From a virus (lineage: Duplodnaviria; Caudoviricetes): a stretch of 57,789 nt of DNA. The notes beneath the pieces were generated by a model. The model made no database searches, was not told where the DNA came from, and saw nothing but the letters and a program-made list of their open reading frames with translations. A program made the position numbers and the translations under genes. How positions within the stretch are numbered: the first letter of the stretch is position 1; each line of letters begins with the position of its first letter. Of the stretch, positions 1-57,789 are shown piece after piece. The DNA lies in the IMG/VR virus record IMGVR_UViG_3300044617_001276, positions 1-57,789 of that record; one strand, 5' to 3'.

Positions 1-25
1 ATAAACGGCCACCCCGACTTGCAGC
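1..25. repeat. Terminal overlap with 57765-57789 (circular assembly junction)
   Basis: ataaacggccaccccgacttgcagc versus ataaacggctaccccgacttgcagc, 24/25 identical. The ORF at 207-1 continues in frame at 57764. Confidence 0.95.
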
Positions 26-207
26 GGCGTTTGAACCGCGCGGATGAAACCTTCAATTTTAAGTTCGCGCGCGATGCGACGCTCGCCGAGCGTAATCAAT
101 CGCGGCAACTGTTCGTAAACGATCGCATCGCTTTCCGCAGTGAAGCCGCGCTCTAAATAGCGCCGGACATCCTCCAGCAAGCTGTCATAGGTCATGCTAT
201 AGCTCAT
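1..207 (-). CDS. Head-tail adaptor-like virion protein, 5' part (continues at 57764-57339)
   Basis: ATG at 207 preceded by GGAG. MSYSMTYDSLLEDVRRYLERG...QVGVAVY joins LKPDRWRD...TNWLTEYAPDLLLYATLLEAAPFLK across the junction. It lies upstream of the nozzle/ejection genes. Confidence 0.75.
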   Translation of the reverse strand, partial: MSYSMTYDSLLEDVRRYLERGFTAESDAIVYEQLPRLITLGERRIARELKIEGFIRAVQTPLQVGVAVY

Positions 208-254
208 ACTCGCTCCATCGGGTTTGCCGCTGGTTCAGCATGCACCTTTTCAAG

Positions 255-284
255 ATTATGTCTCGGGAAAGCATCTTTAGGCAA
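255..284 (-). promoter_or_regulatory. sigma70-like promoter TTGCCT-N18-CATAAT
   Basis: Intergenic and upstream of the adaptor gene. The same consensus occurs at six other intergenic sites. Confidence 0.65.
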
Positions 285-285
285 T

Positions 286-744
286 TTATAACAGTGCGCA
301 TTCGACTTTTCTGCGTCGCACCAACCCCGGCAAAACACGACCGCCGCCGCGCACCCATTTCATCAATTCAACTTTTGCGTTAGCCCAATCTTTTTCTGCA
401 ATTCTGCGACGCAGAGTGCTGGCGCGGTATCTTGGAACCCCCACGTTGTACGCAAAATCTGCCAACGCGCCCAAAACTTTCGGGTAAGCAATCAGGTGCG
501 GGGAAGCTTTCAAGACGCCTGCGACATAAGTGTTCTGCAACTCATAGAGCAACCATTCCTCAGCCGTCTCTTTGGTGATCGGTGGATCATCCATCGTCAC
601 TCGCGCGCCGCCCGGCTTATAGACTGTGCCGTAACCGATTGTCGGGTATCCAGCGGGGCAAATGTAAGGTGACAGCCGCAACCCTTCGAATGGGCGACAA
701 ATGGCAGCGGCCACTTCTACCGCTTCAGCGATTGACCCGGTCAT
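286..744 (-). CDS. Endolysin, GH24 lysozyme
   Basis: FEGLRLSPYICPAGYPTIGYG gives an E-x8-C-x5-T triad. FAYNVG and GLVRRR motifs are present. Start placed at MTGSIAE. Confidence 0.92.
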   Translation of the reverse strand: MTGSIAEAVEVAAAICRPFEGLRLSPYICPAGYPTIGYGTVYKPGGARVTMDDPPITKETAEEWLLYELQNTYVAGVLKASPHLIAYPKVLGALADFAYNVGVPRYRASTLRRRIAEKDWANAKVELMKWVRGGGRVLPGLVRRRKVECALL

Positions 745-1195
745 AAACGCGACCCACAAACCAGAAACTGATGATCATGAACATGATCGTCATGTCGTCT
801 TTTGTCCAAATGCCGATCAACACTTCTTTCCAGTTGCCGCCCTGCGCCATCGCCAACTCGAACATTGCAAACTTCACCAAGAAATAAGCAGTGACGAACA
901 GGTAGGTTATGCCCGGACGAACTAGTGCGGAGATACCGGCGATGATCTTGCCTGCTGCTGCGGCTGTTTGCCCTTGCTCTTTGAAGGCTTCTGCCATCGC
1001 GTCCATCTCAGCCATCGTCATCTGGGCTTCAGTCTGCCGCATCGCAATCTCACCCCGAACTTTGGCGAACTCCATCTCGGCATTGAGCATCGCCAATTCA
1101 TGCTTGCGCTCGTTGGCTCGGTCGAACAGCTTGAACACCTCAGGAGCCAACCTCAAGATGCCGCCAAATACACCACCTAACAGGGTCTCAAGCAT
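725..1195 (-). CDS. Holin-like membrane protein
   Basis: Hydrophobic N-terminus, a coiled coil, then two TM segments (SALVRPGITYLF...; IISFWFVGR). It is directly upstream of the lysozyme. Confidence 0.6.
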   Translation of the reverse strand: MLETLLGGVFGGILRLAPEVFKLFDRANERKHELAMLNAEMEFAKVRGEIAMRQTEAQMTMAEMDAMAEAFKEQGQTAAAAGKIIAGISALVRPGITYLFVTAYFLVKFAMFELAMAQGGNWKEVLIGIWTKDDMTIMFMIISFWFVGRVYDRVNR

Positions 1196-1197
1196 AA

Positions 1198-1308
1198 TCA
1201 ACCACCAAAAGAAACGTCTGACAGCGGCGCACCCGAAAATGTGCCATCTGCTACCACACCAGCGCCGCCGCCTGCGCTGACAAAAAACGCTAAAATGACG
1301 CCACTCAT
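1198..1308 (-). CDS. 36-aa Gly-rich small protein (MSGVILAFFVSAGGGAG...)
   Basis: Not in the ORF track. It has an ATGA overlap with the upstream stop and ends 2 nt before the holin ATG. Confidence 0.5.
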   Translation of the reverse strand: MSGVILAFFVSAGGGAGVVADGTFSGAPLSDVSFGG

Positions 1309-1574
1309 GCCATTCCCCTCATAAACACCACCGTGTCTGCATCTATAAATACCGCATTCATCATGCACCTCGGCGGAAACTCAATCACCGTAGACTTCAC
1401 TTTGCAGCCAGACCGATAACTATTCGGCACTTCGCATTGGATCGTTCCAAACTCTTCTTGATTATTGAAGAGAATCAGCGCGTCTCCTTGCGAAAATTCC
1501 CCGGCAGGAATTAACACCACCGGGGAATGCTCTATGTTCACGATCTTGTTGGCGTGTTCTTTAAGCAGCTTCAT
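1305..1574 (-). CDS. Small beta-rich protein, paralogue of the C-terminal domain of 7559-8029
   Basis: IPAGEFSQGDALILFNN...TIQC aligns with IPDATFAAGDAVIIFNN...TITC. ATGA overlap at 1571-1574. Confidence 0.65.
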   Translation of the reverse strand: MKLLKEHANKIVNIEHSPVVLIPAGEFSQGDALILFNNQEEFGTIQCEVPNSYRSGCKVKSTVIEFPPRCMMNAVFIDADTVVFMRGMA

Positions 1575-2002
1575 GTCTTCGGATACTTTGCCTTGACCGC
1601 TGCAATCTGAGCCGTCATCGCAGCCGCAGCATCGCCACCCTTCCACATCGCATCCAGCTGGTCAGCCAATGATGGATACTCAGCACGCCGCTTGGCATAG
1701 TAGTCAGGGTTGTCAGGCCGCACGACCTCGGACTTATCAATATCCACTGTCTGTGGCTCACCACCCATAGGATCAGGAATCTCCCGAGTCTTAGGTGTCA
1801 ATGCAGCCCAAGCAGCTTCTTTGGCATCAATGTCAGCATAGATTGCCGCCTCTTTGGATGCGATATAAGCCGACAGATCAACGCCCGGAGGAATAAACAA
1901 CGTCCAGTCGTACGTCTGCCCGTTATGCTCAACCTTCAGATAAGCCAGCGCACGCTCTTCGTTTGGAGCAATGTTCGATGCAACGCCTTCCAATGAAATC
2001 AT
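1571..2002 (-). CDS. Tail-fibre assembly/chaperone-like protein
   Basis: The C-terminal YYAKRRAEYPSLADQLDAMWK...IAAVKAKYPK is typical of small proteins that follow phage fibre genes. Confidence 0.6.
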   Translation of the reverse strand: MISLEGVASNIAPNEERALAYLKVEHNGQTYDWTLFIPPGVDLSAYIASKEAAIYADIDAKEAAWAALTPKTREIPDPMGGEPQTVDIDKSEVVRPDNPDYYAKRRAEYPSLADQLDAMWKGGDAAAAMTAQIAAVKAKYPKT

Positions 2003-3351
2003 TTTGTAGCCTCCAATCTAAAGTTCTTGCCCGGATGCTGCCCAGTCGGCGGCAGTATCTGGATGTCTTTGAATCCTACATGGGCGCATAAGTCACGCAG
2101 AGAATCCGGCGTGTAACCCCACAGATGAGGAGACAACGCGCCGCCCTTTTCAGTCTCAGGCGTAATCCTGTCCACATGCGCCCCAAAAATACACATCGCC
2201 GTCATGTGCTGCTCAGCTCCCACTTGCATCAGGTAATCCTTGCAAAGCGCTGCCAAGTCAGGCGTCTCCAGCACCAACTTGCCGCCCTCTTTCAAGGTCT
2301 TGTACCAGTTGGTCAGGATGCCGGGAACACGGTGCTGCGGGAAATGCTCGATCACATGACTACCAAATATCTCATCTGCACAGCCCTCCGGCAGATCAAG
2401 CTCCATGATGTCCATCTTAATATCAGTGTCGCTGTGCATATCGACACCCATATAACCTTCCAACCGATCACGACCGCAGCCCATGTTGAAGCGGATAGGC
2501 TGGCCTTCCTCCTGCATCTGAGCAAGGATTGCCGCATACCCAGCACCGGGGCCAGTGCCTTTAGGCAGACGATCAGCCCAGCGCCGATCAATAAACTCTT
2601 TGTCATCCAGCGTCAGCGGTCTGGTGGGCGGGATGTTGGTGTAGTAGTTCTTCAAATCCACCGACGGATGCGCCGTATACATACCTGTCGCCAAGTCCAT
2701 GTGCAGACACTGAACGTCCGTGTTGACTAGCAGCTTTGTGCCGCGTTTGTGCAAACGATGAACAAAGAAGTTGTCCTCACCAATGAACGGTATCTCATCA
2801 TTGATGTTGTTGCCAATACAGCAGAAGGGCAAGTCAGGGTTTTCTGCCTTCATGTCTTGCAGGATCTTGATTGGGATCAGCATGATGTCCATGCCAGTCT
2901 GCCAAGCGTCAATGATCTGCCCCGGATCGACGTTCGGGATTGTGATCCAGTCACCCTCACGAACCATGATCATCGCGTCTGAGCACTTGATGTAGTACAC
3001 GCCTGTGATCACCGCGTCAGGATACTGCTCGGACGTGCGCATCAGCTTCTTGAATGCGTCGTAAGGAACAACCGTATCCTCACCAATAAAGAGCATGTAC
3101 TTGGCACCAGACTCCAGCGCCTGCTCTATCAGGTAGTTACGGGCAACGTCCACCTTCTCACCGCCGATATTGCAAAAGCCATGTGAGAAACCCATCAGGT
3201 CTACATGCAGACCGTCATACCCATCAAAATTCTGTGCGGCTGTTTCTTCTAAGTTGCGACGCGGTTGTGCAATCACGACGTACGGCTTAATAGTTTTAGA
3301 CTCGTCGTAGATTTCCTGCATCGTTGCGATGATTTTCTCTCGGTTGTACAC
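1999..3351 (-). CDS. Glycosyltransferase (GT-A/GT2-like) fused to class I SAM methyltransferase
   Basis: N-half: VDVARNYLIEQAL..KYMLFIGEDT and GEDNFF. C-half: FNMGCG..GVDM, SHVIEHF, LKEGGKLVLETPD. Confidence 0.8.
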   Translation of the reverse strand: MYNREKIIATMQEIYDESKTIKPYVVIAQPRRNLEETAAQNFDGYDGLHVDLMGFSHGFCNIGGEKVDVARNYLIEQALESGAKYMLFIGEDTVVPYDAFKKLMRTSEQYPDAVITGVYYIKCSDAMIMVREGDWITIPNVDPGQIIDAWQTGMDIMLIPIKILQDMKAENPDLPFCCIGNNINDEIPFIGEDNFFVHRLHKRGTKLLVNTDVQCLHMDLATGMYTAHPSVDLKNYYTNIPPTRPLTLDDKEFIDRRWADRLPKGTGPGAGYAAILAQMQEEGQPIRFNMGCGRDRLEGYMGVDMHSDTDIKMDIMELDLPEGCADEIFGSHVIEHFPQHRVPGILTNWYKTLKEGGKLVLETPDLAALCKDYLMQVGAEQHMTAMCIFGAHVDRITPETEKGGALSPHLWGYTPDSLRDLCAHVGFKDIQILPPTGQHPGKNFRLEATK

Positions 3352-3372
3352 ACTCTCTCCTTTGTGTGGTGG

Positions 3373-4755
3373 TTAAAATTTATTGAAGAACGGCGATAGG
3401 GCGTAGCCTATATTTCTTGTTGTTCCGGTGGATATTTTTTCGCCTCTAACTGCACCATACGGTATAAAAACTATTGAACCGTCTTGAGCCAAAACTCCAC
3501 CAGAGTATCTGCCACCAATAGCAGTATTTATTAAGGCATACGTAGATACAACTCCTGTTGCTGATATTTTTTGACCTCTATCAGCATCATGTGGAACAAA
3601 GTGTATATCTCCATTTGGAGCTAATATGCCACCTTGATAAGCTGTTCCTGTTGTGTAAACTAAAGAGTAAGTCGAAACAACGCCAGTCACTGATATTTTT
3701 TGTCCTCTGTTTGCGCTGTCTGGAACAAAATGTATATCTCCGTTTGGAGCAAGAACGCCCCCAGCATATGGACCAGCCGTATTAACTAAAGAATAAGTTG
3801 AAACAACGCCCGCTGCTGAGATTTTTTGTCCAACAGGTGCATTGTGCGGAACAAAATGTATGTCTCCGTTAGGCGCTAATACGCCGCCCCAATACGCACT
3901 AGCTTGCGTGCGAACTAAGGAATAAGTAGATACTACTCCAGCGGATGATACTTTTTGACCAACCGCTGCATTCCAAGGCACAAAATGAATGTCGCCGTTT
4001 GGCGCGAGCACGCCACCCCTGTATTTGCTGCCGCCAGCCGTATAAACTAATGAGTAAGTAGAAACAACGCCAGAAGCGTCTACCTTCTGACCTCTAAGAG
4101 CATCGTATGGAACAAAATGTATATCACCATTAGATGCTAATACACCGCCATAAGCGTTCAAGCCGGATGTTGTATAAACTAATGAGTAGGTAGATACAAC
4201 GCCAGTCGCTGAGATTTTTTGCCCACGAACCGCCTTTATGGGAACAAAATGAATGTCCCCGTTAGGCGCAAGCACCCCGCCAGAATAAGCGTCTGCTATT
4301 GTGTAAACCAAGCTAAACGTACTCACCGCCCCTGCCGTATTGTTATTGTTGTACGGCACACCGTTGATGACTGTCCGGTCTAGCTCTTTCTTCAGGTTTG
4401 TCCACGCCACCAGATCAGTGCCTACCTGACTGGTATCCCCCTGCGGTACTGTTCCTTCTGTCGCGTCGGCGGGATAAGTACAAAACACATCCTTAGTGCC
4501 TGCTGCCCAATCTACTTTATTGTTGCTGTTGGAAGACTCAAAGACTGTATCCCGCGATAAGGTTGTGCCGCTAGACGTATAAGTACCAATCCCTATTTCC
4601 CAAGCAGTGCCGTTAGTAATGCAGTAGTAAGTTTGGTTGGCGTTGCCAATGACTGAGAAGTCTTGGAATCCTGCTACCGCCGCGCCGAGCGTGAACGTGC
4701 CAGTACCAGTCGTTGTGCTTGTTACTTTTACTCTATCTTTAACGACATAAGTCAT
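3373..4755 (-). CDS. Putative receptor-binding protein 3: virion-attachment N-domain plus 7-repeat beta-propeller
   Basis: N-terminal DRVKVTSTTTGTGTFTLG. Seven ~42-aa repeats GGVLAPNGDIHFVP....GQKIS..GVVSTYSLV. Ends FNKF. Confidence 0.75.
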   Translation of the reverse strand: MTYVVKDRVKVTSTTTGTGTFTLGAAVAGFQDFSVIGNANQTYYCITNGTAWEIGIGTYTSSGTTLSRDTVFESSNSNNKVDWAAGTKDVFCTYPADATEGTVPQGDTSQVGTDLVAWTNLKKELDRTVINGVPYNNNNTAGAVSTFSLVYTIADAYSGGVLAPNGDIHFVPIKAVRGQKISATGVVSTYSLVYTTSGLNAYGGVLASNGDIHFVPYDALRGQKVDASGVVSTYSLVYTAGGSKYRGGVLAPNGDIHFVPWNAAVGQKVSSAGVVSTYSLVRTQASAYWGGVLAPNGDIHFVPHNAPVGQKISAAGVVSTYSLVNTAGPYAGGVLAPNGDIHFVPDSANRGQKISVTGVVSTYSLVYTTGTAYQGGILAPNGDIHFVPHDADRGQKISATGVVSTYALINTAIGGRYSGGVLAQDGSIVFIPYGAVRGEKISTGTTRNIGYALSPFFNKF

Positions 4756-4765
4756 GGCGTAATCC

Positions 4766-6160
4766 TTAGAACTTGTTCAGGTATGAGCTTAGGCAGGTGT
4801 CAAGGCCGAAGGGTATGGCGGGGTTGGTGGAGATTTTTTGGCCCCTTACTCCGCTTTGAGGAATGAAGTAAATTTCTCCAGTAGGTGATAACACTCCACC
4901 CCTAGAATTTGGATTTGATTGAACTAATGTGTAGGTAGACACAACGCCTGTCAAATAATTAATTTTTTGACCTCTTGCCGCATTACTTCCCGGAACAAAA
5001 TGTATATCGCCGTTAGGAGCTAACACGCCGCCAACATAATTTGTATATTGTTCAATTATAGAAAATGTAGAAACAACACCTGATGTTGAAATTTTTTGTC
5101 CAACAGGGGCTGACTCAAAAGGGACAAAATAAATTTCGCCATTTGCGGCAAGAACGCCCCCGATGTTTACCTTACCATCAATAAATGTATAAGCTAATGA
5201 ATACGTAGACACAACACCTGCTGCTGATACTTTTTGCCCTCTGCGAGAGCTATATGGAACAAAATGAATATCTCCATTAGGAGCGAGAACCCCGCCAATA
5301 TATGCGCCTTGAGCGCGATCCGATGTATATACCAATGAATAAGTAGATACCACTCCAGCGGCAGAAACTTTTTGCCCAACCGCTGCAAAATATGGAACAA
5401 AATGTACGTCTCCGTTAGGAGCTAACACGCCGCCAGCATAAGCTGTTGCTGTTGTATAAACCAATGAGTATGTAGACACAACCCCAGAAGCATTTATTTT
5501 TTGCCCTCTATTCGCACCGTGAGGAACAAAATGTATATCTCCATTTGATGCTAATACGCCACCAATATAATTGCCAGCCGTATATACAAGAGAATAAGTT
5601 GATACTGTTCCAGTAAGATAATTAATTTTTTGGCCTACAACTGCACCATAAGGCACAAAATGTATATCCCCATTGGGGGCTAAAACACCCCCCCAATAAT
5701 CTCCTACTGTATTTACTACGCTATACGTACTAACTATCCCTGCAACACCGTTATTCCTAAACGTCACCCCAGCGTTGATGCTCTGGTACAGGTTCTTCTG
5801 GAAGTTGTCAAACGCTACGCCATCCGTGCCAATAGAACTGTTGTCCCCTGTCGGCGCTGATCCCTGTGTGTTCTCTGCTGGTTGCGGTACGTAGACATCT
5901 TTCGACCCCGCCGCAAAGTCAATCACCGATCCGGTAGACGAAGCCAGCACGGTATCGCGGGATAAGGTCGTACCACTAGCGGTATACGTGCCTATTCCTA
6001 CTTCCCACTGAGTTCCACCTACGATGGTGTAATAGGTCTGATTGCCATCGCCCACGCCGGAAAAGTTCTGATAGCCAGTAGATGCTGCCCCTAGCGTGAA
6101 CGTACCTGTCCCTGTCGTGGTGCTCGTAACTTTTATGCGGTCTTTGGTAACAAACGCCAT
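4766..6160 (-). CDS. Putative receptor-binding protein 2: same architecture, 7 repeats
   Basis: Paralogue of its neighbours with seven GGVL.PNG repeats. Ends LNKF. Confidence 0.75.
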   Translation of the reverse strand: MAFVTKDRIKVTSTTTGTGTFTLGAASTGYQNFSGVGDGNQTYYTIVGGTQWEVGIGTYTASGTTLSRDTVLASSTGSVIDFAAGSKDVYVPQPAENTQGSAPTGDNSSIGTDGVAFDNFQKNLYQSINAGVTFRNNGVAGIVSTYSVVNTVGDYWGGVLAPNGDIHFVPYGAVVGQKINYLTGTVSTYSLVYTAGNYIGGVLASNGDIHFVPHGANRGQKINASGVVSTYSLVYTTATAYAGGVLAPNGDVHFVPYFAAVGQKVSAAGVVSTYSLVYTSDRAQGAYIGGVLAPNGDIHFVPYSSRRGQKVSAAGVVSTYSLAYTFIDGKVNIGGVLAANGEIYFVPFESAPVGQKISTSGVVSTFSIIEQYTNYVGGVLAPNGDIHFVPGSNAARGQKINYLTGVVSTYTLVQSNPNSRGGVLSPTGEIYFIPQSGVRGQKISTNPAIPFGLDTCLSSYLNKF

Positions 6161-6170
6161 GACAATAATC

Positions 6171-7559
6171 CTAGAACTTGTTCAGGAAAGAACTGAGGCA
6201 GATGCCGGGGCCGAGCGGGGAGCCGGGGTTGGTAGAGATTTTTTGAACTGGTTGATTGGTATTACTATCAAATGTAGGAAGAAAATAAATTTCTCCGTTT
6301 GGCGTTAAAACACCACCGGCATAAGCACCGACTGTCGTATAAATTAAAGAATAAGTTGATACTACGCCTGCTGCTGATACTTTTTGACCAACCGTTGCAT
6401 TTCTCGGAACAAAATGAATGTCGCCGTTAGGGGCTAACACTCCGCCACGATAACCATTTGTTAATGTATAAACTAAAGAGTATGTAGTCACTACTCCAGC
6501 AATAGATATTTTTTGACCTCGACGTTCTGGAACATAATGAATGTCACCGTTTGGTGCTAAAACACCTCCCCAAGACCCTGCTCCCGTATAAACTAAAGAA
6601 TAAGTTGATACTACGCCAGAGATCGAAATCTTTTGTCCTACGCGAGCAAAGTCAGAAATAAAATGTATATCTCCGTTTGGGGCTAAAACACCACCTCGAT
6701 ATGCTTCGCTTGTTGTATACACAAGAGAATATGTTGAAACAACACCAGCAGAAGATACTTTCTGTCCACGCACCGCCTCATTAGGAACAAAGTGTATATC
6801 TCCGTTGGGGGCAACAACACCACCTATATACGCACCATTAGAATTTGTGTAAACCAAAGAATAAGTAGAAACAACACCAGAAGCAGATATTTTTTGACCA
6901 ACCTGAGCGGCATAAGGAACAAAATGAATATCGCCATTAGGAGCTAAAACTCCGCCACTATATGTGCCTACCGTATAAACCAATGAATAAGTAGAACTAA
7001 CGCCCGTAACAGGGTTAATTTTTTGTCCTCTATTTGCTGACTTTGGAACAAAATGTATATCACCGTTTGGGGCTAAAACACCACCTTCATAAGCGGCTTG
7101 TGTTGTGTAAACCAAATTAAACGTACTTACAATCCCATTAGTTCCATTGTTCCCGAACGTAGTACCACCTGCTACACCGTTATTAAGCGCTGCTTGAAAC
7201 GCAGTCCAGCCTGAGAGATCAGTACCTATCTCACTATCATCACAGTACGGAACGCCCAAAGGCATCGCCGCAGCTGGGTAAGCACACAGCACATCTTTGG
7301 TACCGGCTGAGAAATTAACTAGCGCACCGCTATTCGATGAACCAAACACTAGCTGTCTGGATAACGTCGTACCTGAAGAGGTGTACGTACCCTTGCCTAC
7401 TTCCCACTCAGTCGTGCCTTTGATGACGTAGTAGGTTTCGTTGCCGTTGCCGATGACAGAAAAGGACTGATAGCCTGCCGCTGCAGAACCAAGGGTGATC
7501 GTCCCCGTACCTGTTGTCGTGGTAGTGGACTTGACTCTGTTTTTGAGTACGAGCGCCAT
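6171..7559 (-). CDS. Putative receptor-binding protein 1: same architecture, 7 repeats
   Basis: Start placed at MALVLKNRVK, with a TAATG overlap at 7559. Seven repeats. Ends LNKF. Confidence 0.75.
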   Translation of the reverse strand: MALVLKNRVKSTTTTTGTGTITLGSAAAGYQSFSVIGNGNETYYVIKGTTEWEVGKGTYTSSGTTLSRQLVFGSSNSGALVNFSAGTKDVLCAYPAAAMPLGVPYCDDSEIGTDLSGWTAFQAALNNGVAGGTTFGNNGTNGIVSTFNLVYTTQAAYEGGVLAPNGDIHFVPKSANRGQKINPVTGVSSTYSLVYTVGTYSGGVLAPNGDIHFVPYAAQVGQKISASGVVSTYSLVYTNSNGAYIGGVVAPNGDIHFVPNEAVRGQKVSSAGVVSTYSLVYTTSEAYRGGVLAPNGDIHFISDFARVGQKISISGVVSTYSLVYTGAGSWGGVLAPNGDIHYVPERRGQKISIAGVVTTYSLVYTLTNGYRGGVLAPNGDIHFVPRNATVGQKVSAAGVVSTYSLIYTTVGAYAGGVLTPNGEIYFLPTFDSNTNQPVQKISTNPGSPLGPGICLSSFLNKF

Positions 7560-8029
7560 TAGGTGACATTCCCTGAAACAACACAAACGGTGCCAGATAC
7601 AAACAGGATGCTTGCAATACCACGAGTCGCTAATGTCATCGTCGCCTTATCAGTGTCCGTTCCGGCAATATAAGCCGTCGTAATCGTACAAGTAATCGTA
7701 ATCCCTGCGGTCGTATTGTTGAAGATAATGACAGCATCACCTGCCGCAAACGTCGCATCAGGGATCGTAATCGAGCCGCCTGTGCCAACTTCAATAGTCT
7801 GACCAACGTCTGTGGTCAATAAGGTGTAATTGGTTGTTTTTGCAGCGCCTGAAATTGGAATGCCGGGTGCTGCCAACATCTCTACCGTTCCAGACGAATT
7901 CTCGCAGTACAACTTCATGTCTGCGATGTTCAATCCAAGTTCACCTTGCGCTAGGTTCGCAGCAGAAGGCGCGTTGCCTGCGGTGGTGCTGTGATAGAGT
8001 TGGATTGGTGTGTAACCGGTTTGTGCCAT
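7559..8029 (-). CDS. Tail-fibre adaptor-like protein
   Basis: N-terminal IQLYHSTTAGNAPSAANLAQGELGLNIADMKLY resembles fibre head-attachment (Mtd-N-like) segments. Thr-rich. Confidence 0.6.
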   Translation of the reverse strand: MAQTGYTPIQLYHSTTAGNAPSAANLAQGELGLNIADMKLYCENSSGTVEMLAAPGIPISGAAKTTNYTLLTTDVGQTIEVGTGGSITIPDATFAAGDAVIIFNNTTAGITITCTITTAYIAGTDTDKATMTLATRGIASILFVSGTVCVVSGNVT

Positions 8030-8032
8030 GAT

Positions 8033-8377
8033 TTACCTCAAATTTTCGATTTTGTACAACGTCTTCATGTAAATCGCCGCCATCTCATCGAGGATATTTT
8101 CCAATGCCGGCACATTTTTAGCGATTTTCGCTCGATTCTCAACAAGCCACAACATTTCGTCTCTCAGCACTTCTGCGATGTCCGGCACACCGTCGGGCGC
8201 TTTTTCCATTTGGCCGAACGTGCCTTGATGCGCTTCCACATATTTGTCGATGGAACCAATTATCTCTTCATAAAACTCGCCCAACGCTTCATGCTGAGAA
8301 AACGAGTTGGTTGTCCAATGGTTGGCGTGCGCGGCGTTACGCACTTTGAACACACGGGTTATTAGCTTGTCCAACAT
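8033..8377 (-). CDS. Ferritin/Dps-like four-helix protein (DUF5856-like)
   Basis: HANHW...HEALGEFYEE...DKYVE matches the Dps ferroxidase spacing H-W..H..D..E. Confidence 0.65.
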   Translation of the reverse strand: MLDKLITRVFKVRNAAHANHWTTNSFSQHEALGEFYEEIIGSIDKYVEAHQGTFGQMEKAPDGVPDIAEVLRDEMLWLVENRAKIAKNVPALENILDEMAAIYMKTLYKIENLR

Positions 8378-11085
8378 CAGAACGTGCCTCCAGTGATGCC
8401 CGCAGTGACCGCATTGGTGGACGGGTTGTAAGTTATCCCTGCATCTACCCCCAACGCTTGATTTCCTGTGGTCGAAGCCGCCACGAATGGAATGTAGAAG
8501 TCAGCATTGGTGCTGGTGGCAGTTGTGGCGACATTTGTCGCATTTGTGGCCGATCCTACGGACAACGTGCTTTGATCAACGTATTGAGGCGCTGTTGCGC
8601 CAGCAGTCAAAACATAATTCGTTGTCCCGAGAGACAAAAATGTCGTTGTTCCAGCACCAGAGTTGTAAGGCAAAGCGCCAGCCGTGCCGCCAGCAATGTT
8701 TGTCGCCGTCGTCGCTGACGTCGCGCTGGTGGCGCTCGTCGCTGTTGCGGCGTTGCCGCTGATGCTGATATTCCAAGTTCCTGAAGCGCCCGTGCCGTCT
8801 GCTTTCGGCGCGCCTACAGTGCTGTAATCAATCGTTCGAGCGGCTGATCCATCAAACGTCGCTCCAGCCGCAGCACCGCCTGTATTTGTGAATGTTACAG
8901 AATTGGCTACAGAACCAGCAGACCCTGTCGTATTCTGGTTGAACGTAGGCCATGTTGCGCTGGCTGTCGTCCAATTCCAAGTTCCTGTTGGCGTGTATGA
9001 CCCACCCAACTCAAGAATCGTGTCGTCAGCATCGCGCACGGTCTTGGTGCGATTTGTGGACGTTATTCCTGTGATGGTGAACAGACCGGTTTGTCCGACC
9101 ACAGACAAGCTCGCTGCTGAACCTGTCGTGTTCTGGTTCAGCGTCGGAATGTCAGCCGCCAAAAGCGCGCGGAACGATGGCGTACCCGGCGAACCCGTCG
9201 TCGGTCCAGCGAACACATAGTTGGCAGTTTGGTTTGCATAAACCGCTGTCAAGGTGCCAGAGCCTGTGACCGGCGAATTGCTGATGGTGAAGTCTGCAGG
9301 CAACGACAAACCGACAGAAGTCACAGTGCCAGCGCCTGCGGAAGACCACTGGAAAGCTGAACCAGACCATTGCAAAAATGTGCTGCCGACCGTTGGCGCT
9401 GTGATGAAAGAAGAAGCGCCTGCACCGGTGTTGTAAACTATTTGGTTTGCGTTGCCGCCTGCAACATTGGTCGCAGAACCGACAACCAAACTGGATTGAG
9501 CAACATTCTCCCAGCGCATGTCCGTGCTGTCATAGACGATCACGTCGCCATTGTTCAGCGTGCCGAATTGCACATTGCCGTCAGTGCCGCCCAAAACCGA
9601 GCCGAACGTCGGGCGCACAAACAAGATTCCGTTAGAAGTTCCGACATGCACGACCGCTGCGACTGTTGCGATCGCGTTGGGTGTCGTAGGCTTGGTTTTT
9701 GTCAAGCCACCGGTGACAAGCGGGTTGTAGTACAACTCTTGGCCTTGCGTCCAAGCTTCAACGCCGCCGGTGGTGTTGAGGTTCTTGACTTCGCCGAACT
9801 GAGTGACAAATATCCAATCGTTGGTGGTGCCGGTTTCGTTGGCGACACCGAGGATGTAGTTGGCTTGCGTCGGTTGCAGTCCTGTGGCTGGCGCAGCAGT
9901 CAAGCCGCCTGAAGCGCCCAGCGTGCCGGTGAACATCATCACTTGCCCTTTGGTCGCCGGGGCGGTGAGTTTCACGCGGAAATAAGTTTCTTCGCCGATC
10001 TTTTGGACGACCGCGCCATTCATTCGGAACGCGAGCGTTTGGAACTGATCGTTGTTGTCGTAATAAAGACGAGCTGTAGCGTCAGTCGGCAACGGCGAAA
10101 GCGCCGAGGCAAAATCGACGTAATCTGTGTCCACGGTCGTGAACGTGCCTGCGGCGGGAGTCGACCCGCCAATGACCGTTCCGTCGATTGTGCCGCTGTT
10201 AATGTCGACGTTGGTCAGCGTTTTCCCGTCTAACGTGTCAGGGATGTCGTCGTTGACGAGCGCACGGAATGTCGGCAATGCATCCGGTCCAGACACAGGC
10301 CCGGCACGCACCGTGTTGGCTGGGCGCGGAATGTCCACGTCCATGTTGGCCCACAAATAAGCGCCAGTGCCGCCAGAAACAAGCACCTGCCCATAAACAC
10401 CCACAGGACCAATGTAAAGGCCGTCAGCGCCTGACCAAACAATCGCACCGGCGTCTGGCACCAACGAGCGGCTTGTGCCACCTTGGTCGACGGGCAAGAT
10501 GCCATTGATTTGCTGTTGGTCAGACAAATCCACAGCAGGGTGCTGATGGTCGGCGCGCGCTATTTCGGTGGAAACACCCGCAGCGCCTGTGTCGTCCAAC
10601 ACCAGCGGCGTTGCGTTGCTCAAGTTTGCGTTGAGCGTGACGTCAGTGTTGAGTGCGCCGCCGCCCGTCAACCCTGTGCCGGCAATGACTTGTCGGCTTT
10701 CAGGCACGTAGCCGCTGATGGTCGCCGGGATTGTCGTGGCAGCGGTGACGCGCCCGGTGGCGTCCACTGTGAACACCGGGATGTTCGTAGACGTTCCATA
10801 AACGCCGGGTGTGACACCGGTGTTGGCCAACTCGGCTGTCCCTACGCCGCCCGGAGCGATGCTCAACGTCACGTTGGAGCTCAGTTGCCCACCGCCATCC
10901 AACCCTGTGCCAGCCAGCACCGCGCGAGAGGTCGGCACACCCGCCACAGACAACAAATCACCAACACGAATTTGGTAATTGTTGCCCTGATAGACAATCA
11001 TCATCAGCGAGTTTTCGTCCGCCACCGGGGCGGTGGGCAACTGCGTGATTCTTGTCGGTATCAGGTTGCTAGGTACGTCTGACAT
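8377..11085 (-). CDS. Long tail fibre protein (902 aa)
   Basis: Gly/Thr/Ala-rich. Repeated R.V.AGTGL.GGG.L...VTL, GTVTSVGLS, P.FRAL...DIP and NQNTTGSA fibre motifs. Confidence 0.8.
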   Translation of the reverse strand: MSDVPSNLIPTRITQLPTAPVADENSLMMIVYQGNNYQIRVGDLLSVAGVPTSRAVLAGTGLDGGGQLSSNVTLSIAPGGVGTAELANTGVTPGVYGTSTNIPVFTVDATGRVTAATTIPATISGYVPESRQVIAGTGLTGGGALNTDVTLNANLSNATPLVLDDTGAAGVSTEIARADHQHPAVDLSDQQQINGILPVDQGGTSRSLVPDAGAIVWSGADGLYIGPVGVYGQVLVSGGTGAYLWANMDVDIPRPANTVRAGPVSGPDALPTFRALVNDDIPDTLDGKTLTNVDINSGTIDGTVIGGSTPAAGTFTTVDTDYVDFASALSPLPTDATARLYYDNNDQFQTLAFRMNGAVVQKIGEETYFRVKLTAPATKGQVMMFTGTLGASGGLTAAPATGLQPTQANYILGVANETGTTNDWIFVTQFGEVKNLNTTGGVEAWTQGQELYYNPLVTGGLTKTKPTTPNAIATVAAVVHVGTSNGILFVRPTFGSVLGGTDGNVQFGTLNNGDVIVYDSTDMRWENVAQSSLVVGSATNVAGGNANQIVYNTGAGASSFITAPTVGSTFLQWSGSAFQWSSAGAGTVTSVGLSLPADFTISNSPVTGSGTLTAVYANQTANYVFAGPTTGSPGTPSFRALLAADIPTLNQNTTGSAASLSVVGQTGLFTITGITSTNRTKTVRDADDTILELGGSYTPTGTWNWTTASATWPTFNQNTTGSAGSVANSVTFTNTGGAAAGATFDGSAARTIDYSTVGAPKADGTGASGTWNISISGNAATATSATSATSATTATNIAGGTAGALPYNSGAGTTTFLSLGTTNYVLTAGATAPQYVDQSTLSVGSATNATNVATTATSTNADFYIPFVAASTTGNQALGVDAGITYNPSTNAVTAGITGGTF

Positions 11086-11394
11086 TTATAGCTCCAAATA
11101 TCCGTCACCATCTTCTGTGATGATGAACTCATTGCCTTGCTCTTGAATCAAGCCAGCAGGCCGAGTGTTGATCGGTGTGTCAGGCCGGTTGAATGGCAAA
11201 ACAATCTGGTCAGGGCGGCGCGGCGCTAATCGGTAAGGATCGTATTCGTCACGATCCTCTTCACAAACCATCAACCCCGGATAGTTCGGATCTGGCGACA
11301 AATCAGCCAACAACATCTTGCGCGAACAACGACCGCAAATGGCGATGCCATAAGTCGGTTGGCCAGAAGGGTCTAGGAATTTACCGCTGCTCAT
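11086..11394 (-). CDS. Conserved virion-module protein with CxxC motif
   Basis: MSSGKF...AICGRCSRK...GLMVC...D...P..R.D. ATGA overlap with the upstream gene. Confidence 0.65.
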   Translation of the reverse strand: MSSGKFLDPSGQPTYGIAICGRCSRKMLLADLSPDPNYPGLMVCEEDRDEYDPYRLAPRRPDQIVLPFNRPDTPINTRPAGLIQEQGNEFIITEDGDGYLEL

Positions 11395-12371
11395 TTTGTG
11401 TAAACTCCAATGCCGGGGTTGATCTGAATCGGCGAACCGTCGTTGTCGCCATCCCATGCACGCTGCTGGCTCATCGCAGCCTTTTGTTCCAGGATCGGAA
11501 TCAGTTGCGCGTCTACCGCTGGTGTTTCAGCCGCCATGCGCGCGGCGAGCCCGTTGATGATTGCCTCTTGCCAACGGTCTGGCATTTCAACTTCTTGTTG
11601 CAAGTTTTCTGTGTCCATGATCTGGCGATGCCGCCAGAGGATCAACTGTGCAGCTTCAGCTGCGACAAACGGCGCAGGCCAGAGATAAACAACCGGCTCA
11701 GGCAAGTTGCGCTGGAAATAATAGTTGCTCGGTCTTCCGGGGAACACTTTGTTGGACTGATTGACATAGCTGTCGCGGTTCAACTGGCCCAAAGGAATCT
11801 CTTGCGGCAAGTTGCCTAGCGTGATCGCGCTGTAACTCAATGGGCTGGTCGACGTGATCCGGAAATAGTTGTAAGGCAACGCACCAGAGATGTCCGTCCA
11901 AGTTATCTCGCCTGCCGCAGCGGTTTCACTTGAACTTCCAACGGTCGTCCAAACAGAACCGTTTGTGCTCACTTGAAACGTCACCGGCACAGCAGCTGCG
12001 CTCCATTTTATACCAACTGTGTCGACCGTCGTTTGTGTCGTAAAATCGACCGTGTAACTGGTGGAAGTGGTCACTGAAGCGCCACTCAACAGCTGCAACA
12101 CGCGGTAATTCAAGTTGAGGATTTCAACGGTGCCTGCAGGCAGCGTGACCAACGGTTGATTCTGATACATCGGAAGAATCAACTTCTGAATGCACCAACT
12201 GGGCGTCTTGATGTTGGCGAGTTCATTGAGCATGAACCGCAGGGATTCCAGCGCGTAGGTCTGCATTTCTGCAGTGATGGCTTGCGCAGGAAGGCGGCAA
12301 CGCCGGAAGGCGTGATCCACGACCTTCAATGCGTTGGTTGTTGTGCCGCCTATGTTCCCAGAATACGCCAT
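11391..12371 (-). CDS. Virion structural protein, head-tail connector-like
   Basis: AFRRCR...SLRFMLNELAN, Y..Q.NK..PGRP..YYFQR, YLWPAP and P.RW.EAI..GLA. It follows the capsid module. Confidence 0.65.
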   Translation of the reverse strand: MAYSGNIGGTTTNALKVVDHAFRRCRLPAQAITAEMQTYALESLRFMLNELANIKTPSWCIQKLILPMYQNQPLVTLPAGTVEILNLNYRVLQLLSGASVTTSTSYTVDFTTQTTVDTVGIKWSAAAVPVTFQVSTNGSVWTTVGSSSETAAAGEITWTDISGALPYNYFRITSTSPLSYSAITLGNLPQEIPLGQLNRDSYVNQSNKVFPGRPSNYYFQRNLPEPVVYLWPAPFVAAEAAQLILWRHRQIMDTENLQQEVEMPDRWQEAIINGLAARMAAETPAVDAQLIPILEQKAAMSQQRAWDGDNDGSPIQINPGIGVYTK

Positions 12372-12424
12372 GCTAACTCCACTCAGTCACATGGCGGCTG
12401 TCGGCAGCCTGCCCGGTTGACGAA

Positions 12425-12453
12425 ATTATGCTCGAATTGTCTGTTTATGACAA
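12425..12453 (-). promoter_or_regulatory. sigma70-like promoter TTGTCA-N17-CATAAT
   Basis: Intergenic, upstream of the gene starting at 12371. Confidence 0.65.
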
Positions 12454-12454
12454 C

Positions 12455-12967
12455 TCACTTTTTCTTTTTGCCGACGTTGCGTGCTTCGCTCAACGCAATC
12501 GCGACCGCTTGTTTTGGATTCTTCACTACGGGGCCAGTTTTGCTGCCAGAATGCAGTTCGCCCGACTTATATTCGGACATAACTTTCTCGACCTTCTTAG
12601 AACCCTTCTCAGACATCAAGCCGCCTGCCTTGTAAGGCGCAATCATCGGCTCTTTGGGCGCGACCGGCATTCGACGGCGTCCAATTCCCGGGTTTTTGTT
12701 GCCTTTTATGCCCAAACTGGACTTGTCTCGCAACATTCCTTGCGGCGCGGCTGGCGCTTTCACGGTTTCCCGCTGGATGCTTTCGCGTTTTTCCATGGTT
12801 GGGGTGGCCATGATCTCTTTTTTGGCCATAGCCGACACAGCCGGGCGCATTTTGCCGCCCTCGGCGTAGCCTTTTTTCGCCATACCGCCGCCGCAATAAC
12901 CAACCGTCTTGCCTGCGCTGGAGAAATCGAAATCTTTCACGTATTTCAGCGTTTTGCTCATGATCAA
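12455..12967 (-). CDS. Lys-rich basic protein (possible internal core protein)
   Basis: KVEKVMSEYKSGELHSG...KNPKQAVAIALSEAR, with three YxxGG motifs. Confidence 0.7.
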   Translation of the reverse strand: MIMSKTLKYVKDFDFSSAGKTVGYCGGGMAKKGYAEGGKMRPAVSAMAKKEIMATPTMEKRESIQRETVKAPAAPQGMLRDKSSLGIKGNKNPGIGRRRMPVAPKEPMIAPYKAGGLMSEKGSKKVEKVMSEYKSGELHSGSKTGPVVKNPKQAVAIALSEARNVGKKKK

Positions 12968-13212
12968 ATCCCTCGTGTCCGGTTGCTTTCAATGAGGCGG
13001 TCTAGTTTGGCGTCCAAAACTTCCAGCCGATTCATCACGCGATTGATGTCGGCGTGCACTTCAGCTTTCGTGACGTATTCTTTGGCCATTTCTTCACGCG
13101 TGCGGTTCAATAGAATCGTCACACGACTGAGTTCTGCAGACTTTTCACGCAATACCCACCCCAAAACACCGAGGAAAAAAGAAAGCGCCAAATTCCAAAA
13201 CATCAATTCCAT
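12964..13212 (-). CDS. Small membrane-anchored coiled-coil protein
   Basis: N-terminal TM (FWNLALSFFLGVLGWVL) followed by LLNRTREEMAKEYVTK...RLEVLDAKLDRL. Confidence 0.65.
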   Translation of the reverse strand: MELMFWNLALSFFLGVLGWVLREKSAELSRVTILLNRTREEMAKEYVTKAEVHADINRVMNRLEVLDAKLDRLIESNRTRGI

Positions 13213-13229
13213 TTCTTTCTACCCTTTCA

Positions 13230-13850
13230 TCAAGCAGTAGATTGTTGTGTGATGGTCAGGCGAATCGAACCGTCACCAGAATTGATTTTGTAGCGCAACG
13301 CTCTCATCAGCGTCGTGGTGAAATGAGTCTGGTTTGTGGATGCGCTCGTGAACGCGCCGCCAGCGGCTGGGTGAGCGACAGCTTGATGCACAAACGAATG
13401 ATCGAATGGATCCTCGTTGGTGTATTCAATCGAGTAATTCACCGTGCCAGAGACCGTCGCCGAGACCGTCGTCACCTGATTCGGCGTATAGATGTCCATC
13501 GGGATCCATTGGCTGTAACCCGACTGAGCGACACCCGCTTCCACCGCGCCTGCGGTCGCCGCGCTGACATAAATAGACTCAACGTAAGCGAACGTCTTGG
13601 TGGTGGTCGCTGTGCCTGCGTTGGCACCTGCGATGGTTTCTGTTTGAGTTTCGTTGTTGGGGCCGACGCCGACGATTGTGAAATTCCTAGTTGTGTCGTT
13701 GCCTACGCTGGTGATGGTTACATAACGTGGCGGCGTGATCGTGCTTTCCACCAACGTCAAGAAACCAGCAGCGAGCGGCGTTTGCGACAACGCAAGATAA
13801 TTCCCGTCCGCAATCGGAAAGCTAGTTGTTACAATTTGAATCGGGCGCAT
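13230..13850 (-). CDS. Virion structural protein, beta-rich
   Basis: Thr/Ala-rich 206 aa in the capsid-tail operon, with a GGAG RBS. Confidence 0.6.
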   Translation of the reverse strand: MRPIQIVTTSFPIADGNYLALSQTPLAAGFLTLVESTITPPRYVTITSVGNDTTRNFTIVGVGPNNETQTETIAGANAGTATTTKTFAYVESIYVSAATAGAVEAGVAQSGYSQWIPMDIYTPNQVTTVSATVSGTVNYSIEYTNEDPFDHSFVHQAVAHPAAGGAFTSASTNQTHFTTTLMRALRYKINSGDGSIRLTITQQSTA

Positions 13851-14004
13851 TGCTGCTCTCCTGTTCTGGCGAATCCAAACGCCTAATCAACATTTGGTAA
13901 GCAGTCAAAGTCGCTTGAGCTTGAATTATGAAAGTGTTCGCTCTCATCAATTCTTGCTCAAGCTCTTTTATCTCGCTTTCCAAAAACGCCTTGGTTATTT
14001 GCAT
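13822..14004 (-). CDS. Small coiled-coil hypothetical protein
   Basis: 60 aa, TGATG-coupled to the upstream gene. Confidence 0.55.
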   Translation of the reverse strand: MQITKAFLESEIKELEQELMRANTFIIQAQATLTAYQMLIRRLDSPEQESSNAPDSNCNN

Positions 14005-14603
14005 CAGCTGAACGAAGCGTAAGCCGGAACATAATAATCAGTCCCAGCGATGCGAACCTTGATGGCTTTGGAAACAGTCGCCACGGCAGTCGCAGTTGGT
14101 GCGACGGTCGCAGCTGGGCCAGTTTCGATGTTGATCAGGTTTTGCACTTCACCAGTTTGCGAGCCGCTGTCGGTCACGCGAATGAACGAAGAAGCAACAC
14201 CTAGCGTCACGTTTGTGCCGTAGTCGGTGTCCAGTTGCAAAACAGCCAGTGTGCCGCCGGGAGTTGTTGCTGTGCCGCCGAGCGTTGCACGGATTGCATT
14301 CGCTGCACCGGAGATCGTGCCGGTGGTGTTGATCGATGTGCTGATGTGAGCGCCATTGATCGTGCCGCCTGTGGCTGCGCCTGCACCGGTGACAACCGAA
14401 AATGCACGCAGCGTTTCACCCGAACCGGTCGAAGTGAATGCCAAGCGTTGATAAGACAACCGAGTGTCGCCGGTCGTGGCAGACGTGGTTGCGTAAGAAC
14501 TGGAGATGTTGCCAGCAGTCGTCACTGAAACCGGAACAGAAGACGTGCCGCTCGTGAAGCCGTTGAGCGAGGTCACTGGGCCGGTGAATGTAGTTTGTGC
14601 CAT
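14004..14603 (-). CDS. Putative head fibre/decoration protein
   Basis: MAQTTFTGPV.S..GF start, Thr/Gly/Ala-rich, first gene after the capsid gene. Confidence 0.6.
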   Translation of the reverse strand: MAQTTFTGPVTSLNGFTSGTSSVPVSVTTAGNISSSYATTSATTGDTRLSYQRLAFTSTGSGETLRAFSVVTGAGAATGGTINGAHISTSINTTGTISGAANAIRATLGGTATTPGGTLAVLQLDTDYGTNVTLGVASSFIRVTDSGSQTGEVQNLINIETGPAATVAPTATAVATVSKAIKVRIAGTDYYVPAYASFS

Positions 14604-14610
14604 GATTCAT

Positions 14611-14690
14611 TCCTCTCATGCGAGTATCAAGGTGTTGCAGTCTGCATGACGTCAGCCGGGACTGTCTACAACACCGGGTAACCCCGGAAT
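14611..14690 (-). ncRNA. Candidate structured cis-RNA (three interlocked helices)
   Basis: Complementary pairs 14687-82/14661-56, 14675-66/14640-31 and 14649-44/14621-16. The last helix abuts the GAGG RBS. Confidence 0.45.
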
Positions 14691-14691
14691 T

Positions 14692-14715
14692 CCCCGCCCG
14701 GTTGCCCGAGCGGGG
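14692..14715 (-). other. GC-rich hairpin with GCAA tetraloop just after the capsid stop
   Basis: CCCCGCTCGG-GCAA-CCGGGCGGGG. There is no U-tract, so it is a stabiliser or attenuator rather than a clear terminator. Confidence 0.6.
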
Positions 14716-14723
14716 TTTGCTAC

Positions 14724-15638
14724 TTAAACGCCAGCGGTACCGTAGATGCCGCGTGGGTCAGTCCAACCGAACACATAACGCTCGGTGGCCTTGTAACGCA
14801 TCGAGTCGGTCTCGAAGTCGCCTTCCATGCTCTTTTCCAGACCACGGCGCATCATGAGCTTCAGACCTTCGGGAGCGTCGGTCTGAACCCACCATGCAGT
14901 GGTCGAGGTGATACGAGACAGGTTGGCTTGGCCTTCGGAGAGCAGACCCATCGACTTCACTGGGTTGATGTCGTTGTCAGCGGTGCCGGTACGCAGCACA
15001 GACTTGAGCAAGACTTCAGCTTGGAAGACGTTGGAAGGACCAGCAACAATCTTGCGCGGCGTCAGACGGATACGCTTGCCGTTGTTGTCAACAGCGTTGC
15101 GGATCTGAATCAGCATCTGTTCCAGAGAGGTCTGGGACAGCGCAGCAGGGGTGTTCAGCTGGTTGCTGAAGGTGCCGTTCACGATGGGGTGGTTGGTCGC
15201 AACCAGTGCCACACCGTCGCCGCCAGGATAGCTGCCGTTGAACGCGCGGTTCAGGATGTTCGCACCAAGTGTTTCTTTGGTTTCGATCAGCGACTGTGCC
15301 AGATGCTTGGCATAGGTTTGACCGATGCGAATGTGGTCGCCGTCTTCCACGAGAACTTTGGTCAGGCTGAATGCCAGACCATAGACCTTGTAGAGATAGC
15401 GCTGCAGGAACAGCACGCCGCCCGACTGATAGCTGACAGCCATGCCGTCAGGCAGTTCAGGAGCCGCACCGAAGCCGTACAGGACTGGCTCTTCGTGGTA
15501 GTTACGTGGGATGCCTTTTTGCTCACGGAACACCATGCTCCATTCGTCAGCACGCTGTTCGTAAACACCGTCGAACACTTCATTCAGGATGGGTTCGACA
15601 ACCGACCGAAAGTCGGTACTACGCATTGGGGTAGCCAT
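14724..15638 (-). CDS. Major capsid protein (HK97 fold, Mu gpT-like)
   Basis: 304 aa with EEPVLYGFG.A, LAQSLIETKE...ANILNRAF, GDGVAL...HP and YKATERY.FGWTDPRG. Strongly biased codons, downstream of the scaffold. Confidence 0.88.
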   Translation of the reverse strand: MATPMRSTDFRSVVEPILNEVFDGVYEQRADEWSMVFREQKGIPRNYHEEPVLYGFGAAPELPDGMAVSYQSGGVLFLQRYLYKVYGLAFSLTKVLVEDGDHIRIGQTYAKHLAQSLIETKETLGANILNRAFNGSYPGGDGVALVATNHPIVNGTFSNQLNTPAALSQTSLEQMLIQIRNAVDNNGKRIRLTPRKIVAGPSNVFQAEVLLKSVLRTGTADNDINPVKSMGLLSEGQANLSRITSTTAWWVQTDAPEGLKLMMRRGLEKSMEGDFETDSMRYKATERYVFGWTDPRGIYGTAGV

Positions 15639-15651
15639 TCGTCAACCCTCC

Positions 15652-16251
15652 TTATACCGAGTTAACAGATGCTTTGTACTGGTGTTCGTTGATGCGAACA
15701 GTTGCTTGTACATAAGCGTCGGTTAATGAATCGTTGATATTGTATGCGAAACCAGTAATCTGGAACTGGCCAGAGGTCGCCTGGATGGCGGTCAGCTGGC
15801 AGTTGCTCAGGCCGGTCTGAGTTGAGCCGCCCGGAGAAGCGATTGTCCAGTCGCACTCTTCGCCGACCGCCGTTTGCACGGTGGTGACGCCGGGAGTACC
15901 CGGATTGGTGTACTGAACATCGAACAGCGTCTCAGGGTCGTCATAAACCCAAGCGACGATCTCCGTGCCTGTGGTGCCGGAAGGCCAGAATGGGCTGATG
16001 GTCGGCTTGCCCGACGAATCAAGATACTGGCAACCAGCGAAAATGCCGAGCAGCAAAACGCCGCCAGCAGTGCCGGAACGAGTACCGTCAGAGGTACCGA
16101 GCTCAATCACGCCGGTGTCAACGAGTTTTACGGGATCACCCGAGAAAATGTTCGCTGCATAGGTCGACGCGATGGTGTAGGCTTTCGGCCGCATCTGGCC
16201 ACTGTTGTGGTAAGACGGACGGAAGCCAAAAGGTGCGCTAGTCGAAGACAT
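15652..16251 (-). CDS. Capsid decoration/cement-like protein
   Basis: APFGFRP...IFSGDPV...GIFAGCQY.D...VYDDP..LF.VQ, immediately upstream of the capsid gene. Confidence 0.65.
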   Translation of the reverse strand: MSSTSAPFGFRPSYHNSGQMRPKAYTIASTYAANIFSGDPVKLVDTGVIELGTSDGTRSGTAGGVLLLGIFAGCQYLDSSGKPTISPFWPSGTTGTEIVAWVYDDPETLFDVQYTNPGTPGVTTVQTAVGEECDWTIASPGGSTQTGLSNCQLTAIQATSGQFQITGFAYNINDSLTDAYVQATVRINEHQYKASVNSV

Positions 16252-16280
16252 TGCATACTCCTAATGGGTTAATGGTTTCG

Positions 16281-16811
16281 TCACGAGAGATCAAAAAGTG
16301 CCTCTCGCTGTTGTCCCATTTCCAGATTGCCTTCGCCAATTTGCAGTTTAGACTTCGATGCGCGCGCTTGTTGCTCCAAAAACTCAGCAGTGTCGGTGAG
16401 CTTTTCCTCTTCGCGCATGGGCGCGTCGTGGTGAGCTTCGCGCATGTATTTCTCATAAAGAGAAATCGGAAGTTTGAATGCAAGCATCTCGTTGACGCCG
16501 ATGAACCCTTGCCAGTCACCCGTCTTGAGTGTGGCGTATTCCCAGCCGGGAACATCTTCCGGCTTCACAGGTTCGTAACCCAAACGAATTCTCATTTGGA
16601 TTGAGTCACGAGGATTGGTCGTCGTGAGCCAGCACGTGTGCCAGCCCGGAATCTTAGGCAAATCCGGTAATGAGGACTGGAAAAACTGTTGACGGAACAT
16701 TTCAACCCGCTCGTCGTCGGTGATTTCGCGATTTTCAGTGACAGCACGATCTTCCATCGCGCGACTTGTGCGATTGTCTCCAGCGGATTTCTTCAGGCGT
16801 TCGTCGGTCAT
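16281..16811 (-). CDS. Conserved head-module protein
   Basis: LP..PG...CW......D....R.RLGYEPV, located between scaffold and decoration genes, with a strong AAAGGAG RBS. Confidence 0.65.
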   Translation of the reverse strand: MTDERLKKSAGDNRTSRAMEDRAVTENREITDDERVEMFRQQFFQSSLPDLPKIPGWHTCWLTTTNPRDSIQMRIRLGYEPVKPEDVPGWEYATLKTGDWQGFIGVNEMLAFKLPISLYEKYMREAHHDAPMREEEKLTDTAEFLEQQARASKSKLQIGEGNLEMGQQREALFDLS

Positions 16812-16840
16812 ATTGCTCGCTCCTTTCAGCGATTAGGCAC

Positions 16841-16869
16841 ATTATGTTGTTAAAATTCAAAAAAGGCAA
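16841..16869 (-). promoter_or_regulatory. sigma70-like promoter TTGCCT-N17-CATAAT driving the capsid genes
   Basis: Intergenic, AT-rich spacer, same consensus as the other sites. Confidence 0.7.
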
Positions 16870-16872
16870 CAC

Positions 16873-17841
16873 TCAAGCTTTATTTTGACGATCGTATTCT
16901 GCGTAACGCTTCACGTACTTGTTACGCAGAACTGGATCATCCCAAACACCCGCTTCGACCAGCGCCTGTTTGCGCTCCGGAGAGATGTAGATCTCTTTGC
17001 GGGTGCTGGTGGGCGCATGCTCTTTGCCGGAGCCTACTTGTGGACCGCCGCGAGCTTCACGCTTTTGTTGCACCGGCTCTTTGCTTGATTTGAACCGTTC
17101 CGGCAAACGGCGCGCCGCGCGGCGGCGTAGCTCATCCCAATACTCCTCGGTGCTTGGGTTGTAGCCGTCTTTGCTTAATGCTTGGTCAATCGCCAACACG
17201 ATGGCGCTGTCTTCGTTGCCGCCCCTTGTGTCGTACCAAGGGTTTTCCTGGACGAACTCACGAGCATAAGCCATCGCCGCGTCGTCTTGCGCGGGTTGAG
17301 TCGTCGGCGCGTTTTGCGCTGTTTGTTGCTTTTGCCAAGCCAGTTGTTGCGCACGCTGGAGCGCGGCGTCGCGGTATTTCAACGCTTGCGCCACGTCGTC
17401 ACCGTTGCCTGCGGCTACGGCTTTGGCGATGACTTTTTCGGCCATTTCTGCTTCTTGCTGGGCACGTGCAATTTCTGCATCGAACCCGCGCAAGTCGGCG
17501 GTGTGAGCGCGCTGCTCTTGGGCGCTGAGACGGCGTTCTAGGTCGTCGTTGCGCTTGCGCAGGAAGTCGAGCTCGACCTTGTCGCGCTTGATGGCTTCAT
17601 CACGGCGTTGCTTGCGCTCTTGCTTTTCCAAGCGGCGGCGCTCGCGGATTGCTTCCCGCTCTTTGTCGCTGGCGTCTAACTCTTCGTCGTCGTCTTCGTC
17701 TGCAGCGTTGACGATGCGGTCGTCTTCTGCTGATTCGTCTTCGACGCCTGTGCCTTCTTGTTGACGCGCTGCGGGGTCGTCTTCAACGATGACGATGTCG
17801 TCATCCTTGATGTCGTCGTCTTCTTTCATTACGTCAGCCAT
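16873..17841 (-). CDS. Scaffolding protein
   Basis: Acidic N-terminus, long coiled coil, ENPWY and GYNPSTEEYWDEL. Lies between portal and capsid. Confidence 0.75.
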   Translation of the reverse strand: MADVMKEDDDIKDDDIVIVEDDPAARQQEGTGVEDESAEDDRIVNAADEDDDEELDASDKEREAIRERRRLEKQERKQRRDEAIKRDKVELDFLRKRNDDLERRLSAQEQRAHTADLRGFDAEIARAQQEAEMAEKVIAKAVAAGNGDDVAQALKYRDAALQRAQQLAWQKQQTAQNAPTTQPAQDDAAMAYAREFVQENPWYDTRGGNEDSAIVLAIDQALSKDGYNPSTEEYWDELRRRAARRLPERFKSSKEPVQQKREARGGPQVGSGKEHAPTSTRKEIYISPERKQALVEAGVWDDPVLRNKYVKRYAEYDRQNKA

Positions 17842-17853
17842 GGTTCATCTCCT

Positions 17854-18261
17854 TCAGATGAATGCCCGGACAGCCAGCGGGTCGCCTTCGACCTTGCCGA
17901 TTATGTCCAAGTCGTTAAAGATCACAAACATCGCGCTCTCACCATCTTCCATCGCAACTTCCCAACGGTCGCCGCCGTACTTCGGCACGCGCACGAAGTC
18001 GCCGGGATGCGCCCACGAACCTTCGGGCCATGCTTCCAAGTTGTTGCGATTCCGGTAAGCCACTGGGCCGTGTGAGATCACTTTCCCAACTTGCGTGTTC
18101 CACTTTTCTGTGTCGCGCGAACCGGTGTCGATGATGATGCCGCCTGCGGATTTTTTCTTGGGCGTGCGAATCTGCACCAGAACGCGGCTACCAAAAGGCT
18201 GAATGCCAGCGTCTACCGCTGGAAAAGCCTCTGCCAATGCGTCCTCAGATGTCTGGGTCAT
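17854..18261 (-). CDS. groES: Phage co-chaperonin GroES-like
   Basis: PFGSRVLV...KSAGGII...GKVISHGP...GDFV...KYGG...NDLDIIG. Confidence 0.85.
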   Translation of the reverse strand: MTQTSEDALAEAFPAVDAGIQPFGSRVLVQIRTPKKKSAGGIIIDTGSRDTEKWNTQVGKVISHGPVAYRNRNNLEAWPEGSWAHPGDFVRVPKYGGDRWEVAMEDGESAMFVIFNDLDIIGKVEGDPLAVRAFI

Positions 18262-18442
18262 TGTCCTTTTCCTCTTTCAAAAGTTGCAAGAGCACATTGA
18301 TGGCGGCTTCGTAACCTTGTACGATGCCGACACGATACCCGTACTCAAAGGTGTCTCGTGTTTGGGGCCGCTTCAAGGCGTCCAGCGCGAATGACTGCTG
18401 GTCGGCCTTGAGACGGTTGAATAGTTGATCGATTACATTCAC
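18245..18442 (-). CDS. Small conserved protein between portal and GroES
   Basis: 65 aa, FEYGYRVGIVQGYE, GTGA coupling. Confidence 0.65.
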   Translation of the reverse strand: MNVIDQLFNRLKADQQSFALDALKRPQTRDTFEYGYRVGIVQGYEAAINVLLQLLKEEKDNDPDI

Positions 18443-18579
18443 GCAGGGGTCTTTGGACCGGTGGCTGGCGCTGCTGGCAGCGTTTGGCCGTTCAGTTTTT
18501 CACCTGCTGCCATGCGGTGGTGTTGCTTGACTGCGCCGCCTGCCATGGGAACAGTGCCGGGTGTTGGTTTGTCGCTCAT
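18439..18579 (-). CDS. 46-aa hypothetical protein (MSDKPTPGTVPMAGG...)
   Basis: Not in the ORF track. It has an AGGAG RBS and fills the gap after the portal gene. Confidence 0.55.
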   Translation of the reverse strand: MSDKPTPGTVPMAGGAVKQHHRMAAGEKLNGQTLPAAPATGPKTPA

Positions 18580-18597
18580 TGCGTTCTCCTAAAAAAG

Positions 18598-21078
18598 TTA
18601 ACGAGTGCCAGGATTGATGCCGGTGCCTGTGCTCACCGCGATTTTTTCGCCGCTCGCTATTTCCGCAGCAGCCAAGCGCATAGCAGTGTCGTTGTCGGCG
18701 GTGTTCATGCGCTCGCGTGCACCGATTTCTGCCGCTGTGCGTTCGTTTTCTGCCAGTTGACGTACTTCTTCCTGCCGCAAACGCTCTGCACGCTCCTGCG
18801 CGCGGTCGGCCAACTTCTGTTGTTCGATTTGCGCTTGTTGAGCGAGACGCTGTTGTTCGCTTTGTGCGCGCTGTTGCAGTGCAGCTTGTTGCACTTGCGC
18901 ACCGATTTGAGCAACTTGTAGGGAGCTGTCTGGCGGCATTGGTGGTTGTGGCTTGAATTGCTCTGCAGCTTGCGAGAGCTGCGCCAACTCTTGTGCGAAT
19001 CCACCCAGTTGTTGCTCGATGAACTGTTGCACTTGCAAAATGACCGCTGCTTGTTGAGCGGCTTCGTCCGAAATGAGCTGTTCGTCGGTCGCTTTTTCGA
19101 CTGCTTCGTGCGCTTCCACCAAGTAATAGTTCAACAAATGGTCGCGCAAGTGCAATGCAATCGGATAAAGGTAAGTTTTTGTGATCGCCGGGTTCATGCC
19201 GAACAACGGCGACTTCAAAAATGCGACGTGCGTTTGTATATGCGCCATGTGATCCTGTTTCGGCAGCACATAAATGGGCCTGCCCATGGCTGCCGCGACG
19301 TTTTCTGAGACAGGATCCACGTCATCCTTGCCCGGATCCGGCTTCAACACATCGTTGTCGGGGATTTTCATCGCCCGCAAAAACATTTCCTCAACTTTCC
19401 GCTGGTCATACATGCCCGGCATCATCGCCGCGCGCTGCATCAACGCTTGAACTTGAGCGAATCGCTGTGTTTCCGAGAAAATTGCCGGGTCAGAAACAGG
19501 AATGACGTCCAACGGGCCGTCGAAATCTTGCGGCTGGATGTCCAACCCTGCGTCGTAACCTTCGACAACTTCGTCAGTGAGGTAAGCAGAGTTGATGCGG
19601 TGCAAAATCTTGAACACACGCGCCATGGAGTTGTGCAAGCGCGAATGAATCGAGCTGAACACCACCATGCCTTGTTCAATCAACGCCAGTGTCGTGCCGA
19701 CCGGCTGGTTGGGGTTGGCGTCGGAGAGTTTTTCGAACGACGTTTGCACCACACCCTTGCCTGCGTCCACCAAGAATCCGAGCAGCTGGAACAACACAGC
19801 GGAAGGCGGGTTGAACGGCATAGGCATCGCCAACTTGCGGATGTCGTCGATCAGCGCGCCGCCTTCGATTTCTGCCACTTCGGTCGGCTGGAGGTTGAGC
19901 GTTTGTCCGTTGGGGCCGCCCTTCAACTTCAGCAACGTCGGAATGTTTTGGATGTGGGCGCTGTCGAGCAGCGCGCGCAATGCGCCGGTGGCCGCGCCCG
20001 ACAAGCCGCCGATCATGTGCGTGAGCCCGATGGGGTATGCACCGCGCCAAGGCACGAATGGAAACTCAACAATCCAATCCAACTCGCGGCGCTGTTCGTC
20101 TTCTGGCTCCCAGTTGCGGTAAAGCGCCAGCGCTTTGCCGGAACTCTTGTCGATGGAGATGATGTAGGGTTCGACGCCGTCACCGAAGTCCAAGTGAGTG
20201 TAGACTTCGAAGATGGTGCGCAAGCCGTCTTCGTTGTAGGCGGTGTCCTTGCGCCCTTCGATCTTGTCGTTGGCTTGCGAGCTCTTGCTGAACTCCGGGT
20301 CTTCCGGTTGTCCAACGTCGACGTCGGAATACATTCCAGCCTTCACGCGCCGCTGGTATTCCATCTTGGTGATGTATTGGACGTGCGTCTTGCGCTCGGC
20401 GCTATAAAAGTTCGTGGCCGCGAACGGCAGGTAAATGTCGTCGATGGCAATGAACTCGCTCATCGGGCGCTTCCACTGCGCGTTCCACATGAGCTTCAGG
20501 TACTGACCGCCGCCCAACGGCAACTGCGTCGAGAGTTGCTCCAGCTCGCTGCGGAACTCTGGCATTTGTTCGGTCGTTTGCCAGTTCATGAACTCGGCCT
20601 TGCGCCGCGCCTTGTCGACTTTCTCTTTGTCGTGCTCGCCCAGGATCTTGCTCTTCACCGGGCCGGAAGGCGGGAACACTTCCTTCATGAAGCGCGCCGA
20701 GAAGTCTACGCAAGCTTCGACCAGCATCGGGTGCACCACCTTGTTGGCGCCAGTGAACTGAGCGCCGCCGGGCGCGTCGTCGCCCAACCCTGTGCGGCGC
20801 AACCCTTCCTCATACTGCTTGTCGCGCTTTTCCCGCGCTTCCTTATCCTTGTCGATCTTTTCCAGCAAGTCTTGCACCGCTGTTTTCAGCTCGGCGGCGT
20901 CGACTTCCTCGACGATGTTGGCGAAGTGTTCAAGGTGCTTGCGCGCATCCTCTTGGTTTTCCAAGCGAATGATCGCGCCGCCGTCTTCTGTTTCCTCAAC
21001 GTCGAGCTCGTCTTCGTCCAGCTCGACCATCTCGCCTTTTTCTTCGTCGTCCTCAAACGACTGATTCATCTCAGCCAT
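18598..21078 (-). CDS. Portal protein
   Basis: 826 aa with HPMLVEACVDF.AR, FVPWRGAY.IGL.H.IG.L, PVGTTLALIEQG..V.S.IH.RLH and PVSDP, plus a Gln-rich coiled-coil barrel. Confidence 0.88.
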   Translation of the reverse strand: MAEMNQSFEDDEEKGEMVELDEDELDVEETEDGGAIIRLENQEDARKHLEHFANIVEEVDAAELKTAVQDLLEKIDKDKEAREKRDKQYEEGLRRTGLGDDAPGGAQFTGANKVVHPMLVEACVDFSARFMKEVFPPSGPVKSKILGEHDKEKVDKARRKAEFMNWQTTEQMPEFRSELEQLSTQLPLGGGQYLKLMWNAQWKRPMSEFIAIDDIYLPFAATNFYSAERKTHVQYITKMEYQRRVKAGMYSDVDVGQPEDPEFSKSSQANDKIEGRKDTAYNEDGLRTIFEVYTHLDFGDGVEPYIISIDKSSGKALALYRNWEPEDEQRRELDWIVEFPFVPWRGAYPIGLTHMIGGLSGAATGALRALLDSAHIQNIPTLLKLKGGPNGQTLNLQPTEVAEIEGGALIDDIRKLAMPMPFNPPSAVLFQLLGFLVDAGKGVVQTSFEKLSDANPNQPVGTTLALIEQGMVVFSSIHSRLHNSMARVFKILHRINSAYLTDEVVEGYDAGLDIQPQDFDGPLDVIPVSDPAIFSETQRFAQVQALMQRAAMMPGMYDQRKVEEMFLRAMKIPDNDVLKPDPGKDDVDPVSENVAAAMGRPIYVLPKQDHMAHIQTHVAFLKSPLFGMNPAITKTYLYPIALHLRDHLLNYYLVEAHEAVEKATDEQLISDEAAQQAAVILQVQQFIEQQLGGFAQELAQLSQAAEQFKPQPPMPPDSSLQVAQIGAQVQQAALQQRAQSEQQRLAQQAQIEQQKLADRAQERAERLRQEEVRQLAENERTAAEIGARERMNTADNDTAMRLAAAEIASGEKIAVSTGTGINPGTR

Positions 21079-23227
21079 GGAATTCCTCTTTCAGTTGCGA
21101 CACAATTGTGTCGATTTCATTGGGGTCATAGTTGACCAAGCCGCCGCCTGCATAACCGGGGCGCGGCATGCGCAGCTCTGTCGGGGCGGCGAATGGACTT
21201 TGGCCGCGCTGCCTGCGTGTGTCGGCCCATGAGCGCGCCTTGCTGTAAACTTCTTCTGTCGGCTCTTCGTTCGCCAACAATGCGTCCAGCTCCTGCGCTG
21301 TCAGGGTCGGCACGATGAGCGGGTATTCGCCGCTCTCGTCTTCGGTCGAGATTTCTGTCGAATGACCTCCGGCCTTGTTCGGCAACTTGCCGAAGTACCC
21401 TTTGCCCTTCAACCCTTCTCCGCTGTGACGGATGCCATGAGGAGCGAATCCCTGCACAGCTTCCTCAGCGATACGCGAGATCTCGTCAGGGTCGTAAGCC
21501 ACCAAGCCGCCAGCGGCGTAGCCGGGTGCAACCTGTCCACGACCGCGCAATATTTCCTCGATGGCTTCTGGTTCAAAGTTCATCTCGTAATACGCTGTCA
21601 CAGGCTTCGGCGCTTCACCAGCCTTTGCAACGTCCATCACATCGATCGGGTTGATCGTCACGCCGGGGATCTTGCCGAGCGGTTTGATGCCTTCGCGAAC
21701 GATTTGTTGATCATAAATCGATGCATACTTCGTTGGGTTGTTTCCGCGCACCAATGATATGGTGCGAGCTGTCGGCATGTAAATGGTCGTCACGCCGCGC
21801 TCTAAAGCGTTCTGAACAGCCGCCTTGAAAAGCGTTCCGTGCACTTGGCGCAACGCACCTTTTTGTTCAGCGCTGAACGCCGCCTTCTGAGCGTCAGATT
21901 GAATCTCTTCGATGATGGCGCTGTTCGGCTTAAGGTTGATTACAGCTTTGTCTTTGCTTGTGCCGCCGGGAACGAACGCCGTCGCGTCTGTTTTGTCTGC
22001 TGGTATTACGGTTCCGCGAATGTGGCCGATCAAACCCATGCTTTCTGGTTCGTGCGCGCCATAGTGTTCGTAGAAAACACCGGCTCTGTCTGGGTGTGAA
22101 ACTCCAATTTCGAAATAATTAGACTCGTTCAGCTCACGCCTGACAGGATCAGGCAACAAACGCTGATAATCTTCATAACGATAACCGGAAGCTGTTACAA
22201 AATCATCCGCATATTCTGCGAGATTTTCGGCTGTGTGGCGGACAGCCTCATCAAATTCTTCTTGCACCAAATTGTGATACAAATGCGGATCTTCAATCAT
22301 GCCATCGCGCTCTAACGCTCGGCGAAGTGGAACCGGCATTTCTTCCGGGCCTATGTTGCCAAGGTGATACTCTTGCAGCGCGCCGATGTAGTTCCTGTAC
22401 TGCCCTTCTGGTATGCGTCGAATATTCAAGCGGTCCAACACCATTTCAAAAACAGCCGAACCATCCTCGTTCACCAAATCGTAGGCTTGTTCCATAAATT
22501 CGTCATGAGTGGTTCCACCTGCTTGCTTCAAATCTAAAACATCGTATTCAGACGGCGGTATGCGAGCTTCGAAATCAGTTTTGCTGATCTTGGTTCCAGG
22601 AACAAGGTCGTCATACTTGCTGGCAAGCTCTATAAAAGCGTCTTTGGTGACGCCGGGCGTGCTTTTGGCTTGCGACAGGAACGATTCAACAGGCTGCACG
22701 TCTGGTCCGCGCAAAATTTCTTTGCTGAGCACAGGTGTCAAGTTCAAGTTGCCCTGCGGTTTCACGATGGCCATCGTCGGTGCGACGCCATACTTCTCAG
22801 CCAAGTTCACTGCGCTGCGTGCTGCGTAGGGCGCTGCCGCCTTCATGCCGCGCTGAACAGCTTGCGCACCTTGTTTCACTGTGGTGGGCGTGATGGGCAA
22901 CGGCAAATAAGTTCCCACTTCCTCGAATCCTGCACCTTCCTTCGTGGGCGTCGTCAAGCGCGGAACCTTGCTCAAGATTTGTTCTGTGGTCGGCAACGAG
23001 CGCAAGCCGCGAATGTCGAACCCCTGACCGATGTCGCCAGCGAATCCAGGGATGGCCGCAGCTGACCCGCGCAGGACAGACTCCAAGTTGGACGCACCCT
23101 CACCATAAACGCGCTTCAACAATCCCAACACGTCTGTCTTTTGTTGCGGTGTGCCGGAATACTTGCGCATCAAGTCGCGCAGCGAGCGCGGTGCGTCTTC
23201 GTACGAGCCTAGAGAGATTTCATCCAT
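21071..23227 (-). CDS. Large multidomain protein between terminase and portal (possibly injected)
   Basis: 718 aa with a HY...GHIRG...IIEEIQSD module and a duplicated GYA.GGLV.YDP.EI segment. Confidence 0.65.
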   Translation of the reverse strand: MDEISLGSYEDAPRSLRDLMRKYSGTPQQKTDVLGLLKRVYGEGASNLESVLRGSAAAIPGFAGDIGQGFDIRGLRSLPTTEQILSKVPRLTTPTKEGAGFEEVGTYLPLPITPTTVKQGAQAVQRGMKAAAPYAARSAVNLAEKYGVAPTMAIVKPQGNLNLTPVLSKEILRGPDVQPVESFLSQAKSTPGVTKDAFIELASKYDDLVPGTKISKTDFEARIPPSEYDVLDLKQAGGTTHDEFMEQAYDLVNEDGSAVFEMVLDRLNIRRIPEGQYRNYIGALQEYHLGNIGPEEMPVPLRRALERDGMIEDPHLYHNLVQEEFDEAVRHTAENLAEYADDFVTASGYRYEDYQRLLPDPVRRELNESNYFEIGVSHPDRAGVFYEHYGAHEPESMGLIGHIRGTVIPADKTDATAFVPGGTSKDKAVINLKPNSAIIEEIQSDAQKAAFSAEQKGALRQVHGTLFKAAVQNALERGVTTIYMPTARTISLVRGNNPTKYASIYDQQIVREGIKPLGKIPGVTINPIDVMDVAKAGEAPKPVTAYYEMNFEPEAIEEILRGRGQVAPGYAAGGLVAYDPDEISRIAEEAVQGFAPHGIRHSGEGLKGKGYFGKLPNKAGGHSTEISTEDESGEYPLIVPTLTAQELDALLANEEPTEEVYSKARSWADTRRQRGQSPFAAPTELRMPRPGYAGGGLVNYDPNEIDTIVSQLKEEFHG

Positions 23228-23231
23228 GGTC

Positions 23232-23489
23232 TCACCACTTTGTCTTGGCGGCCCAGTATGCCGCGCTCATTTTGCCTTTGGCGATGTTCTTGGCGTGACG
23301 CGCCTTGAACGACTCATTGCGTGCGGTGCCCTCGGGTGAACCCTTGACGCCTTGTTGGCCGAAGCGTATGACCTTCTCCTGCCCATCCGTGCACGCCTTC
23401 ACGATGTGGCTCTTCTTCGGGTGGTCGGGCGTGCTGCGCGGCTTGTTGCACGCCATCTTGCTCTTGTCAGGTTGCTTGGCCATGATCAA
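23232..23489 (-). CDS. Small basic protein
   Basis: HPKKSHIVKAC...RFGQQG...SFKARHAKNIAKGKMSAAYWA..KW. Confidence 0.7.
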   Translation of the reverse strand: MIMAKQPDKSKMACNKPRSTPDHPKKSHIVKACTDGQEKVIRFGQQGVKGSPEGTARNESFKARHAKNIAKGKMSAAYWAAKTKW

Positions 23490-23653
23490 CCCTTCTTGCG
23501 CGCCGCGCGCATGTTGTCGACAAGGTTCGGGTAAGGTCGTCCGGCGCTCTTGGCCATGCTCTTGGCGCTGGACTTTTGCTTCTTGCTGAGCGCTTTCGGC
23601 TCAGGCAGGTCTTTGGGGCGAGCTCTGTCCCAAACAGGCTTCTTAGGCTGCAT
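23486..23653 (-). CDS. Small Lys/Arg-rich protein
   Basis: MQPKKPVW...AKSAGRPYPNLVDNMRAAR, overlapping the terminase stop. Confidence 0.65.
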   Translation of the reverse strand: MQPKKPVWDRARPKDLPEPKALSKKQKSSAKSMAKSAGRPYPNLVDNMRAARKKG

Positions 23654-25214
23654 AGGGGTTGATCCTTTCGCGCTTGAACTGACGCGGCTCGTCTGGGTCG
23701 CGCGCCTTGGGCAACTCGAACCAACCGTCGTTCTTGAGGTAAATGACAGCCTGCGTGAACGTGTCGACATAATCGTCGTGCTCGGCCACAGGGAACTTTT
23801 CCAGCTGCTTAATGAATGGCAATGCCCAACTCACTGCATGGCCGGGGTTCTTGCTGCTCTCAGGCACCCACACGTGCCCAAGCTCCAGTGTCGGAGCCGC
23901 CTGATGCGCCCGGCTCACCTTGTCGGCGTTGCCGGGGTTGTAACCGACTGCGGGCACACGTGCGAGCCGCAAGTCCTGCAACAGCGACTGTCCTGACGCC
24001 TTCGCTTCCACCAACACGCGGTCTGGTCGGCGCGCCGCGCGCAACCCGTCCTTGACCGTTGTGCCGCCGTATTCGGTTTGCCAATCCCTGATCGCCCTTG
24101 TGCGCAGCTCAGGGTACGACAAGTGTTCGTCCCATGCGTCAATCAACATCACGTGGCGGTCGCCTTCATGCGTGAACACCGCGTACACGCTGCACGCTGT
24201 CGGGTCACCTGTCGTCTTTTCAGTGAACGCACAGTCATAGCTTTGCAAGATGTATTCGAACTGCGGCAACCCTTTGTCGTGGGGCCACAGTCGCAGGTGC
24301 TTGGTCTTCAGAATCCCGCCTTCGGCTGGTTGCGGATCCTGTTGCAGCTGACCCGCCGTTCCGTACACCCCCAGCAGCTGCTTGAGCTCGGTGATTTCTT
24401 TTTCGCCAAAGCGTTCCGGACATATGAGCTCGCCTTTTGTCGTGCGCGGATCGTATGGGCCCATCACCGTCTTGCGTCGCACGCCATCCCACTCAGCCGG
24501 GATCATCAAGTGTTCCCAGCCGCCGATGTCCTCCAGGATGTGACCGCTGATGTCTTTTTCGTGCAGCCGCTGCATGATGGTGATCATCGCGTCACGCTTC
24601 GGATCGTTGAGTCGCGTCGACCAAACAACGTCGAACCATTCCAGCGCGCTCTGACGAATGACGTCTGATTGAGCTTCCTGCGCGGAGTGCGGATCGTCCA
24701 GCAACAACCGCGAGCCGCCTTCACCGGTCGCTGTGCCGCCCACAGAGGTCGCGAGCCGGTAGCCTGTCTTGTCGTTTTCGAATCGCTGCTTGGCGTTCTG
24801 GTCACCTGAGAGCTCGAACAGCTGGCCCCAACGCTCTTGGTACCACGGGCTCTGCACGAGCCGCCGCGCCTTCAGGTTGTCGCGGATGGAGAGTGTGCCG
24901 CTGTATGACGCGCACAGATACTTTTCCTGCGGTGAGACCTGCCACTCCCACATCGGGAACATAACGCTCACGATGGTTGATTTGGAGTGTCGCGGTGGAA
25001 TGTTGATGAGCAGCTTGCGCAGCTCACCGGAGCTGATCGCTTCCAAGTGTTCGCAGATCAACTCAATGTGCCAGCTGGGAATGAACTCGACGCCCGGCTC
25101 AACAATCGGCCAAGCTTGTCTTACGAACTCATAAAGTGACGCGCTCGCCGCGCGCCGTTCTTTCTCACGACGGATCGCGTCAAGCATCACGACAGGACTG
25201 ATGCGTGCATTCAT
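23643..25214 (-). CDS. terL: Terminase large subunit
   Basis: Walker A INIPPRHSKST, Walker B LLLDDPH, nuclease SYDCA and HDDYVD. Start placed at MNARIS (TGATG overlap). Confidence 0.93.
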   Translation of the reverse strand: MNARISPVVMLDAIRREKERRAASASLYEFVRQAWPIVEPGVEFIPSWHIELICEHLEAISSGELRKLLINIPPRHSKSTIVSVMFPMWEWQVSPQEKYLCASYSGTLSIRDNLKARRLVQSPWYQERWGQLFELSGDQNAKQRFENDKTGYRLATSVGGTATGEGGSRLLLDDPHSAQEAQSDVIRQSALEWFDVVWSTRLNDPKRDAMITIMQRLHEKDISGHILEDIGGWEHLMIPAEWDGVRRKTVMGPYDPRTTKGELICPERFGEKEITELKQLLGVYGTAGQLQQDPQPAEGGILKTKHLRLWPHDKGLPQFEYILQSYDCAFTEKTTGDPTACSVYAVFTHEGDRHVMLIDAWDEHLSYPELRTRAIRDWQTEYGGTTVKDGLRAARRPDRVLVEAKASGQSLLQDLRLARVPAVGYNPGNADKVSRAHQAAPTLELGHVWVPESSKNPGHAVSWALPFIKQLEKFPVAEHDDYVDTFTQAVIYLKNDGWFELPKARDPDEPRQFKRERINPYAA

Positions 25215-25465
25215 CAATGCTCTCCGCGCATTCGTCTTATGGCCGGGCCGCAGTGGTTCGCCCAAACGCCATCGTCCATGCTCTCCAACACCTGAGCGAT
25301 ACATTCACGCTGACAAGCCGCCACCCACTCAGCGTAGTCGCGCAACAACTCCGGCGTCAACGTCACCGCCAAGCCTGACGGCGTTTCCTGCACATCACCA
25401 AACCGCTGCAACCAATCCTCGATCACTTCAATCTCAGCGCCGATTGGCGTGCGGTCAATGTTCAT
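25214..25465 (-). CDS. Hypothetical protein
   Basis: 83 aa, coupled on both sides. VAACQRECIA resembles the AAAEREACA family. Confidence 0.55.
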   Translation of the reverse strand: MNIDRTPIGAEIEVIEDWLQRFGDVQETPSGLAVTLTPELLRDYAEWVAACQRECIAQVLESMDDGVWANHCGPAIRRMRGEH

Positions 25466-25755
25466 GCACCACCTGCTTTCGACAACAACCGTTGCATCGT
25501 TTCCAACTCTGCATCTGACAACCCGGTCATGTCGATCGCCGCAACACTGATCGGCCCACCGTCTTGGCCGGTCATTTCACTACGGGCTAAATCCGGCAGA
25601 ATCTTGCCGAGAACAATTTTCGCTGCATTGATCTGGGTTGGTGTCAAATCAATTTCGCCATCGACGTGCTGAACCAAACGGTTCATGATCATCGATGCAC
25701 GAATGTTTTGTTTCCAATCGTCGGTCAACGCGACCTTGCGTTTCCTAGCTGCCAT
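25462..25755 (-). CDS. Terminase small subunit (probable)
   Basis: TQINAAKIVLGKILPDL..SEMTGQDGGPI...LSDAEL, upstream of TerL. Confidence 0.7.
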   Translation of the reverse strand: MAARKRKVALTDDWKQNIRASMIMNRLVQHVDGEIDLTPTQINAAKIVLGKILPDLARSEMTGQDGGPISVAAIDMTGLSDAELETMQRLLSKAGGA

Positions 25756-26321
25756 CGCATATTCTCCAAACTGAGCGTTTCACAACGCTGTTTGAACGCA
25801 TTTCGCGCTTTGGCATCGCGCAAAATCATTCTGGCAAAAGTGCCGCACATCTTATGAACTGCCTGACGCAATGGCGTCAAATTGTTCCCCGCATCGGGGT
25901 TCAACAACCAACGAGCAACGCCCAAAACGATTTCAGGACTGAATCGTTGAACAACGACATGCAACGGCGCTGAAGGAACATCAGCAACGCCAGAAACGAA
26001 TTTCTTTGCCTGCTCTGGGCCGCCGCCAGGAGCGACATTCGTCAAACGATGCAAACCGATCTCGGCGATGAGGTCGCGCTCAAAATCCAACGCTGCGCGC
26101 TCGTCCCAAAAGAACGCCAATTGCTTTTTGGCAATTTCAAATCCAGCAGAGGCTATCTCGTTGATTTTGTTGCACTTTTCAGAACATACTCCAGCAGCAG
26201 CCTCTTTTTCGTGATGATCAATCCTATTGCCGCGACCTTTGCCAACGTAAAACGGCTTGCCATCTCTTGGATCGACAAGAACGTAAACGTACCAAATGGC
26301 AATTATCTCAAGGGTATACAT
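25725..26321 (-). CDS. GIY-YIG-family nuclease domain protein
   Basis: YVYVLVDPRDGKPFYVGKGRGNR..HH...E..A...E..LI...LTN. Confidence 0.75.
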   Translation of the reverse strand: MYTLEIIAIWYVYVLVDPRDGKPFYVGKGRGNRIDHHEKEAAAGVCSEKCNKINEIASAGFEIAKKQLAFFWDERAALDFERDLIAEIGLHRLTNVAPGGGPEQAKKFVSGVADVPSAPLHVVVQRFSPEIVLGVARWLLNPDAGNNLTPLRQAVHKMCGTFARMILRDAKARNAFKQRCETLSLENMRWQLGNARSR

Positions 26322-26327
26322 AAAAAA

Positions 26328-26356
26328 ATTATCGCCGCGCTCTGCCCTGCCGGCAA
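26328..26356 (-). promoter_or_regulatory. sigma70-like promoter TTGCCG-N17-GATAAT (leaderless transcript likely)
   Basis: The -10 element ends 6 nt before the ATG at 26321, and no SD is present. Confidence 0.55.
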
Positions 26357-26405
26357 CAATCTTCGCCGCGCATATAATTTACGCGCTCTCGAAAAAAGTT
26401 CCATC

Positions 26406-26629
26406 CATCTCGGGTACGCCGCTGTTCCTGAGATGCCCGAGTGCCCAAGATTTCCTATTCTTCTCTTTTTACTAATTTAAATGAATTTAATTATGTATTA
26501 TCAAACAATTAATAAGTTGGGCGTCTTGGGCTTTTGCTTCAATCTCGGGATCGGAATTCCGAGGTGCCCGAGAATTTAATTATTTTAATCCGCACCCGAG
26601 ATAATATCGCGGCGTCCAATCTCGGGATC
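26406..26629. repeat. Candidate replication origin: CCCGAGAT-like repeats around an AT-rich core
   Basis: About nine copies in both orientations (26407, 26427, 26436, 26444, 26523, 26542, 26567, 26595, 26619). AT-rich core at 26452-26516, directly downstream of the helicase gene. Confidence 0.6.
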
Positions 26630-28151
26630 AGAATCCACCCTTTTTCGCCCCCAGCAACACCACATTCGCGGCTTCTTGGGATTGTGCGGCAAGCAATTCT
26701 TCGCCATGCTTACGCACAAGTTCGGTCGCCTCATCGATGTCTCTGGTCAGCTCTCCGCGCACGAACGCATATCGAGCGCGCATCGTTTTCCCTTCAACAC
26801 GGAACGTCCATCGGTCAGCGCCGCCCGGTGCAGGCACTTGAACGTACCCGGCGCGGTTCATGCGGTGAGAGATTTTGCGCGGCGACTTCAGCATGTTGGC
26901 CACGTCTTCGTGGTGGTCGAATTGAGGGTTGACGAGCTCTTGTCCGAGGATGACGGCTGGCTTACCGAGCTTGTCTAAGACCCAAGCGACAGCGTCTTCC
27001 GGCTCGCCCCAGGAAGCCGCCACAGCGCCCCACCCGGCGGTGCGTTGCACCTGCGCCTTTGGGTCGAACTGGGAAAGGTCGCGTGCAGCGAGCCAAGCGG
27101 CTACGTGGTTGATCCCGCCGCCTTCGAACCAAGCGAACAGCTCATTGAAGTAACTCGGGCGTTCTTCCCGCTCATGCCACTTTTGCGGCAGGTGAGAGTG
27201 CATGATGAACATGCGGCGGTCTTCAGGCGGGATGTACATGCTCATCCAATCATTCGTCGTGATGAACACGCGCATACGGTTGATGATGTGACGGAGCTTT
27301 GCGTATTTGTCGTTCAGCGGCAACGTGTCGGGTGGCGCGACGATCATTGGCTTGAGAATGTTGTAAGCAGTGGAAGCATGGTGTTCATCCTTCGTCGGGC
27401 GTACTTCGTCGACCACGAGCATCAAGGTTTCCAGCCATGGCTTATACGGGCTGAACAACTCATCCGGGTCGATGTTCTTGGTGTTCCAGTTGCCGACCGC
27501 TGCTTTGATGGGCATCAATGCCGCATCTTTCCCGATGCCTTGTGTGCCACTCAGCACGATGGCGGCGTTACACTTCACGTCAGGGCGCTGCACCATATGC
27601 GCGCAGAAGTCGAAGAAGAACTCATGCTCCAGCTTGTCTGGCCAGAGCTTTTTGACGTGATTGATCCAAACGTCAGCCTCTCTTGCGTCACCTTCCAAAA
27701 CAGGCGGCGGCAGATATTTGTTGTAGATCCTGCGGCCGACAGCCGGTCGCCAACCGTTGGAATCAATGAAGATGTCGCGAATGATTTGCGCCTCACCGGG
27801 CCACCACGTGCTGCCTTCCACGAACTGGTCATTTTCCACGCGCATGATGTCGAACGAAGGACGTATGAGCCGCTCACGCCGCCGCCGGGGTCGACCGCGC
27901 CGCCCTTGCCGCCCTTCGGCGGGTGCTTCGTCGGCGTCACCTTCGTCGACTTCAACTCGCCAGAGCTCGATGGGGATGGAAGCGTCCACCGCTTTTTCGG
28001 TATGTTGAGTGCCGTCACGCAAGTCCCAAAATGCCTCTTGCGCTTTGTCGAAGACATAGTCTTCAGGCCGCGCGAGCCGCCGGGAGTTGGCCACCGCTGC
28101 CTGCAACGCCGCTTCCCGCGCGGCTGTTCTTTCTTCGATTGTTGTTGTCAT
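26628..28151 (-). CDS. Primase-associated SF3-like helicase (DUF5906-like)
   Basis: Walker A VLSGTQGIGKD, Walker B LVVDE, ITTN and EDRR. Confidence 0.82.
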   Translation of the reverse strand: MTTTIEERTAAREAALQAAVANSRRLARPEDYVFDKAQEAFWDLRDGTQHTEKAVDASIPIELWRVEVDEGDADEAPAEGRQGRRGRPRRRRERLIRPSFDIMRVENDQFVEGSTWWPGEAQIIRDIFIDSNGWRPAVGRRIYNKYLPPPVLEGDAREADVWINHVKKLWPDKLEHEFFFDFCAHMVQRPDVKCNAAIVLSGTQGIGKDAALMPIKAAVGNWNTKNIDPDELFSPYKPWLETLMLVVDEVRPTKDEHHASTAYNILKPMIVAPPDTLPLNDKYAKLRHIINRMRVFITTNDWMSMYIPPEDRRMFIMHSHLPQKWHEREERPSYFNELFAWFEGGGINHVAAWLAARDLSQFDPKAQVQRTAGWGAVAASWGEPEDAVAWVLDKLGKPAVILGQELVNPQFDHHEDVANMLKSPRKISHRMNRAGYVQVPAPGGADRWTFRVEGKTMRARYAFVRGELTRDIDEATELVRKHGEELLAAQSQEAANVVLLGAKKGGF

Positions 28152-28296
28152 TTTTCAACCCAGTAAAGTTCTACCCAATCTTCATAAGCCGCCCAACAAA
28201 TCAACCACTCCCAAGAGAGTTTTTCGTTGGGCACGACGTCGCAATAGTATTGTGCCATGCGCAGGCAAGTTGTTTGTGATGGCGGCGGATACGAGT

Positions 28297-28683
28297 TCAT
28301 CCGTTTTTCTCCTTCAGCTTGGCTTCGATGGCGCGAACAGTTTCAGACCATCTCGGCGGCAGCCTGACTGCACCGGGCAACAGCGACATAATCTCCTCAT
28401 CCGTCAGCCCCTGCCAGTTGCGCTGTGGTGGGGCGGTGTAAAGTGGCTGTTGATCGTCTTGCTCTTTGTTTTGCGTCACGGTTATTTGCCAACTCCCATC
28501 CCCCCAGCTTTCCCAATTAAATTTGTCGTACACCCACGCCACCGGCTCCGGTTCAGGCTGCGCGAGTCGAGCGCGGAGTAGTTCGGTTGCTTTCACAGTC
28601 TGGCTTGTTCCGTATATCGCGCTGTGTTCTGCTTCCAACGCATCCAGCACCTGCTGCGCTTCCTCGCGGGTTAGCGTGATCAT
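28297..28683 (-). CDS. Hypothetical phage protein (QPEPEPVAW...PLYTAPP family)
   Basis: This motif set is common in proteobacterial phage accessory genes. Confidence 0.65.
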   Translation of the reverse strand: MITLTREEAQQVLDALEAEHSAIYGTSQTVKATELLRARLAQPEPEPVAWVYDKFNWESWGDGSWQITVTQNKEQDDQQPLYTAPPQRNWQGLTDEEIMSLLPGAVRLPPRWSETVRAIEAKLKEKNG

Positions 28684-28889
28684 GGCGCACCCCTTTCGCG
28701 GATCATCATTGCGGCAATTACGCCTTGGTTATGCCATTCCCCATGTAGCCATTCTTCGCACACCTTCGCACACGCCTCACGTTCTGCTGCTGCGACTAGC
28801 TTGGCGAATTGTTTTAAAGCATGATGTTGCCCTTCAGCCGGATGCGGTAAAAACTCGCTTATCATTTTGCTTAGTTCTTCGTCGGTCAT
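28680..28889 (-). CDS. Hypothetical phage protein (AAAEREACAKVC family)
   Basis: 69 aa, ATGA-coupled. Confidence 0.65.
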   Translation of the reverse strand: MTDEELSKMISEFLPHPAEGQHHALKQFAKLVAAAEREACAKVCEEWLHGEWHNQGVIAAMMIRERGAP

Positions 28890-29011
28890 TCTTTATCCTC
28901 CAACATCATAGCGATGGCCACTGCAATCCCCGCGACCAACACAAACAAACCAGCCCCAACCAACGCAATGCCCATGATAGCGAAGACAACGAAGCTGTGT
29001 TCCATAATCAT
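28886..29011 (-). CDS. 41-aa single-TM protein
   Basis: MIMEHSFVVFAIMGIALVGAGLFVLVAGIAVAIAMMLEDKE, with ATGA overlaps on both sides. Not in the ORF track. Confidence 0.55.
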   Translation of the reverse strand: MIMEHSFVVFAIMGIALVGAGLFVLVAGIAVAIAMMLEDKE

Positions 29012-29646
29012 TCTCCACGGTCGTCGTACGTGAAGGTCGTTGTGTCGCCGAGCCGCCACTTGCTGGATTGTTCGACGCGGTACTTTTTCGTCGCGACAAT
29101 AAAGTCTGGGAACTTCATGTCTTTTGGATTCAGCGCGGCGTCGAAAAAGCGACAGCGGTTGTTCGGTTGCAATGCGAACTGTCCATTGTCGAGTTTCAAC
29201 ACATTGTAGCTCTTGTGTTCGTCGGGTGTCTCGCTCAACGTAAAATCCGGGATGCGCGGGTCAGGATTGCAAGTGTCGAGTGTGAACATGTATTCACCGC
29301 CGTGCAGCTTTTTGTCCTTGCCGAAAAACTCAGAGCGCAACCCTTTCAGCAACGGCTTTTCAATGACCGCGACGTAGTAACTCAACGCATCCCAAATTTG
29401 CAATGTGTCCAGCGGCAAGTCGCCTTCTGCAAATTCGTCCCAATAAAAAGCGCTGATGGGCAACTTGTCGTAGAGCGCGCCGTATTCAGGCAGGTAAGTT
29501 TCGAACCTGAACGCCTCTCCGCGATGCGCCTTCACGCTCACCCAAACACCTTGCACCAGCGGCGCGTCCTCTCCGCACGTGAAGTCGTATAAATATTCAG
29601 GCCGCACCCAGACCTTCACTGGCGGCAGTGGCGTCACGAACATCAT
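29008..29646 (-). CDS. Conserved hypothetical phage protein
   Basis: VWVRPEYLYD, GALYDKLPISAF, EHKS.N...LDNGQFA.QPNNR. Coupled to the primase stop. Confidence 0.7.
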   Translation of the reverse strand: MMFVTPLPPVKVWVRPEYLYDFTCGEDAPLVQGVWVSVKAHRGEAFRFETYLPEYGALYDKLPISAFYWDEFAEGDLPLDTLQIWDALSYYVAVIEKPLLKGLRSEFFGKDKKLHGGEYMFTLDTCNPDPRIPDFTLSETPDEHKSYNVLKLDNGQFALQPNNRCRFFDAALNPKDMKFPDFIVATKKYRVEQSSKWRLGDTTTFTYDDRGE

Positions 29647-30569
29647 TGCGCGGCCCTTTCTAACTCTTCAATCGATTCTTCATTGACCCACTCCGTCAAG
29701 TGTGACCAACCCTTCTCCACACAGTGTCCATGATGACAGCGGAACGCGCCGTAATAGTCGTTCTCAGGTGCTGGCTCACGTATCGCGGCCCCATTGTCGA
29801 CGCCACCGGTGTGGCCGTCCACCCAAGGGCAAGACATCTCTGTCCACCCACTCGGGTCGGGCTCGTGACGCTTGAGCATGCTGCGCTGGTCGAGCCACTT
29901 GTAGACGTTCATGAACATCCTGTTGCGCTCTAACGCTTCCTCGGTCGGCAACTTTTCCCGCATGACACGTTGTCCTCGGATTTGCAACCCGAACCCGTCC
30001 AGGAGTTCCTGCGGCGTCCATCTTGATCCATTCGCTTCAGTGACGCGCGTTGTCCACCCGTTGTAGGCTTTCTTCCCATTCAAGTGTCCGGGTAGCCGCC
30101 CCACACGCGTCACACCACTCATGCCGGGATCAGCGCCCAACAGCTTGCCGTGAATGAACGCACGAATCAACCCGTCGAACCGCGCCATGTCGCGCTCGGG
30201 TTCATGCAGGAAGTACCACCACTGTTCGTTGCCGGGTGAAGTTTCAATCTTCCATGTTGGGGGCATCGCCTCCACGAATGTCTTGTCAACCTTCGTGCCC
30301 ACATCGTCGACCATGAGCGCCAGCCCGGCAGTGAACGTCTCAGTGCGGCGGCGGTAGGTGCCGTCAGCAGCGCGCTTGAACGCGCCCACGGTCACGTAGG
30401 CGTTGTCCATGGGGCCGAAAGGGATCTCGCGGCCCGGAGCCCAAGGCCGAGGTCGCCAAGCCGCCGGGCCAGCCTCATAAGGGTCGCCGGGGAACCCACA
30501 AAGGATCAGCCGCTCGTCCGGGTTCAGCCCGGCAGCCAAATCGGCGAGGAATGCCTCATTTTCCATCAT
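29643..30569 (-). CDS. RepB-like DNA primase (AEP superfamily) with C-terminal Zn-binding region
   Basis: LMVDDVG, IETSPGNEQWWY, R.GRLPG.LNGK and CPW...HT......FRCHHGHC. Confidence 0.82.
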   Translation of the reverse strand: MMENEAFLADLAAGLNPDERLILCGFPGDPYEAGPAAWRPRPWAPGREIPFGPMDNAYVTVGAFKRAADGTYRRRTETFTAGLALMVDDVGTKVDKTFVEAMPPTWKIETSPGNEQWWYFLHEPERDMARFDGLIRAFIHGKLLGADPGMSGVTRVGRLPGHLNGKKAYNGWTTRVTEANGSRWTPQELLDGFGLQIRGQRVMREKLPTEEALERNRMFMNVYKWLDQRSMLKRHEPDPSGWTEMSCPWVDGHTGGVDNGAAIREPAPENDYYGAFRCHHGHCVEKGWSHLTEWVNEESIEELERAAQ

Positions 30570-30600
30570 TTTTCCTTTCTACGTTAGGGAACCGCTATTG

Positions 30601-30621
30601 TCGGGCATCTCGGGTACGCCG
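30601..30621. repeat. Copy of the origin repeat upstream of the primase
   Basis: catctcgggtacgccg is identical at 30606-30621 and 26406-26421. Confidence 0.7.
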
Positions 30622-30681
30622 GGCCAGCCCGCACTGGTGCGCCGAATGCCCTTGCATTTTGCAGGGGAATACAAAAATATG

Positions 30682-30710
30682 TTGCCGTGATCTGATTTTG
30701 TCGTCATAAT
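30682..30710 (+). promoter_or_regulatory. Early promoter TTGCCG-N17-CATAAT
   Basis: At the strand switch, with an A-rich UP-like element upstream. Confidence 0.7.
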
Positions 30711-30756
30711 AACGATACGGTCGATCGAGACCGCCCTAACTTAGAAAGGAAACACC

Positions 30757-30951
30757 ATGAACAAAGTCTACATAGTTTGCGAAACCATCGACGGCGAGAA
30801 GACAATCGGCGGCGTTTACGCGTCTTACAAAAAAGCGCGTGAACACGCTGAAGACATCGCTGAGTATGCAGGCGTCGAGGAAGACCAACAAGATTTTTGG
30901 GGTGAAGACGAAGACAACTGCATCACCATTGAAGAACAAGACCTGTTGTAA
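30757..30951 (+). CDS. Small acidic early protein
   Basis: 64 aa with an AACTTAGAAAGGAA leader. Confidence 0.7.
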   Translation: MNKVYIVCETIDGEKTIGGVYASYKKAREHAEDIAEYAGVEEDQQDFWGEDEDNCITIEEQDLL

Positions 30952-30976
30952 TTTTTAACTCAGAAAGGAAATGACC

Positions 30977-31522
30977 ATGAACGTAACTACCGCCACCACC
31001 GCTGAACTCGTCAAGTTCTACAACGCTCACGCCGCCAAGCCGGTCAAGAAGTTCGCTGACCGCAAGACCGCCGAGCGCCGTGTTGCTGACTTGATGAAGT
31101 CTGTCCCCAACGCCAACGAATTCCGCTGCCCTGAGTGCGACTCCACCGAGAATCTGACCTGCGGCGAAGTCAAGTATGTGCGCGGCATGCAAACCATCGT
31201 CAACGAGCACATTGCTGATTGCCACAACTGCGGCCATGAGTGGAACACTCTGACCGGCAAACCTGTGCGCAAGGTTGCCGCCAGCGCCGAGCGCAGCGCA
31301 GCCATCGTTGCTTCTTGGAAGAACAAGGATGTTGCCGCCGCACGCGCCGTTCGCCACGGTGTCGTGGTCGTCACGCCCAAAGGCGAAAAGCGCGAACACA
31401 AGTCGGTGCGCGAAGCGTTCATGGTGCTGGCGTTGCCGCTCGGTCAGCACATCAAGTTCCGTGGCGCGTTGAAGGCCGCTGGCCGCGCCGAGTTCGGCGG
31501 CTACAAGTTTCAGTTGGCCTGA
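30977..31522 (+). CDS. Early protein with central Zn ribbon
   Basis: CPEC...CHNC, AACTCAGAAAGGAA leader, basic. Confidence 0.7.
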   Translation: MNVTTATTAELVKFYNAHAAKPVKKFADRKTAERRVADLMKSVPNANEFRCPECDSTENLTCGEVKYVRGMQTIVNEHIADCHNCGHEWNTLTGKPVRKVAASAERSAAIVASWKNKDVAAARAVRHGVVVVTPKGEKREHKSVREAFMVLALPLGQHIKFRGALKAAGRAEFGGYKFQLA

Positions 31523-31529
31523 AAAACTT

Positions 31530-31580
31530 TCTCGGCAGGTGCAAAAAGCACTTGCCGAGATATGGAAAACGCGAGAAAAT
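31530..31580 (+). promoter_or_regulatory. 13-bp inverted repeat overlapping promoter TTGCCG-N17-GAAAAT
   Basis: tctcggcaggtgc-aaaaa-gcacttgccgaga (31530-31560). The -35 is at 31552 and the -10 at 31575. Confidence 0.5.
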
Positions 31581-31611
31581 ATCTCTGCATCAAACTTAGA
31601 AAGGAAATGTC

Positions 31612-31785
31612 ATGAACATCACCGTCCGCATCGCCAACAACTACGGCAACCGTGCAGTTTACCCGGTTTGCGAAGTTGCGCACAAGCTCGCCGCGCTAGT
31701 GAACTGCAAGACCTTCACTGAGCGCGTGCTGAAACAAATTCAGGATCTCGGCTACACCATCTCTGTCCAACAACAATCCCTTTGA
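31612..31785 (+). CDS. 57-aa early protein (MNITVRIANNYGNRAVYPVC...)
   Basis: AACTTAGAAAGGAA leader. Not in the ORF track. Confidence 0.7.
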   Translation: MNITVRIANNYGNRAVYPVCEVAHKLAALVNCKTFTERVLKQIQDLGYTISVQQQSL

Positions 31786-31797
31786 GGAGACACTGTC

Positions 31798-32541
31798 ATG
31801 AAAACACTACCCGCTTCCGCTCTCGCCACTGTCGCCGCACCAACCGTCAGCGAGCGTTACCAGTTCATTAACTCCGGCGAGATCATCGATCGCTTCGCGC
31901 AAGAAGGTTGGAAGGTTGCTCAAGCCACTGTCGCGGCTCCGCGCAAGCGTGACCCGCTGTTCGCCAAGCACATGATCGACTTCCGGCATCCAGACTTCCA
32001 GGAAATCAACGGTGCCGTACCGCGTATCATCTTAGTCAACAGCCACGACGGTTCGTCTTCGGCGCGCGTGTTGGCCGGTGTGTTCCGGTTCGTTTGCAGC
32101 AATGGGCTCGTCGTCGGCAACACTGCCGGGCGGGAAGTCGTGCGCCACACGGGTGACGCAGCGGCTGACTTGATTCACCGCATGCAGCAGCTGGCGCGCA
32201 ACACGTCTGACCTCTACAACAAAATCGACCGCTGGTCTCGGATTGACCTGACCAAGAACCAGCGGCTGGAGTTCGCCAAGTTCGCCGCACAACTGCGTTG
32301 GGGTGACGCGCAGCGCTTTTCCCCGGCTGAGCTGCTGGACGCGCGTCGCGCAGAAGACGACAGGGGTGACCTCTGGACAACCTTCAACCGCGTCCAGGAA
32401 AACACCGTGCGCGGCGGCATTGAGGGCCTTTCCCGCTCAGGTCGTGCAGCCACCTCCCGGCCACTGAGCGACATCAGCCGCTCAGTTGACTACAACGCGC
32501 AGTTGTGGCAACTGGCAGAAGAAGTTGCCGAAACGTGGTAA
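31798..32541 (+). CDS. DUF932-family protein
   Basis: SERYQFI, KHMIDFR, NSHDGSS, GVFRFVCSNGLV and DLWTTFNRVQEN. Confidence 0.85.
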   Translation: MKTLPASALATVAAPTVSERYQFINSGEIIDRFAQEGWKVAQATVAAPRKRDPLFAKHMIDFRHPDFQEINGAVPRIILVNSHDGSSSARVLAGVFRFVCSNGLVVGNTAGREVVRHTGDAAADLIHRMQQLARNTSDLYNKIDRWSRIDLTKNQRLEFAKFAAQLRWGDAQRFSPAELLDARRAEDDRGDLWTTFNRVQENTVRGGIEGLSRSGRAATSRPLSDISRSVDYNAQLWQLAEEVAETW

Positions 32542-32554
32542 GCTACCGCATAAT
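32525..32554 (+). promoter_or_regulatory. Promoter TTGCCG-N18-CATAAT upstream of the nucleotide-metabolism operon
   Basis: Same consensus as the other sites, followed by the AACTCAGAAAGGAA leader. Confidence 0.65.
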
Positions 32555-32585
32555 CCATCCAGCAAACTCAGAAAGGAACATCGCA

Positions 32586-33149
32586 ATGCCAACCATCATC
32601 CGTGACCGCGACGCCGTGAAGGGTGCCGCAATGGAGGATCTGAACCACACTTACCGTCAGCTGAAAGGCGAACCCGGCTTCAAAGGGTTCAGCAACCGCG
32701 CAGCGGCAGAAGTGCAGGTCAACATGGCCATCATGGCCGCGCAAGACGCTGTTGGGCGCGCTGGTGTGCCCAAAGGCGTGACGCCGGGCGCGCTGACGCC
32801 GGGCGAGATAAAATCCAAAAATCCTTACAAGGAGGGCACATTGAGTCACCAACTGCATGAGGCGGTCTCTGAACAGAAACCCATCGAGCCGCGCCCAAAA
32901 GCTTCCGAGCAACCCAAGGAAAAGCGCGCCAAGCGCCTCACCATCAACAAGGTGCGCGCCACCAACGCGGGTGAGTCTCGCCCACAAGCTGGCAGCATCC
33001 GCAATCAGGTCTTGCAATACGTGCAAAACGCGCCGGAGCAAACCTGCACCGTCGCAGAGCTGGAAGAACACTTCCAACAAAACGTGCGCGGCTACCTGCA
33101 AAAGTTGGTTGAGAAGAATCATCTCACCATCATTGAGGATGAGGAATGA
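32586..33149 (+). CDS. Hypothetical protein with C-terminal winged-helix-like segment
   Basis: Start MPTIIRD. C-terminal SIRNQVLQYV....CTVAELEEHF...VRGYLQKLVEKNHL. Confidence 0.65.
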   Translation: MPTIIRDRDAVKGAAMEDLNHTYRQLKGEPGFKGFSNRAAAEVQVNMAIMAAQDAVGRAGVPKGVTPGALTPGEIKSKNPYKEGTLSHQLHEAVSEQKPIEPRPKASEQPKEKRAKRLTINKVRATNAGESRPQAGSIRNQVLQYVQNAPEQTCTVAELEEHFQQNVRGYLQKLVEKNHLTIIEDEE

Positions 33150-34045
33150 CTGCGCCTGTGATCGTCGGTGCTGGCCTCGCTGGGCTCATCGCAGCCCATG
33201 CGTGGCCCAACGCCACCGTCGTGGAGGCGTCATCTCAACCGCGCGCCGCGCACAAGGCGTTGTTGCGGTTCCGCTCTGACGCCGTCGCGCGGCTCACCGG
33301 CATCGAGTTCCGGCGGGTGCGTGTGCGCAAAGGCATCTGGGCTGAGAACGCCTACCAACCCGCCACAATCCGTTGGGCCAACTTGTACGCACAAAAGGTC
33401 ATCAATGAACTCAAAGGTGACCGCAGCATTTGGAACCTTGAGACAGCGGAGCGGTTCATTGCGCCGGACGATTTGTATGAGCAGCTGGTGACGTCAGTGG
33501 GTGACCGCATCAACTGGGACACCCCGGCTGAGTTCAAGAGTTCGCGGCCCCACATCTCTACCGCGCCGCTGCCGGTGGTGTTGAGCATCTTGGGTTGGCC
33601 AGCGCCGGTGACGTTCTCTCGCTCCGGCATCACGGTGCATCGTTGGCGCATCATTGGCGCAGACGTTTTCCAGACGGTCTATTTCCCTGAACTGCACTTG
33701 AATGTTTACCGAGCCAGCATCACCGGCGACACACTCATCGTCGAAACCGTCGGGCCGATGGGTGACATGGACGACGACGCCATCAGCGCGGCGTTCGGCA
33801 TCAAGCTTGCATCGTGCGAGTCGCTTGGTTCAGTCGACCAGAAGTACGGCAAGATAGCGCCCATCGACGACAACCTACGCAAGCAGCTGTTGTTCCGGCT
33901 CACGCACGAGCGCAACATATATTCGCTCGGACGGTTCGCCACGTGGCGCAACATCCTCTTGGACGACGTGGTGGACGACATCGCGGCAATCAAGAAGCTG
34001 CTCAAGGCCAACAGCGCCTACGACATCCGGAGGGCCGCTGCGTGA
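33146..34045 (+). CDS. FAD-dependent oxidoreductase, UDP-galactopyranose mutase/amine-oxidase-like fold
   Basis: N-terminal IVGAGLAGL...VVE dinucleotide motif, ISTAPL, and C-terminal NIYSLGRFATWRNILLDDVV. Confidence 0.78.
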   Translation: MTAPVIVGAGLAGLIAAHAWPNATVVEASSQPRAAHKALLRFRSDAVARLTGIEFRRVRVRKGIWAENAYQPATIRWANLYAQKVINELKGDRSIWNLETAERFIAPDDLYEQLVTSVGDRINWDTPAEFKSSRPHISTAPLPVVLSILGWPAPVTFSRSGITVHRWRIIGADVFQTVYFPELHLNVYRASITGDTLIVETVGPMGDMDDDAISAAFGIKLASCESLGSVDQKYGKIAPIDDNLRKQLLFRLTHERNIYSLGRFATWRNILLDDVVDDIAAIKKLLKANSAYDIRRAAA

Positions 34046-34500
34046 ACTGCCCCATTTGTGGTTCGGAGAGCACGGTCATCGGTGTGGCTCCAAAGCAGCA
34101 AGACCATTGCGTAGAGTATGCACGCATATGCGACCGCAAGCATCGGTTCACAACAGTCGAGGTGCACGTGTCGCAGCTCGGTGACAAGCGGGAATTCGCT
34201 TGCGCAGTACGCAACATAACAAGGCGCATCGGTCGGTTCAATCGTGACTTGCTCATCTTCATGGACAAACGTCCAGCGAAAGTCGTCGCGAGCGAACTGG
34301 GTATCACCTCTACGCGTGTGCGGCAAATACGCGCATCGCAGTATGAGTTCTCTCCGCACAAGAGAATTGCGAAAATTGATTTAAACTCAGAAAGGAACAA
34401 TTATGAAAGTCACGCTCATCAGCACAACGCCGGAAGCCAAGGAACTCTTGATCTTCACGAAGTCAACCCGGCTGACCATGTCGCCGGGGTTGATGGATGA
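34042..34500 (+). CDS. NrdR-like Zn ribbon plus HTH protein
   Basis: GTG start. CPICGS.S.V...R.C...HRFTTVE, then AKVVASELGITSTRVRQIR. The 3' end overlaps thyX by about 100 nt. Confidence 0.6.
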   Translation: MNCPICGSESTVIGVAPKQQDHCVEYARICDRKHRFTTVEVHVSQLGDKREFACAVRNITRRIGRFNRDLLIFMDKRPAKVVASELGITSTRVRQIRASQYEFSPHKRIAKIDLNSERNNYESHAHQHNAGSQGTLDLHEVNPADHVAGVDG

Positions 34501-35122
34501 AATCCGCGCATGGCCGGAGGAAAAGAAACTCGCCGAACTTGAATATATGGCCAACACCATTCCCAGCTCTTGGGAGTTCGTTGACTACGTATTCATGATT
34601 GAAGGCGTCAGCCGCGCGTTCACTCATCAGTTCGTGAGATCACGTCAAGGTTCGTACGCGCAGCAAACGATGCGTGTGCTCAACATGGGCGAATATGATT
34701 ACGTCTACACCGACAGGATTCTCGCTGACGTGCAGAAGCTCGGTTTGGTCGACATCATCAATGAGAACATTCGGCTCTGTTACAGCAAGCTGATTGAGCT
34801 CGGGTTGCCTGCGGAAGATGCACGCGGCATCTTGCCGACAAACATCGCCACCAACATCGTCGCCAAGTTCAACTTGCGCGCCTTTGTCGACCTCGCCAAG
34901 AGTCGCACCGGTGGACGCACACAAAACGAATACCAGAAGGTCATGAACGCCATGGTCGACGAAGTATTGAAAGTGCACCCATGGGCTGAGAAGTTCTTGT
35001 TCCAAGCCGGGCGAGATTACTTCGCGGAGATCGAAGCGTTCGCCGAGCGCGAATATGGCGGCAACTTGCTCAAGAAAGGCGAGCTGCTTAAGATTGTTGA
35101 CAAGATGCGCAAGGGTGGCTGA
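34403..35122 (+). CDS. thyX: Divergent flavin-dependent thymidylate synthase (ThyX family)
   Basis: IEGVSRAFTHQFVRSRQGSYAQQTMR and EDARGILP...T......NLR......SR....Q.E. The signature is non-canonical (see findings). Confidence 0.85.
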   Translation: MKVTLISTTPEAKELLIFTKSTRLTMSPGLMDEIRAWPEEKKLAELEYMANTIPSSWEFVDYVFMIEGVSRAFTHQFVRSRQGSYAQQTMRVLNMGEYDYVYTDRILADVQKLGLVDIINENIRLCYSKLIELGLPAEDARGILPTNIATNIVAKFNLRAFVDLAKSRTGGRTQNEYQKVMNAMVDEVLKVHPWAEKFLFQAGRDYFAEIEAFAEREYGGNLLKKGELLKIVDKMRKGG

Positions 35123-35123
35123 C

Positions 35124-35486
35124 ATGACCCGGATCAATTGTGTCCCACCCGAGGAACTCTCCAGAGAGCACCTGCTGGCTGAATATCGTGAGTTGCCGCG
35201 CGTTTTTAACTTGGCTGCCAAGGCCTACTCATCGGGCCGTAAAATAAAAGCGCCTGAGCGTTATACGCTGGGCACAGGTCACGTCAAGTTCTTTTACCAG
35301 CGGCTCGGCTGGTGCTTGGATCGGTTCTTGGCGCTGCGGCTCGAGATGTTGGTGCGCGGCTACAAACCCAACTACGCCCAGCCACCAACGGTGGAGTTGC
35401 CGCCAGAATGGTGGGGCAACTGGGAACCTGACGCAGCCGCAATGCAACTCAATCGCGAACGAATCTTAGAAAGGAAAACATCATGA
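35124..35486 (+). CDS. denV: Pyrimidine-dimer DNA glycosylase (T4 endonuclease V family)
   Basis: MTRIN......L...HL.AEYRELPRVF with Thr2, Arg22, Glu23 and Arg26 conserved, plus YTLGTGHVKFFY. Confidence 0.93.
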   Translation: MTRINCVPPEELSREHLLAEYRELPRVFNLAAKAYSSGRKIKAPERYTLGTGHVKFFYQRLGWCLDRFLALRLEMLVRGYKPNYAQPPTVELPPEWWGNWEPDAAAMQLNRERILERKTS

Positions 35487-35968
35487 GCCGGTTCATCATT
35501 GTAGACTTAGACAACTGTATCGCAGACGATGCTTGGCGCATCCCGCACATAAATTGGCAAAAGAGTGACCCCATGGAACGGTACCACGACTACCATTCGC
35601 TCAGTGGGTTCGACGATGTCGGCAACATGATTATATTCGAGCGCCATTATGACGCTGTGCCGATTATCTTCACTGCGCGGCCTGTGCGCTACAGCGCCGT
35701 GACCAAGGAATGGTTGCGCCGCAACGAGATACCTTATGAATACCTTGTCATGCGCAATGACAACGACAATCGTCATTCGTTGGACTTGAAGCGCACCATG
35801 CTCAACTGGCTGCCGCACATCTATGGTGTGCCGACAGAAGACATCGTCGCAGCGTATGACGACAGACCTGACGTGGTAGAGATGTACATCCGCGCAGGGA
35901 TAAAAGCCGAGCAGCGCGCAATCCACAATGTTTGCGCTTACACAAAACCAACCAAGGAGACCGCATGA
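35483..35968 (+). CDS. HAD-superfamily phosphatase (PNKP phosphatase/nucleotidase-like)
   Basis: Motif I VDLDNC, motif II FTAR, motif III K, motif IV YDDR. Confidence 0.85.
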   Translation: MSRFIIVDLDNCIADDAWRIPHINWQKSDPMERYHDYHSLSGFDDVGNMIIFERHYDAVPIIFTARPVRYSAVTKEWLRRNEIPYEYLVMRNDNDNRHSLDLKRTMLNWLPHIYGVPTEDIVAAYDDRPDVVEMYIRAGIKAEQRAIHNVCAYTKPTKETA

Positions 35969-36252
35969 CAACAGCAGCAGACATCCTGGCCGAAATGGCC
36001 GACACCTACCGTGAGCGCAACAAGGTCTACGGTGACAACTACAAGCGTGTCGGTGCCGTCATGGCGGCAATGTTCCCGAACGGTGTCGACTTGTTCACCG
36101 AGGAAGACTACAACGTCTGGCACCTTTTTGAGTTGATGGTCGTGAAGCTCACCCGGTTCGCCAACAGCGGCCTGACGCACGAAGACTCGATCCATGACGC
36201 TGCAGTTTACGCCGCCATGGTCGAATCATTGATCAGAAAGGAAAAACAATGA
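35965..36252 (+). CDS. DUF6378-like all-alpha protein (MazG/nucleotide pyrophosphohydrolase-related)
   Basis: ER.KVYGDNY...KLTRF.....HEDSIHDAAVYAAM. Confidence 0.7.
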   Translation: MTTAADILAEMADTYRERNKVYGDNYKRVGAVMAAMFPNGVDLFTEEDYNVWHLFELMVVKLTRFANSGLTHEDSIHDAAVYAAMVESLIRKEKQ

Positions 36253-36926
36253 GCAAGATTTTGGTGACCGGCTCTGGGGCCGGGCTCGGCAAGCTCGTCG
36301 TTGCAGCGTTGCGCCGCGATGGGCATGACGTAATTGGTTTCGACCGCAAGAACGGCAATGACGTGGTCGACCCGCAGGAAACATTTGGTGACTGCCCGGC
36401 GTTGGACATCCTCATCAACTGCGCGGGGATAAACGTCACAGGTTGGTTGGAGGATTTCCCTGAGGAAAGCTGGGATGACGTGATGAACATAAACGCCAAG
36501 GGCATCTTCCGCATGACGCAGTGGGCGCTACCGGCGTTGGTGAAGTCGAAAGGTACCGTGCTGAACATTGTGAGCAATGCGTCGCACATGCCAATGACGA
36601 CGTCTCTTGCCTACAACGCCTCCAAAGGGGCCGCGCACATCATGACGTTGCAGCTGGCCCGTGAGTTAAGCAAGCGGCACGGCATCACCGTCTTCGGCAT
36701 CAGCCCCAACAAGCTCAAGGGTACCGAAATGTCCAAAGACATCGAGGAACAAGTGATTAAGCATCGCGGCTGGACGCGCGAATATGCAGAGCAATACCAA
36801 ATCAATGCGTTGCTCGCAGGTGAGGAAACAGACCCAGCACAGCTCGCTGAGTTCATTGCTTTCCTTCTTTCAACCAAGCCGCGTCACAAGTTCCTGACCG
36901 GCTGCATTCTTCCTTATGGAGCTTGA
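36249..36926 (+). CDS. Short-chain dehydrogenase/reductase
   Basis: TGSGAGLG, NCAG, catalytic S (IVSNAS) and YNASK. Confidence 0.92.
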   Translation: MSKILVTGSGAGLGKLVVAALRRDGHDVIGFDRKNGNDVVDPQETFGDCPALDILINCAGINVTGWLEDFPEESWDDVMNINAKGIFRMTQWALPALVKSKGTVLNIVSNASHMPMTTSLAYNASKGAAHIMTLQLARELSKRHGITVFGISPNKLKGTEMSKDIEEQVIKHRGWTREYAEQYQINALLAGEETDPAQLAEFIAFLLSTKPRHKFLTGCILPYGA

Positions 36927-36927
36927 T

Positions 36928-37197
36928 ATGAAAAAGCTACTCATTTTCGCCGCGCTGTTCTTGACAGCTTGTTCCAGCCCACCGCAGCGCAAGTCTTGGG
37001 AGCAGACATTGATCGTCGAGCCGCACGTTTATGGCCTGTCACGCGGCCAAGTCATCAGCGCCATTTTAGATTGTGAAGAGACCGGAACACGGCCCGTCAT
37101 GATCTACGCAACCCGCACCATCAACGGTCATCCGACCGAGATCGTCACCGAAGTTTCTTGTGCACCAATGCGCCGTCATTACCATCGTAAATTCTGA
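36928..37197 (+). CDS. Small lipoprotein
   Basis: MKKLLIFAALFLTA-C lipobox. Confidence 0.7.
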   Translation: MKKLLIFAALFLTACSSPPQRKSWEQTLIVEPHVYGLSRGQVISAILDCEETGTRPVMIYATRTINGHPTEIVTEVSCAPMRRHYHRKF

Positions 37198-37207
37198 AAG
37201 GGAAATA

Positions 37208-37687
37208 ATGAAATTCTTCATTGAACAAATTGCAATCTGTCCCACCGATCCAGTCAAGGCGAAAAGTTTATTGACTGACTTGGGGTTGGATGAGTGGGTG
37301 GAAGACCATGTGGTGGCTGACGGGCGCGTGTTCGGATTGTCTGGCACCAATGAGGCCAACTTGTCCTTCAACTATCAAAACACTCGTCCGGGCGACAAGC
37401 CGCTGGAGCTGGAGATTCTGAACTACACAACCGGCCCCAACTGGATGTCAGGGCGGCAACCGACCGTCTCCCACATCGGCATGCACTGCACCGAGGAAGA
37501 GCTGGAGCGGTTCCGTCAGAAGCTCAACACCATGGGCATCAAGGTTGCGCAAGAAGTTTTCACGCGCAGCCACACCAATCAATTTCTGATTGAACAAAAG
37601 CGCAAGTACCATTACGTAATCTTCGACACGCGCGCCATCTTGGGCGTGGACCTGAAGTTCATCGTGCGTCGGGAGAATGCGGCGTGA
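37208..37687 (+). CDS. VOC/glyoxalase-fold enzyme (methylmalonyl-CoA epimerase-like)
   Basis: IEQIAI, ELEIL.Y..GPNW, VSHIGMH and Y.YVIFDTR..LG..LKFI. Confidence 0.7.
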   Translation: MKFFIEQIAICPTDPVKAKSLLTDLGLDEWVEDHVVADGRVFGLSGTNEANLSFNYQNTRPGDKPLELEILNYTTGPNWMSGRQPTVSHIGMHCTEEELERFRQKLNTMGIKVAQEVFTRSHTNQFLIEQKRKYHYVIFDTRAILGVDLKFIVRRENAA

Positions 37688-38241
37688 GCAAATTTGTCCT
37701 CGTATTCGACACAGAAACAACCGGGTTGACGTTGCACCCGGAAGCGCCGCTCGCCAAGCAACCGAAAATCATCGAGCTTGGCGCGGCATTGTTGAATGAG
37801 CGCGGCGAAGTTGTTGAGACACTCTCTCAACTCTTGCACCCCGGCGAGGACATCACGGACGAGATCACTCGGATCACCGGCATCACCAATGGGGATCTCG
37901 TCGGTGCACCAACATTCAAGGATGCGTTGCCGCAAATGCGACACATCTTTGAGCAAGCATTCGCTGTGTTCGCGCACAACTTGCCGTTCGACAGAGCCAT
38001 GATCCGTAATGACTTGGCCCGGATTGATTGTCTGGACTTCCCGTGGCCTGCGCAAGAATATTGCACCGTCGGGTTGCACAAAGATCAATGGGGCCGCAAT
38101 CCGAAGTTGACAGAGCTTTATGAGTTCACACTGAACAAGCCGCTGCCACAAACCCACCGGGCGCTGGACGACGTCATGGCGCTGGTGGAAGTGGTTGTCG
38201 CCTTGGAGTTGCACACGATGGCATTTGAGGAGCGCGCATGA
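37684..38241 (+). CDS. dnaQ: DEDDh 3'-5' exonuclease (DnaQ/epsilon-like)
   Basis: VFDTETTG, AHNLPFD and HRALDD. Confidence 0.9.
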   Translation: MSKFVLVFDTETTGLTLHPEAPLAKQPKIIELGAALLNERGEVVETLSQLLHPGEDITDEITRITGITNGDLVGAPTFKDALPQMRHIFEQAFAVFAHNLPFDRAMIRNDLARIDCLDFPWPAQEYCTVGLHKDQWGRNPKLTELYEFTLNKPLPQTHRALDDVMALVEVVVALELHTMAFEERA

Positions 38242-41069
38242 CCTTACCACAGCTGCGTTGCCGCACTGAGTTCAGTTTCCGGCAAGCATTCGGCCCTGTT
38301 CCGCGTGTTGCCGCTGCGGTGAAGGCGCTCGGCGCGCCAGCGGCAGGCATCGTAGACGGCGGCACATGGGGTCATGTCCGTTGGGCCAAAGCTGCAGCCG
38401 CGCAAGGGTTCAAGCCGCTGTTCGGCACGGAGTTTTCCGTCACGCTGCCAGACGGGCGCAAGCCGCAAGCATGGGCGCTGGCCGAGGACACGCGCGCATT
38501 TTATCGTTGGAGCACGGCGCTCCGACAAAAAGATGCTGACTCTGTCGCGCTGCTGCGCGAGAGCAAAGGTGTTATACGCTTCGCTGGCGCGGCGCTCACC
38601 GACCCTGATACGTTTGATTATGTTGACCTGAACCCGGCTTCTCCTATTGCACAGAGAGTTTCATTGGCGCTTGCACGCAACACAGGAAAACCCCTAGTCC
38701 TGAGCAGCGCCAACTTTTATCCTCAACCAAGCGACTACGCAGCATTCATGTCGATTGGTGGCCGCGAGGCGACAACGCCGCAGCACATCCTCTCCGATCA
38801 GGAGTTGCGCGCGGCGCTGAAAATCCTGGACGATGACGCTTGGGAGCGAGCGGTACGCAACACCCACGAAGTCGCCGAGCGGTGTGCCGGGGCATTGCCC
38901 ACCGCGCCCATCATCCATGTGGACGGTGACTTGCGTGCACTGGCCGAGGAAGGGCGACAGCGTCGACTCAAGCTCGGTCACTTGCCTGCTTGGCCGCAGG
39001 AATATGAAGACCGGTTGCAACGTGAATTGACAGCCATTGAGCAGAAGAATTTCGAGAGCTACTTCATTGTGGTGGCAGACTTAATCGCTTGGGCCAAGGA
39101 GCGCATGCTGGTGGGGCCGGGGCGCGGCTCGTCAGCCGGGTCACTGCTTTGTTACTTGTTGGGCATCACGGAAGTTGATCCAATCCCGCACGGACTGTTG
39201 TTTGAGCGCTTCATTGACCTGACGCGCAAGGATTTGCCCGACATCGACATCGACTTTTCCGACACCAAGCGCGACCAGTGTTTCGACTACCTTGCTGAGA
39301 AATACGGGCGGCAATGTGTGGCGCGCATCGGCAACGTGAACACCCTGAAGCCGCGCAGCGTGATGGCCGAGGTCTGCAAGCGGTTCGGCATCCCTGACAA
39401 AGAGCGGTTCGACCTGCTCAACGTATTGATTGAATATTCTTCTGGAGACTCACGTTATGGAAAAGGGCTCGAAGACACCCTCAACAACACCGACATCGGG
39501 CGGCGTTTCATGGAACGCAATCCAAAGGCGGTGGTTATGTCCGAAGTGGAAAATCATGCATGGCACACTGGTGTACACGCCGCAGGAGTCATCGTTTGTA
39601 ATGTTCCGGTGGACGAATACTGCACGGTTGGAGCGGATGGTGTGGCGCACATCGACAAGCCTGACAGTGAATACCTGAACCTACTCAAGATTGACGCGCT
39701 GGGGCTGCGCACGTTGGGCGTCATCGAGGACAGCGGCGTCACCAACGCCGACGAACTCTACGCATTGAAGCTCGACGACCCAAAGGTGCTCGACATATTC
39801 AACCAGCGCAAATACACCGGCATATTCCAGTTCGAAGGACAAAGCCAGCGGTCAATCTCCGCGCAGGTCTTGGTGGATAGTTTCCGTACGGTTGACCACT
39901 TGACGGCGTTGGCCAGACCGGGGCCGCTCGGCGGCGGCGCGACAGGCAAATACATCGCACGCAAGGCCGGTGTTGAGTCAGTGACTTACACTCACCCGGC
40001 GTTGGAAGAGCTGCTGGCCGACACTTACGGTGTGGTGCTCTATCAAGAGCAAGTGATGCGCATCGTGCGCGACATCGGCAAGTTCTCGTGGGACGAAACA
40101 ACCGTCATCCGCAAGGCGATGTCAGGCCGCAAGGGCAAAGAATATTTCGACCAGCAAGGAGAAAAGTTCATCGCTGGCGCGGCGCAAGACAACATTGATG
40201 AGAGAACCGCCAAAGACATTTGGAACGAGATCTGTAACTTCGGCGCTTGGGGCATGAACAAGAGTCACACCTGTGCGTACGCGGTGATCAGTTATTGGTG
40301 CGCATGGATGAAGGCGTACCACCCGCTGGAATACGCAGCAGCGTGCTTGCGCTCGGCCAAGGACGACGACCAGACCATGGAGATCCTGCGTGAGATGGCG
40401 CGCGAAGGCGTCAACTACGTTGCATTCGACCCTGAACTCTCTGACGTCAATTGGTCTGTGCAAGACGGCAAGTTGGTGGGCGGCTACATGAACCTTGTCG
40501 GGTTCGGCCCAGCCAAAGCAGTCGCCGCAGTGGAAGCGCGGCGGCTCGGCAAGGTTGACGACAAACTGCAAAAACGCATCGCTGAAGCGCACATCAAGTT
40601 CAATGATCTCTACCCAATCAGCCACAACTACGCTGCTTGGTATGCTGACCCGGTGGCGCATGGGTGTCGCATTGGGTCTGTGATTTATACGGCTGACAAG
40701 TTGCCTGACGGCGCTGACGTTTTGTTCATCGGCAAAATTGCCAAGAAAGAACTGCGTGACGAAAATGAAACAGTCCGGGTCGCGCGGCGTGATGGACGCA
40801 AGCTCTCAGGACAGACATTGTTCGCTGACTTTTTCTTGAAGGACGACACAGGCATCCCGATCATTTGCCGCATTGACCGGTTCAAGTATGAGCCGCTGGG
40901 CCGTGTCGCTATGGAGCGGTTGGTGGCTGAACAGGATGTGTTGCTCGTGCGCGGCAGGAAGATTCCAGGATTCGGCATGATAAAGGTCGAACGTGTCAAG
41001 GTATTGAATCGTGAGGAGGCATTGAGTGAGTCGACGCCCGGAACAACGCTTGTGGGACAGGCTGCGTAA
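38238..41069 (+). CDS. dnaE: Family C DNA polymerase (Pol III alpha, DnaE-like)
   Basis: Degenerate PHP domain, then GPGRGSSAGSL, PDIDIDF, HAAGV, KIDALGL, RPGP, YQEQVM and NKSH..AY. Confidence 0.95.
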   Translation: MTLPQLRCRTEFSFRQAFGPVPRVAAAVKALGAPAAGIVDGGTWGHVRWAKAAAAQGFKPLFGTEFSVTLPDGRKPQAWALAEDTRAFYRWSTALRQKDADSVALLRESKGVIRFAGAALTDPDTFDYVDLNPASPIAQRVSLALARNTGKPLVLSSANFYPQPSDYAAFMSIGGREATTPQHILSDQELRAALKILDDDAWERAVRNTHEVAERCAGALPTAPIIHVDGDLRALAEEGRQRRLKLGHLPAWPQEYEDRLQRELTAIEQKNFESYFIVVADLIAWAKERMLVGPGRGSSAGSLLCYLLGITEVDPIPHGLLFERFIDLTRKDLPDIDIDFSDTKRDQCFDYLAEKYGRQCVARIGNVNTLKPRSVMAEVCKRFGIPDKERFDLLNVLIEYSSGDSRYGKGLEDTLNNTDIGRRFMERNPKAVVMSEVENHAWHTGVHAAGVIVCNVPVDEYCTVGADGVAHIDKPDSEYLNLLKIDALGLRTLGVIEDSGVTNADELYALKLDDPKVLDIFNQRKYTGIFQFEGQSQRSISAQVLVDSFRTVDHLTALARPGPLGGGATGKYIARKAGVESVTYTHPALEELLADTYGVVLYQEQVMRIVRDIGKFSWDETTVIRKAMSGRKGKEYFDQQGEKFIAGAAQDNIDERTAKDIWNEICNFGAWGMNKSHTCAYAVISYWCAWMKAYHPLEYAAACLRSAKDDDQTMEILREMAREGVNYVAFDPELSDVNWSVQDGKLVGGYMNLVGFGPAKAVAAVEARRLGKVDDKLQKRIAEAHIKFNDLYPISHNYAAWYADPVAHGCRIGSVIYTADKLPDGADVLFIGKIAKKELRDENETVRVARRDGRKLSGQTLFADFFLKDDTGIPIICRIDRFKYEPLGRVAMERLVAEQDVLLVRGRKIPGFGMIKVERVKVLNREEALSESTPGTTLVGQAA

Positions 41070-41448
41070 AGCTGCTGCCGGTCGCGTATATACCGAACGG
41101 ATCGAAAATTTGGTAGGCGTCGGTCGGCCTGACGTCGACACGCTGGTGAAGGGAAGCTTCATCCCGATCGAGTTGAAATATGTGGCGCAGTGGCCAACAC
41201 GGACAACGTCCAAGGTGCTCGGCAAAGACGGTTTGTCGCAAGCACAAAAGAATTGGCACTTGAACTGGCGCAACTGGGGCGGCATCTCGCTCATTGTTGT
41301 TGGCGTGGGAGATGAGGTGTTTGTGTTCAGCGGCGCGACCGCTGACCACGTCAACGAATACAACACAGCCGAGTTCAGGTCAGCGGCGATGTTGATTGGG
41401 TTGAACAACATCGTTGACATGCTGGTGAATTTAGGAGAACGCAAATGA
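41026..41448 (+). CDS. PD-(D/E)xK nuclease (VRR-NUC/resolvase-like)
   Basis: E..LW...RIEN....GRPDV......IELK...QKNWH, upstream of the SNF2 helicase. Confidence 0.8.
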   Translation: MSRRPEQRLWDRLRKAAAGRVYTERIENLVGVGRPDVDTLVKGSFIPIELKYVAQWPTRTTSKVLGKDGLSQAQKNWHLNWRNWGGISLIVVGVGDEVFVFSGATADHVNEYNTAEFRSAAMLIGLNNIVDMLVNLGERK

Positions 41449-42923
41449 AAACGCAAGGCATGAAGCATCAGCTGGACGCTTTGCAGCGGATGGTTGGCCG
41501 CAAGACGTACGCTCTGTTCATGGAACAAGGCACAGGGAAAACGTGGACGTTGTTGGCTGACGCCGAGCGACTCTACGCCAAAGGAACCATCGACACCGTG
41601 TTGGTTGTCGCGCCCAACGGCGTGCATCTCAACTGGGTCAACCGCGAGATACCAACCCACATGGAAGGCAACATCATTGCGCGCGCTTGGCGCTCGGGCG
41701 CTGGTGTGCGGCATATGAAGTCGTTGGAAGAGTTGTTCAGGCCGCGCCGCGAAGGTGAATCTGTTCCGCTGCGCTTTTTGGCGGTCAACATCGACGCGCT
41801 GGTGACCAAAAAGGGCTATGAATTTTGCGAGCGATTTTTGTTGAGCGGCAACGCGCTCATCCTCCTGGACGAAAGCTCGCGCATCAAGAATCCAGACGCC
41901 GCGCGCACAAAAGCGCTCATGCGGCTGCGACGCTATTGCAAGGGTGCTCGCATCGCCTCAGGCACGCCAGTCACCAACTCGCCGGTGGACGTGTTCGCTC
42001 AGATGGAATTCCTGGAAAGTGGCTTGTTGGGCACGACCAGTTACCGCGCGTTCGTTTCCGAATACGCTGACGTGTTGCCCAACACTCACCCGCTCATGCA
42101 AAACATGGTGCGCCGCAATCCGCGCGCGGCGTTCGCCCAAATCATCGCACGCAATCCAGACGGCTCGCCCCGGTGGCGCAACCTAGACAAGTTGCAAAAG
42201 CTGCTGGAGCCGCAGTCGTTCCGTGTGTTGAAGAAGGACTGTTTGGACTTGCCGGAAAAGATTTACAAGACGATCACGTTCGAGCTCAACAGCGACCAAC
42301 AAAAAGCCTACGACAAAATGCAAGATGAGTTGCGCATTGATCTGGGCGACAACACGGAGTTGCCGGTCAGCGAGCTGGCGGCGTTGATCAAACTTCAACA
42401 AATCACGTCTGGTTACGTCAACACCCCGATGGGCGTGCGTTATGTCTCTGACGAGAATCCTCGGCTGAAAGCATTCATGGACGCGGTGGAAGACGTCGAC
42501 GGCAAGTTCATTGTTTGGGCGCGCTTCCGGGAGGAGTTGGACGCCATCCGTGACGCGCTCACCGATGCAGGCATAGCTTGCGTTCAGTACCATGGCGGCG
42601 TGAGTCGTGACGACAGGGAAGCCGCTGTCGACCAGTTCCAAAATGGCGACGTGCGCGTGTTCGTGGGCCAGCCTCAGTCTGGCGGCATTGGGTTGACGCT
42701 GACCGCTGCTGAGACAGTGTTTTACTTCAGCAACGACTTCAACCTTGAAACGCGACTTCAGTCTGAAGACCGCGCGCACCGCATCGGCACCCGCCGCAAT
42801 GTTGTTTATATCGACATCGCCGCCGAGAGCACAATAGACGAACAAATCGCGCGTAATTTGCAACGCAAAAAGCGCACAGCGGCAATAGTGCTGGGAGACG
42901 CGCCAGCGGAAATCGAAGGATAA
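41445..42923 (+). CDS. SNF2-family helicase
   Basis: MEQGTGKT, LDESSRIKN, SGTP, GGIGLTLT and QSEDRAHRIG. Confidence 0.93.
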   Translation: MKTQGMKHQLDALQRMVGRKTYALFMEQGTGKTWTLLADAERLYAKGTIDTVLVVAPNGVHLNWVNREIPTHMEGNIIARAWRSGAGVRHMKSLEELFRPRREGESVPLRFLAVNIDALVTKKGYEFCERFLLSGNALILLDESSRIKNPDAARTKALMRLRRYCKGARIASGTPVTNSPVDVFAQMEFLESGLLGTTSYRAFVSEYADVLPNTHPLMQNMVRRNPRAAFAQIIARNPDGSPRWRNLDKLQKLLEPQSFRVLKKDCLDLPEKIYKTITFELNSDQQKAYDKMQDELRIDLGDNTELPVSELAALIKLQQITSGYVNTPMGVRYVSDENPRLKAFMDAVEDVDGKFIVWARFREELDAIRDALTDAGIACVQYHGGVSRDDREAAVDQFQNGDVRVFVGQPQSGGIGLTLTAAETVFYFSNDFNLETRLQSEDRAHRIGTRRNVVYIDIAAESTIDEQIARNLQRKKRTAAIVLGDAPAEIEG

Positions 42924-42950
42924 TTAAGCTCACAAATTTAGAAAGGAAAA

Positions 42951-43289
42951 GTGATGTCAAAAGTCTACGCGCCACAAGTACCCAGCAAGTACGATCCGGC
43001 GACAAAATTGTGGGTTCCCACACTCAACCTAGATCACGCCAAGTCGTTCGGCGAAGTTGTGGTCATGTTGCCGCCCAACGCCAACCGGCTGCACATCAAC
43101 CCATTGGTGACAGCCTTGCGCGACCAAATGAAAGACTTCACGGAGGAAGACTACATCATCGCGGTCGGTGACCCATCGCTCATCGCAGCAGCGGCTTGCA
43201 TCGCCGCGCGCAAGACGGGTGGCTTGCTGCGCATCTTGAAGTGGGACAGACAATCTAACAGTTACATCGCAGTGGAGGCCAACGTATGA
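42951..43289 (+). CDS. Small alpha/beta hypothetical protein
   Basis: 112 aa, DYIIAVGDP...LKWDR..SY, with a strong AGAAAGGA RBS. Confidence 0.7.
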   Translation: MMSKVYAPQVPSKYDPATKLWVPTLNLDHAKSFGEVVVMLPPNANRLHINPLVTALRDQMKDFTEEDYIIAVGDPSLIAAAACIAARKTGGLLRILKWDRQSNSYIAVEANV

Positions 43290-43780
43290 GTGACTTGCAA
43301 CGTGCCGTGCAGCTGGCTGAGCTGCTGATGAAGTTGCGTGAAAACGTCACGCGGCTGGAAGGTGAGTTGGAAACAGCCAAAAAAGACATGCGCCGGGTTG
43401 AGCAAGAGGATTTGCCTGAGCTGATGCAAGAGCTCGGACTGGAAACATTCAAGCTCAAGACCGGTGAAACAATCGAAGTCAAGCCAGAAGTCGAATGTTC
43501 CATCAGCGAAGAGCGCCGCGCAGCAGCGCACGGCTGGTTGACGGAAAAAGGGTTCGGCGGCTTGATCAAGACAGAAGTCGTCGCCAAGTTCGGTCGCGAC
43601 CAGCGCGATGAAGCAGTCGCTTGTGCTGAGAAAATCGGCGGCGAGATGATTGAGCGTGTGCACCCCAGCACGCTGAAGTCGTTCGTCAAGGAACAAATGG
43701 CCGCAGGCACGGCCATACCTTTCGATCTGTTCGGGATACACCCGTACAGCAAGGTAAAGATCACTGCTGCAAAGAAGTGA
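43286..43780 (+). CDS. Conserved replication-module protein (coiled-coil N-terminus)
   Basis: LPELMQELGL, WL...G.G.LIK and VHPSTLKSFVKE. Precedes the SSB. Confidence 0.7.
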   Translation: MSDLQRAVQLAELLMKLRENVTRLEGELETAKKDMRRVEQEDLPELMQELGLETFKLKTGETIEVKPEVECSISEERRAAAHGWLTEKGFGGLIKTEVVAKFGRDQRDEAVACAEKIGGEMIERVHPSTLKSFVKEQMAAGTAIPFDLFGIHPYSKVKITAAKK

Positions 43781-43836
43781 ACGCTTATTGAGGCGGCGTT
43801 TCTAAGCCTCAAAATCATCAAGAAAGTGAGTACACC

Positions 43837-44664
43837 ATGAGCAAAAAAGAGCTCGCCAAAGTTGAAGAAAAAGCGACAGCGCTGGTCGTCGCTGATATGG
43901 ACTTCGCCGCTGATGCTGGCGCAGGCATGGAAAATGCCGGTCAGGAATCATTCGCGATTCCGTTTCTGAGCCTGCTGCAAAAGGGTTCGCCGCAAGTGGA
44001 CGAAGCCTCTGGCGCGGCACTCGAAGGCGCACGCGCAGGTATGTTTTTCGAGAACGTCACAGGCCGCTTGTTTTCCGGCAAAGACGGCGTGATCATCGTT
44101 CCGTGTTCTTACCGTCGTGAGTTTTTGCGTTGGGGCGCGCGCGCCAATGGCGGCGGCTTGCGCGGCGTTTATTCGCCCGAGGAAGTTGCAGAGATGCGCA
44201 CCAAAGGTCAGGTTGTTGAGCTGGACGGGCGGCTCTACGCGCCTGAACAGGACAAGTCGATCAATCCAGAGAAGTCTGACCGCTTCAACGACACACGCAA
44301 CCATTACGTCTTGATCATCGATCAGGAAACCGGCGCATGGAGTGAGGCGCTTCTTTCCCTGACGTCCACGCAAATCAAGAAGTCGAAGATGCTGATGTCG
44401 GCGCTCGCCTCCGTCAAGCTGAAGAACGGCGCAGGCCAGCTCTATACGCCGCCGACCTTCGCGAACTTCGTGCGCGTCACGTCAGTGGGCGAAAGCAACG
44501 ACAAGGGCACATGGTTCGGCGTGAAGTTTGAGTTGGCCGGTCAGGTCGACCGTTCAGAAGTCTACGCGGCTGCGAAGGCATTCCACGCCAACATCGCCAA
44601 AGGCGGCGTCCAAGTCAAGTACGAAGACAACCCATCAGAAGTTGGAGAAACTGGCGGGTTCTAA
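43837..44664 (+). CDS. Probable single-stranded DNA-binding protein
   Basis: DAGAGMEN...IPFL.LLQ..SPQV, STQIKKSK and ESNDKGTWF, with an acidic tail ending in Phe. Confidence 0.65.
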   Translation: MSKKELAKVEEKATALVVADMDFAADAGAGMENAGQESFAIPFLSLLQKGSPQVDEASGAALEGARAGMFFENVTGRLFSGKDGVIIVPCSYRREFLRWGARANGGGLRGVYSPEEVAEMRTKGQVVELDGRLYAPEQDKSINPEKSDRFNDTRNHYVLIIDQETGAWSEALLSLTSTQIKKSKMLMSALASVKLKNGAGQLYTPPTFANFVRVTSVGESNDKGTWFGVKFELAGQVDRSEVYAAAKAFHANIAKGGVQVKYEDNPSEVGETGGF

Positions 44665-44670
44665 GCAGCA

Positions 44671-44692
44671 ACCGGGGCCGCGCGGCCCCGGT
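44671..44692. repeat. Perfect 22-bp palindrome
   Basis: ACCGGGGCCGCGCGGCCCCGGT, 6 nt after the SSB stop, with no U-tract. Confidence 0.85.
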
Positions 44693-44716
44693 CATCAAAC
44701 TCAGAAAGAGACCAAC

Positions 44717-45073
44717 ATGAACGACATTTGCTCTTACCAAAAAGACGGCATAATTGAAGAATCGCCGCTCCAAGTGCTTTCTCAAAAAAGCAAAAATCAA
44801 GCCGTCGTGCAATGGAAACGCACCAGAACCATCAGCGCCACGGAACAATACGAAATGGTCCCAGCGCCGTTCGCGGAAGAGCATTGGTATGACTGGATAG
44901 TTGAAATATTCAGGAAACCATCCGCAGAAAAACTTGCGTACCGAGAATACGAAGAATCACGCCGCAATCTGTTGCAGTGTCAGCGCATGAGAGATTACTA
45001 CGAAAATATGGTCAAGTTTGAAGCCCAACGGATAAAACGTCTACGGAAAGTTCTCGAAATTGACGAGGAATGA
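44717..45073 (+). CDS. Hypothetical protein
   Basis: Start MNDICSY after an AACTCAGAAAGAG leader. FRKPSAEKLA.RE.EE..R.LL. Confidence 0.6.
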   Translation: MNDICSYQKDGIIEESPLQVLSQKSKNQAVVQWKRTRTISATEQYEMVPAPFAEEHWYDWIVEIFRKPSAEKLAYREYEESRRNLLQCQRMRDYYENMVKFEAQRIKRLRKVLEIDEE

Positions 45074-45477
45074 AGCTCGTGCCCAAGAAAGTGAACAAAC
45101 AGGCCGGAATGAACCCAGTCGCACGAGCCATCGCCCGCAACATCTTGCAACAAGCTGTTGTGGATCAGAAGATTCAGCTTTATCTATTGGAAGACGGAGC
45201 GGCTTGTGCGGGGATTTGTTTCATGATCGCGCAGATGCTATCGGCGTTGATCGAAGCTGCCGAGCTGGACAAGCGCGTTGGGACGGACAATGTGGACGTG
45301 CGTGTCATACGCGGCGCTATTTCGGCTTGTGAACAGATGATTGAAACTGATCGATTCGTTCGAATGAACATCGTAGCCTTGGAACAAGGGCTTGATGCAG
45401 CTTACGCCTTGCATGCGCGTGTCTCCCCCGAGGCATTCAACAAGGCGTGGAACTCGAAGCCGCGCGTCATGGGCTGA
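45070..45477 (+). CDS. Hypothetical protein
   Basis: 135 aa, ATGA-coupled. Confidence 0.6.
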   Translation: MKLVPKKVNKQAGMNPVARAIARNILQQAVVDQKIQLYLLEDGAACAGICFMIAQMLSALIEAAELDKRVGTDNVDVRVIRGAISACEQMIETDRFVRMNIVALEQGLDAAYALHARVSPEAFNKAWNSKPRVMG

Positions 45478-45662
45478 TGCCTTGGGCGTATATACGCCAA
45501 CTCCTTGGCCCCGGTTTGCACTGGGGCCGCACTCAAGACGAACTGATCGCGGCGATAGAAAAAGCGCGCGCTGATGGGCAAACAGAAGCCGCCGAACACA
45601 TAGAAATAATTTTAGAGATGCGCAACTTTGTGATGTGTGAAGAAAAAACACCCCGCACGTAG
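45477..45662 (+). CDS. Small hypothetical protein (MPWAYIRQLLGPG...)
   Basis: TGATG coupling. Last gene of the plus-strand block. Confidence 0.55.
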   Translation: MPWAYIRQLLGPGLHWGRTQDELIAAIEKARADGQTEAAEHIEIILEMRNFVMCEEKTPRT

Positions 45663-45669
45663 CGGGGTG
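45643..45669 (-). terminator. Rho-independent terminator of the late operon
   Basis: CACCCCGC-TACGT-GCGGGGTG followed by TTTTTT on the minus strand, at the convergence point. Confidence 0.75.
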
Positions 45670-45723
45670 AACAACAAGGGCGGTATCGGAGAGAGGAGCA
45701 GCAACCGTCCTTGTCGCGCTGCG

Positions 45724-47757
45724 CTATTTTTCAGATTCTAAGTCAGACTCGATGCTGCTGGTGGTTGGTGCTTCTGTTTCTGACTCTAGGTCAGACTCGA
45801 TGCTGCTTTCTTTCCGTTCACCGGTGGGCGGCGGTGGGAAAGAAACCGTCAACCCGGTGGTGGCACCGACTTCCTTCTTGGTCGCTGCCGCAGCTTTCGG
45901 AATCGCGCGCTCGGCGTAGTCTTCCAATATCTTGACCACAGCGGCAACTTCCTTGGGTTCGGTAGACATGAGCATGGTCGCCAGTTTGTCGGCCATGTCC
46001 TCGGTCATGCTGGTCTTGTAAAGCGCGCGAGAAGCCATGCCTGTGAGCGAGGATTGCCAGCCGCCCGTGATTGCTTGCGCAGCGGCTTGCGAGAAACTGT
46101 CGCCAGCGTCTTCGAACTTTTCCTGCATTACTTTACGCTTGCCGGTTTGCGAACCTTTCAGGATTTCGTTGGCTTGACTGAACAGCTGTGATTCGCGCTC
46201 GACAGCCGCTTGGAACAGCCTGAAATGCGCAGGGGTGTCGAACAATGGTTGCAACTTCGCTTGCATTTCTGGCGCATTGAGGATTGCACCGGCATTGATG
46301 TTGCGGCTGGTGGTGAAGAGTTTGCCATAAATGTCGCGCACGACGCCGGTGCGGAATGCTTCTTTTTCTGCAGGCGACATGTTGGAAACCAGCTTGATCA
46401 CTTCCTCATGATCCATCTTGCCGAAGTCGCTGTAACCTGCTCGCAACGCATCCAAGACTTCTCGGTCACCTTTGTAGGTTTGCAATGCGGCTTGATAGTC
46501 CGGCACCACTTCTTTGGTGCGGTCGCGCAGGGCATTGCGCAAGTCTTTGTAAGCGTTCGCGCTGGCGTTGGTGGCGGCGTTGTCAGACTTGTAAGCCGCT
46601 GTAATCTGAGCGTCCAGCGCGCGCTTCATGTAATCCAGCGTGCGCACGTCTGGCACGGTGCCGGTGACGTCGACTCCGATGGGGTTGCCTGCGTCGTCAC
46701 GCTTGATGCTGTAAATGTCGCGCAACTTGAATTCATTCGGGTCGAATGACTCACCAGCGCGCATGGCATTGACTTTCGCCGCCGCAGCGTCAGCTTCTGC
46801 GATCGAACGGGCCGTCGCCCACGAACTGCGGAACTGCGGCAACGTCAACATTTCCATGATTTGTGGATCGTCGACTTCGCCGAAAGCATACGCTTGTTTG
46901 TAAGCTGGGGCTGACTTGGTGCGCAGATCGCTGATCAAGCGTTCTTCTTCGCTGTAATAGTCGTCTGGTTTCAACCCTTTGCGCACTTGTTGATAGGTGC
47001 GCTCTTTTGCCCCGGCTTGCTGTTGTGTGATTTTCTTTTCGATGCGGCGTGTGCCTTTGCCGGTGCGTTGAGCGACCGTTTGCGCAAGGTCTGCCAATGC
47101 GGCTTCTGTGTTGGCGACGGTCGCAGGAACACCCAGCCGCCGACTGTCGTCCATACGTTTGGCGATGTCTTGCGGCTGCATATTAGCTTCGCCCAACGCC
47201 TCTGTCATCTTTTTCGATGCACCTTCGAATGCGCGTTTGTCTGACGGGAAAAGTCTGTCCATCAACCAATCTTTCACGCCTGAACCGGTGCGCATGACCA
47301 CAGGCACTGCCGCGCCGAATCCAGCACCATAAACGCCGCCGGAAACAGCGCCTGAGCCGCGCTCGCCTTCCATGGCAGAACCCGCGCCGGAAATTGCACC
47401 GGTCGTCGCGCCTGCACCAATGCTCTTGACGATTGGTCGACCAGCGAGCCGCGCCAACGCTGACCCACCCGCCGTGGCAACCTGCGCGGCACCAGCGGGT
47501 TGACCGCCCGGCACCATCATGGCAGCCACTCCCGGCAACGCGCCGCCGCCGAACTCAGCCAACGCCGAGCTGACAGGATTCTGTTCAGAATACGTGCCGT
47601 ATTCTTTGCGGATTTTGTTGACGATGTTTTGATATTCGCCTTCACCGAGTTTGGAACGGAGCCATGCTTCGGCTTCGTCGCCCCAACCCATCATGAGGCC
47701 CTGCCCAATGGCGGCACGTGCGCCGCCGACCAATGCATTCGGTTCTTTGGTAGCCAT
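45724..47757 (-). CDS. DNA ejection/internal virion protein
   Basis: 677 aa, GQGL..GWGDE, Gly/Ala-rich hydrophobic N-terminus and helical body. Last late gene. Confidence 0.7.
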   Translation of the reverse strand: MATKEPNALVGGARAAIGQGLMMGWGDEAEAWLRSKLGEGEYQNIVNKIRKEYGTYSEQNPVSSALAEFGGGALPGVAAMMVPGGQPAGAAQVATAGGSALARLAGRPIVKSIGAGATTGAISGAGSAMEGERGSGAVSGGVYGAGFGAAVPVVMRTGSGVKDWLMDRLFPSDKRAFEGASKKMTEALGEANMQPQDIAKRMDDSRRLGVPATVANTEAALADLAQTVAQRTGKGTRRIEKKITQQQAGAKERTYQQVRKGLKPDDYYSEEERLISDLRTKSAPAYKQAYAFGEVDDPQIMEMLTLPQFRSSWATARSIAEADAAAAKVNAMRAGESFDPNEFKLRDIYSIKRDDAGNPIGVDVTGTVPDVRTLDYMKRALDAQITAAYKSDNAATNASANAYKDLRNALRDRTKEVVPDYQAALQTYKGDREVLDALRAGYSDFGKMDHEEVIKLVSNMSPAEKEAFRTGVVRDIYGKLFTTSRNINAGAILNAPEMQAKLQPLFDTPAHFRLFQAAVERESQLFSQANEILKGSQTGKRKVMQEKFEDAGDSFSQAAAQAITGGWQSSLTGMASRALYKTSMTEDMADKLATMLMSTEPKEVAAVVKILEDYAERAIPKAAAATKKEVGATTGLTVSFPPPPTGERKESSIESDLESETEAPTTSSIESDLESEK

Positions 47758-50420
47758 CAGTCAAGTTCTCCTGCTGGTGCCGGGGTCGTCTCACGGTACA
47801 ACCCTTGCGAGATTTCGTTGAGTCGTTTTTGTTGTGCCGCACGACCCGCTTTGAGCACACGATAAGCGTTCTTCATGATTTCTCCGCGCTCTTCCCTGCT
47901 CTTGGCGTCCAAACCAGCTACGCTTTGCAGCAACTTGATGTCGCTGTCTGAGAGGACGCCTTTGAGTTTTTCGCTCGCGCTGGAGATCATCGCACTCTTG
48001 AGCAAGTTCATGAGCGACTTGGTATTCAACACACGTTTGTCTTTGGAACCGGTTTGTTCCAAGATGGTGAGCGTTGCCTGATCTTTCAACGTGGTGTCGA
48101 AACTGTCTTTGTTCAACTCGTATGCGCGGCCCAAATCCTTTATCGCGTTGTCGATGGTCGCGAGAGACGTTTCCGTTTCTGACTTGAGCTTAACTTCTGC
48201 TGGAGTCAGCTTTTCTGAAGCAGTTTGCTGACGCGCTTCAGCTTTGCTCGCGGTTGCGGCGCGCTCTTTCGCGACGCCAAGCTGCCCTTGCGCGACAGCG
48301 ACCATCGCTTCTTTGAAGACATTGCCGGTGCGGATTTTGTCGTCAATGTAGTCTGTCACGAACTTCTGGTATTCCGGCGTACCTTGCACCAGCCCGGCGT
48401 CGATAGCAGCTTTGCCTGCTTCAGATTGTGGACGACCGCTCTTGAGGTATTCAGCGACGATGGCGCGCTTGTCTTTCATTTCCTCACCGGCCAACGTACG
48501 CAGCGTAGAGAGTTCGTCGCGCGCCGCTTGTGTTCTGGATTTTTGTCCTTCCAAGCCGAGTTGCAGCCGCAGCTGTCGGTCAGCACGTTGCGCGGCACGG
48601 ACATCTTTGGAATATTCGGCCATCTCTTTGCCAGCGGCTGCCAAGTTTTCCGTGAACGCACCTGTCTTGCTCGGTGAGCCGAACGCAGCGGCCAACCGGA
48701 AATACATTTCAGTCTTGTCAGGCGTGCCGCTGTCGAGCTTCATCGACTTCAAAATCAGGTCTTGGAATGCGGCATTTTCCGCTGTGAGACGCTTGCGCGC
48801 AGTTTCCAACTCAGGGCCATAAGTCGACTCTGGACTGAGATAGCGATTCATCATCGACACCAGGTCTGTCGCCGCAGGAGAAACAGGTGTAGTCGAAGCG
48901 ACAGGCGGCTTAACAGGTTGCGCTGCGGGTGATTCAACAACCGGCTGAGGAGGGAATTGTTGGTTCATCGGTTGGTCTTCGATGTAAGACGTTGGTGTGC
49001 CGCCCATGTCCAACGAACGTTCTCTCACCACACGGCCTACGAAGTCTTCGTCTGGTTCGCCTTCGTCGCCGCCAACACGGAACCGTCTCACAGCGCCGCC
49101 CATGTTGTATTTTTGAGCGAGCGCATGCACGCCGCCGCCATGAGCGCGGTTCAACTCCGGTTGCGCAGCGGCCATGAATTGATTAGCTTCTTCCTGCGTG
49201 ATGATGTTGTCGCTGCCGATTTCATTTATCCACCAATTGAACCCCTCTGAGTCTGGCGCTGCACGACCTAAATCCTTTGTGTACAAATCATATAGTTGCT
49301 GTCGGGCACGGTTGTTTGCAGCACCCGTGGGGTCTTGGCCAAACACGAATGGCGCAGCTGCGTACAGTTGAGCAGACTCTTGCGGCGTAATACGGCTGCC
49401 CATTTGACCAACGTCATACATACCGGGCCTAAACCCTGCATTGCCCATGGCGACGTCTTTGTTGGCACCTTGTTGGAACAATCGCTCTATTTCTGGCGTG
49501 ACGCCGCCAGCAGCAGCAATTTCGCCCATCCAATATTCTTTGCCGCGTGCGTCAGGTTCGCGCTGCAAATACTTGCTGTATAACCCTTTCAACGCTTCAG
49601 CTTGGTTCAATTCTTTTTGAGCACTTTGCATGAAAAGGTTTTCTTCTTCTTTGTTGATGAAGTCGTCAGCGCCGATGGTGTTCAACCAATGATTGAACCC
49701 TTCCGTGTCAGGCAACCTATCGAACGTGTCAATGTACATCTCCACCAACTGCGACCGCGCGAAAGGATTGTCGCCTGATTGGAGTTTCCTTGTTTGGTTC
49801 AATAAATCTGTTCCAAGGCCTCCTCCAATGTATGTTCCGGCATTCCCTTGGTCGGCTGGCGACGTCGTTAAGCCAAGACCGCCTCCGATGTAGCCGACAT
49901 CCGTATTGGTGGTATCCGTATTGGTGGTATCCGTGTTGGTGTTGGTGTTGGTGTTGGTGTTGGTGTTGGTGTTGGTGTTGGTGTTGGTGTTGGTGAGATC
50001 TGTTGGCCCGACATCGCCGATGTCAGAGCCCGTCACCGTTAGATAGGTCGGCGGCTTGATTGGAGTTGCATAATTCGGCGCGACAAGTTCACCAGCCAAC
50101 CCTGTGCGATACTGTTGCTCACCATACATCGGCGTCGCGGCGACGCGGTTCATGTAATCTGTCCGGTACTGATTGTATTGGTTTTGTGCCAAGTCGTATT
50201 TGCGCACAGTTTCAGCGAACGCAGCTTTGTCGGCGTTGTATTTGTCGGTGGCTGCTTGGTTAGACGTCATTTGAGCCGCGCTCAATGTTTTGCCTTCTTG
50301 CGGCAGGACCAGTTCTGGAGGTTTTGGAGCCTGTCCAGGAGCGGCAGGGCCAGTATAAGCCGCCATACCCGGCGTAGAAACGCCATAGAGGCTCATCAAT
50401 TTGTTCAGCTCATATCCCAT
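47757..50420 (-). CDS. Internal virion/ejection protein with (TN)n tract and DUF4214-like repeats
   Basis: 887 aa with three LY...L.R.PD.EG...W repeats and a coiled-coil C-half. Confidence 0.7.
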   Translation of the reverse strand: MGYELNKLMSLYGVSTPGMAAYTGPAAPGQAPKPPELVLPQEGKTLSAAQMTSNQAATDKYNADKAAFAETVRKYDLAQNQYNQYRTDYMNRVAATPMYGEQQYRTGLAGELVAPNYATPIKPPTYLTVTGSDIGDVGPTDLTNTNTNTNTNTNTNTNTNTNTDTTNTDTTNTDVGYIGGGLGLTTSPADQGNAGTYIGGGLGTDLLNQTRKLQSGDNPFARSQLVEMYIDTFDRLPDTEGFNHWLNTIGADDFINKEEENLFMQSAQKELNQAEALKGLYSKYLQREPDARGKEYWMGEIAAAGGVTPEIERLFQQGANKDVAMGNAGFRPGMYDVGQMGSRITPQESAQLYAAAPFVFGQDPTGAANNRARQQLYDLYTKDLGRAAPDSEGFNWWINEIGSDNIITQEEANQFMAAAQPELNRAHGGGVHALAQKYNMGGAVRRFRVGGDEGEPDEDFVGRVVRERSLDMGGTPTSYIEDQPMNQQFPPQPVVESPAAQPVKPPVASTTPVSPAATDLVSMMNRYLSPESTYGPELETARKRLTAENAAFQDLILKSMKLDSGTPDKTEMYFRLAAAFGSPSKTGAFTENLAAAGKEMAEYSKDVRAAQRADRQLRLQLGLEGQKSRTQAARDELSTLRTLAGEEMKDKRAIVAEYLKSGRPQSEAGKAAIDAGLVQGTPEYQKFVTDYIDDKIRTGNVFKEAMVAVAQGQLGVAKERAATASKAEARQQTASEKLTPAEVKLKSETETSLATIDNAIKDLGRAYELNKDSFDTTLKDQATLTILEQTGSKDKRVLNTKSLMNLLKSAMISSASEKLKGVLSDSDIKLLQSVAGLDAKSREERGEIMKNAYRVLKAGRAAQQKRLNEISQGLYRETTPAPAGELD
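49900..49995. repeat. Coding tandem repeats: (GTGTTG)x10 plus two 15-mers
   Basis: Hexamer run at 49933-49992 and tccgtattggtggta x2 at 49900-49929. Confidence 0.95.
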
Positions 50421-50429
50421 GATCGTTCC

Positions 50430-51767
50430 TTAAATGCCCTGCAACCCTTTGTAAGCGAACACACCAGAAGCCAACTGTGACAACGGCGAAGGCGAATAAG
50501 TCGCGCCAACCGTTTGGCCAGTTTGTGTAACGGTTTGCGGCGTGATTGGAGCCATGCCGCGAATTTGTGTGCTGAGCCAATCCATTTGTTGCTGTGGATA
50601 CAAGAACTTTTCTCGCTCTTGCTGGTAGGCCATGTCGAGTTCTCGCTGACGTTGACCTTGTTGCGCTTGGCCTGCAGTTTCCAACCCCGCGACGTCTGCA
50701 GCGCGCATCGCTTGTTCTTGTTGCTGCATGTTGGCGAACTGCGACAGCGCGCTCATTTGACGTTGATAATCAGCCGCGCGCGCTTGTTGTTCAGCTTGCG
50801 CAGCGTTCAAACCGAATTGTTGTTGCGCTTGACCGGCTTGCGTTCTTGCTTGCGCGAGCGCAGCTATGTTTTGCGCTTGTTGGCTTGTTAGTTGGCCTGC
50901 TGTCTGCCCTAATTGGCCATATTGAGCGCCGCCTTGCAGGATGCGAGACAAATCCGCGCCGCTGATTGAGCCAACAGTTCCAGCCAGTTGTGCTTGACGA
51001 GCCAAATCGGCTTGCGCAGCGGCCAATGCTTGCCCATAGCCGCGCTCTGCACTTTGTGCTTGTTGCGCGAGGATCGCTTCTTGTGTGTCGCGCATAGCAC
51101 GAGCGCCCAACTCGCCCATACGAGAAGAACCGAACTGACCGGCTTTTATGAACGCATCGCTCACACCCGGCAATATGTTCTCTTGCAAGTTCCGCGCGCC
51201 TTGTTTTGCGATTACGTCCAAGACGCCTGTTTGATAAGGCGACATGTATTGATTGACGCCTTGAGCAGACGTTTGAGCAGCGGCTTGCAGGTAAGGATTG
51301 GCCGCTGTCAATGCGCGGTCAGCCAACGCTTGCGCAGTTGTCGTTTCAGCTTTGCCCAACAATGGTTGAGCTGCGCCAATCACGTCGTACCCAGCAGCCT
51401 GTCCAAACAGTTGTTGTCCAACGTCTAAATTCTTCCCTACCAAATCTTGCCGCAGATACTGCGCTTGCTGTTGGCCGAGTTGGTCCGCTGTGCCTTTGGA
51501 ACCGAACCCATACATGCCACTTTGGGCTTTGTCTAGGTCACCTTGGAAAAATCCTTGGTTGGAAACGACATTCTTGTAAGCCTGTTGTTGCAGCGGCGAC
51601 AACTCTGCTGTGCGCGGCAAGTCGTATTCCATGAATGGGCGATTCGCGATGTTTTGGGCAACCTGAATTTGGTTGTAAATCGCATCCTGCATCCACTTCG
51701 GCGTCTCGCTCGAAGATGTCGTGTAACTGGTGGCCTTTTGTGGATCACCTTGGAACAAGCTAGCCAT
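50430..51767 (-). CDS. Gln/Ala-rich DNA ejection (pilot-like) protein
   Basis: YMSPY...V, AGQFGSSR and a long Q/A coiled coil. Confidence 0.7.
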   Translation of the reverse strand: MASLFQGDPQKATSYTTSSSETPKWMQDAIYNQIQVAQNIANRPFMEYDLPRTAELSPLQQQAYKNVVSNQGFFQGDLDKAQSGMYGFGSKGTADQLGQQQAQYLRQDLVGKNLDVGQQLFGQAAGYDVIGAAQPLLGKAETTTAQALADRALTAANPYLQAAAQTSAQGVNQYMSPYQTGVLDVIAKQGARNLQENILPGVSDAFIKAGQFGSSRMGELGARAMRDTQEAILAQQAQSAERGYGQALAAAQADLARQAQLAGTVGSISGADLSRILQGGAQYGQLGQTAGQLTSQQAQNIAALAQARTQAGQAQQQFGLNAAQAEQQARAADYQRQMSALSQFANMQQQEQAMRAADVAGLETAGQAQQGQRQRELDMAYQQEREKFLYPQQQMDWLSTQIRGMAPITPQTVTQTGQTVGATYSPSPLSQLASGVFAYKGLQGI

Positions 51768-53629
51768 TATGCGGCTCCTTTCAGATACGCGAGAGGACTC
51801 TTGGCGTTGGGGCTGAACTTGCCGCGCGCCAGCGTCTTGCCTTTGTGTTTGCGCAGTTGAGAGCGCATTTTGTCTAACCGTTTTGCGCCTTCGTCTGTTG
51901 AACCGTCACCCAACATCGCAACGGTTTCTGCATCCATGACGTATTCGCCGTCAGAGAGCCGCGCATTGATCGTGTCGTCGCGGCCAGAGCCGCCCCCGCG
52001 CACCAGTCTCGCGACAGCGCCCAACGGCCCACCACCCGCTGCATACATGCCGCCCATGGCCATGTTGTAGATGCCGGAGGAAACTTGCGGCCAATAAGTC
52101 GCCATATATTGGCTCAATGACATGTTGGCGTTGTTTGCGTCGGATTGCAACTTATTCCAATCCCACTTCACGCTCGGACGATTGAAGTATTCTTGTTGCG
52201 CTGGAGACATTGCACTGATGGCTTCGTTCACGGCGGGTGGGCGACTGCCTGCCATGCTGCTCGCCAAAGCGAGTGCCGCAACGTCTTTCACGCCGATGTC
52301 CTTGATGTTCAACATGCTCAATGGCGAAGAACTTTGCACCCCTAATGCAACATCAGACCCCGTCAAACCACTGCCTGAAACTTCTGGTCGGAAACTTATT
52401 TTGTCGCCGGGGATGACAGCGAGGCGCTCCATGCCCGGCGCGTTGCTGGATCCATAAAGCTGCGGCGCGCGACCAGGAATCAATCCTTGTTCGCCGCTCA
52501 TGTAATTCGTCGTGCCCATCCGAGTCATGTCGGCATCAACGCCGGGTTTGACATTGGTTGATCCAAATTTTATTTTTTCTACAACTTGATCAGACGGTTT
52601 CAACCCAGTGCCTGATGAGGTGGTTGGCGACTGAAATTTAGCTTGGACGCCGCTCGCCAACCCGGACAAGCCGCCCATGATCGCGGCGCTTTTGGGGTCG
52701 TATCCTGCGGTCAATGCTTGCCCGGCTGTCTTGCCAGCGGCGCTGAGACCTTGTTGAAACGCTGACGACCCTGACATGCCACCGGCCATCTGGCTGAGCC
52801 CAGAACCGACCGCACCTTGCAATGCGCCTTGTCCGAATCCTTGCCCAGTCAACGCACCAGCCGCGCCGCCCACCAATGCACCACCCAAAACATTTTGAGC
52901 GGTGGAGCCCAAGTTCAGTCCGAGCGTGTTGCTCGCTGTGCTACCGACAGCGCTGCCCAAACCGCTGCCTAAACCGCCCATGATCGCGCCCTTCAATGGG
53001 TCGCCGCCTGTGATCGCTGAACTCACACCGCCGATGATAGCGCTGCCCAACATCGTCGCGGCTGTGCCTGTCGCGCCCAGCGCGGTTCCAATCATGCCGC
53101 CTATTCCAGGAACGATGAAGTTCAATGCTATCGGCAATATTGCGCCAAGAATGCCGCCGCCACTCTTGTATTCGCGCAAGCCGGTGTTGGGGTTGACTGT
53201 GCCAGCGCCGCCCATACGACGCAACATTTCCGCTTCGCGCGGGTTGATGTGGGCGAGCATGCTGTCGCCGCCGCGTCCTGCGGCTTCCAGCTGACGACCT
53301 GCAACCTTCAAGCCGCCGCGAGCGTAACCTTTCGCCGCCAACCGCTCACGGTAGCCATAAAGTGCTACCAACACAGCCAACACGAATGTCGGGTCGTATT
53401 CTTGCGGCGCTTCTTGCTCGCTGATTATGCCATCTTCAATCGCTGCCGCGCGGACGTCAGGGTAACGGCTCGGATCTTGGACGACCGCTTCCAACATGCC
53501 GATTATTTCATCCAGATCCTCCGGCATGATCGGCATGCGCTCCAATTGAGCTTCAATTATGTCGACCGCTTGTTGGACTTGCGGCGTTTGTTTAACTAAT
53601 TCTACGATCGAACGTACGTCCATTTTCAT
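51767..53629 (-). CDS. Gly-rich internal virion/ejection protein
   Basis: GRGGDSMLAHINPREA..L...GG.GT.NPNTGL.EY, glycine-zipper hydrophobic repeats and DDTINARLSDGEYV. Confidence 0.72.
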   Translation of the reverse strand: MKMDVRSIVELVKQTPQVQQAVDIIEAQLERMPIMPEDLDEIIGMLEAVVQDPSRYPDVRAAAIEDGIISEQEAPQEYDPTFVLAVLVALYGYRERLAAKGYARGGLKVAGRQLEAAGRGGDSMLAHINPREAEMLRRMGGAGTVNPNTGLREYKSGGGILGAILPIALNFIVPGIGGMIGTALGATGTAATMLGSAIIGGVSSAITGGDPLKGAIMGGLGSGLGSAVGSTASNTLGLNLGSTAQNVLGGALVGGAAGALTGQGFGQGALQGAVGSGLSQMAGGMSGSSAFQQGLSAAGKTAGQALTAGYDPKSAAIMGGLSGLASGVQAKFQSPTTSSGTGLKPSDQVVEKIKFGSTNVKPGVDADMTRMGTTNYMSGEQGLIPGRAPQLYGSSNAPGMERLAVIPGDKISFRPEVSGSGLTGSDVALGVQSSSPLSMLNIKDIGVKDVAALALASSMAGSRPPAVNEAISAMSPAQQEYFNRPSVKWDWNKLQSDANNANMSLSQYMATYWPQVSSGIYNMAMGGMYAAGGGPLGAVARLVRGGGSGRDDTINARLSDGEYVMDAETVAMLGDGSTDEGAKRLDKMRSQLRKHKGKTLARGKFSPNAKSPLAYLKGAA

Positions 53630-54060
53630 CCCCTACGCCAAGCGTGTGAGTGGTATTCTTCAGCCAAAAAGCCATAAACGTGAAGGTCGTCGTCAGGGAA
53701 CGCTGCGCGCATTACGCCTTCGAGTTTGAAACCAAAATGCTCTGCAATGCGGCGAGACGCAGCATTTTTGCCGGGCACCAATCCTGTGACGCGCGCCAAA
53801 TTTAATTTGTCGAACAAATATCCAAATATGCCATTGAACATCACGATCGTTTCTTTCGGTTTCAATTTCTTTTTGTCTATGACGATATTTAAATCAACAT
53901 TGCGCGGCGAAAAGTTTGTCATCACAACCACACAAACAAATTCGTTTTGTTCATCTACCGCTGCCACAGCTCGGAAAAACTGAGGAAACGCATCCGAATT
54001 CAATTTGCTTCTTGCCCACTGTTCAGCTTCGTCTTCTCGTTCGAACCCAATATACTTCAT
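53626..54060 (-). CDS. GNAT-family acetyltransferase-like protein
   Basis: F.YLF..L...RVTGLV..KN.ASRRIAEHFGFKLEG..R. Confidence 0.8.
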   Translation of the reverse strand: MKYIGFEREDEAEQWARSKLNSDAFPQFFRAVAAVDEQNEFVCVVVMTNFSPRNVDLNIVIDKKKLKPKETIVMFNGIFGYLFDKLNLARVTGLVPGKNAASRRIAEHFGFKLEGVMRAAFPDDDLHVYGFLAEEYHSHAWRRG

Positions 54061-54293
54061 GAGAGTGTTTGCACAAAGCGGTCAGCCCATTCTTCCCAGT
54101 TCTCAAAGTCATAAGGGTTCGGAAAATTGCGCCCCAACGACGTGTTGTTCAAAAACTGCATTGCCCAATTTTGCCAGTTGTCCGGCGAATCCAGCCGCCC
54201 GAACGCCCCATACGGATCCAAATCCAAAGCAACCTGATTGGCCCAATCGACCAATCCCATATAGCGCGGCAAAGTAACATGTGGCAAACTCAT
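54057..54293 (-). CDS. Small Trp-rich virion-module protein
   Basis: 78 aa, coupled on both sides. Confidence 0.65.
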   Translation of the reverse strand: MSLPHVTLPRYMGLVDWANQVALDLDPYGAFGRLDSPDNWQNWAMQFLNNTSLGRNFPNPYDFENWEEWADRFVQTLS

Positions 54294-56140
54294 CCGAGCA
54301 CCGTCCTGTCGCCTGTGTCTAGATGGCCGATGATCTGACCCATCTGATAATCACCATAAACCGAGTTGCTTTCGAACCGCACGCGCAATTCGCGGCGTTG
54401 TTCTTTCAACATCACAATTTGTTCGTACGGTTTGTCAGCCGCAGCGCTGGCAGGGAACTCAAAGTCGGTGCTGAAAACTTCCGGCGCGCGAGCGTTTGCA
54501 CGCCCAGTGATCCTCACCGTCATCGGGCCATTTTGCACGAAATCTGGTTCGATGGCAACGATGCGCAGATATTCATTACGTCCTTGCGGCAATGAGGAAA
54601 GGTCTGCTGTTTCAAAGTAACTTTGGATCGGCCGAATGTTCGAACCGTCATATTCGTCAGTCAGCTGCTCTTGGATCCAAATCTTGTAACCATCGCCATC
54701 GTCCACAACGCCGGACAAAATCGGCGCGGCGAACGCATTGCTGAACTGGCCTGCGGAACGACCGAAATTAGGCAACTCGGTGTCGTACCAACAATTTTCG
54801 CGCAAATTATAAATTACAGCGTGGGTGCATTCAGTCGCGTCGCCGCGTGGATAGCACCACCAAATTTCGCCATAACGCGGCACTTTGAATGCGAACACTT
54901 TGTTCTTTTGATTTTGATTGATGCCGTCGAAAAAATAGTTGAGGTTCATCTGGTTCGGCACTTCACGCACCACACCATTGAACATCAAGAAGCGGTCAAC
55001 GCCGCACCAGAAAAACACGCCGTCGTAATCAATCACGCATTGCGGCGAAATGATCGAGGTGTCGGTAGCAATCACGTCGAACTGGAACACGGTCGCGCCG
55101 CCAGTGAACGTAGCGCGAATGACCGCGTCATAAGCCCAAAAGATTCCTGCCGGGGCGCTGCCGGAGCCTGCGCGCAGCGGCAACCCTTTGACGATCTTTT
55201 GGCCCCAAGGCCGCGCGATGCCTGCGCCGCCTGCGAGGTCAGTCAAGTTCGTCGGCTCACCCGCTTTGGACCAACCGATTATCCCGTCGGTGCCATAATA
55301 AAACAAATAAGGATGCAAGGAAACGATGCCGCCGGTGACGTTGGCGTCAGGCGGCAAAGAAACGCTCACCAGCGGCGCGGTGCCAAGAACGTCACCGAAA
55401 AATATTTGACCGCCGGTGTCGTTGCAAATGCATTCCAAATTTGGCGAAACGTGAGCCAAGATGTAATTTTGATTGCTGGACGAATCGTATTGATAATCGA
55501 ACATCCACAAATTGTCGACTGACCCAGCCAATGCAAACGACCCACCCGCCATGTCCGTATTGGTGGCAGTTATCGTGGTCGTGGTGACGGCAACCGTGTA
55601 ACCGTTCGGGTCAGAACCAACGCTCACGTCAGCTTCAATCGTGATCACTGCACCGACGTTGCTGGCTGTGTAACCGTGCGTGCCGGTGCCTGTGTTGATG
55701 TCGGTGACAACGTCAGCCGCTGTGGTGGACAAATCTGTGTTGAACGCAACCGCGCCGGTGAGGATAGAAACGCCATCAATCGTGATGTCGTCCACGGAAC
55801 CAGACGCGCCGCCAGTCAACGTCACCGTGCAACTGGACGCGACCGCCACAGGCGTCCTGTCGCTGATTACAGAACTGTTGAGTGTGCTGTCGATCGTGAA
55901 CCGCTCAAGATAATTCGCGCTACCAGAATGGCAATAAACGAATCCTTGCTGTGTGAAGTTAGACAACCCACGGCTGATTTCAGTCAAATATTTTTGGGTC
56001 GAGCGATAGCCGCCCATCTTGCGCGGCAATCCGCGCTGCCAACGCACCCATTGTCCGTCGACGTAGAAGTCGCCTTCATACTTCGTTCCATCCCGCTTTA
56101 TTCCAGGATTGGATTTGAGGACGATGGTTGTTTCAGGCAT
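54290..56140 (-). CDS. Tail nozzle/DNA-stabilisation protein (P22 gp10-like)
   Basis: PGIKRDGT, WVRW.RGLP.KMGG and EIWWCYP......YN..E..WY. Beta-rich, and precedes the ejection genes. Confidence 0.72.
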   Translation of the reverse strand: MPETTIVLKSNPGIKRDGTKYEGDFYVDGQWVRWQRGLPRKMGGYRSTQKYLTEISRGLSNFTQQGFVYCHSGSANYLERFTIDSTLNSSVISDRTPVAVASSCTVTLTGGASGSVDDITIDGVSILTGAVAFNTDLSTTAADVVTDINTGTGTHGYTASNVGAVITIEADVSVGSDPNGYTVAVTTTTITATNTDMAGGSFALAGSVDNLWMFDYQYDSSSNQNYILAHVSPNLECICNDTGGQIFFGDVLGTAPLVSVSLPPDANVTGGIVSLHPYLFYYGTDGIIGWSKAGEPTNLTDLAGGAGIARPWGQKIVKGLPLRAGSGSAPAGIFWAYDAVIRATFTGGATVFQFDVIATDTSIISPQCVIDYDGVFFWCGVDRFLMFNGVVREVPNQMNLNYFFDGINQNQKNKVFAFKVPRYGEIWWCYPRGDATECTHAVIYNLRENCWYDTELPNFGRSAGQFSNAFAAPILSGVVDDGDGYKIWIQEQLTDEYDGSNIRPIQSYFETADLSSLPQGRNEYLRIVAIEPDFVQNGPMTVRITGRANARAPEVFSTDFEFPASAAADKPYEQIVMLKEQRRELRVRFESNSVYGDYQMGQIIGHLDTGDRTVLG

Positions 56141-57339
56141 CAGAATGTCCCGCCATCAACAACACCCGCAGGCGCGACGCCCAACGCCGCCCATGCAGCG
56201 GCTTGGTCAACTGCCGTGAACAACGCGATGCCCGTGGAAGTGCCGCCCAAATTAATCCTCGCGCCGCTGGCGGTTGTTGCACTTGTGCCGCCTTCTGCGA
56301 TCGTCAATGGCACGGAAATGCCTTGTGTGGTGGCATTCAAAACATCCGTGCCATCGCAATAAAGGATGACACGCTCGCCTTGTCCGACATTGAATCCTGT
56401 GCCGCCGCCGGAAGGGTCGATCGTTAACGTATACGCCCCGGTCGTTTGGTTGTCTACCCAATACTGTTGCACCGTCGCAGGAACAACAACCGTTCGGTTG
56501 CCGGTCAGCGCCCCCGTGAAACGGTAAGCGATTCTGTTGAGTTCTGACCCGGTGAGCGTATAAGTTCCTGTGCCGGGGATGTTGATGACCGTGTAATCGA
56601 ACGCGAATACGGCAGACTGACCGAAACCGATTGTGTAGAAATTGGAGCCGTCAGACGCGATGATCGCGCTGTCACCCGGCTGGAAACTCAAGGAAACAGC
56701 GCCGTTGATCGTGATCAACCCCGGCGGGTCAGCGAGCACCGCGCCGGAGCCGCTGTTGCGCAAATACATGAACCAGTTGTCGCCGACAGCCGTAGCGTCT
56801 GGCAACGTCAATGTGCCGCCTGCACCCGTCCAATTGTACATCTTGGCCCGGTCGTTGACGCCTGCGGTGTAATTCGCATTGAATGCGGTGACAGGGACAG
56901 ATTGGCTCAACAACGTGCCGACAGCGACGATGCCTGTGCCAGCGAGCGAGCTCGCATTGACTTGGCTGGTTGCCGCGCCATACTGCAATGACCGCCAAGT
57001 GCCTGCGGCGGTCGTGTTGTTGGCGAGATAAACCTGCCACAACTCTCCAGCGGCAATCGTTACAACTTGTGTGCCAGTTGCGTTGCGAACCGTGACAGTG
57101 TTCGCGCCGCGATTGTTGAAAAGGATCGTGTTGCCGGTGCCTGTTTTGTTGGCTTCTGGCAAATAGATGCTCAGCCCTGCGTCAGCTGTCACATCGATGA
57201 TGCGGGTGGCAAGATTTTCATTGGTGGAAGTTTCTTCCGGCCAAGAAAGATAAACGCTCGTGGTCAGCGTGAGCGAGCTATAACTTATCTCGCTAGGATA
57301 AATGTTCGCGCCGCCGAATACGTCGGTATAGATGGTCAT
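56140..57339 (-). CDS. Tail structural protein
   Basis: 399 aa, Thr/Gly-rich. FTGALTGNRTVVVP, and GGT.ATTASGAR.NLG at the C-terminus. Confidence 0.68.
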   Translation of the reverse strand: MTIYTDVFGGANIYPSEISYSSLTLTTSVYLSWPEETSTNENLATRIIDVTADAGLSIYLPEANKTGTGNTILFNNRGANTVTVRNATGTQVVTIAAGELWQVYLANNTTAAGTWRSLQYGAATSQVNASSLAGTGIVAVGTLLSQSVPVTAFNANYTAGVNDRAKMYNWTGAGGTLTLPDATAVGDNWFMYLRNSGSGAVLADPPGLITINGAVSLSFQPGDSAIIASDGSNFYTIGFGQSAVFAFDYTVINIPGTGTYTLTGSELNRIAYRFTGALTGNRTVVVPATVQQYWVDNQTTGAYTLTIDPSGGGTGFNVGQGERVILYCDGTDVLNATTQGISVPLTIAEGGTSATTASGARINLGGTSTGIALFTAVDQAAAWAALGVAPAGVVDGGTF

Positions 57340-57789
57340 TACGCTTCACTCCTGTTCGCGGTGCGATCCATGATGCGCTTCAAATCTTCGCCGCTCAGAG
57401 CTTGCGCCGCACGATCATACATAGCTTGCCACGTTTGGATGCGCTCGTCTTTTTTCAAGAATGGCGCGGCTTCCAGCAACGTGGCATAAAGCAACAAGTC
57501 AGGCGCGTATTCCGTGAGCCAGTTGGTTTGGAAATCTTCACCCAAGAATCTTGGCTGCTCGTAATACAAGATTTCCCACGTTTGCGCGGCGTCAGGCGTC
57601 GGAGCGATTATCCAATGTTGATAATCATAGTCGGCATAAAACTCTGGTGTGTCGGTTTGCGACTCATCAGGCCAGTAATTGCGGATGTATTCGTAAGAGC
57701 GCGCGAACAGCGGCGCGTTGTCGACCGTCATGCTTACGGTGTCGCGCCAGCGGTCTGGCTTGAGATAAACGGCTACCCCGACTTGCAGC
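57339..57789 (-). CDS. Head-tail adaptor-like virion protein, 3' part (starts at 207)
   Basis: The frame is open to the window end and continuous with 1-207. Confidence 0.75.
   Translation of the reverse strand, partial: LQVGVAVYLKPDRWRDTVSMTVDNAPLFARSYEYIRNYWPDESQTDTPEFYADYDYQHWIIAPTPDAAQTWEILYYEQPRFLGEDFQTNWLTEYAPDLLLYATLLEAAPFLKKDERIQTWQAMYDRAAQALSGEDLKRIMDRTANRSEA
57765..57789. repeat. Terminal overlap with 1-25
   Basis: 24/25 identity. Confidence 0.95.

What the first reader, a model, noticed from the sequence alone, without database searches (positions are those of the whole stretch)
33146..41069. Candidate new phage nucleotide-modification pathway coupled to a phage-encoded DnaE
Seen: one tightly coupled operon (mostly ATGA/GTGA overlaps) with FAD oxidoreductase, variant ThyX, DenV, HAD phosphatase, DUF6378/MazG-like protein, SDR, lipoprotein, VOC enzyme, DnaQ-like exonuclease and DnaE. 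Established: phages that replace a base typically cluster a thymidylate-synthase-family or other base-making enzyme with nucleotide-pool-clearing hydrolases and their own polymerase. SDR, VOC and mutase-like flavoproteins are sugar/carbonyl-tailoring enzymes and are not part of ordinary dTMP synthesis. Inference: the operon builds a non-canonical pyrimidine dNTP, for example a C5-(poly)hydroxyalkyl-uracil from a sugar-derived aldehyde, conceptually like the 5-(4,5-dihydroxypentyl)uracil of Bacillus phage SP15. It would probably serve as anti-restriction/anti-CRISPR armour. It matches none of the pathways I know (hmC/hmU, 7-deazaguanine, Z, dU). Caveat: I see no dNMP kinase in the genome.
Basis: partly seen in the sequence, partly recalled or inferred. 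Interest (0 to 1): 0.92.

Follow-up and report, generated by a model that had tools for sequence, protein, structure and literature searches.

The report
Candidate genes for sugar-modified thymine
This lake-water phage carries a conserved gene set beside its DNA polymerase that is the best candidate for making the sugar-decorated thymine recently found in the DNA of related Pseudomonas therapy phages, whose genes for it are still unknown.

Summary
The operon is real. Eight gene junctions are 4-nt ATGA/GTGA overlaps. Eight of the ten labels hold. "MazG-like" and "lipoprotein" are unsupported, and an NrdR-like gene was missed.

It is the window's copy of a module conserved across PB1-like phages. 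A UGM/amine-oxidase-fold flavoprotein is followed by a ThyX in 80 of 80 IMG/VR loci. In GenBank phages 362 records hold the flavoprotein and 363 hold its ThyX subfamily at 80% coverage or more. HAD and DUF6378 are near-constant. SDR and VOC come as an optional pair: both 37, neither 24, one 1, of 62 loci.

A 2025 preprint (PMC12191111) shows by LC-MS that Pbunavirus F8 and 14-1 replace about a quarter of T, at TG, with sugar-derived thymidines. It names no genes.

The window, PB1, Bas98 and a Ralstonia phage all avoid restriction palindromes except those containing TG/CA (0 of 63 depleted). Four phages without the module do not spare them (20 of 60). Pooled loci agree: 52 of 53 (p=7e-10) against 13 of 29 T7-like controls.

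The full-replacement dNTP, pool-clearing and polymerase-coupling model is not. The gene-to-chemistry link remains inference.

The parts
33146..34045 (+). 299-aa flavoprotein, virus-only family (phrog_4828), UGM/amine-oxidase/renalase-like fold. It has an invariant GAGLAGLxAAHAWP motif and many invariant Arg/Lys. It is the core partner of the ThyX subfamily.
   Evidence: followed by ThyX in 80/80 loci; found in 362 phage records
34042..34500 (+). It overlaps the ThyX start by 98 nt. It is present only in close relatives.
   Evidence: Pfam Zn_ribbon_NrdR 1.7e-4, below cutoff; present in 10 of 62 complete loci
34403..35122 (+). ThyX of a distinct phage subfamily with motif THQxVR[STN]Rxx[SA]Yxx[QE]T[MS]R in place of RHRxxSxxxxSxR. 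The nucleotide-binding arginines are kept.
   Evidence: 363 phage records at 80% coverage or more
35124..35486 (+). DenV-type pyrimidine-dimer DNA glycosylase, an accessory gene.
   Evidence: Pyr_excise 6.7e-12 and phrog_1183 4e-37; present in 11 of 62 loci
35483..35968 (+). HAD phosphatase of the Pnkp type with a DxDxC motif. It is fused to DUF6378 in PB1, Carpasina, Pluto and Bas98.
35965..36252 (+). DUF6378-like 95-aa protein with invariant Y, K, R, H, D, S, D, Y. It is not shown to be MazG.
36249..36926 (+). Classical short SDR (TGxxxGxG, YxxxK). Optional cassette partner of the VOC protein.
   Evidence: SDR+VOC both 37, neither 24, SDR only 1, of 62 loci
36916..37197 (+). 93-aa ORF with a lipobox-like signal. 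A doubtful gene.
   Evidence: no family hit; 0 of 80 loci match; no RBS
37208..37687 (+). VOC-fold protein, closest to methylmalonyl-CoA epimerase. Invariant Q7, E67, E69, H89, H93, D148.
37684..38241 (+). DEDDh DnaQ-like 3'-5' exonuclease.
   Evidence: RNase_T 1.7e-22 and phrog_192
38238..41069 (+). DnaE-type DNA polymerase III alpha, about 50% identical to Carpasina, MyoSmar and Wifcevirus.

Best explanation
The interval is this phage's copy of a module conserved across the PB1-like phage supergroup (Pbunavirus, Wifcevirus, Myosmarvirus, Carpasinavirus and many uncultured lake and soil phages).

Core: a UGM/amine-oxidase-fold flavoprotein, a distinct ThyX subfamily, a Pnkp-type HAD phosphatase and DUF6378, lying directly upstream of DnaQ and DnaE. 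Optional: an SDR-VOC pair, DenV and an NrdR-like protein.

Most likely the phage replaces part of its thymidines, those in TG context, with a sugar-derived hypermodified thymidine, as measured for Pbunavirus F8 and 14-1. At least part of the biosynthesis is probably encoded here.

Inferred mechanism (not shown):
- The ThyX variant and its obligate flavoprotein partner generate the activated C5-methylene or hydroxymethyl level of the pyrimidine.
- HAD, and SDR-VOC where present, prepare or tailor the sugar or sugar alcohol.
- At least one step reads DNA sequence (TG), so it is post-replicative.

The benefit is protection of TG-containing sites from restriction.
For: 1. Synteny. The order flavoprotein / ThyX / HAD-DUF6378 / (SDR / VOC) / Exo / DnaE is found in Carpasina, Pluto, Bas98 and PB1.

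2. Co-occurrence. ThyX lies downstream of the flavoprotein in 80 of 80 IMG/VR loci. Of 62 loci complete from the flavoprotein to Exo, 57 have both HAD and DUF6378; 37 have SDR+VOC, 24 have neither, 1 has SDR only.

3. Matching record counts in 50,697 phage records. The flavoprotein is in 362. The ThyX subfamily is in 363 at 80% coverage or more. Genus tallies are near-identical: Pseudomonas 292 and 291, Escherichia 27 and 27, Serratia 9 and 9, Xanthomonas 6 and 6. The pair also occurs in Rhizobium jumbo phages.

4. Experiment in relatives. PMC12191111 (abstract, section 8 and found passages read) reports novel nucleosides of 362 U in F8 and 390 U in 14-1, about a quarter of T replaced, sugar-derived, at a TG motif. 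[quoted passage not shown] 5. Footprint (O/E for TG/CA-containing 6-mer palindromes against other A/T-containing ones; 'depleted' = O/E below 0.5 with at least 3 expected):
- window 0.89 (0 of 16 depleted) against 0.74 (10 of 34), p=0.020
- PB1 0.98 (0 of 16) against 0.75 (11 of 37)
- Bas98 0.99 (0 of 16) against 0.81 (9 of 33)
- Ralstonia PY059YO380 0.95 (0 of 15) against 0.71 (7 of 27)
- Controls without the module deplete TG/CA words: T7 7 of 15, phiKMV 5 of 14, LUZ24 6 of 15, lambda 2 of 16.
- Pooled: 53 non-redundant module loci give 0.899 against 0.680, with TG/CA higher in 52 of 53 (Wilcoxon 7e-10). 29 non-redundant T7-polymerase loci give 0.596 against 0.588, 13 of 29, p=0.95. TG/CA is the strongest of 10 dinucleotide classes.

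6. No Pfam N6_N4, D12 or C5 DNA methyltransferase in the window.

7. [quoted passage not shown]

8. A Microbacterium phage has a DenV-like protein, a Rossmann oxidoreductase, a phosphatase, SDR (31%), VOC (39%) and DUF6378 (47%) beside DnaE, plus a ThyX with the same variant motif.
Against: - No experiment links any gene here to the modification.
- The window phage is uncultured and only Logan contigs exist, so its DNA chemistry is untested.
- The window's own footprint is modest: p=0.02, Mann-Whitney p=0.31, and one of 10 classes examined.
- Carpasina has the full module, yet CTGCAG is 0 observed against 21.1 expected and 3 of 16 TG/CA words are depleted. Sparcetus is only weakly consistent.
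- The pooled loci are related phages, and the pooled control is one family (T7-like).
- ThyX passes NCBIfam's equivalog cutoff and keeps the dUMP-binding arginines, so it may simply make dTMP.
- F8 and 14-1 have different modifications, but their flavoprotein (97%), ThyX (94%) and HAD-DUF6378 (79%, mostly a linker indel) differ little. The most divergent gene nearby is ORF70, of unknown function, at 56%.
- No glycosyltransferase, DNA kinase or other DNA-level transferase was recognised. GT2 is absent from PB1, Bas98, Carpasina and the Ralstonia phage.
- Supplements and extended data of the preprint could not be seen and may bear on gene assignment.
Confidence: 0.55

Rival explanations
1. Ordinary housekeeping. 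ThyX makes dTMP and the flavoprotein is a redox helper such as a reductase or a renalase-like nicotinamide repair enzyme. DenV and the Pnkp-type HAD repair DNA ends. SDR and VOC are auxiliary metabolic genes. The clade's thymidine hypermodification is made by other, still anonymous genes elsewhere in the genome.
For: - ThyX passes the TIGR02170 equivalog cutoff and keeps R78, R80, R90, R147, R174 and Q75 equivalents.
- The HAD is closest to the T4 Pnkp phosphatase. DenV is a repair enzyme.
- SDR and VOC are dispensable in 24 of 62 loci.
- The module enzymes are nearly identical between F8 and 14-1 although their modifications differ.
- Most genes of these phages have no known function.
Against: - The ThyX subfamily and the flavoprotein occur in 363 and 362 records, with the pair also present outside the PB1-like group. 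That is unusual for a mere helper.
- The ThyX lacks the His of RHR and the residue aligned to T. maritima His53.
- A UGM-like fold and sugar-type enzymes fit a sugar-derived adduct.
- The same families recur beside DnaE in an actinophage.
- No other recognisable modification enzymes were found.
Confidence: 0.28
2. The operon builds a non-canonical pyrimidine dNTP at the nucleotide-pool level, hydrolases clear the canonical dNTP, and the phage DnaE incorporates the new base genome-wide as anti-restriction armour.
For: - The operon is tightly coupled and ends in DnaQ and DnaE.
- ThyX acts on nucleotides.
- Precedents in T4, SPO1 and S-2L (recalled, not from a call).
Against: - In F8 and 14-1 only about a quarter of T is replaced, and only at TG.
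- The window strongly avoids GC-only sites and AACGTT, AGCGCT and AAGCTT.
- DUF6378 shows no MazG match, and the HAD is Pnkp-type.
- No dNMP kinase was seen among the proteins scanned (not exhaustive).
- Yeast-cloned, hence canonical, JG024 and F8 genomes reboot in defence-deleted hosts (PMC10913387, passages read).
- DnaE is far more widespread than the module: 1398 records against 362.
Confidence: 0.07
3. The TG/CA footprint has another cause, such as an unrecognised sequence-specific methyltransferase, a protein inhibitor, or a mutational or codon bias shared by descent. The window phage's DNA is canonical.
For: - The pooled loci are related, so shared ancestry could inflate 52 of 53.
- Carpasina breaks the pattern.
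- A SAM-methyltransferase domain exists at 1999-3351 on the minus strand.
Against: - The avoided words differ between the window, PB1, Bas98 and the Ralstonia phage. Selection is therefore host-specific, while the sparing of TG/CA is common to all four.
- The expectation model already conditions on 5-mers and 4-mers.
- In PB1's own genus the TG-specific block to restriction enzymes is measured.
- No DNA methyltransferase family was found.
Confidence: 0.1

Closest known systems
Pbunavirus F8 / 14-1 thymidine hypermodification (Yee, Lee et al., bioRxiv 2025, PMC12191111)
   Same: - Same phage supergroup and the same module: flavoprotein ORF65, ThyX ORF59, HAD-DUF6378 ORF57, Exo ORF56, DnaE ORF55.
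- Same genomic footprint of TG-site protection.
   Different: - The window's proteins are only about 41% (flavoprotein, ThyX) to 50% (DnaE) identical to the PB1-group ones.
- The window adds SDR, VOC, DenV and an NrdR-like gene, and splits HAD from DUF6378.
- The window's structural genes gave few family matches in the PHROG scans and were not compared with PB1's.
- The chemistry of the window's DNA is untested.
- The preprint names no biosynthetic genes.
5-hmdU-derived thymidine hypermodification pathways (M6, ViI, SP10, PaMx11; Lee et al., NAR 2021, PMC8989533)
   Same: - Partial, post-replicative replacement of T that blocks restriction.
- The C5 carbon is installed by a thymidylate-synthase-type enzyme.
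- Flavoproteins can take part (PaMx11 gp47).
   Different: - Those pathways use a ThyA-type dUMP hydroxymethylase, the P-loop 5-HMUDK and aGPT-Pplase (passages read).
- None of the ten operon proteins matched such families.
- Here the synthase is ThyX-type and the adduct is a sugar, not an amine or amino acid.
Canonical flavin-dependent thymidylate synthase ThyX (T. maritima TM0449, PDB 1kq4/1o26)
   Same: - Pfam Thy1 over the full length.
- TIGR02170 above cutoff.
- Arg and Gln nucleotide-binding residues conserved.
   Different: - RHR becomes R[STN]R.
- The Ser88 position is Thr, Tyr91 is Val or Ala, and the His53 position is Ile (alignments).
- The roles of these residues are recalled, not taken from a call.
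UDP-galactopyranose mutase (Glf; PDB 3hdq, 3uka)
   Same: - Best structural match: Foldseek E 1.5e-9, TM 0.56-0.66.
- N-terminal FAD Rossmann motif.
- A C-terminal GRFATWRN..LDD stretch that resembles the UGM GR..Y.Y..MD motif (the motif is recalled).
   Different: - About 13% identity, 299 aa against 360-510 aa, and no Pfam GLF hit.
- Amine oxidases (NicA2) and renalase score almost as well.
- Membership is not established.
Bacillus phage SP15 5-(4,5-dihydroxypentyl)uracil and base J (glucosyl-hmU)
   Same: Polyhydroxyalkyl or glycosyl substituents on the C5 side chain of uracil in DNA (recalled).
   Different: The SP15 genes were not examined. JBP-type dioxygenase was not found, and the control search did not ring either.

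Membership tests
ThyX (flavin-dependent thymidylate synthase) | Match to Pfam Thy1 and NCBIfam TIGR02170 above the curated cutoffs | tested here: met
   Thy1 104.6 bits against 24.8; TIGR02170 91.8 bits against 87.9
ThyX (flavin-dependent thymidylate synthase) | ThyX signature motif RHRxxSxxxxSxR (motif recalled) | tested here: not met
   The window reads RSRQGSYAQQTMR. The subfamily consensus is VR[STN]Rxx[SA]Yxx[QE]T[MS]R in 7 aligned phage ThyX and in the 30-row A4 alignment.
ThyX (flavin-dependent thymidylate synthase) | Conserved nucleotide-binding Arg/Gln (T. maritima Q75, R78, R80, R90, R147, R174; roles recalled) | tested here: met
   Q76, R79, R81, R91, R141 and R168 are invariant in 30 sequences; mapped through the alignment.
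ThyX (flavin-dependent thymidylate synthase) | dTMP synthase activity / thyA complementation | not testable with these tools
   Needs a complementation or enzyme assay.
UDP-galactopyranose mutase / GR2 amine-oxidase-like flavoproteins | Fold and FAD-binding Rossmann motif | tested here: met
   GxGxxG plus E27 invariant; Foldseek top hits are UGM, NicA2, renalase and MAO at probability 1.00, TM 0.45-0.66.
UDP-galactopyranose mutase / GR2 amine-oxidase-like flavoproteins | Sequence-family membership (Pfam GLF, Amino_oxidase) | tested here: not met
   Only FAD_binding_2 at E 0.1, below cutoff; no NCBIfam hit; no PDB sequence hit. The nearest Atlas clusters are virus-only with no common Pfam family.
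MazG-like all-alpha NTP pyrophosphohydrolase (for the DUF6378 protein) | Sequence match to MazG-type families or solved MazG structures | tested here: not met
   0 of 27 members match a MazG family at E of 1 or less; 22 of 27 match DUF6378. The PDB profile search returns only weak POU-domain hits.
Known 5-hmdU thymidine-hypermodification systems (5-HMUDK + aGPT-Pplase + ThyA-type hydroxymethylase) | Presence of those enzyme families | tested here: not met
   None of the ten operon proteins matched them in Pfam or PHROGs. The rest of the genome was only partly scanned.
Pbunavirus-type TG-context sugar-thymidine modification | Modified nucleoside in virion DNA | not testable with these tools
   Only Logan contigs of lake metagenomes are available, with no raw or long reads.
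Pbunavirus-type TG-context sugar-thymidine modification | Sparing of TG/CA-containing restriction palindromes from avoidance, as in PB1 | tested here: met
   Window: 0 of 16 depleted against 10 of 34, p=0.020. PB1: 0 of 16 against 11 of 37. Controls: 20 of 60.
Classical SDR | TGxxxGxG cofactor motif and YxxxK catalytic motif; Pfam adh_short | tested here: met
   adh_short 118.7 bits. The motifs are read from the translation. No specific subfamily reaches a curated cutoff.
VOC (glyoxalase/dioxygenase) superfamily | Paired beta-alpha-beta-beta-beta fold | tested here: met
   AF2 pLDDT 95.5. Foldseek 3gm5 methylmalonyl-CoA epimerase, E 7.5e-8, TM 0.69-0.73. Pfam Glyoxalase_4 25.0 bits is below the 27 cutoff.

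The most novel reading that the evidence does not exclude
The ThyX variant and its obligate UGM-fold flavoprotein partner form a new kind of flavin-dependent pyrimidine C5-alkylating system. A reduced-flavin N5 iminium is the chemistry shared by ThyX (methylene relay) and UGM (flavin-sugar adduct). Here it would carry, or couple, a sugar-derived carbon unit onto the uracil/thymine C5 side chain. That would make the tetritol- and pentose-bearing thymidines without a glycosyltransferase, a 5-HMUDK kinase or an aGPT-Pplase. HAD and DUF6378 would supply or attach the sugar at TG sites on DNA, and the SDR-VOC cassette would diversify the sugar between lineages. The system would be ancient, shared by phages of Proteobacteria and Actinobacteria, always beside a DnaE replicase.
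Probability: 0.15. Interest if true: 0.95.

Novelty: new variant of a known kind. Interest (0 to 1): 0.8.

Why it matters
Pbunaviruses are among the phages most used in Pseudomonas therapy. Their DNA was only recently found to be hypermodified, and the genes responsible are not named in print, as far as the library searches show.

This window gives a short, testable list of candidates: flavoprotein, ThyX variant, HAD and DUF6378, with SDR-VOC as an optional cassette.

The analysis also suggests that the same protection extends far beyond Pseudomonas phages. It appears in E. coli Wifcevirus phages, whose unexplained resistance to restriction the BASEL authors noted, in a Ralstonia phage, and in many uncultured lake phages.

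The TG/CA-palindrome footprint is a cheap sequence-only screen for this modification.

If the flavoprotein-ThyX pair does the chemistry, it would be a new biosynthetic route to modified DNA bases.

Tried and rejected
- Complex prediction with two ThyX copies plus the flavoprotein gave no support (score 0.00). This is no evidence either way.
- Megablast of the operon against the phage collection found nothing. Relatives were found only at protein level.
- The look-up of sequencing runs gave 24 lake or freshwater runs, all Logan contigs with no raw or long reads. A base-modification signal could not be examined, and read laying was not used.
- Comparing F8 with 14-1 to find the gene that sets the sugar type was inconclusive. 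Module enzymes are 94-98% identical. The 79% identity of HAD-DUF6378 is mostly a low-complexity linker indel. The most divergent gene, ORF70 at 56%, has no family.
- GT2 glycosyltransferase as the conserved transferase was rejected. It is present in Sparcetus only and absent from PB1, Bas98, Carpasina and the Ralstonia phage. The window has only a sub-threshold GT2 match at 1999-3351 on the minus strand.
- Tet_JBP search: no hit, but the control genomes did not ring either, so this is uninformative.
- hhalign of the flavoprotein family against Sparcetus gp55 gave 58% probability over 82 N-terminal columns. Homology is undecided.
- The SDR could not be placed in a specific subfamily: all NCBIfam scores are far below their cutoffs.
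- Papers read that proved irrelevant: PPAY/PPAT (PMC9348578) and K8 (PMC4773840) are not PB1-like. The Myllykallio review (PMC5954106) had no residue-level text under the terms searched.
- Essoh 2013 (PMC3634792, section 18 read): a PB1-like phage was cut by EcoRI, HindIII, Sau3A and AluI, but not fully by EcoRI and HindIII. This is weak and ambiguous.
- The mass arithmetic is my own, from standard formula weights, not from a call: 5-hmdU 258.23 + tetritol 122.12 - 18.02 = 362.33, and + pentose 150.13 - 18.02 = 390.34.

Full report
**What is there.** The window is a complete 57,789-bp IMG/VR virus record. It is found almost only in lake and freshwater metagenomes. From 30971 to about 45477 all genes lie on the + strand. 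Within the finding's interval, successive genes overlap by ATGA or GTGA at 33146, 34042, 35483, 35965, 36249, 37684 and 38238, and again at 41445. Promoter-like and terminator-like sites are no more frequent than in shuffles.

**Gene identities**:
- a 299-aa flavoprotein with no Pfam family (phrog_4828, unknown function)
- ThyX
- DenV
- a Pnkp-type HAD phosphatase
- a DUF6378-like protein
- a classical SDR
- a doubtful 93-aa lipobox ORF
- a VOC protein
- a DEDDh exonuclease
- DnaE

**The flavoprotein.**
- It has 2549 homologues at E of 1e-5 or less among 5855 candidates, all about 300 aa and unnamed.
- In a 27-row alignment GAGLAGLxAAHAWP, E27 and many Arg/Lys are invariant.
- The AF2 model (pLDDT 85.3) is closest to UDP-galactopyranose mutase (E 1.5e-9, TM 0.56-0.66). 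Nicotine and amine oxidases and renalase follow, all at about 13% identity.
- The Atlas places it in virus-only clusters.

**The ThyX.**
- It passes Pfam and, narrowly, the NCBIfam equivalog cutoff (91.8 against 87.9 bits).
- Aligned to T. maritima ThyX, the signature RHRxxSxxxxSxR reads RSRQGSYAQQTMR, and the position of His53 is Ile.
- The same variant motif occurs in PB1, Carpasina, Pluto, Bas98, a Ralstonia phage, a Rhizobium jumbo phage and a Microbacterium phage.
- The Arg and Gln residues that bind the nucleotide are invariant in 30 sequences.
- What these residues do is recalled knowledge, not a result obtained here.

**The other enzymes.**
- The VOC model (pLDDT 95.5) is closest to methylmalonyl-CoA epimerases.
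- The SDR is generic.
- The best solved relatives of the HAD are T4 Pnkp phosphatase domains.
- DUF6378 shows no MazG relationship.

**Conservation.**
- DnaE is about 50% identical to those of Carpasinavirus, Myosmarvirus, Wifcevirus and Luteibacter phage Pluto.
- Carpasina, Pluto and Bas98 show the same order: flavoprotein, ThyX, HAD-DUF6378 fusion, SDR, VOC, Exo, DnaE. PB1 has it without SDR and VOC.
- Among 80 IMG/VR loci retrieved with the flavoprotein, ThyX lies downstream in 80 of 80.
- Of the 62 loci complete as far as the exonuclease, SDR and VOC are both present in 37, both absent in 24, and SDR alone in 1. DenV occurs in 11 and the NrdR-like gene in 10.
- In the 50,697-record phage collection the flavoprotein occurs in 362 records and this ThyX subfamily in 363 at 80% coverage or more, with near-identical genus tallies. 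VOC occurs in 55 and DnaE in 1398.
- The flavoprotein-ThyX pair also sits about 2 kb apart in a 203-kb Rhizobium phage.
- Microbacterium phage Sparcetus carries a DenV-like protein, a Rossmann oxidoreductase (58% hhalign probability to the flavoprotein N-terminus), a phosphatase, SDR, VOC and DUF6378 in front of DnaE. A 466-aa ThyX with the variant motif lies 3.6 kb downstream.

**The decisive literature.**
[quoted passage not shown] - LC-MS shows novel nucleosides of 362 U (F8) and 390 U (14-1) replacing about a quarter of T. [quoted passage not shown]
- The main text has no occurrence of thymidylate, ThyX or oxidoreductase.
- Two library searches, and the passages of two citing papers, found no gene assignment. 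Supplements were not visible.

**A test on the window itself.**
- The genome strongly avoids particular 6-bp palindromes (observed against expected): CCGCGG 0/24.6, GGCGCC 1/29.2, GCCGGC 3/34.8, CGGCCG 3/17.8, CCCGGG 1/16.3, AACGTT 1/16.2.
- Six of the ten most depleted 6-mers are palindromes, although palindromes are only 39 of the 2907 words with an expectation of at least 7.5. Its DNA is therefore exposed to type II restriction. This argues against cytosine modification and against blanket protection.
- None of the 16 palindromes that contain TG/CA is depleted, against 10 of 34 other A/T-containing ones (Fisher p=0.020; O/E 0.89 against 0.74).
- The same holds in PB1 (0 of 16 against 11 of 37), Bas98 (0 of 16 against 9 of 33) and Ralstonia PY059YO380 (0 of 15 against 7 of 27). 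Each of these avoids a different set of other sites.
- It does not hold in T7 (7 of 15), phiKMV (5 of 14), LUZ24 (6 of 15) or lambda (2 of 16).
- Carpasina is an exception (3 of 16; CTGCAG 0/21.1). Sparcetus is only weakly consistent (1 of 14 against 6 of 22).
- Pooled over 53 non-redundant module-bearing loci (890 kb), TG/CA palindromes have O/E 0.899 against 0.680. TG/CA is higher in 52 of 53 loci (Wilcoxon 7e-10).
- In 29 non-redundant T7-polymerase loci (609 kb) the values are 0.596 against 0.588, with TG/CA higher in 13 of 29 (p=0.95).
- TG/CA is the strongest of ten dinucleotide classes in the module set and shows no effect in the control set.
- Caveats: the module loci are related to each other, and the pooled control is a single phage family.

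**Reading.**
- The proposed logic does not fit. That logic was a new dNTP built in the pool, canonical pools cleared, and a dedicated polymerase. Replacement is partial and TG-specific, SDR and VOC are dispensable for the footprint, DUF6378 is not shown to be a pyrophosphatase, and the HAD is Pnkp-like.
- The best-supported view is that the core quartet (flavoprotein, ThyX variant, HAD, DUF6378) is the leading candidate for the biosynthesis, with at least one DNA-level step.
- This remains inference. ThyX may simply make dTMP. The module enzymes barely differ between F8 and 14-1 although their adducts differ. No transferase was recognised.
- No DNA methyltransferase family was found in the window.

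**Verdict.** A real, conserved and probably functionally coupled module. It is a new variant of a known kind, thymidine hypermodification. The modification itself is already reported for the Pbunavirus relatives, but the genes are unassigned. Interest is high, because it turns an open question into a handful of knock-outs and one LC-MS run.

Noticed in passing
window 34042-34500 (+): An NrdR-like zinc-ribbon ORF with a weak sigma70-r4/HTH signal. It starts on a GTGA overlap with the flavoprotein stop and runs 98 nt into the ThyX gene. It is present only in close relatives (10 of 62 loci). It may regulate the module.
   Followed up: partly
window 1999-3351 (-) and 3373-7586 (-): A 450-aa protein with a C-terminal SAM-methyltransferase domain (Methyltransf_23, 29.9 bits) and a sub-threshold N-terminal GT2 match. 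Beside it are three tandem paralogues of about 460 aa with Vgb_lyase-like beta-propeller matches, possibly receptor-binding proteins.
   Followed up: partly
window, whole genome: Non-palindromic words that look like type IIS sites are also strongly depleted: GGCGGA/TCCGCC 3 observed against 12.3 expected, and GCCCGC/GCGGGC 3 against 12.7.
   Followed up: no
L088/L090 (Microbacterium phage Sparcetus, ON755183.1 37215-49662): An actinophage carries a DenV-like protein, a Rossmann oxidoreductase, a phosphatase, SDR, VOC and DUF6378 in front of a split DnaE. A GT2 glycosyltransferase and a 466-aa ThyX with the same variant motif follow. The module seems far older than the PB1-like group.
   Followed up: partly
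L001 / W02 (Xanthomonas phage Carpasina): It has the full module including SDR and VOC, yet CTGCAG is absent (0 observed against 21.1 expected) and ATGCAT and CCATGG are depleted. Its modification, if any, may differ or may fail against PstI-type enzymes.
   Followed up: no
L202 4925-6229 (-) and L203 15894-17090 (+) (14-1 / F8 ORF70): ORF70 is only 56% identical between F8 and 14-1, while its neighbours are 92-100% identical. It has no family match. It is a candidate for whatever differs between the two phages, including the sugar type.
   Followed up: partly
window 31798-32541 (+) and 41026-41448 (+): A DUF932 protein (Pfam 3.7e-35) lies upstream. A small protein matching phrog_2165 (annotated DNA helicase) sits between DnaE and the SNF2-type helicase. 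Both are conserved in many related loci.
   Followed up: no
PMC3634792 (Essoh et al. 2013), section 18 and the Fig. S3 legend: A PB1-like phage's DNA was not fully digested by EcoRI or HindIII, and the authors mention sequence-specific nicks in a PB1-like genome. This may relate to the modification reported later.
   Followed up: no
window 36916-37197 (+): The 'lipoprotein' ORF has no RBS and no homologue in any of the 80 related loci. Bas98 has two unrelated small ORFs at the same position between SDR and VOC.
   Followed up: partly
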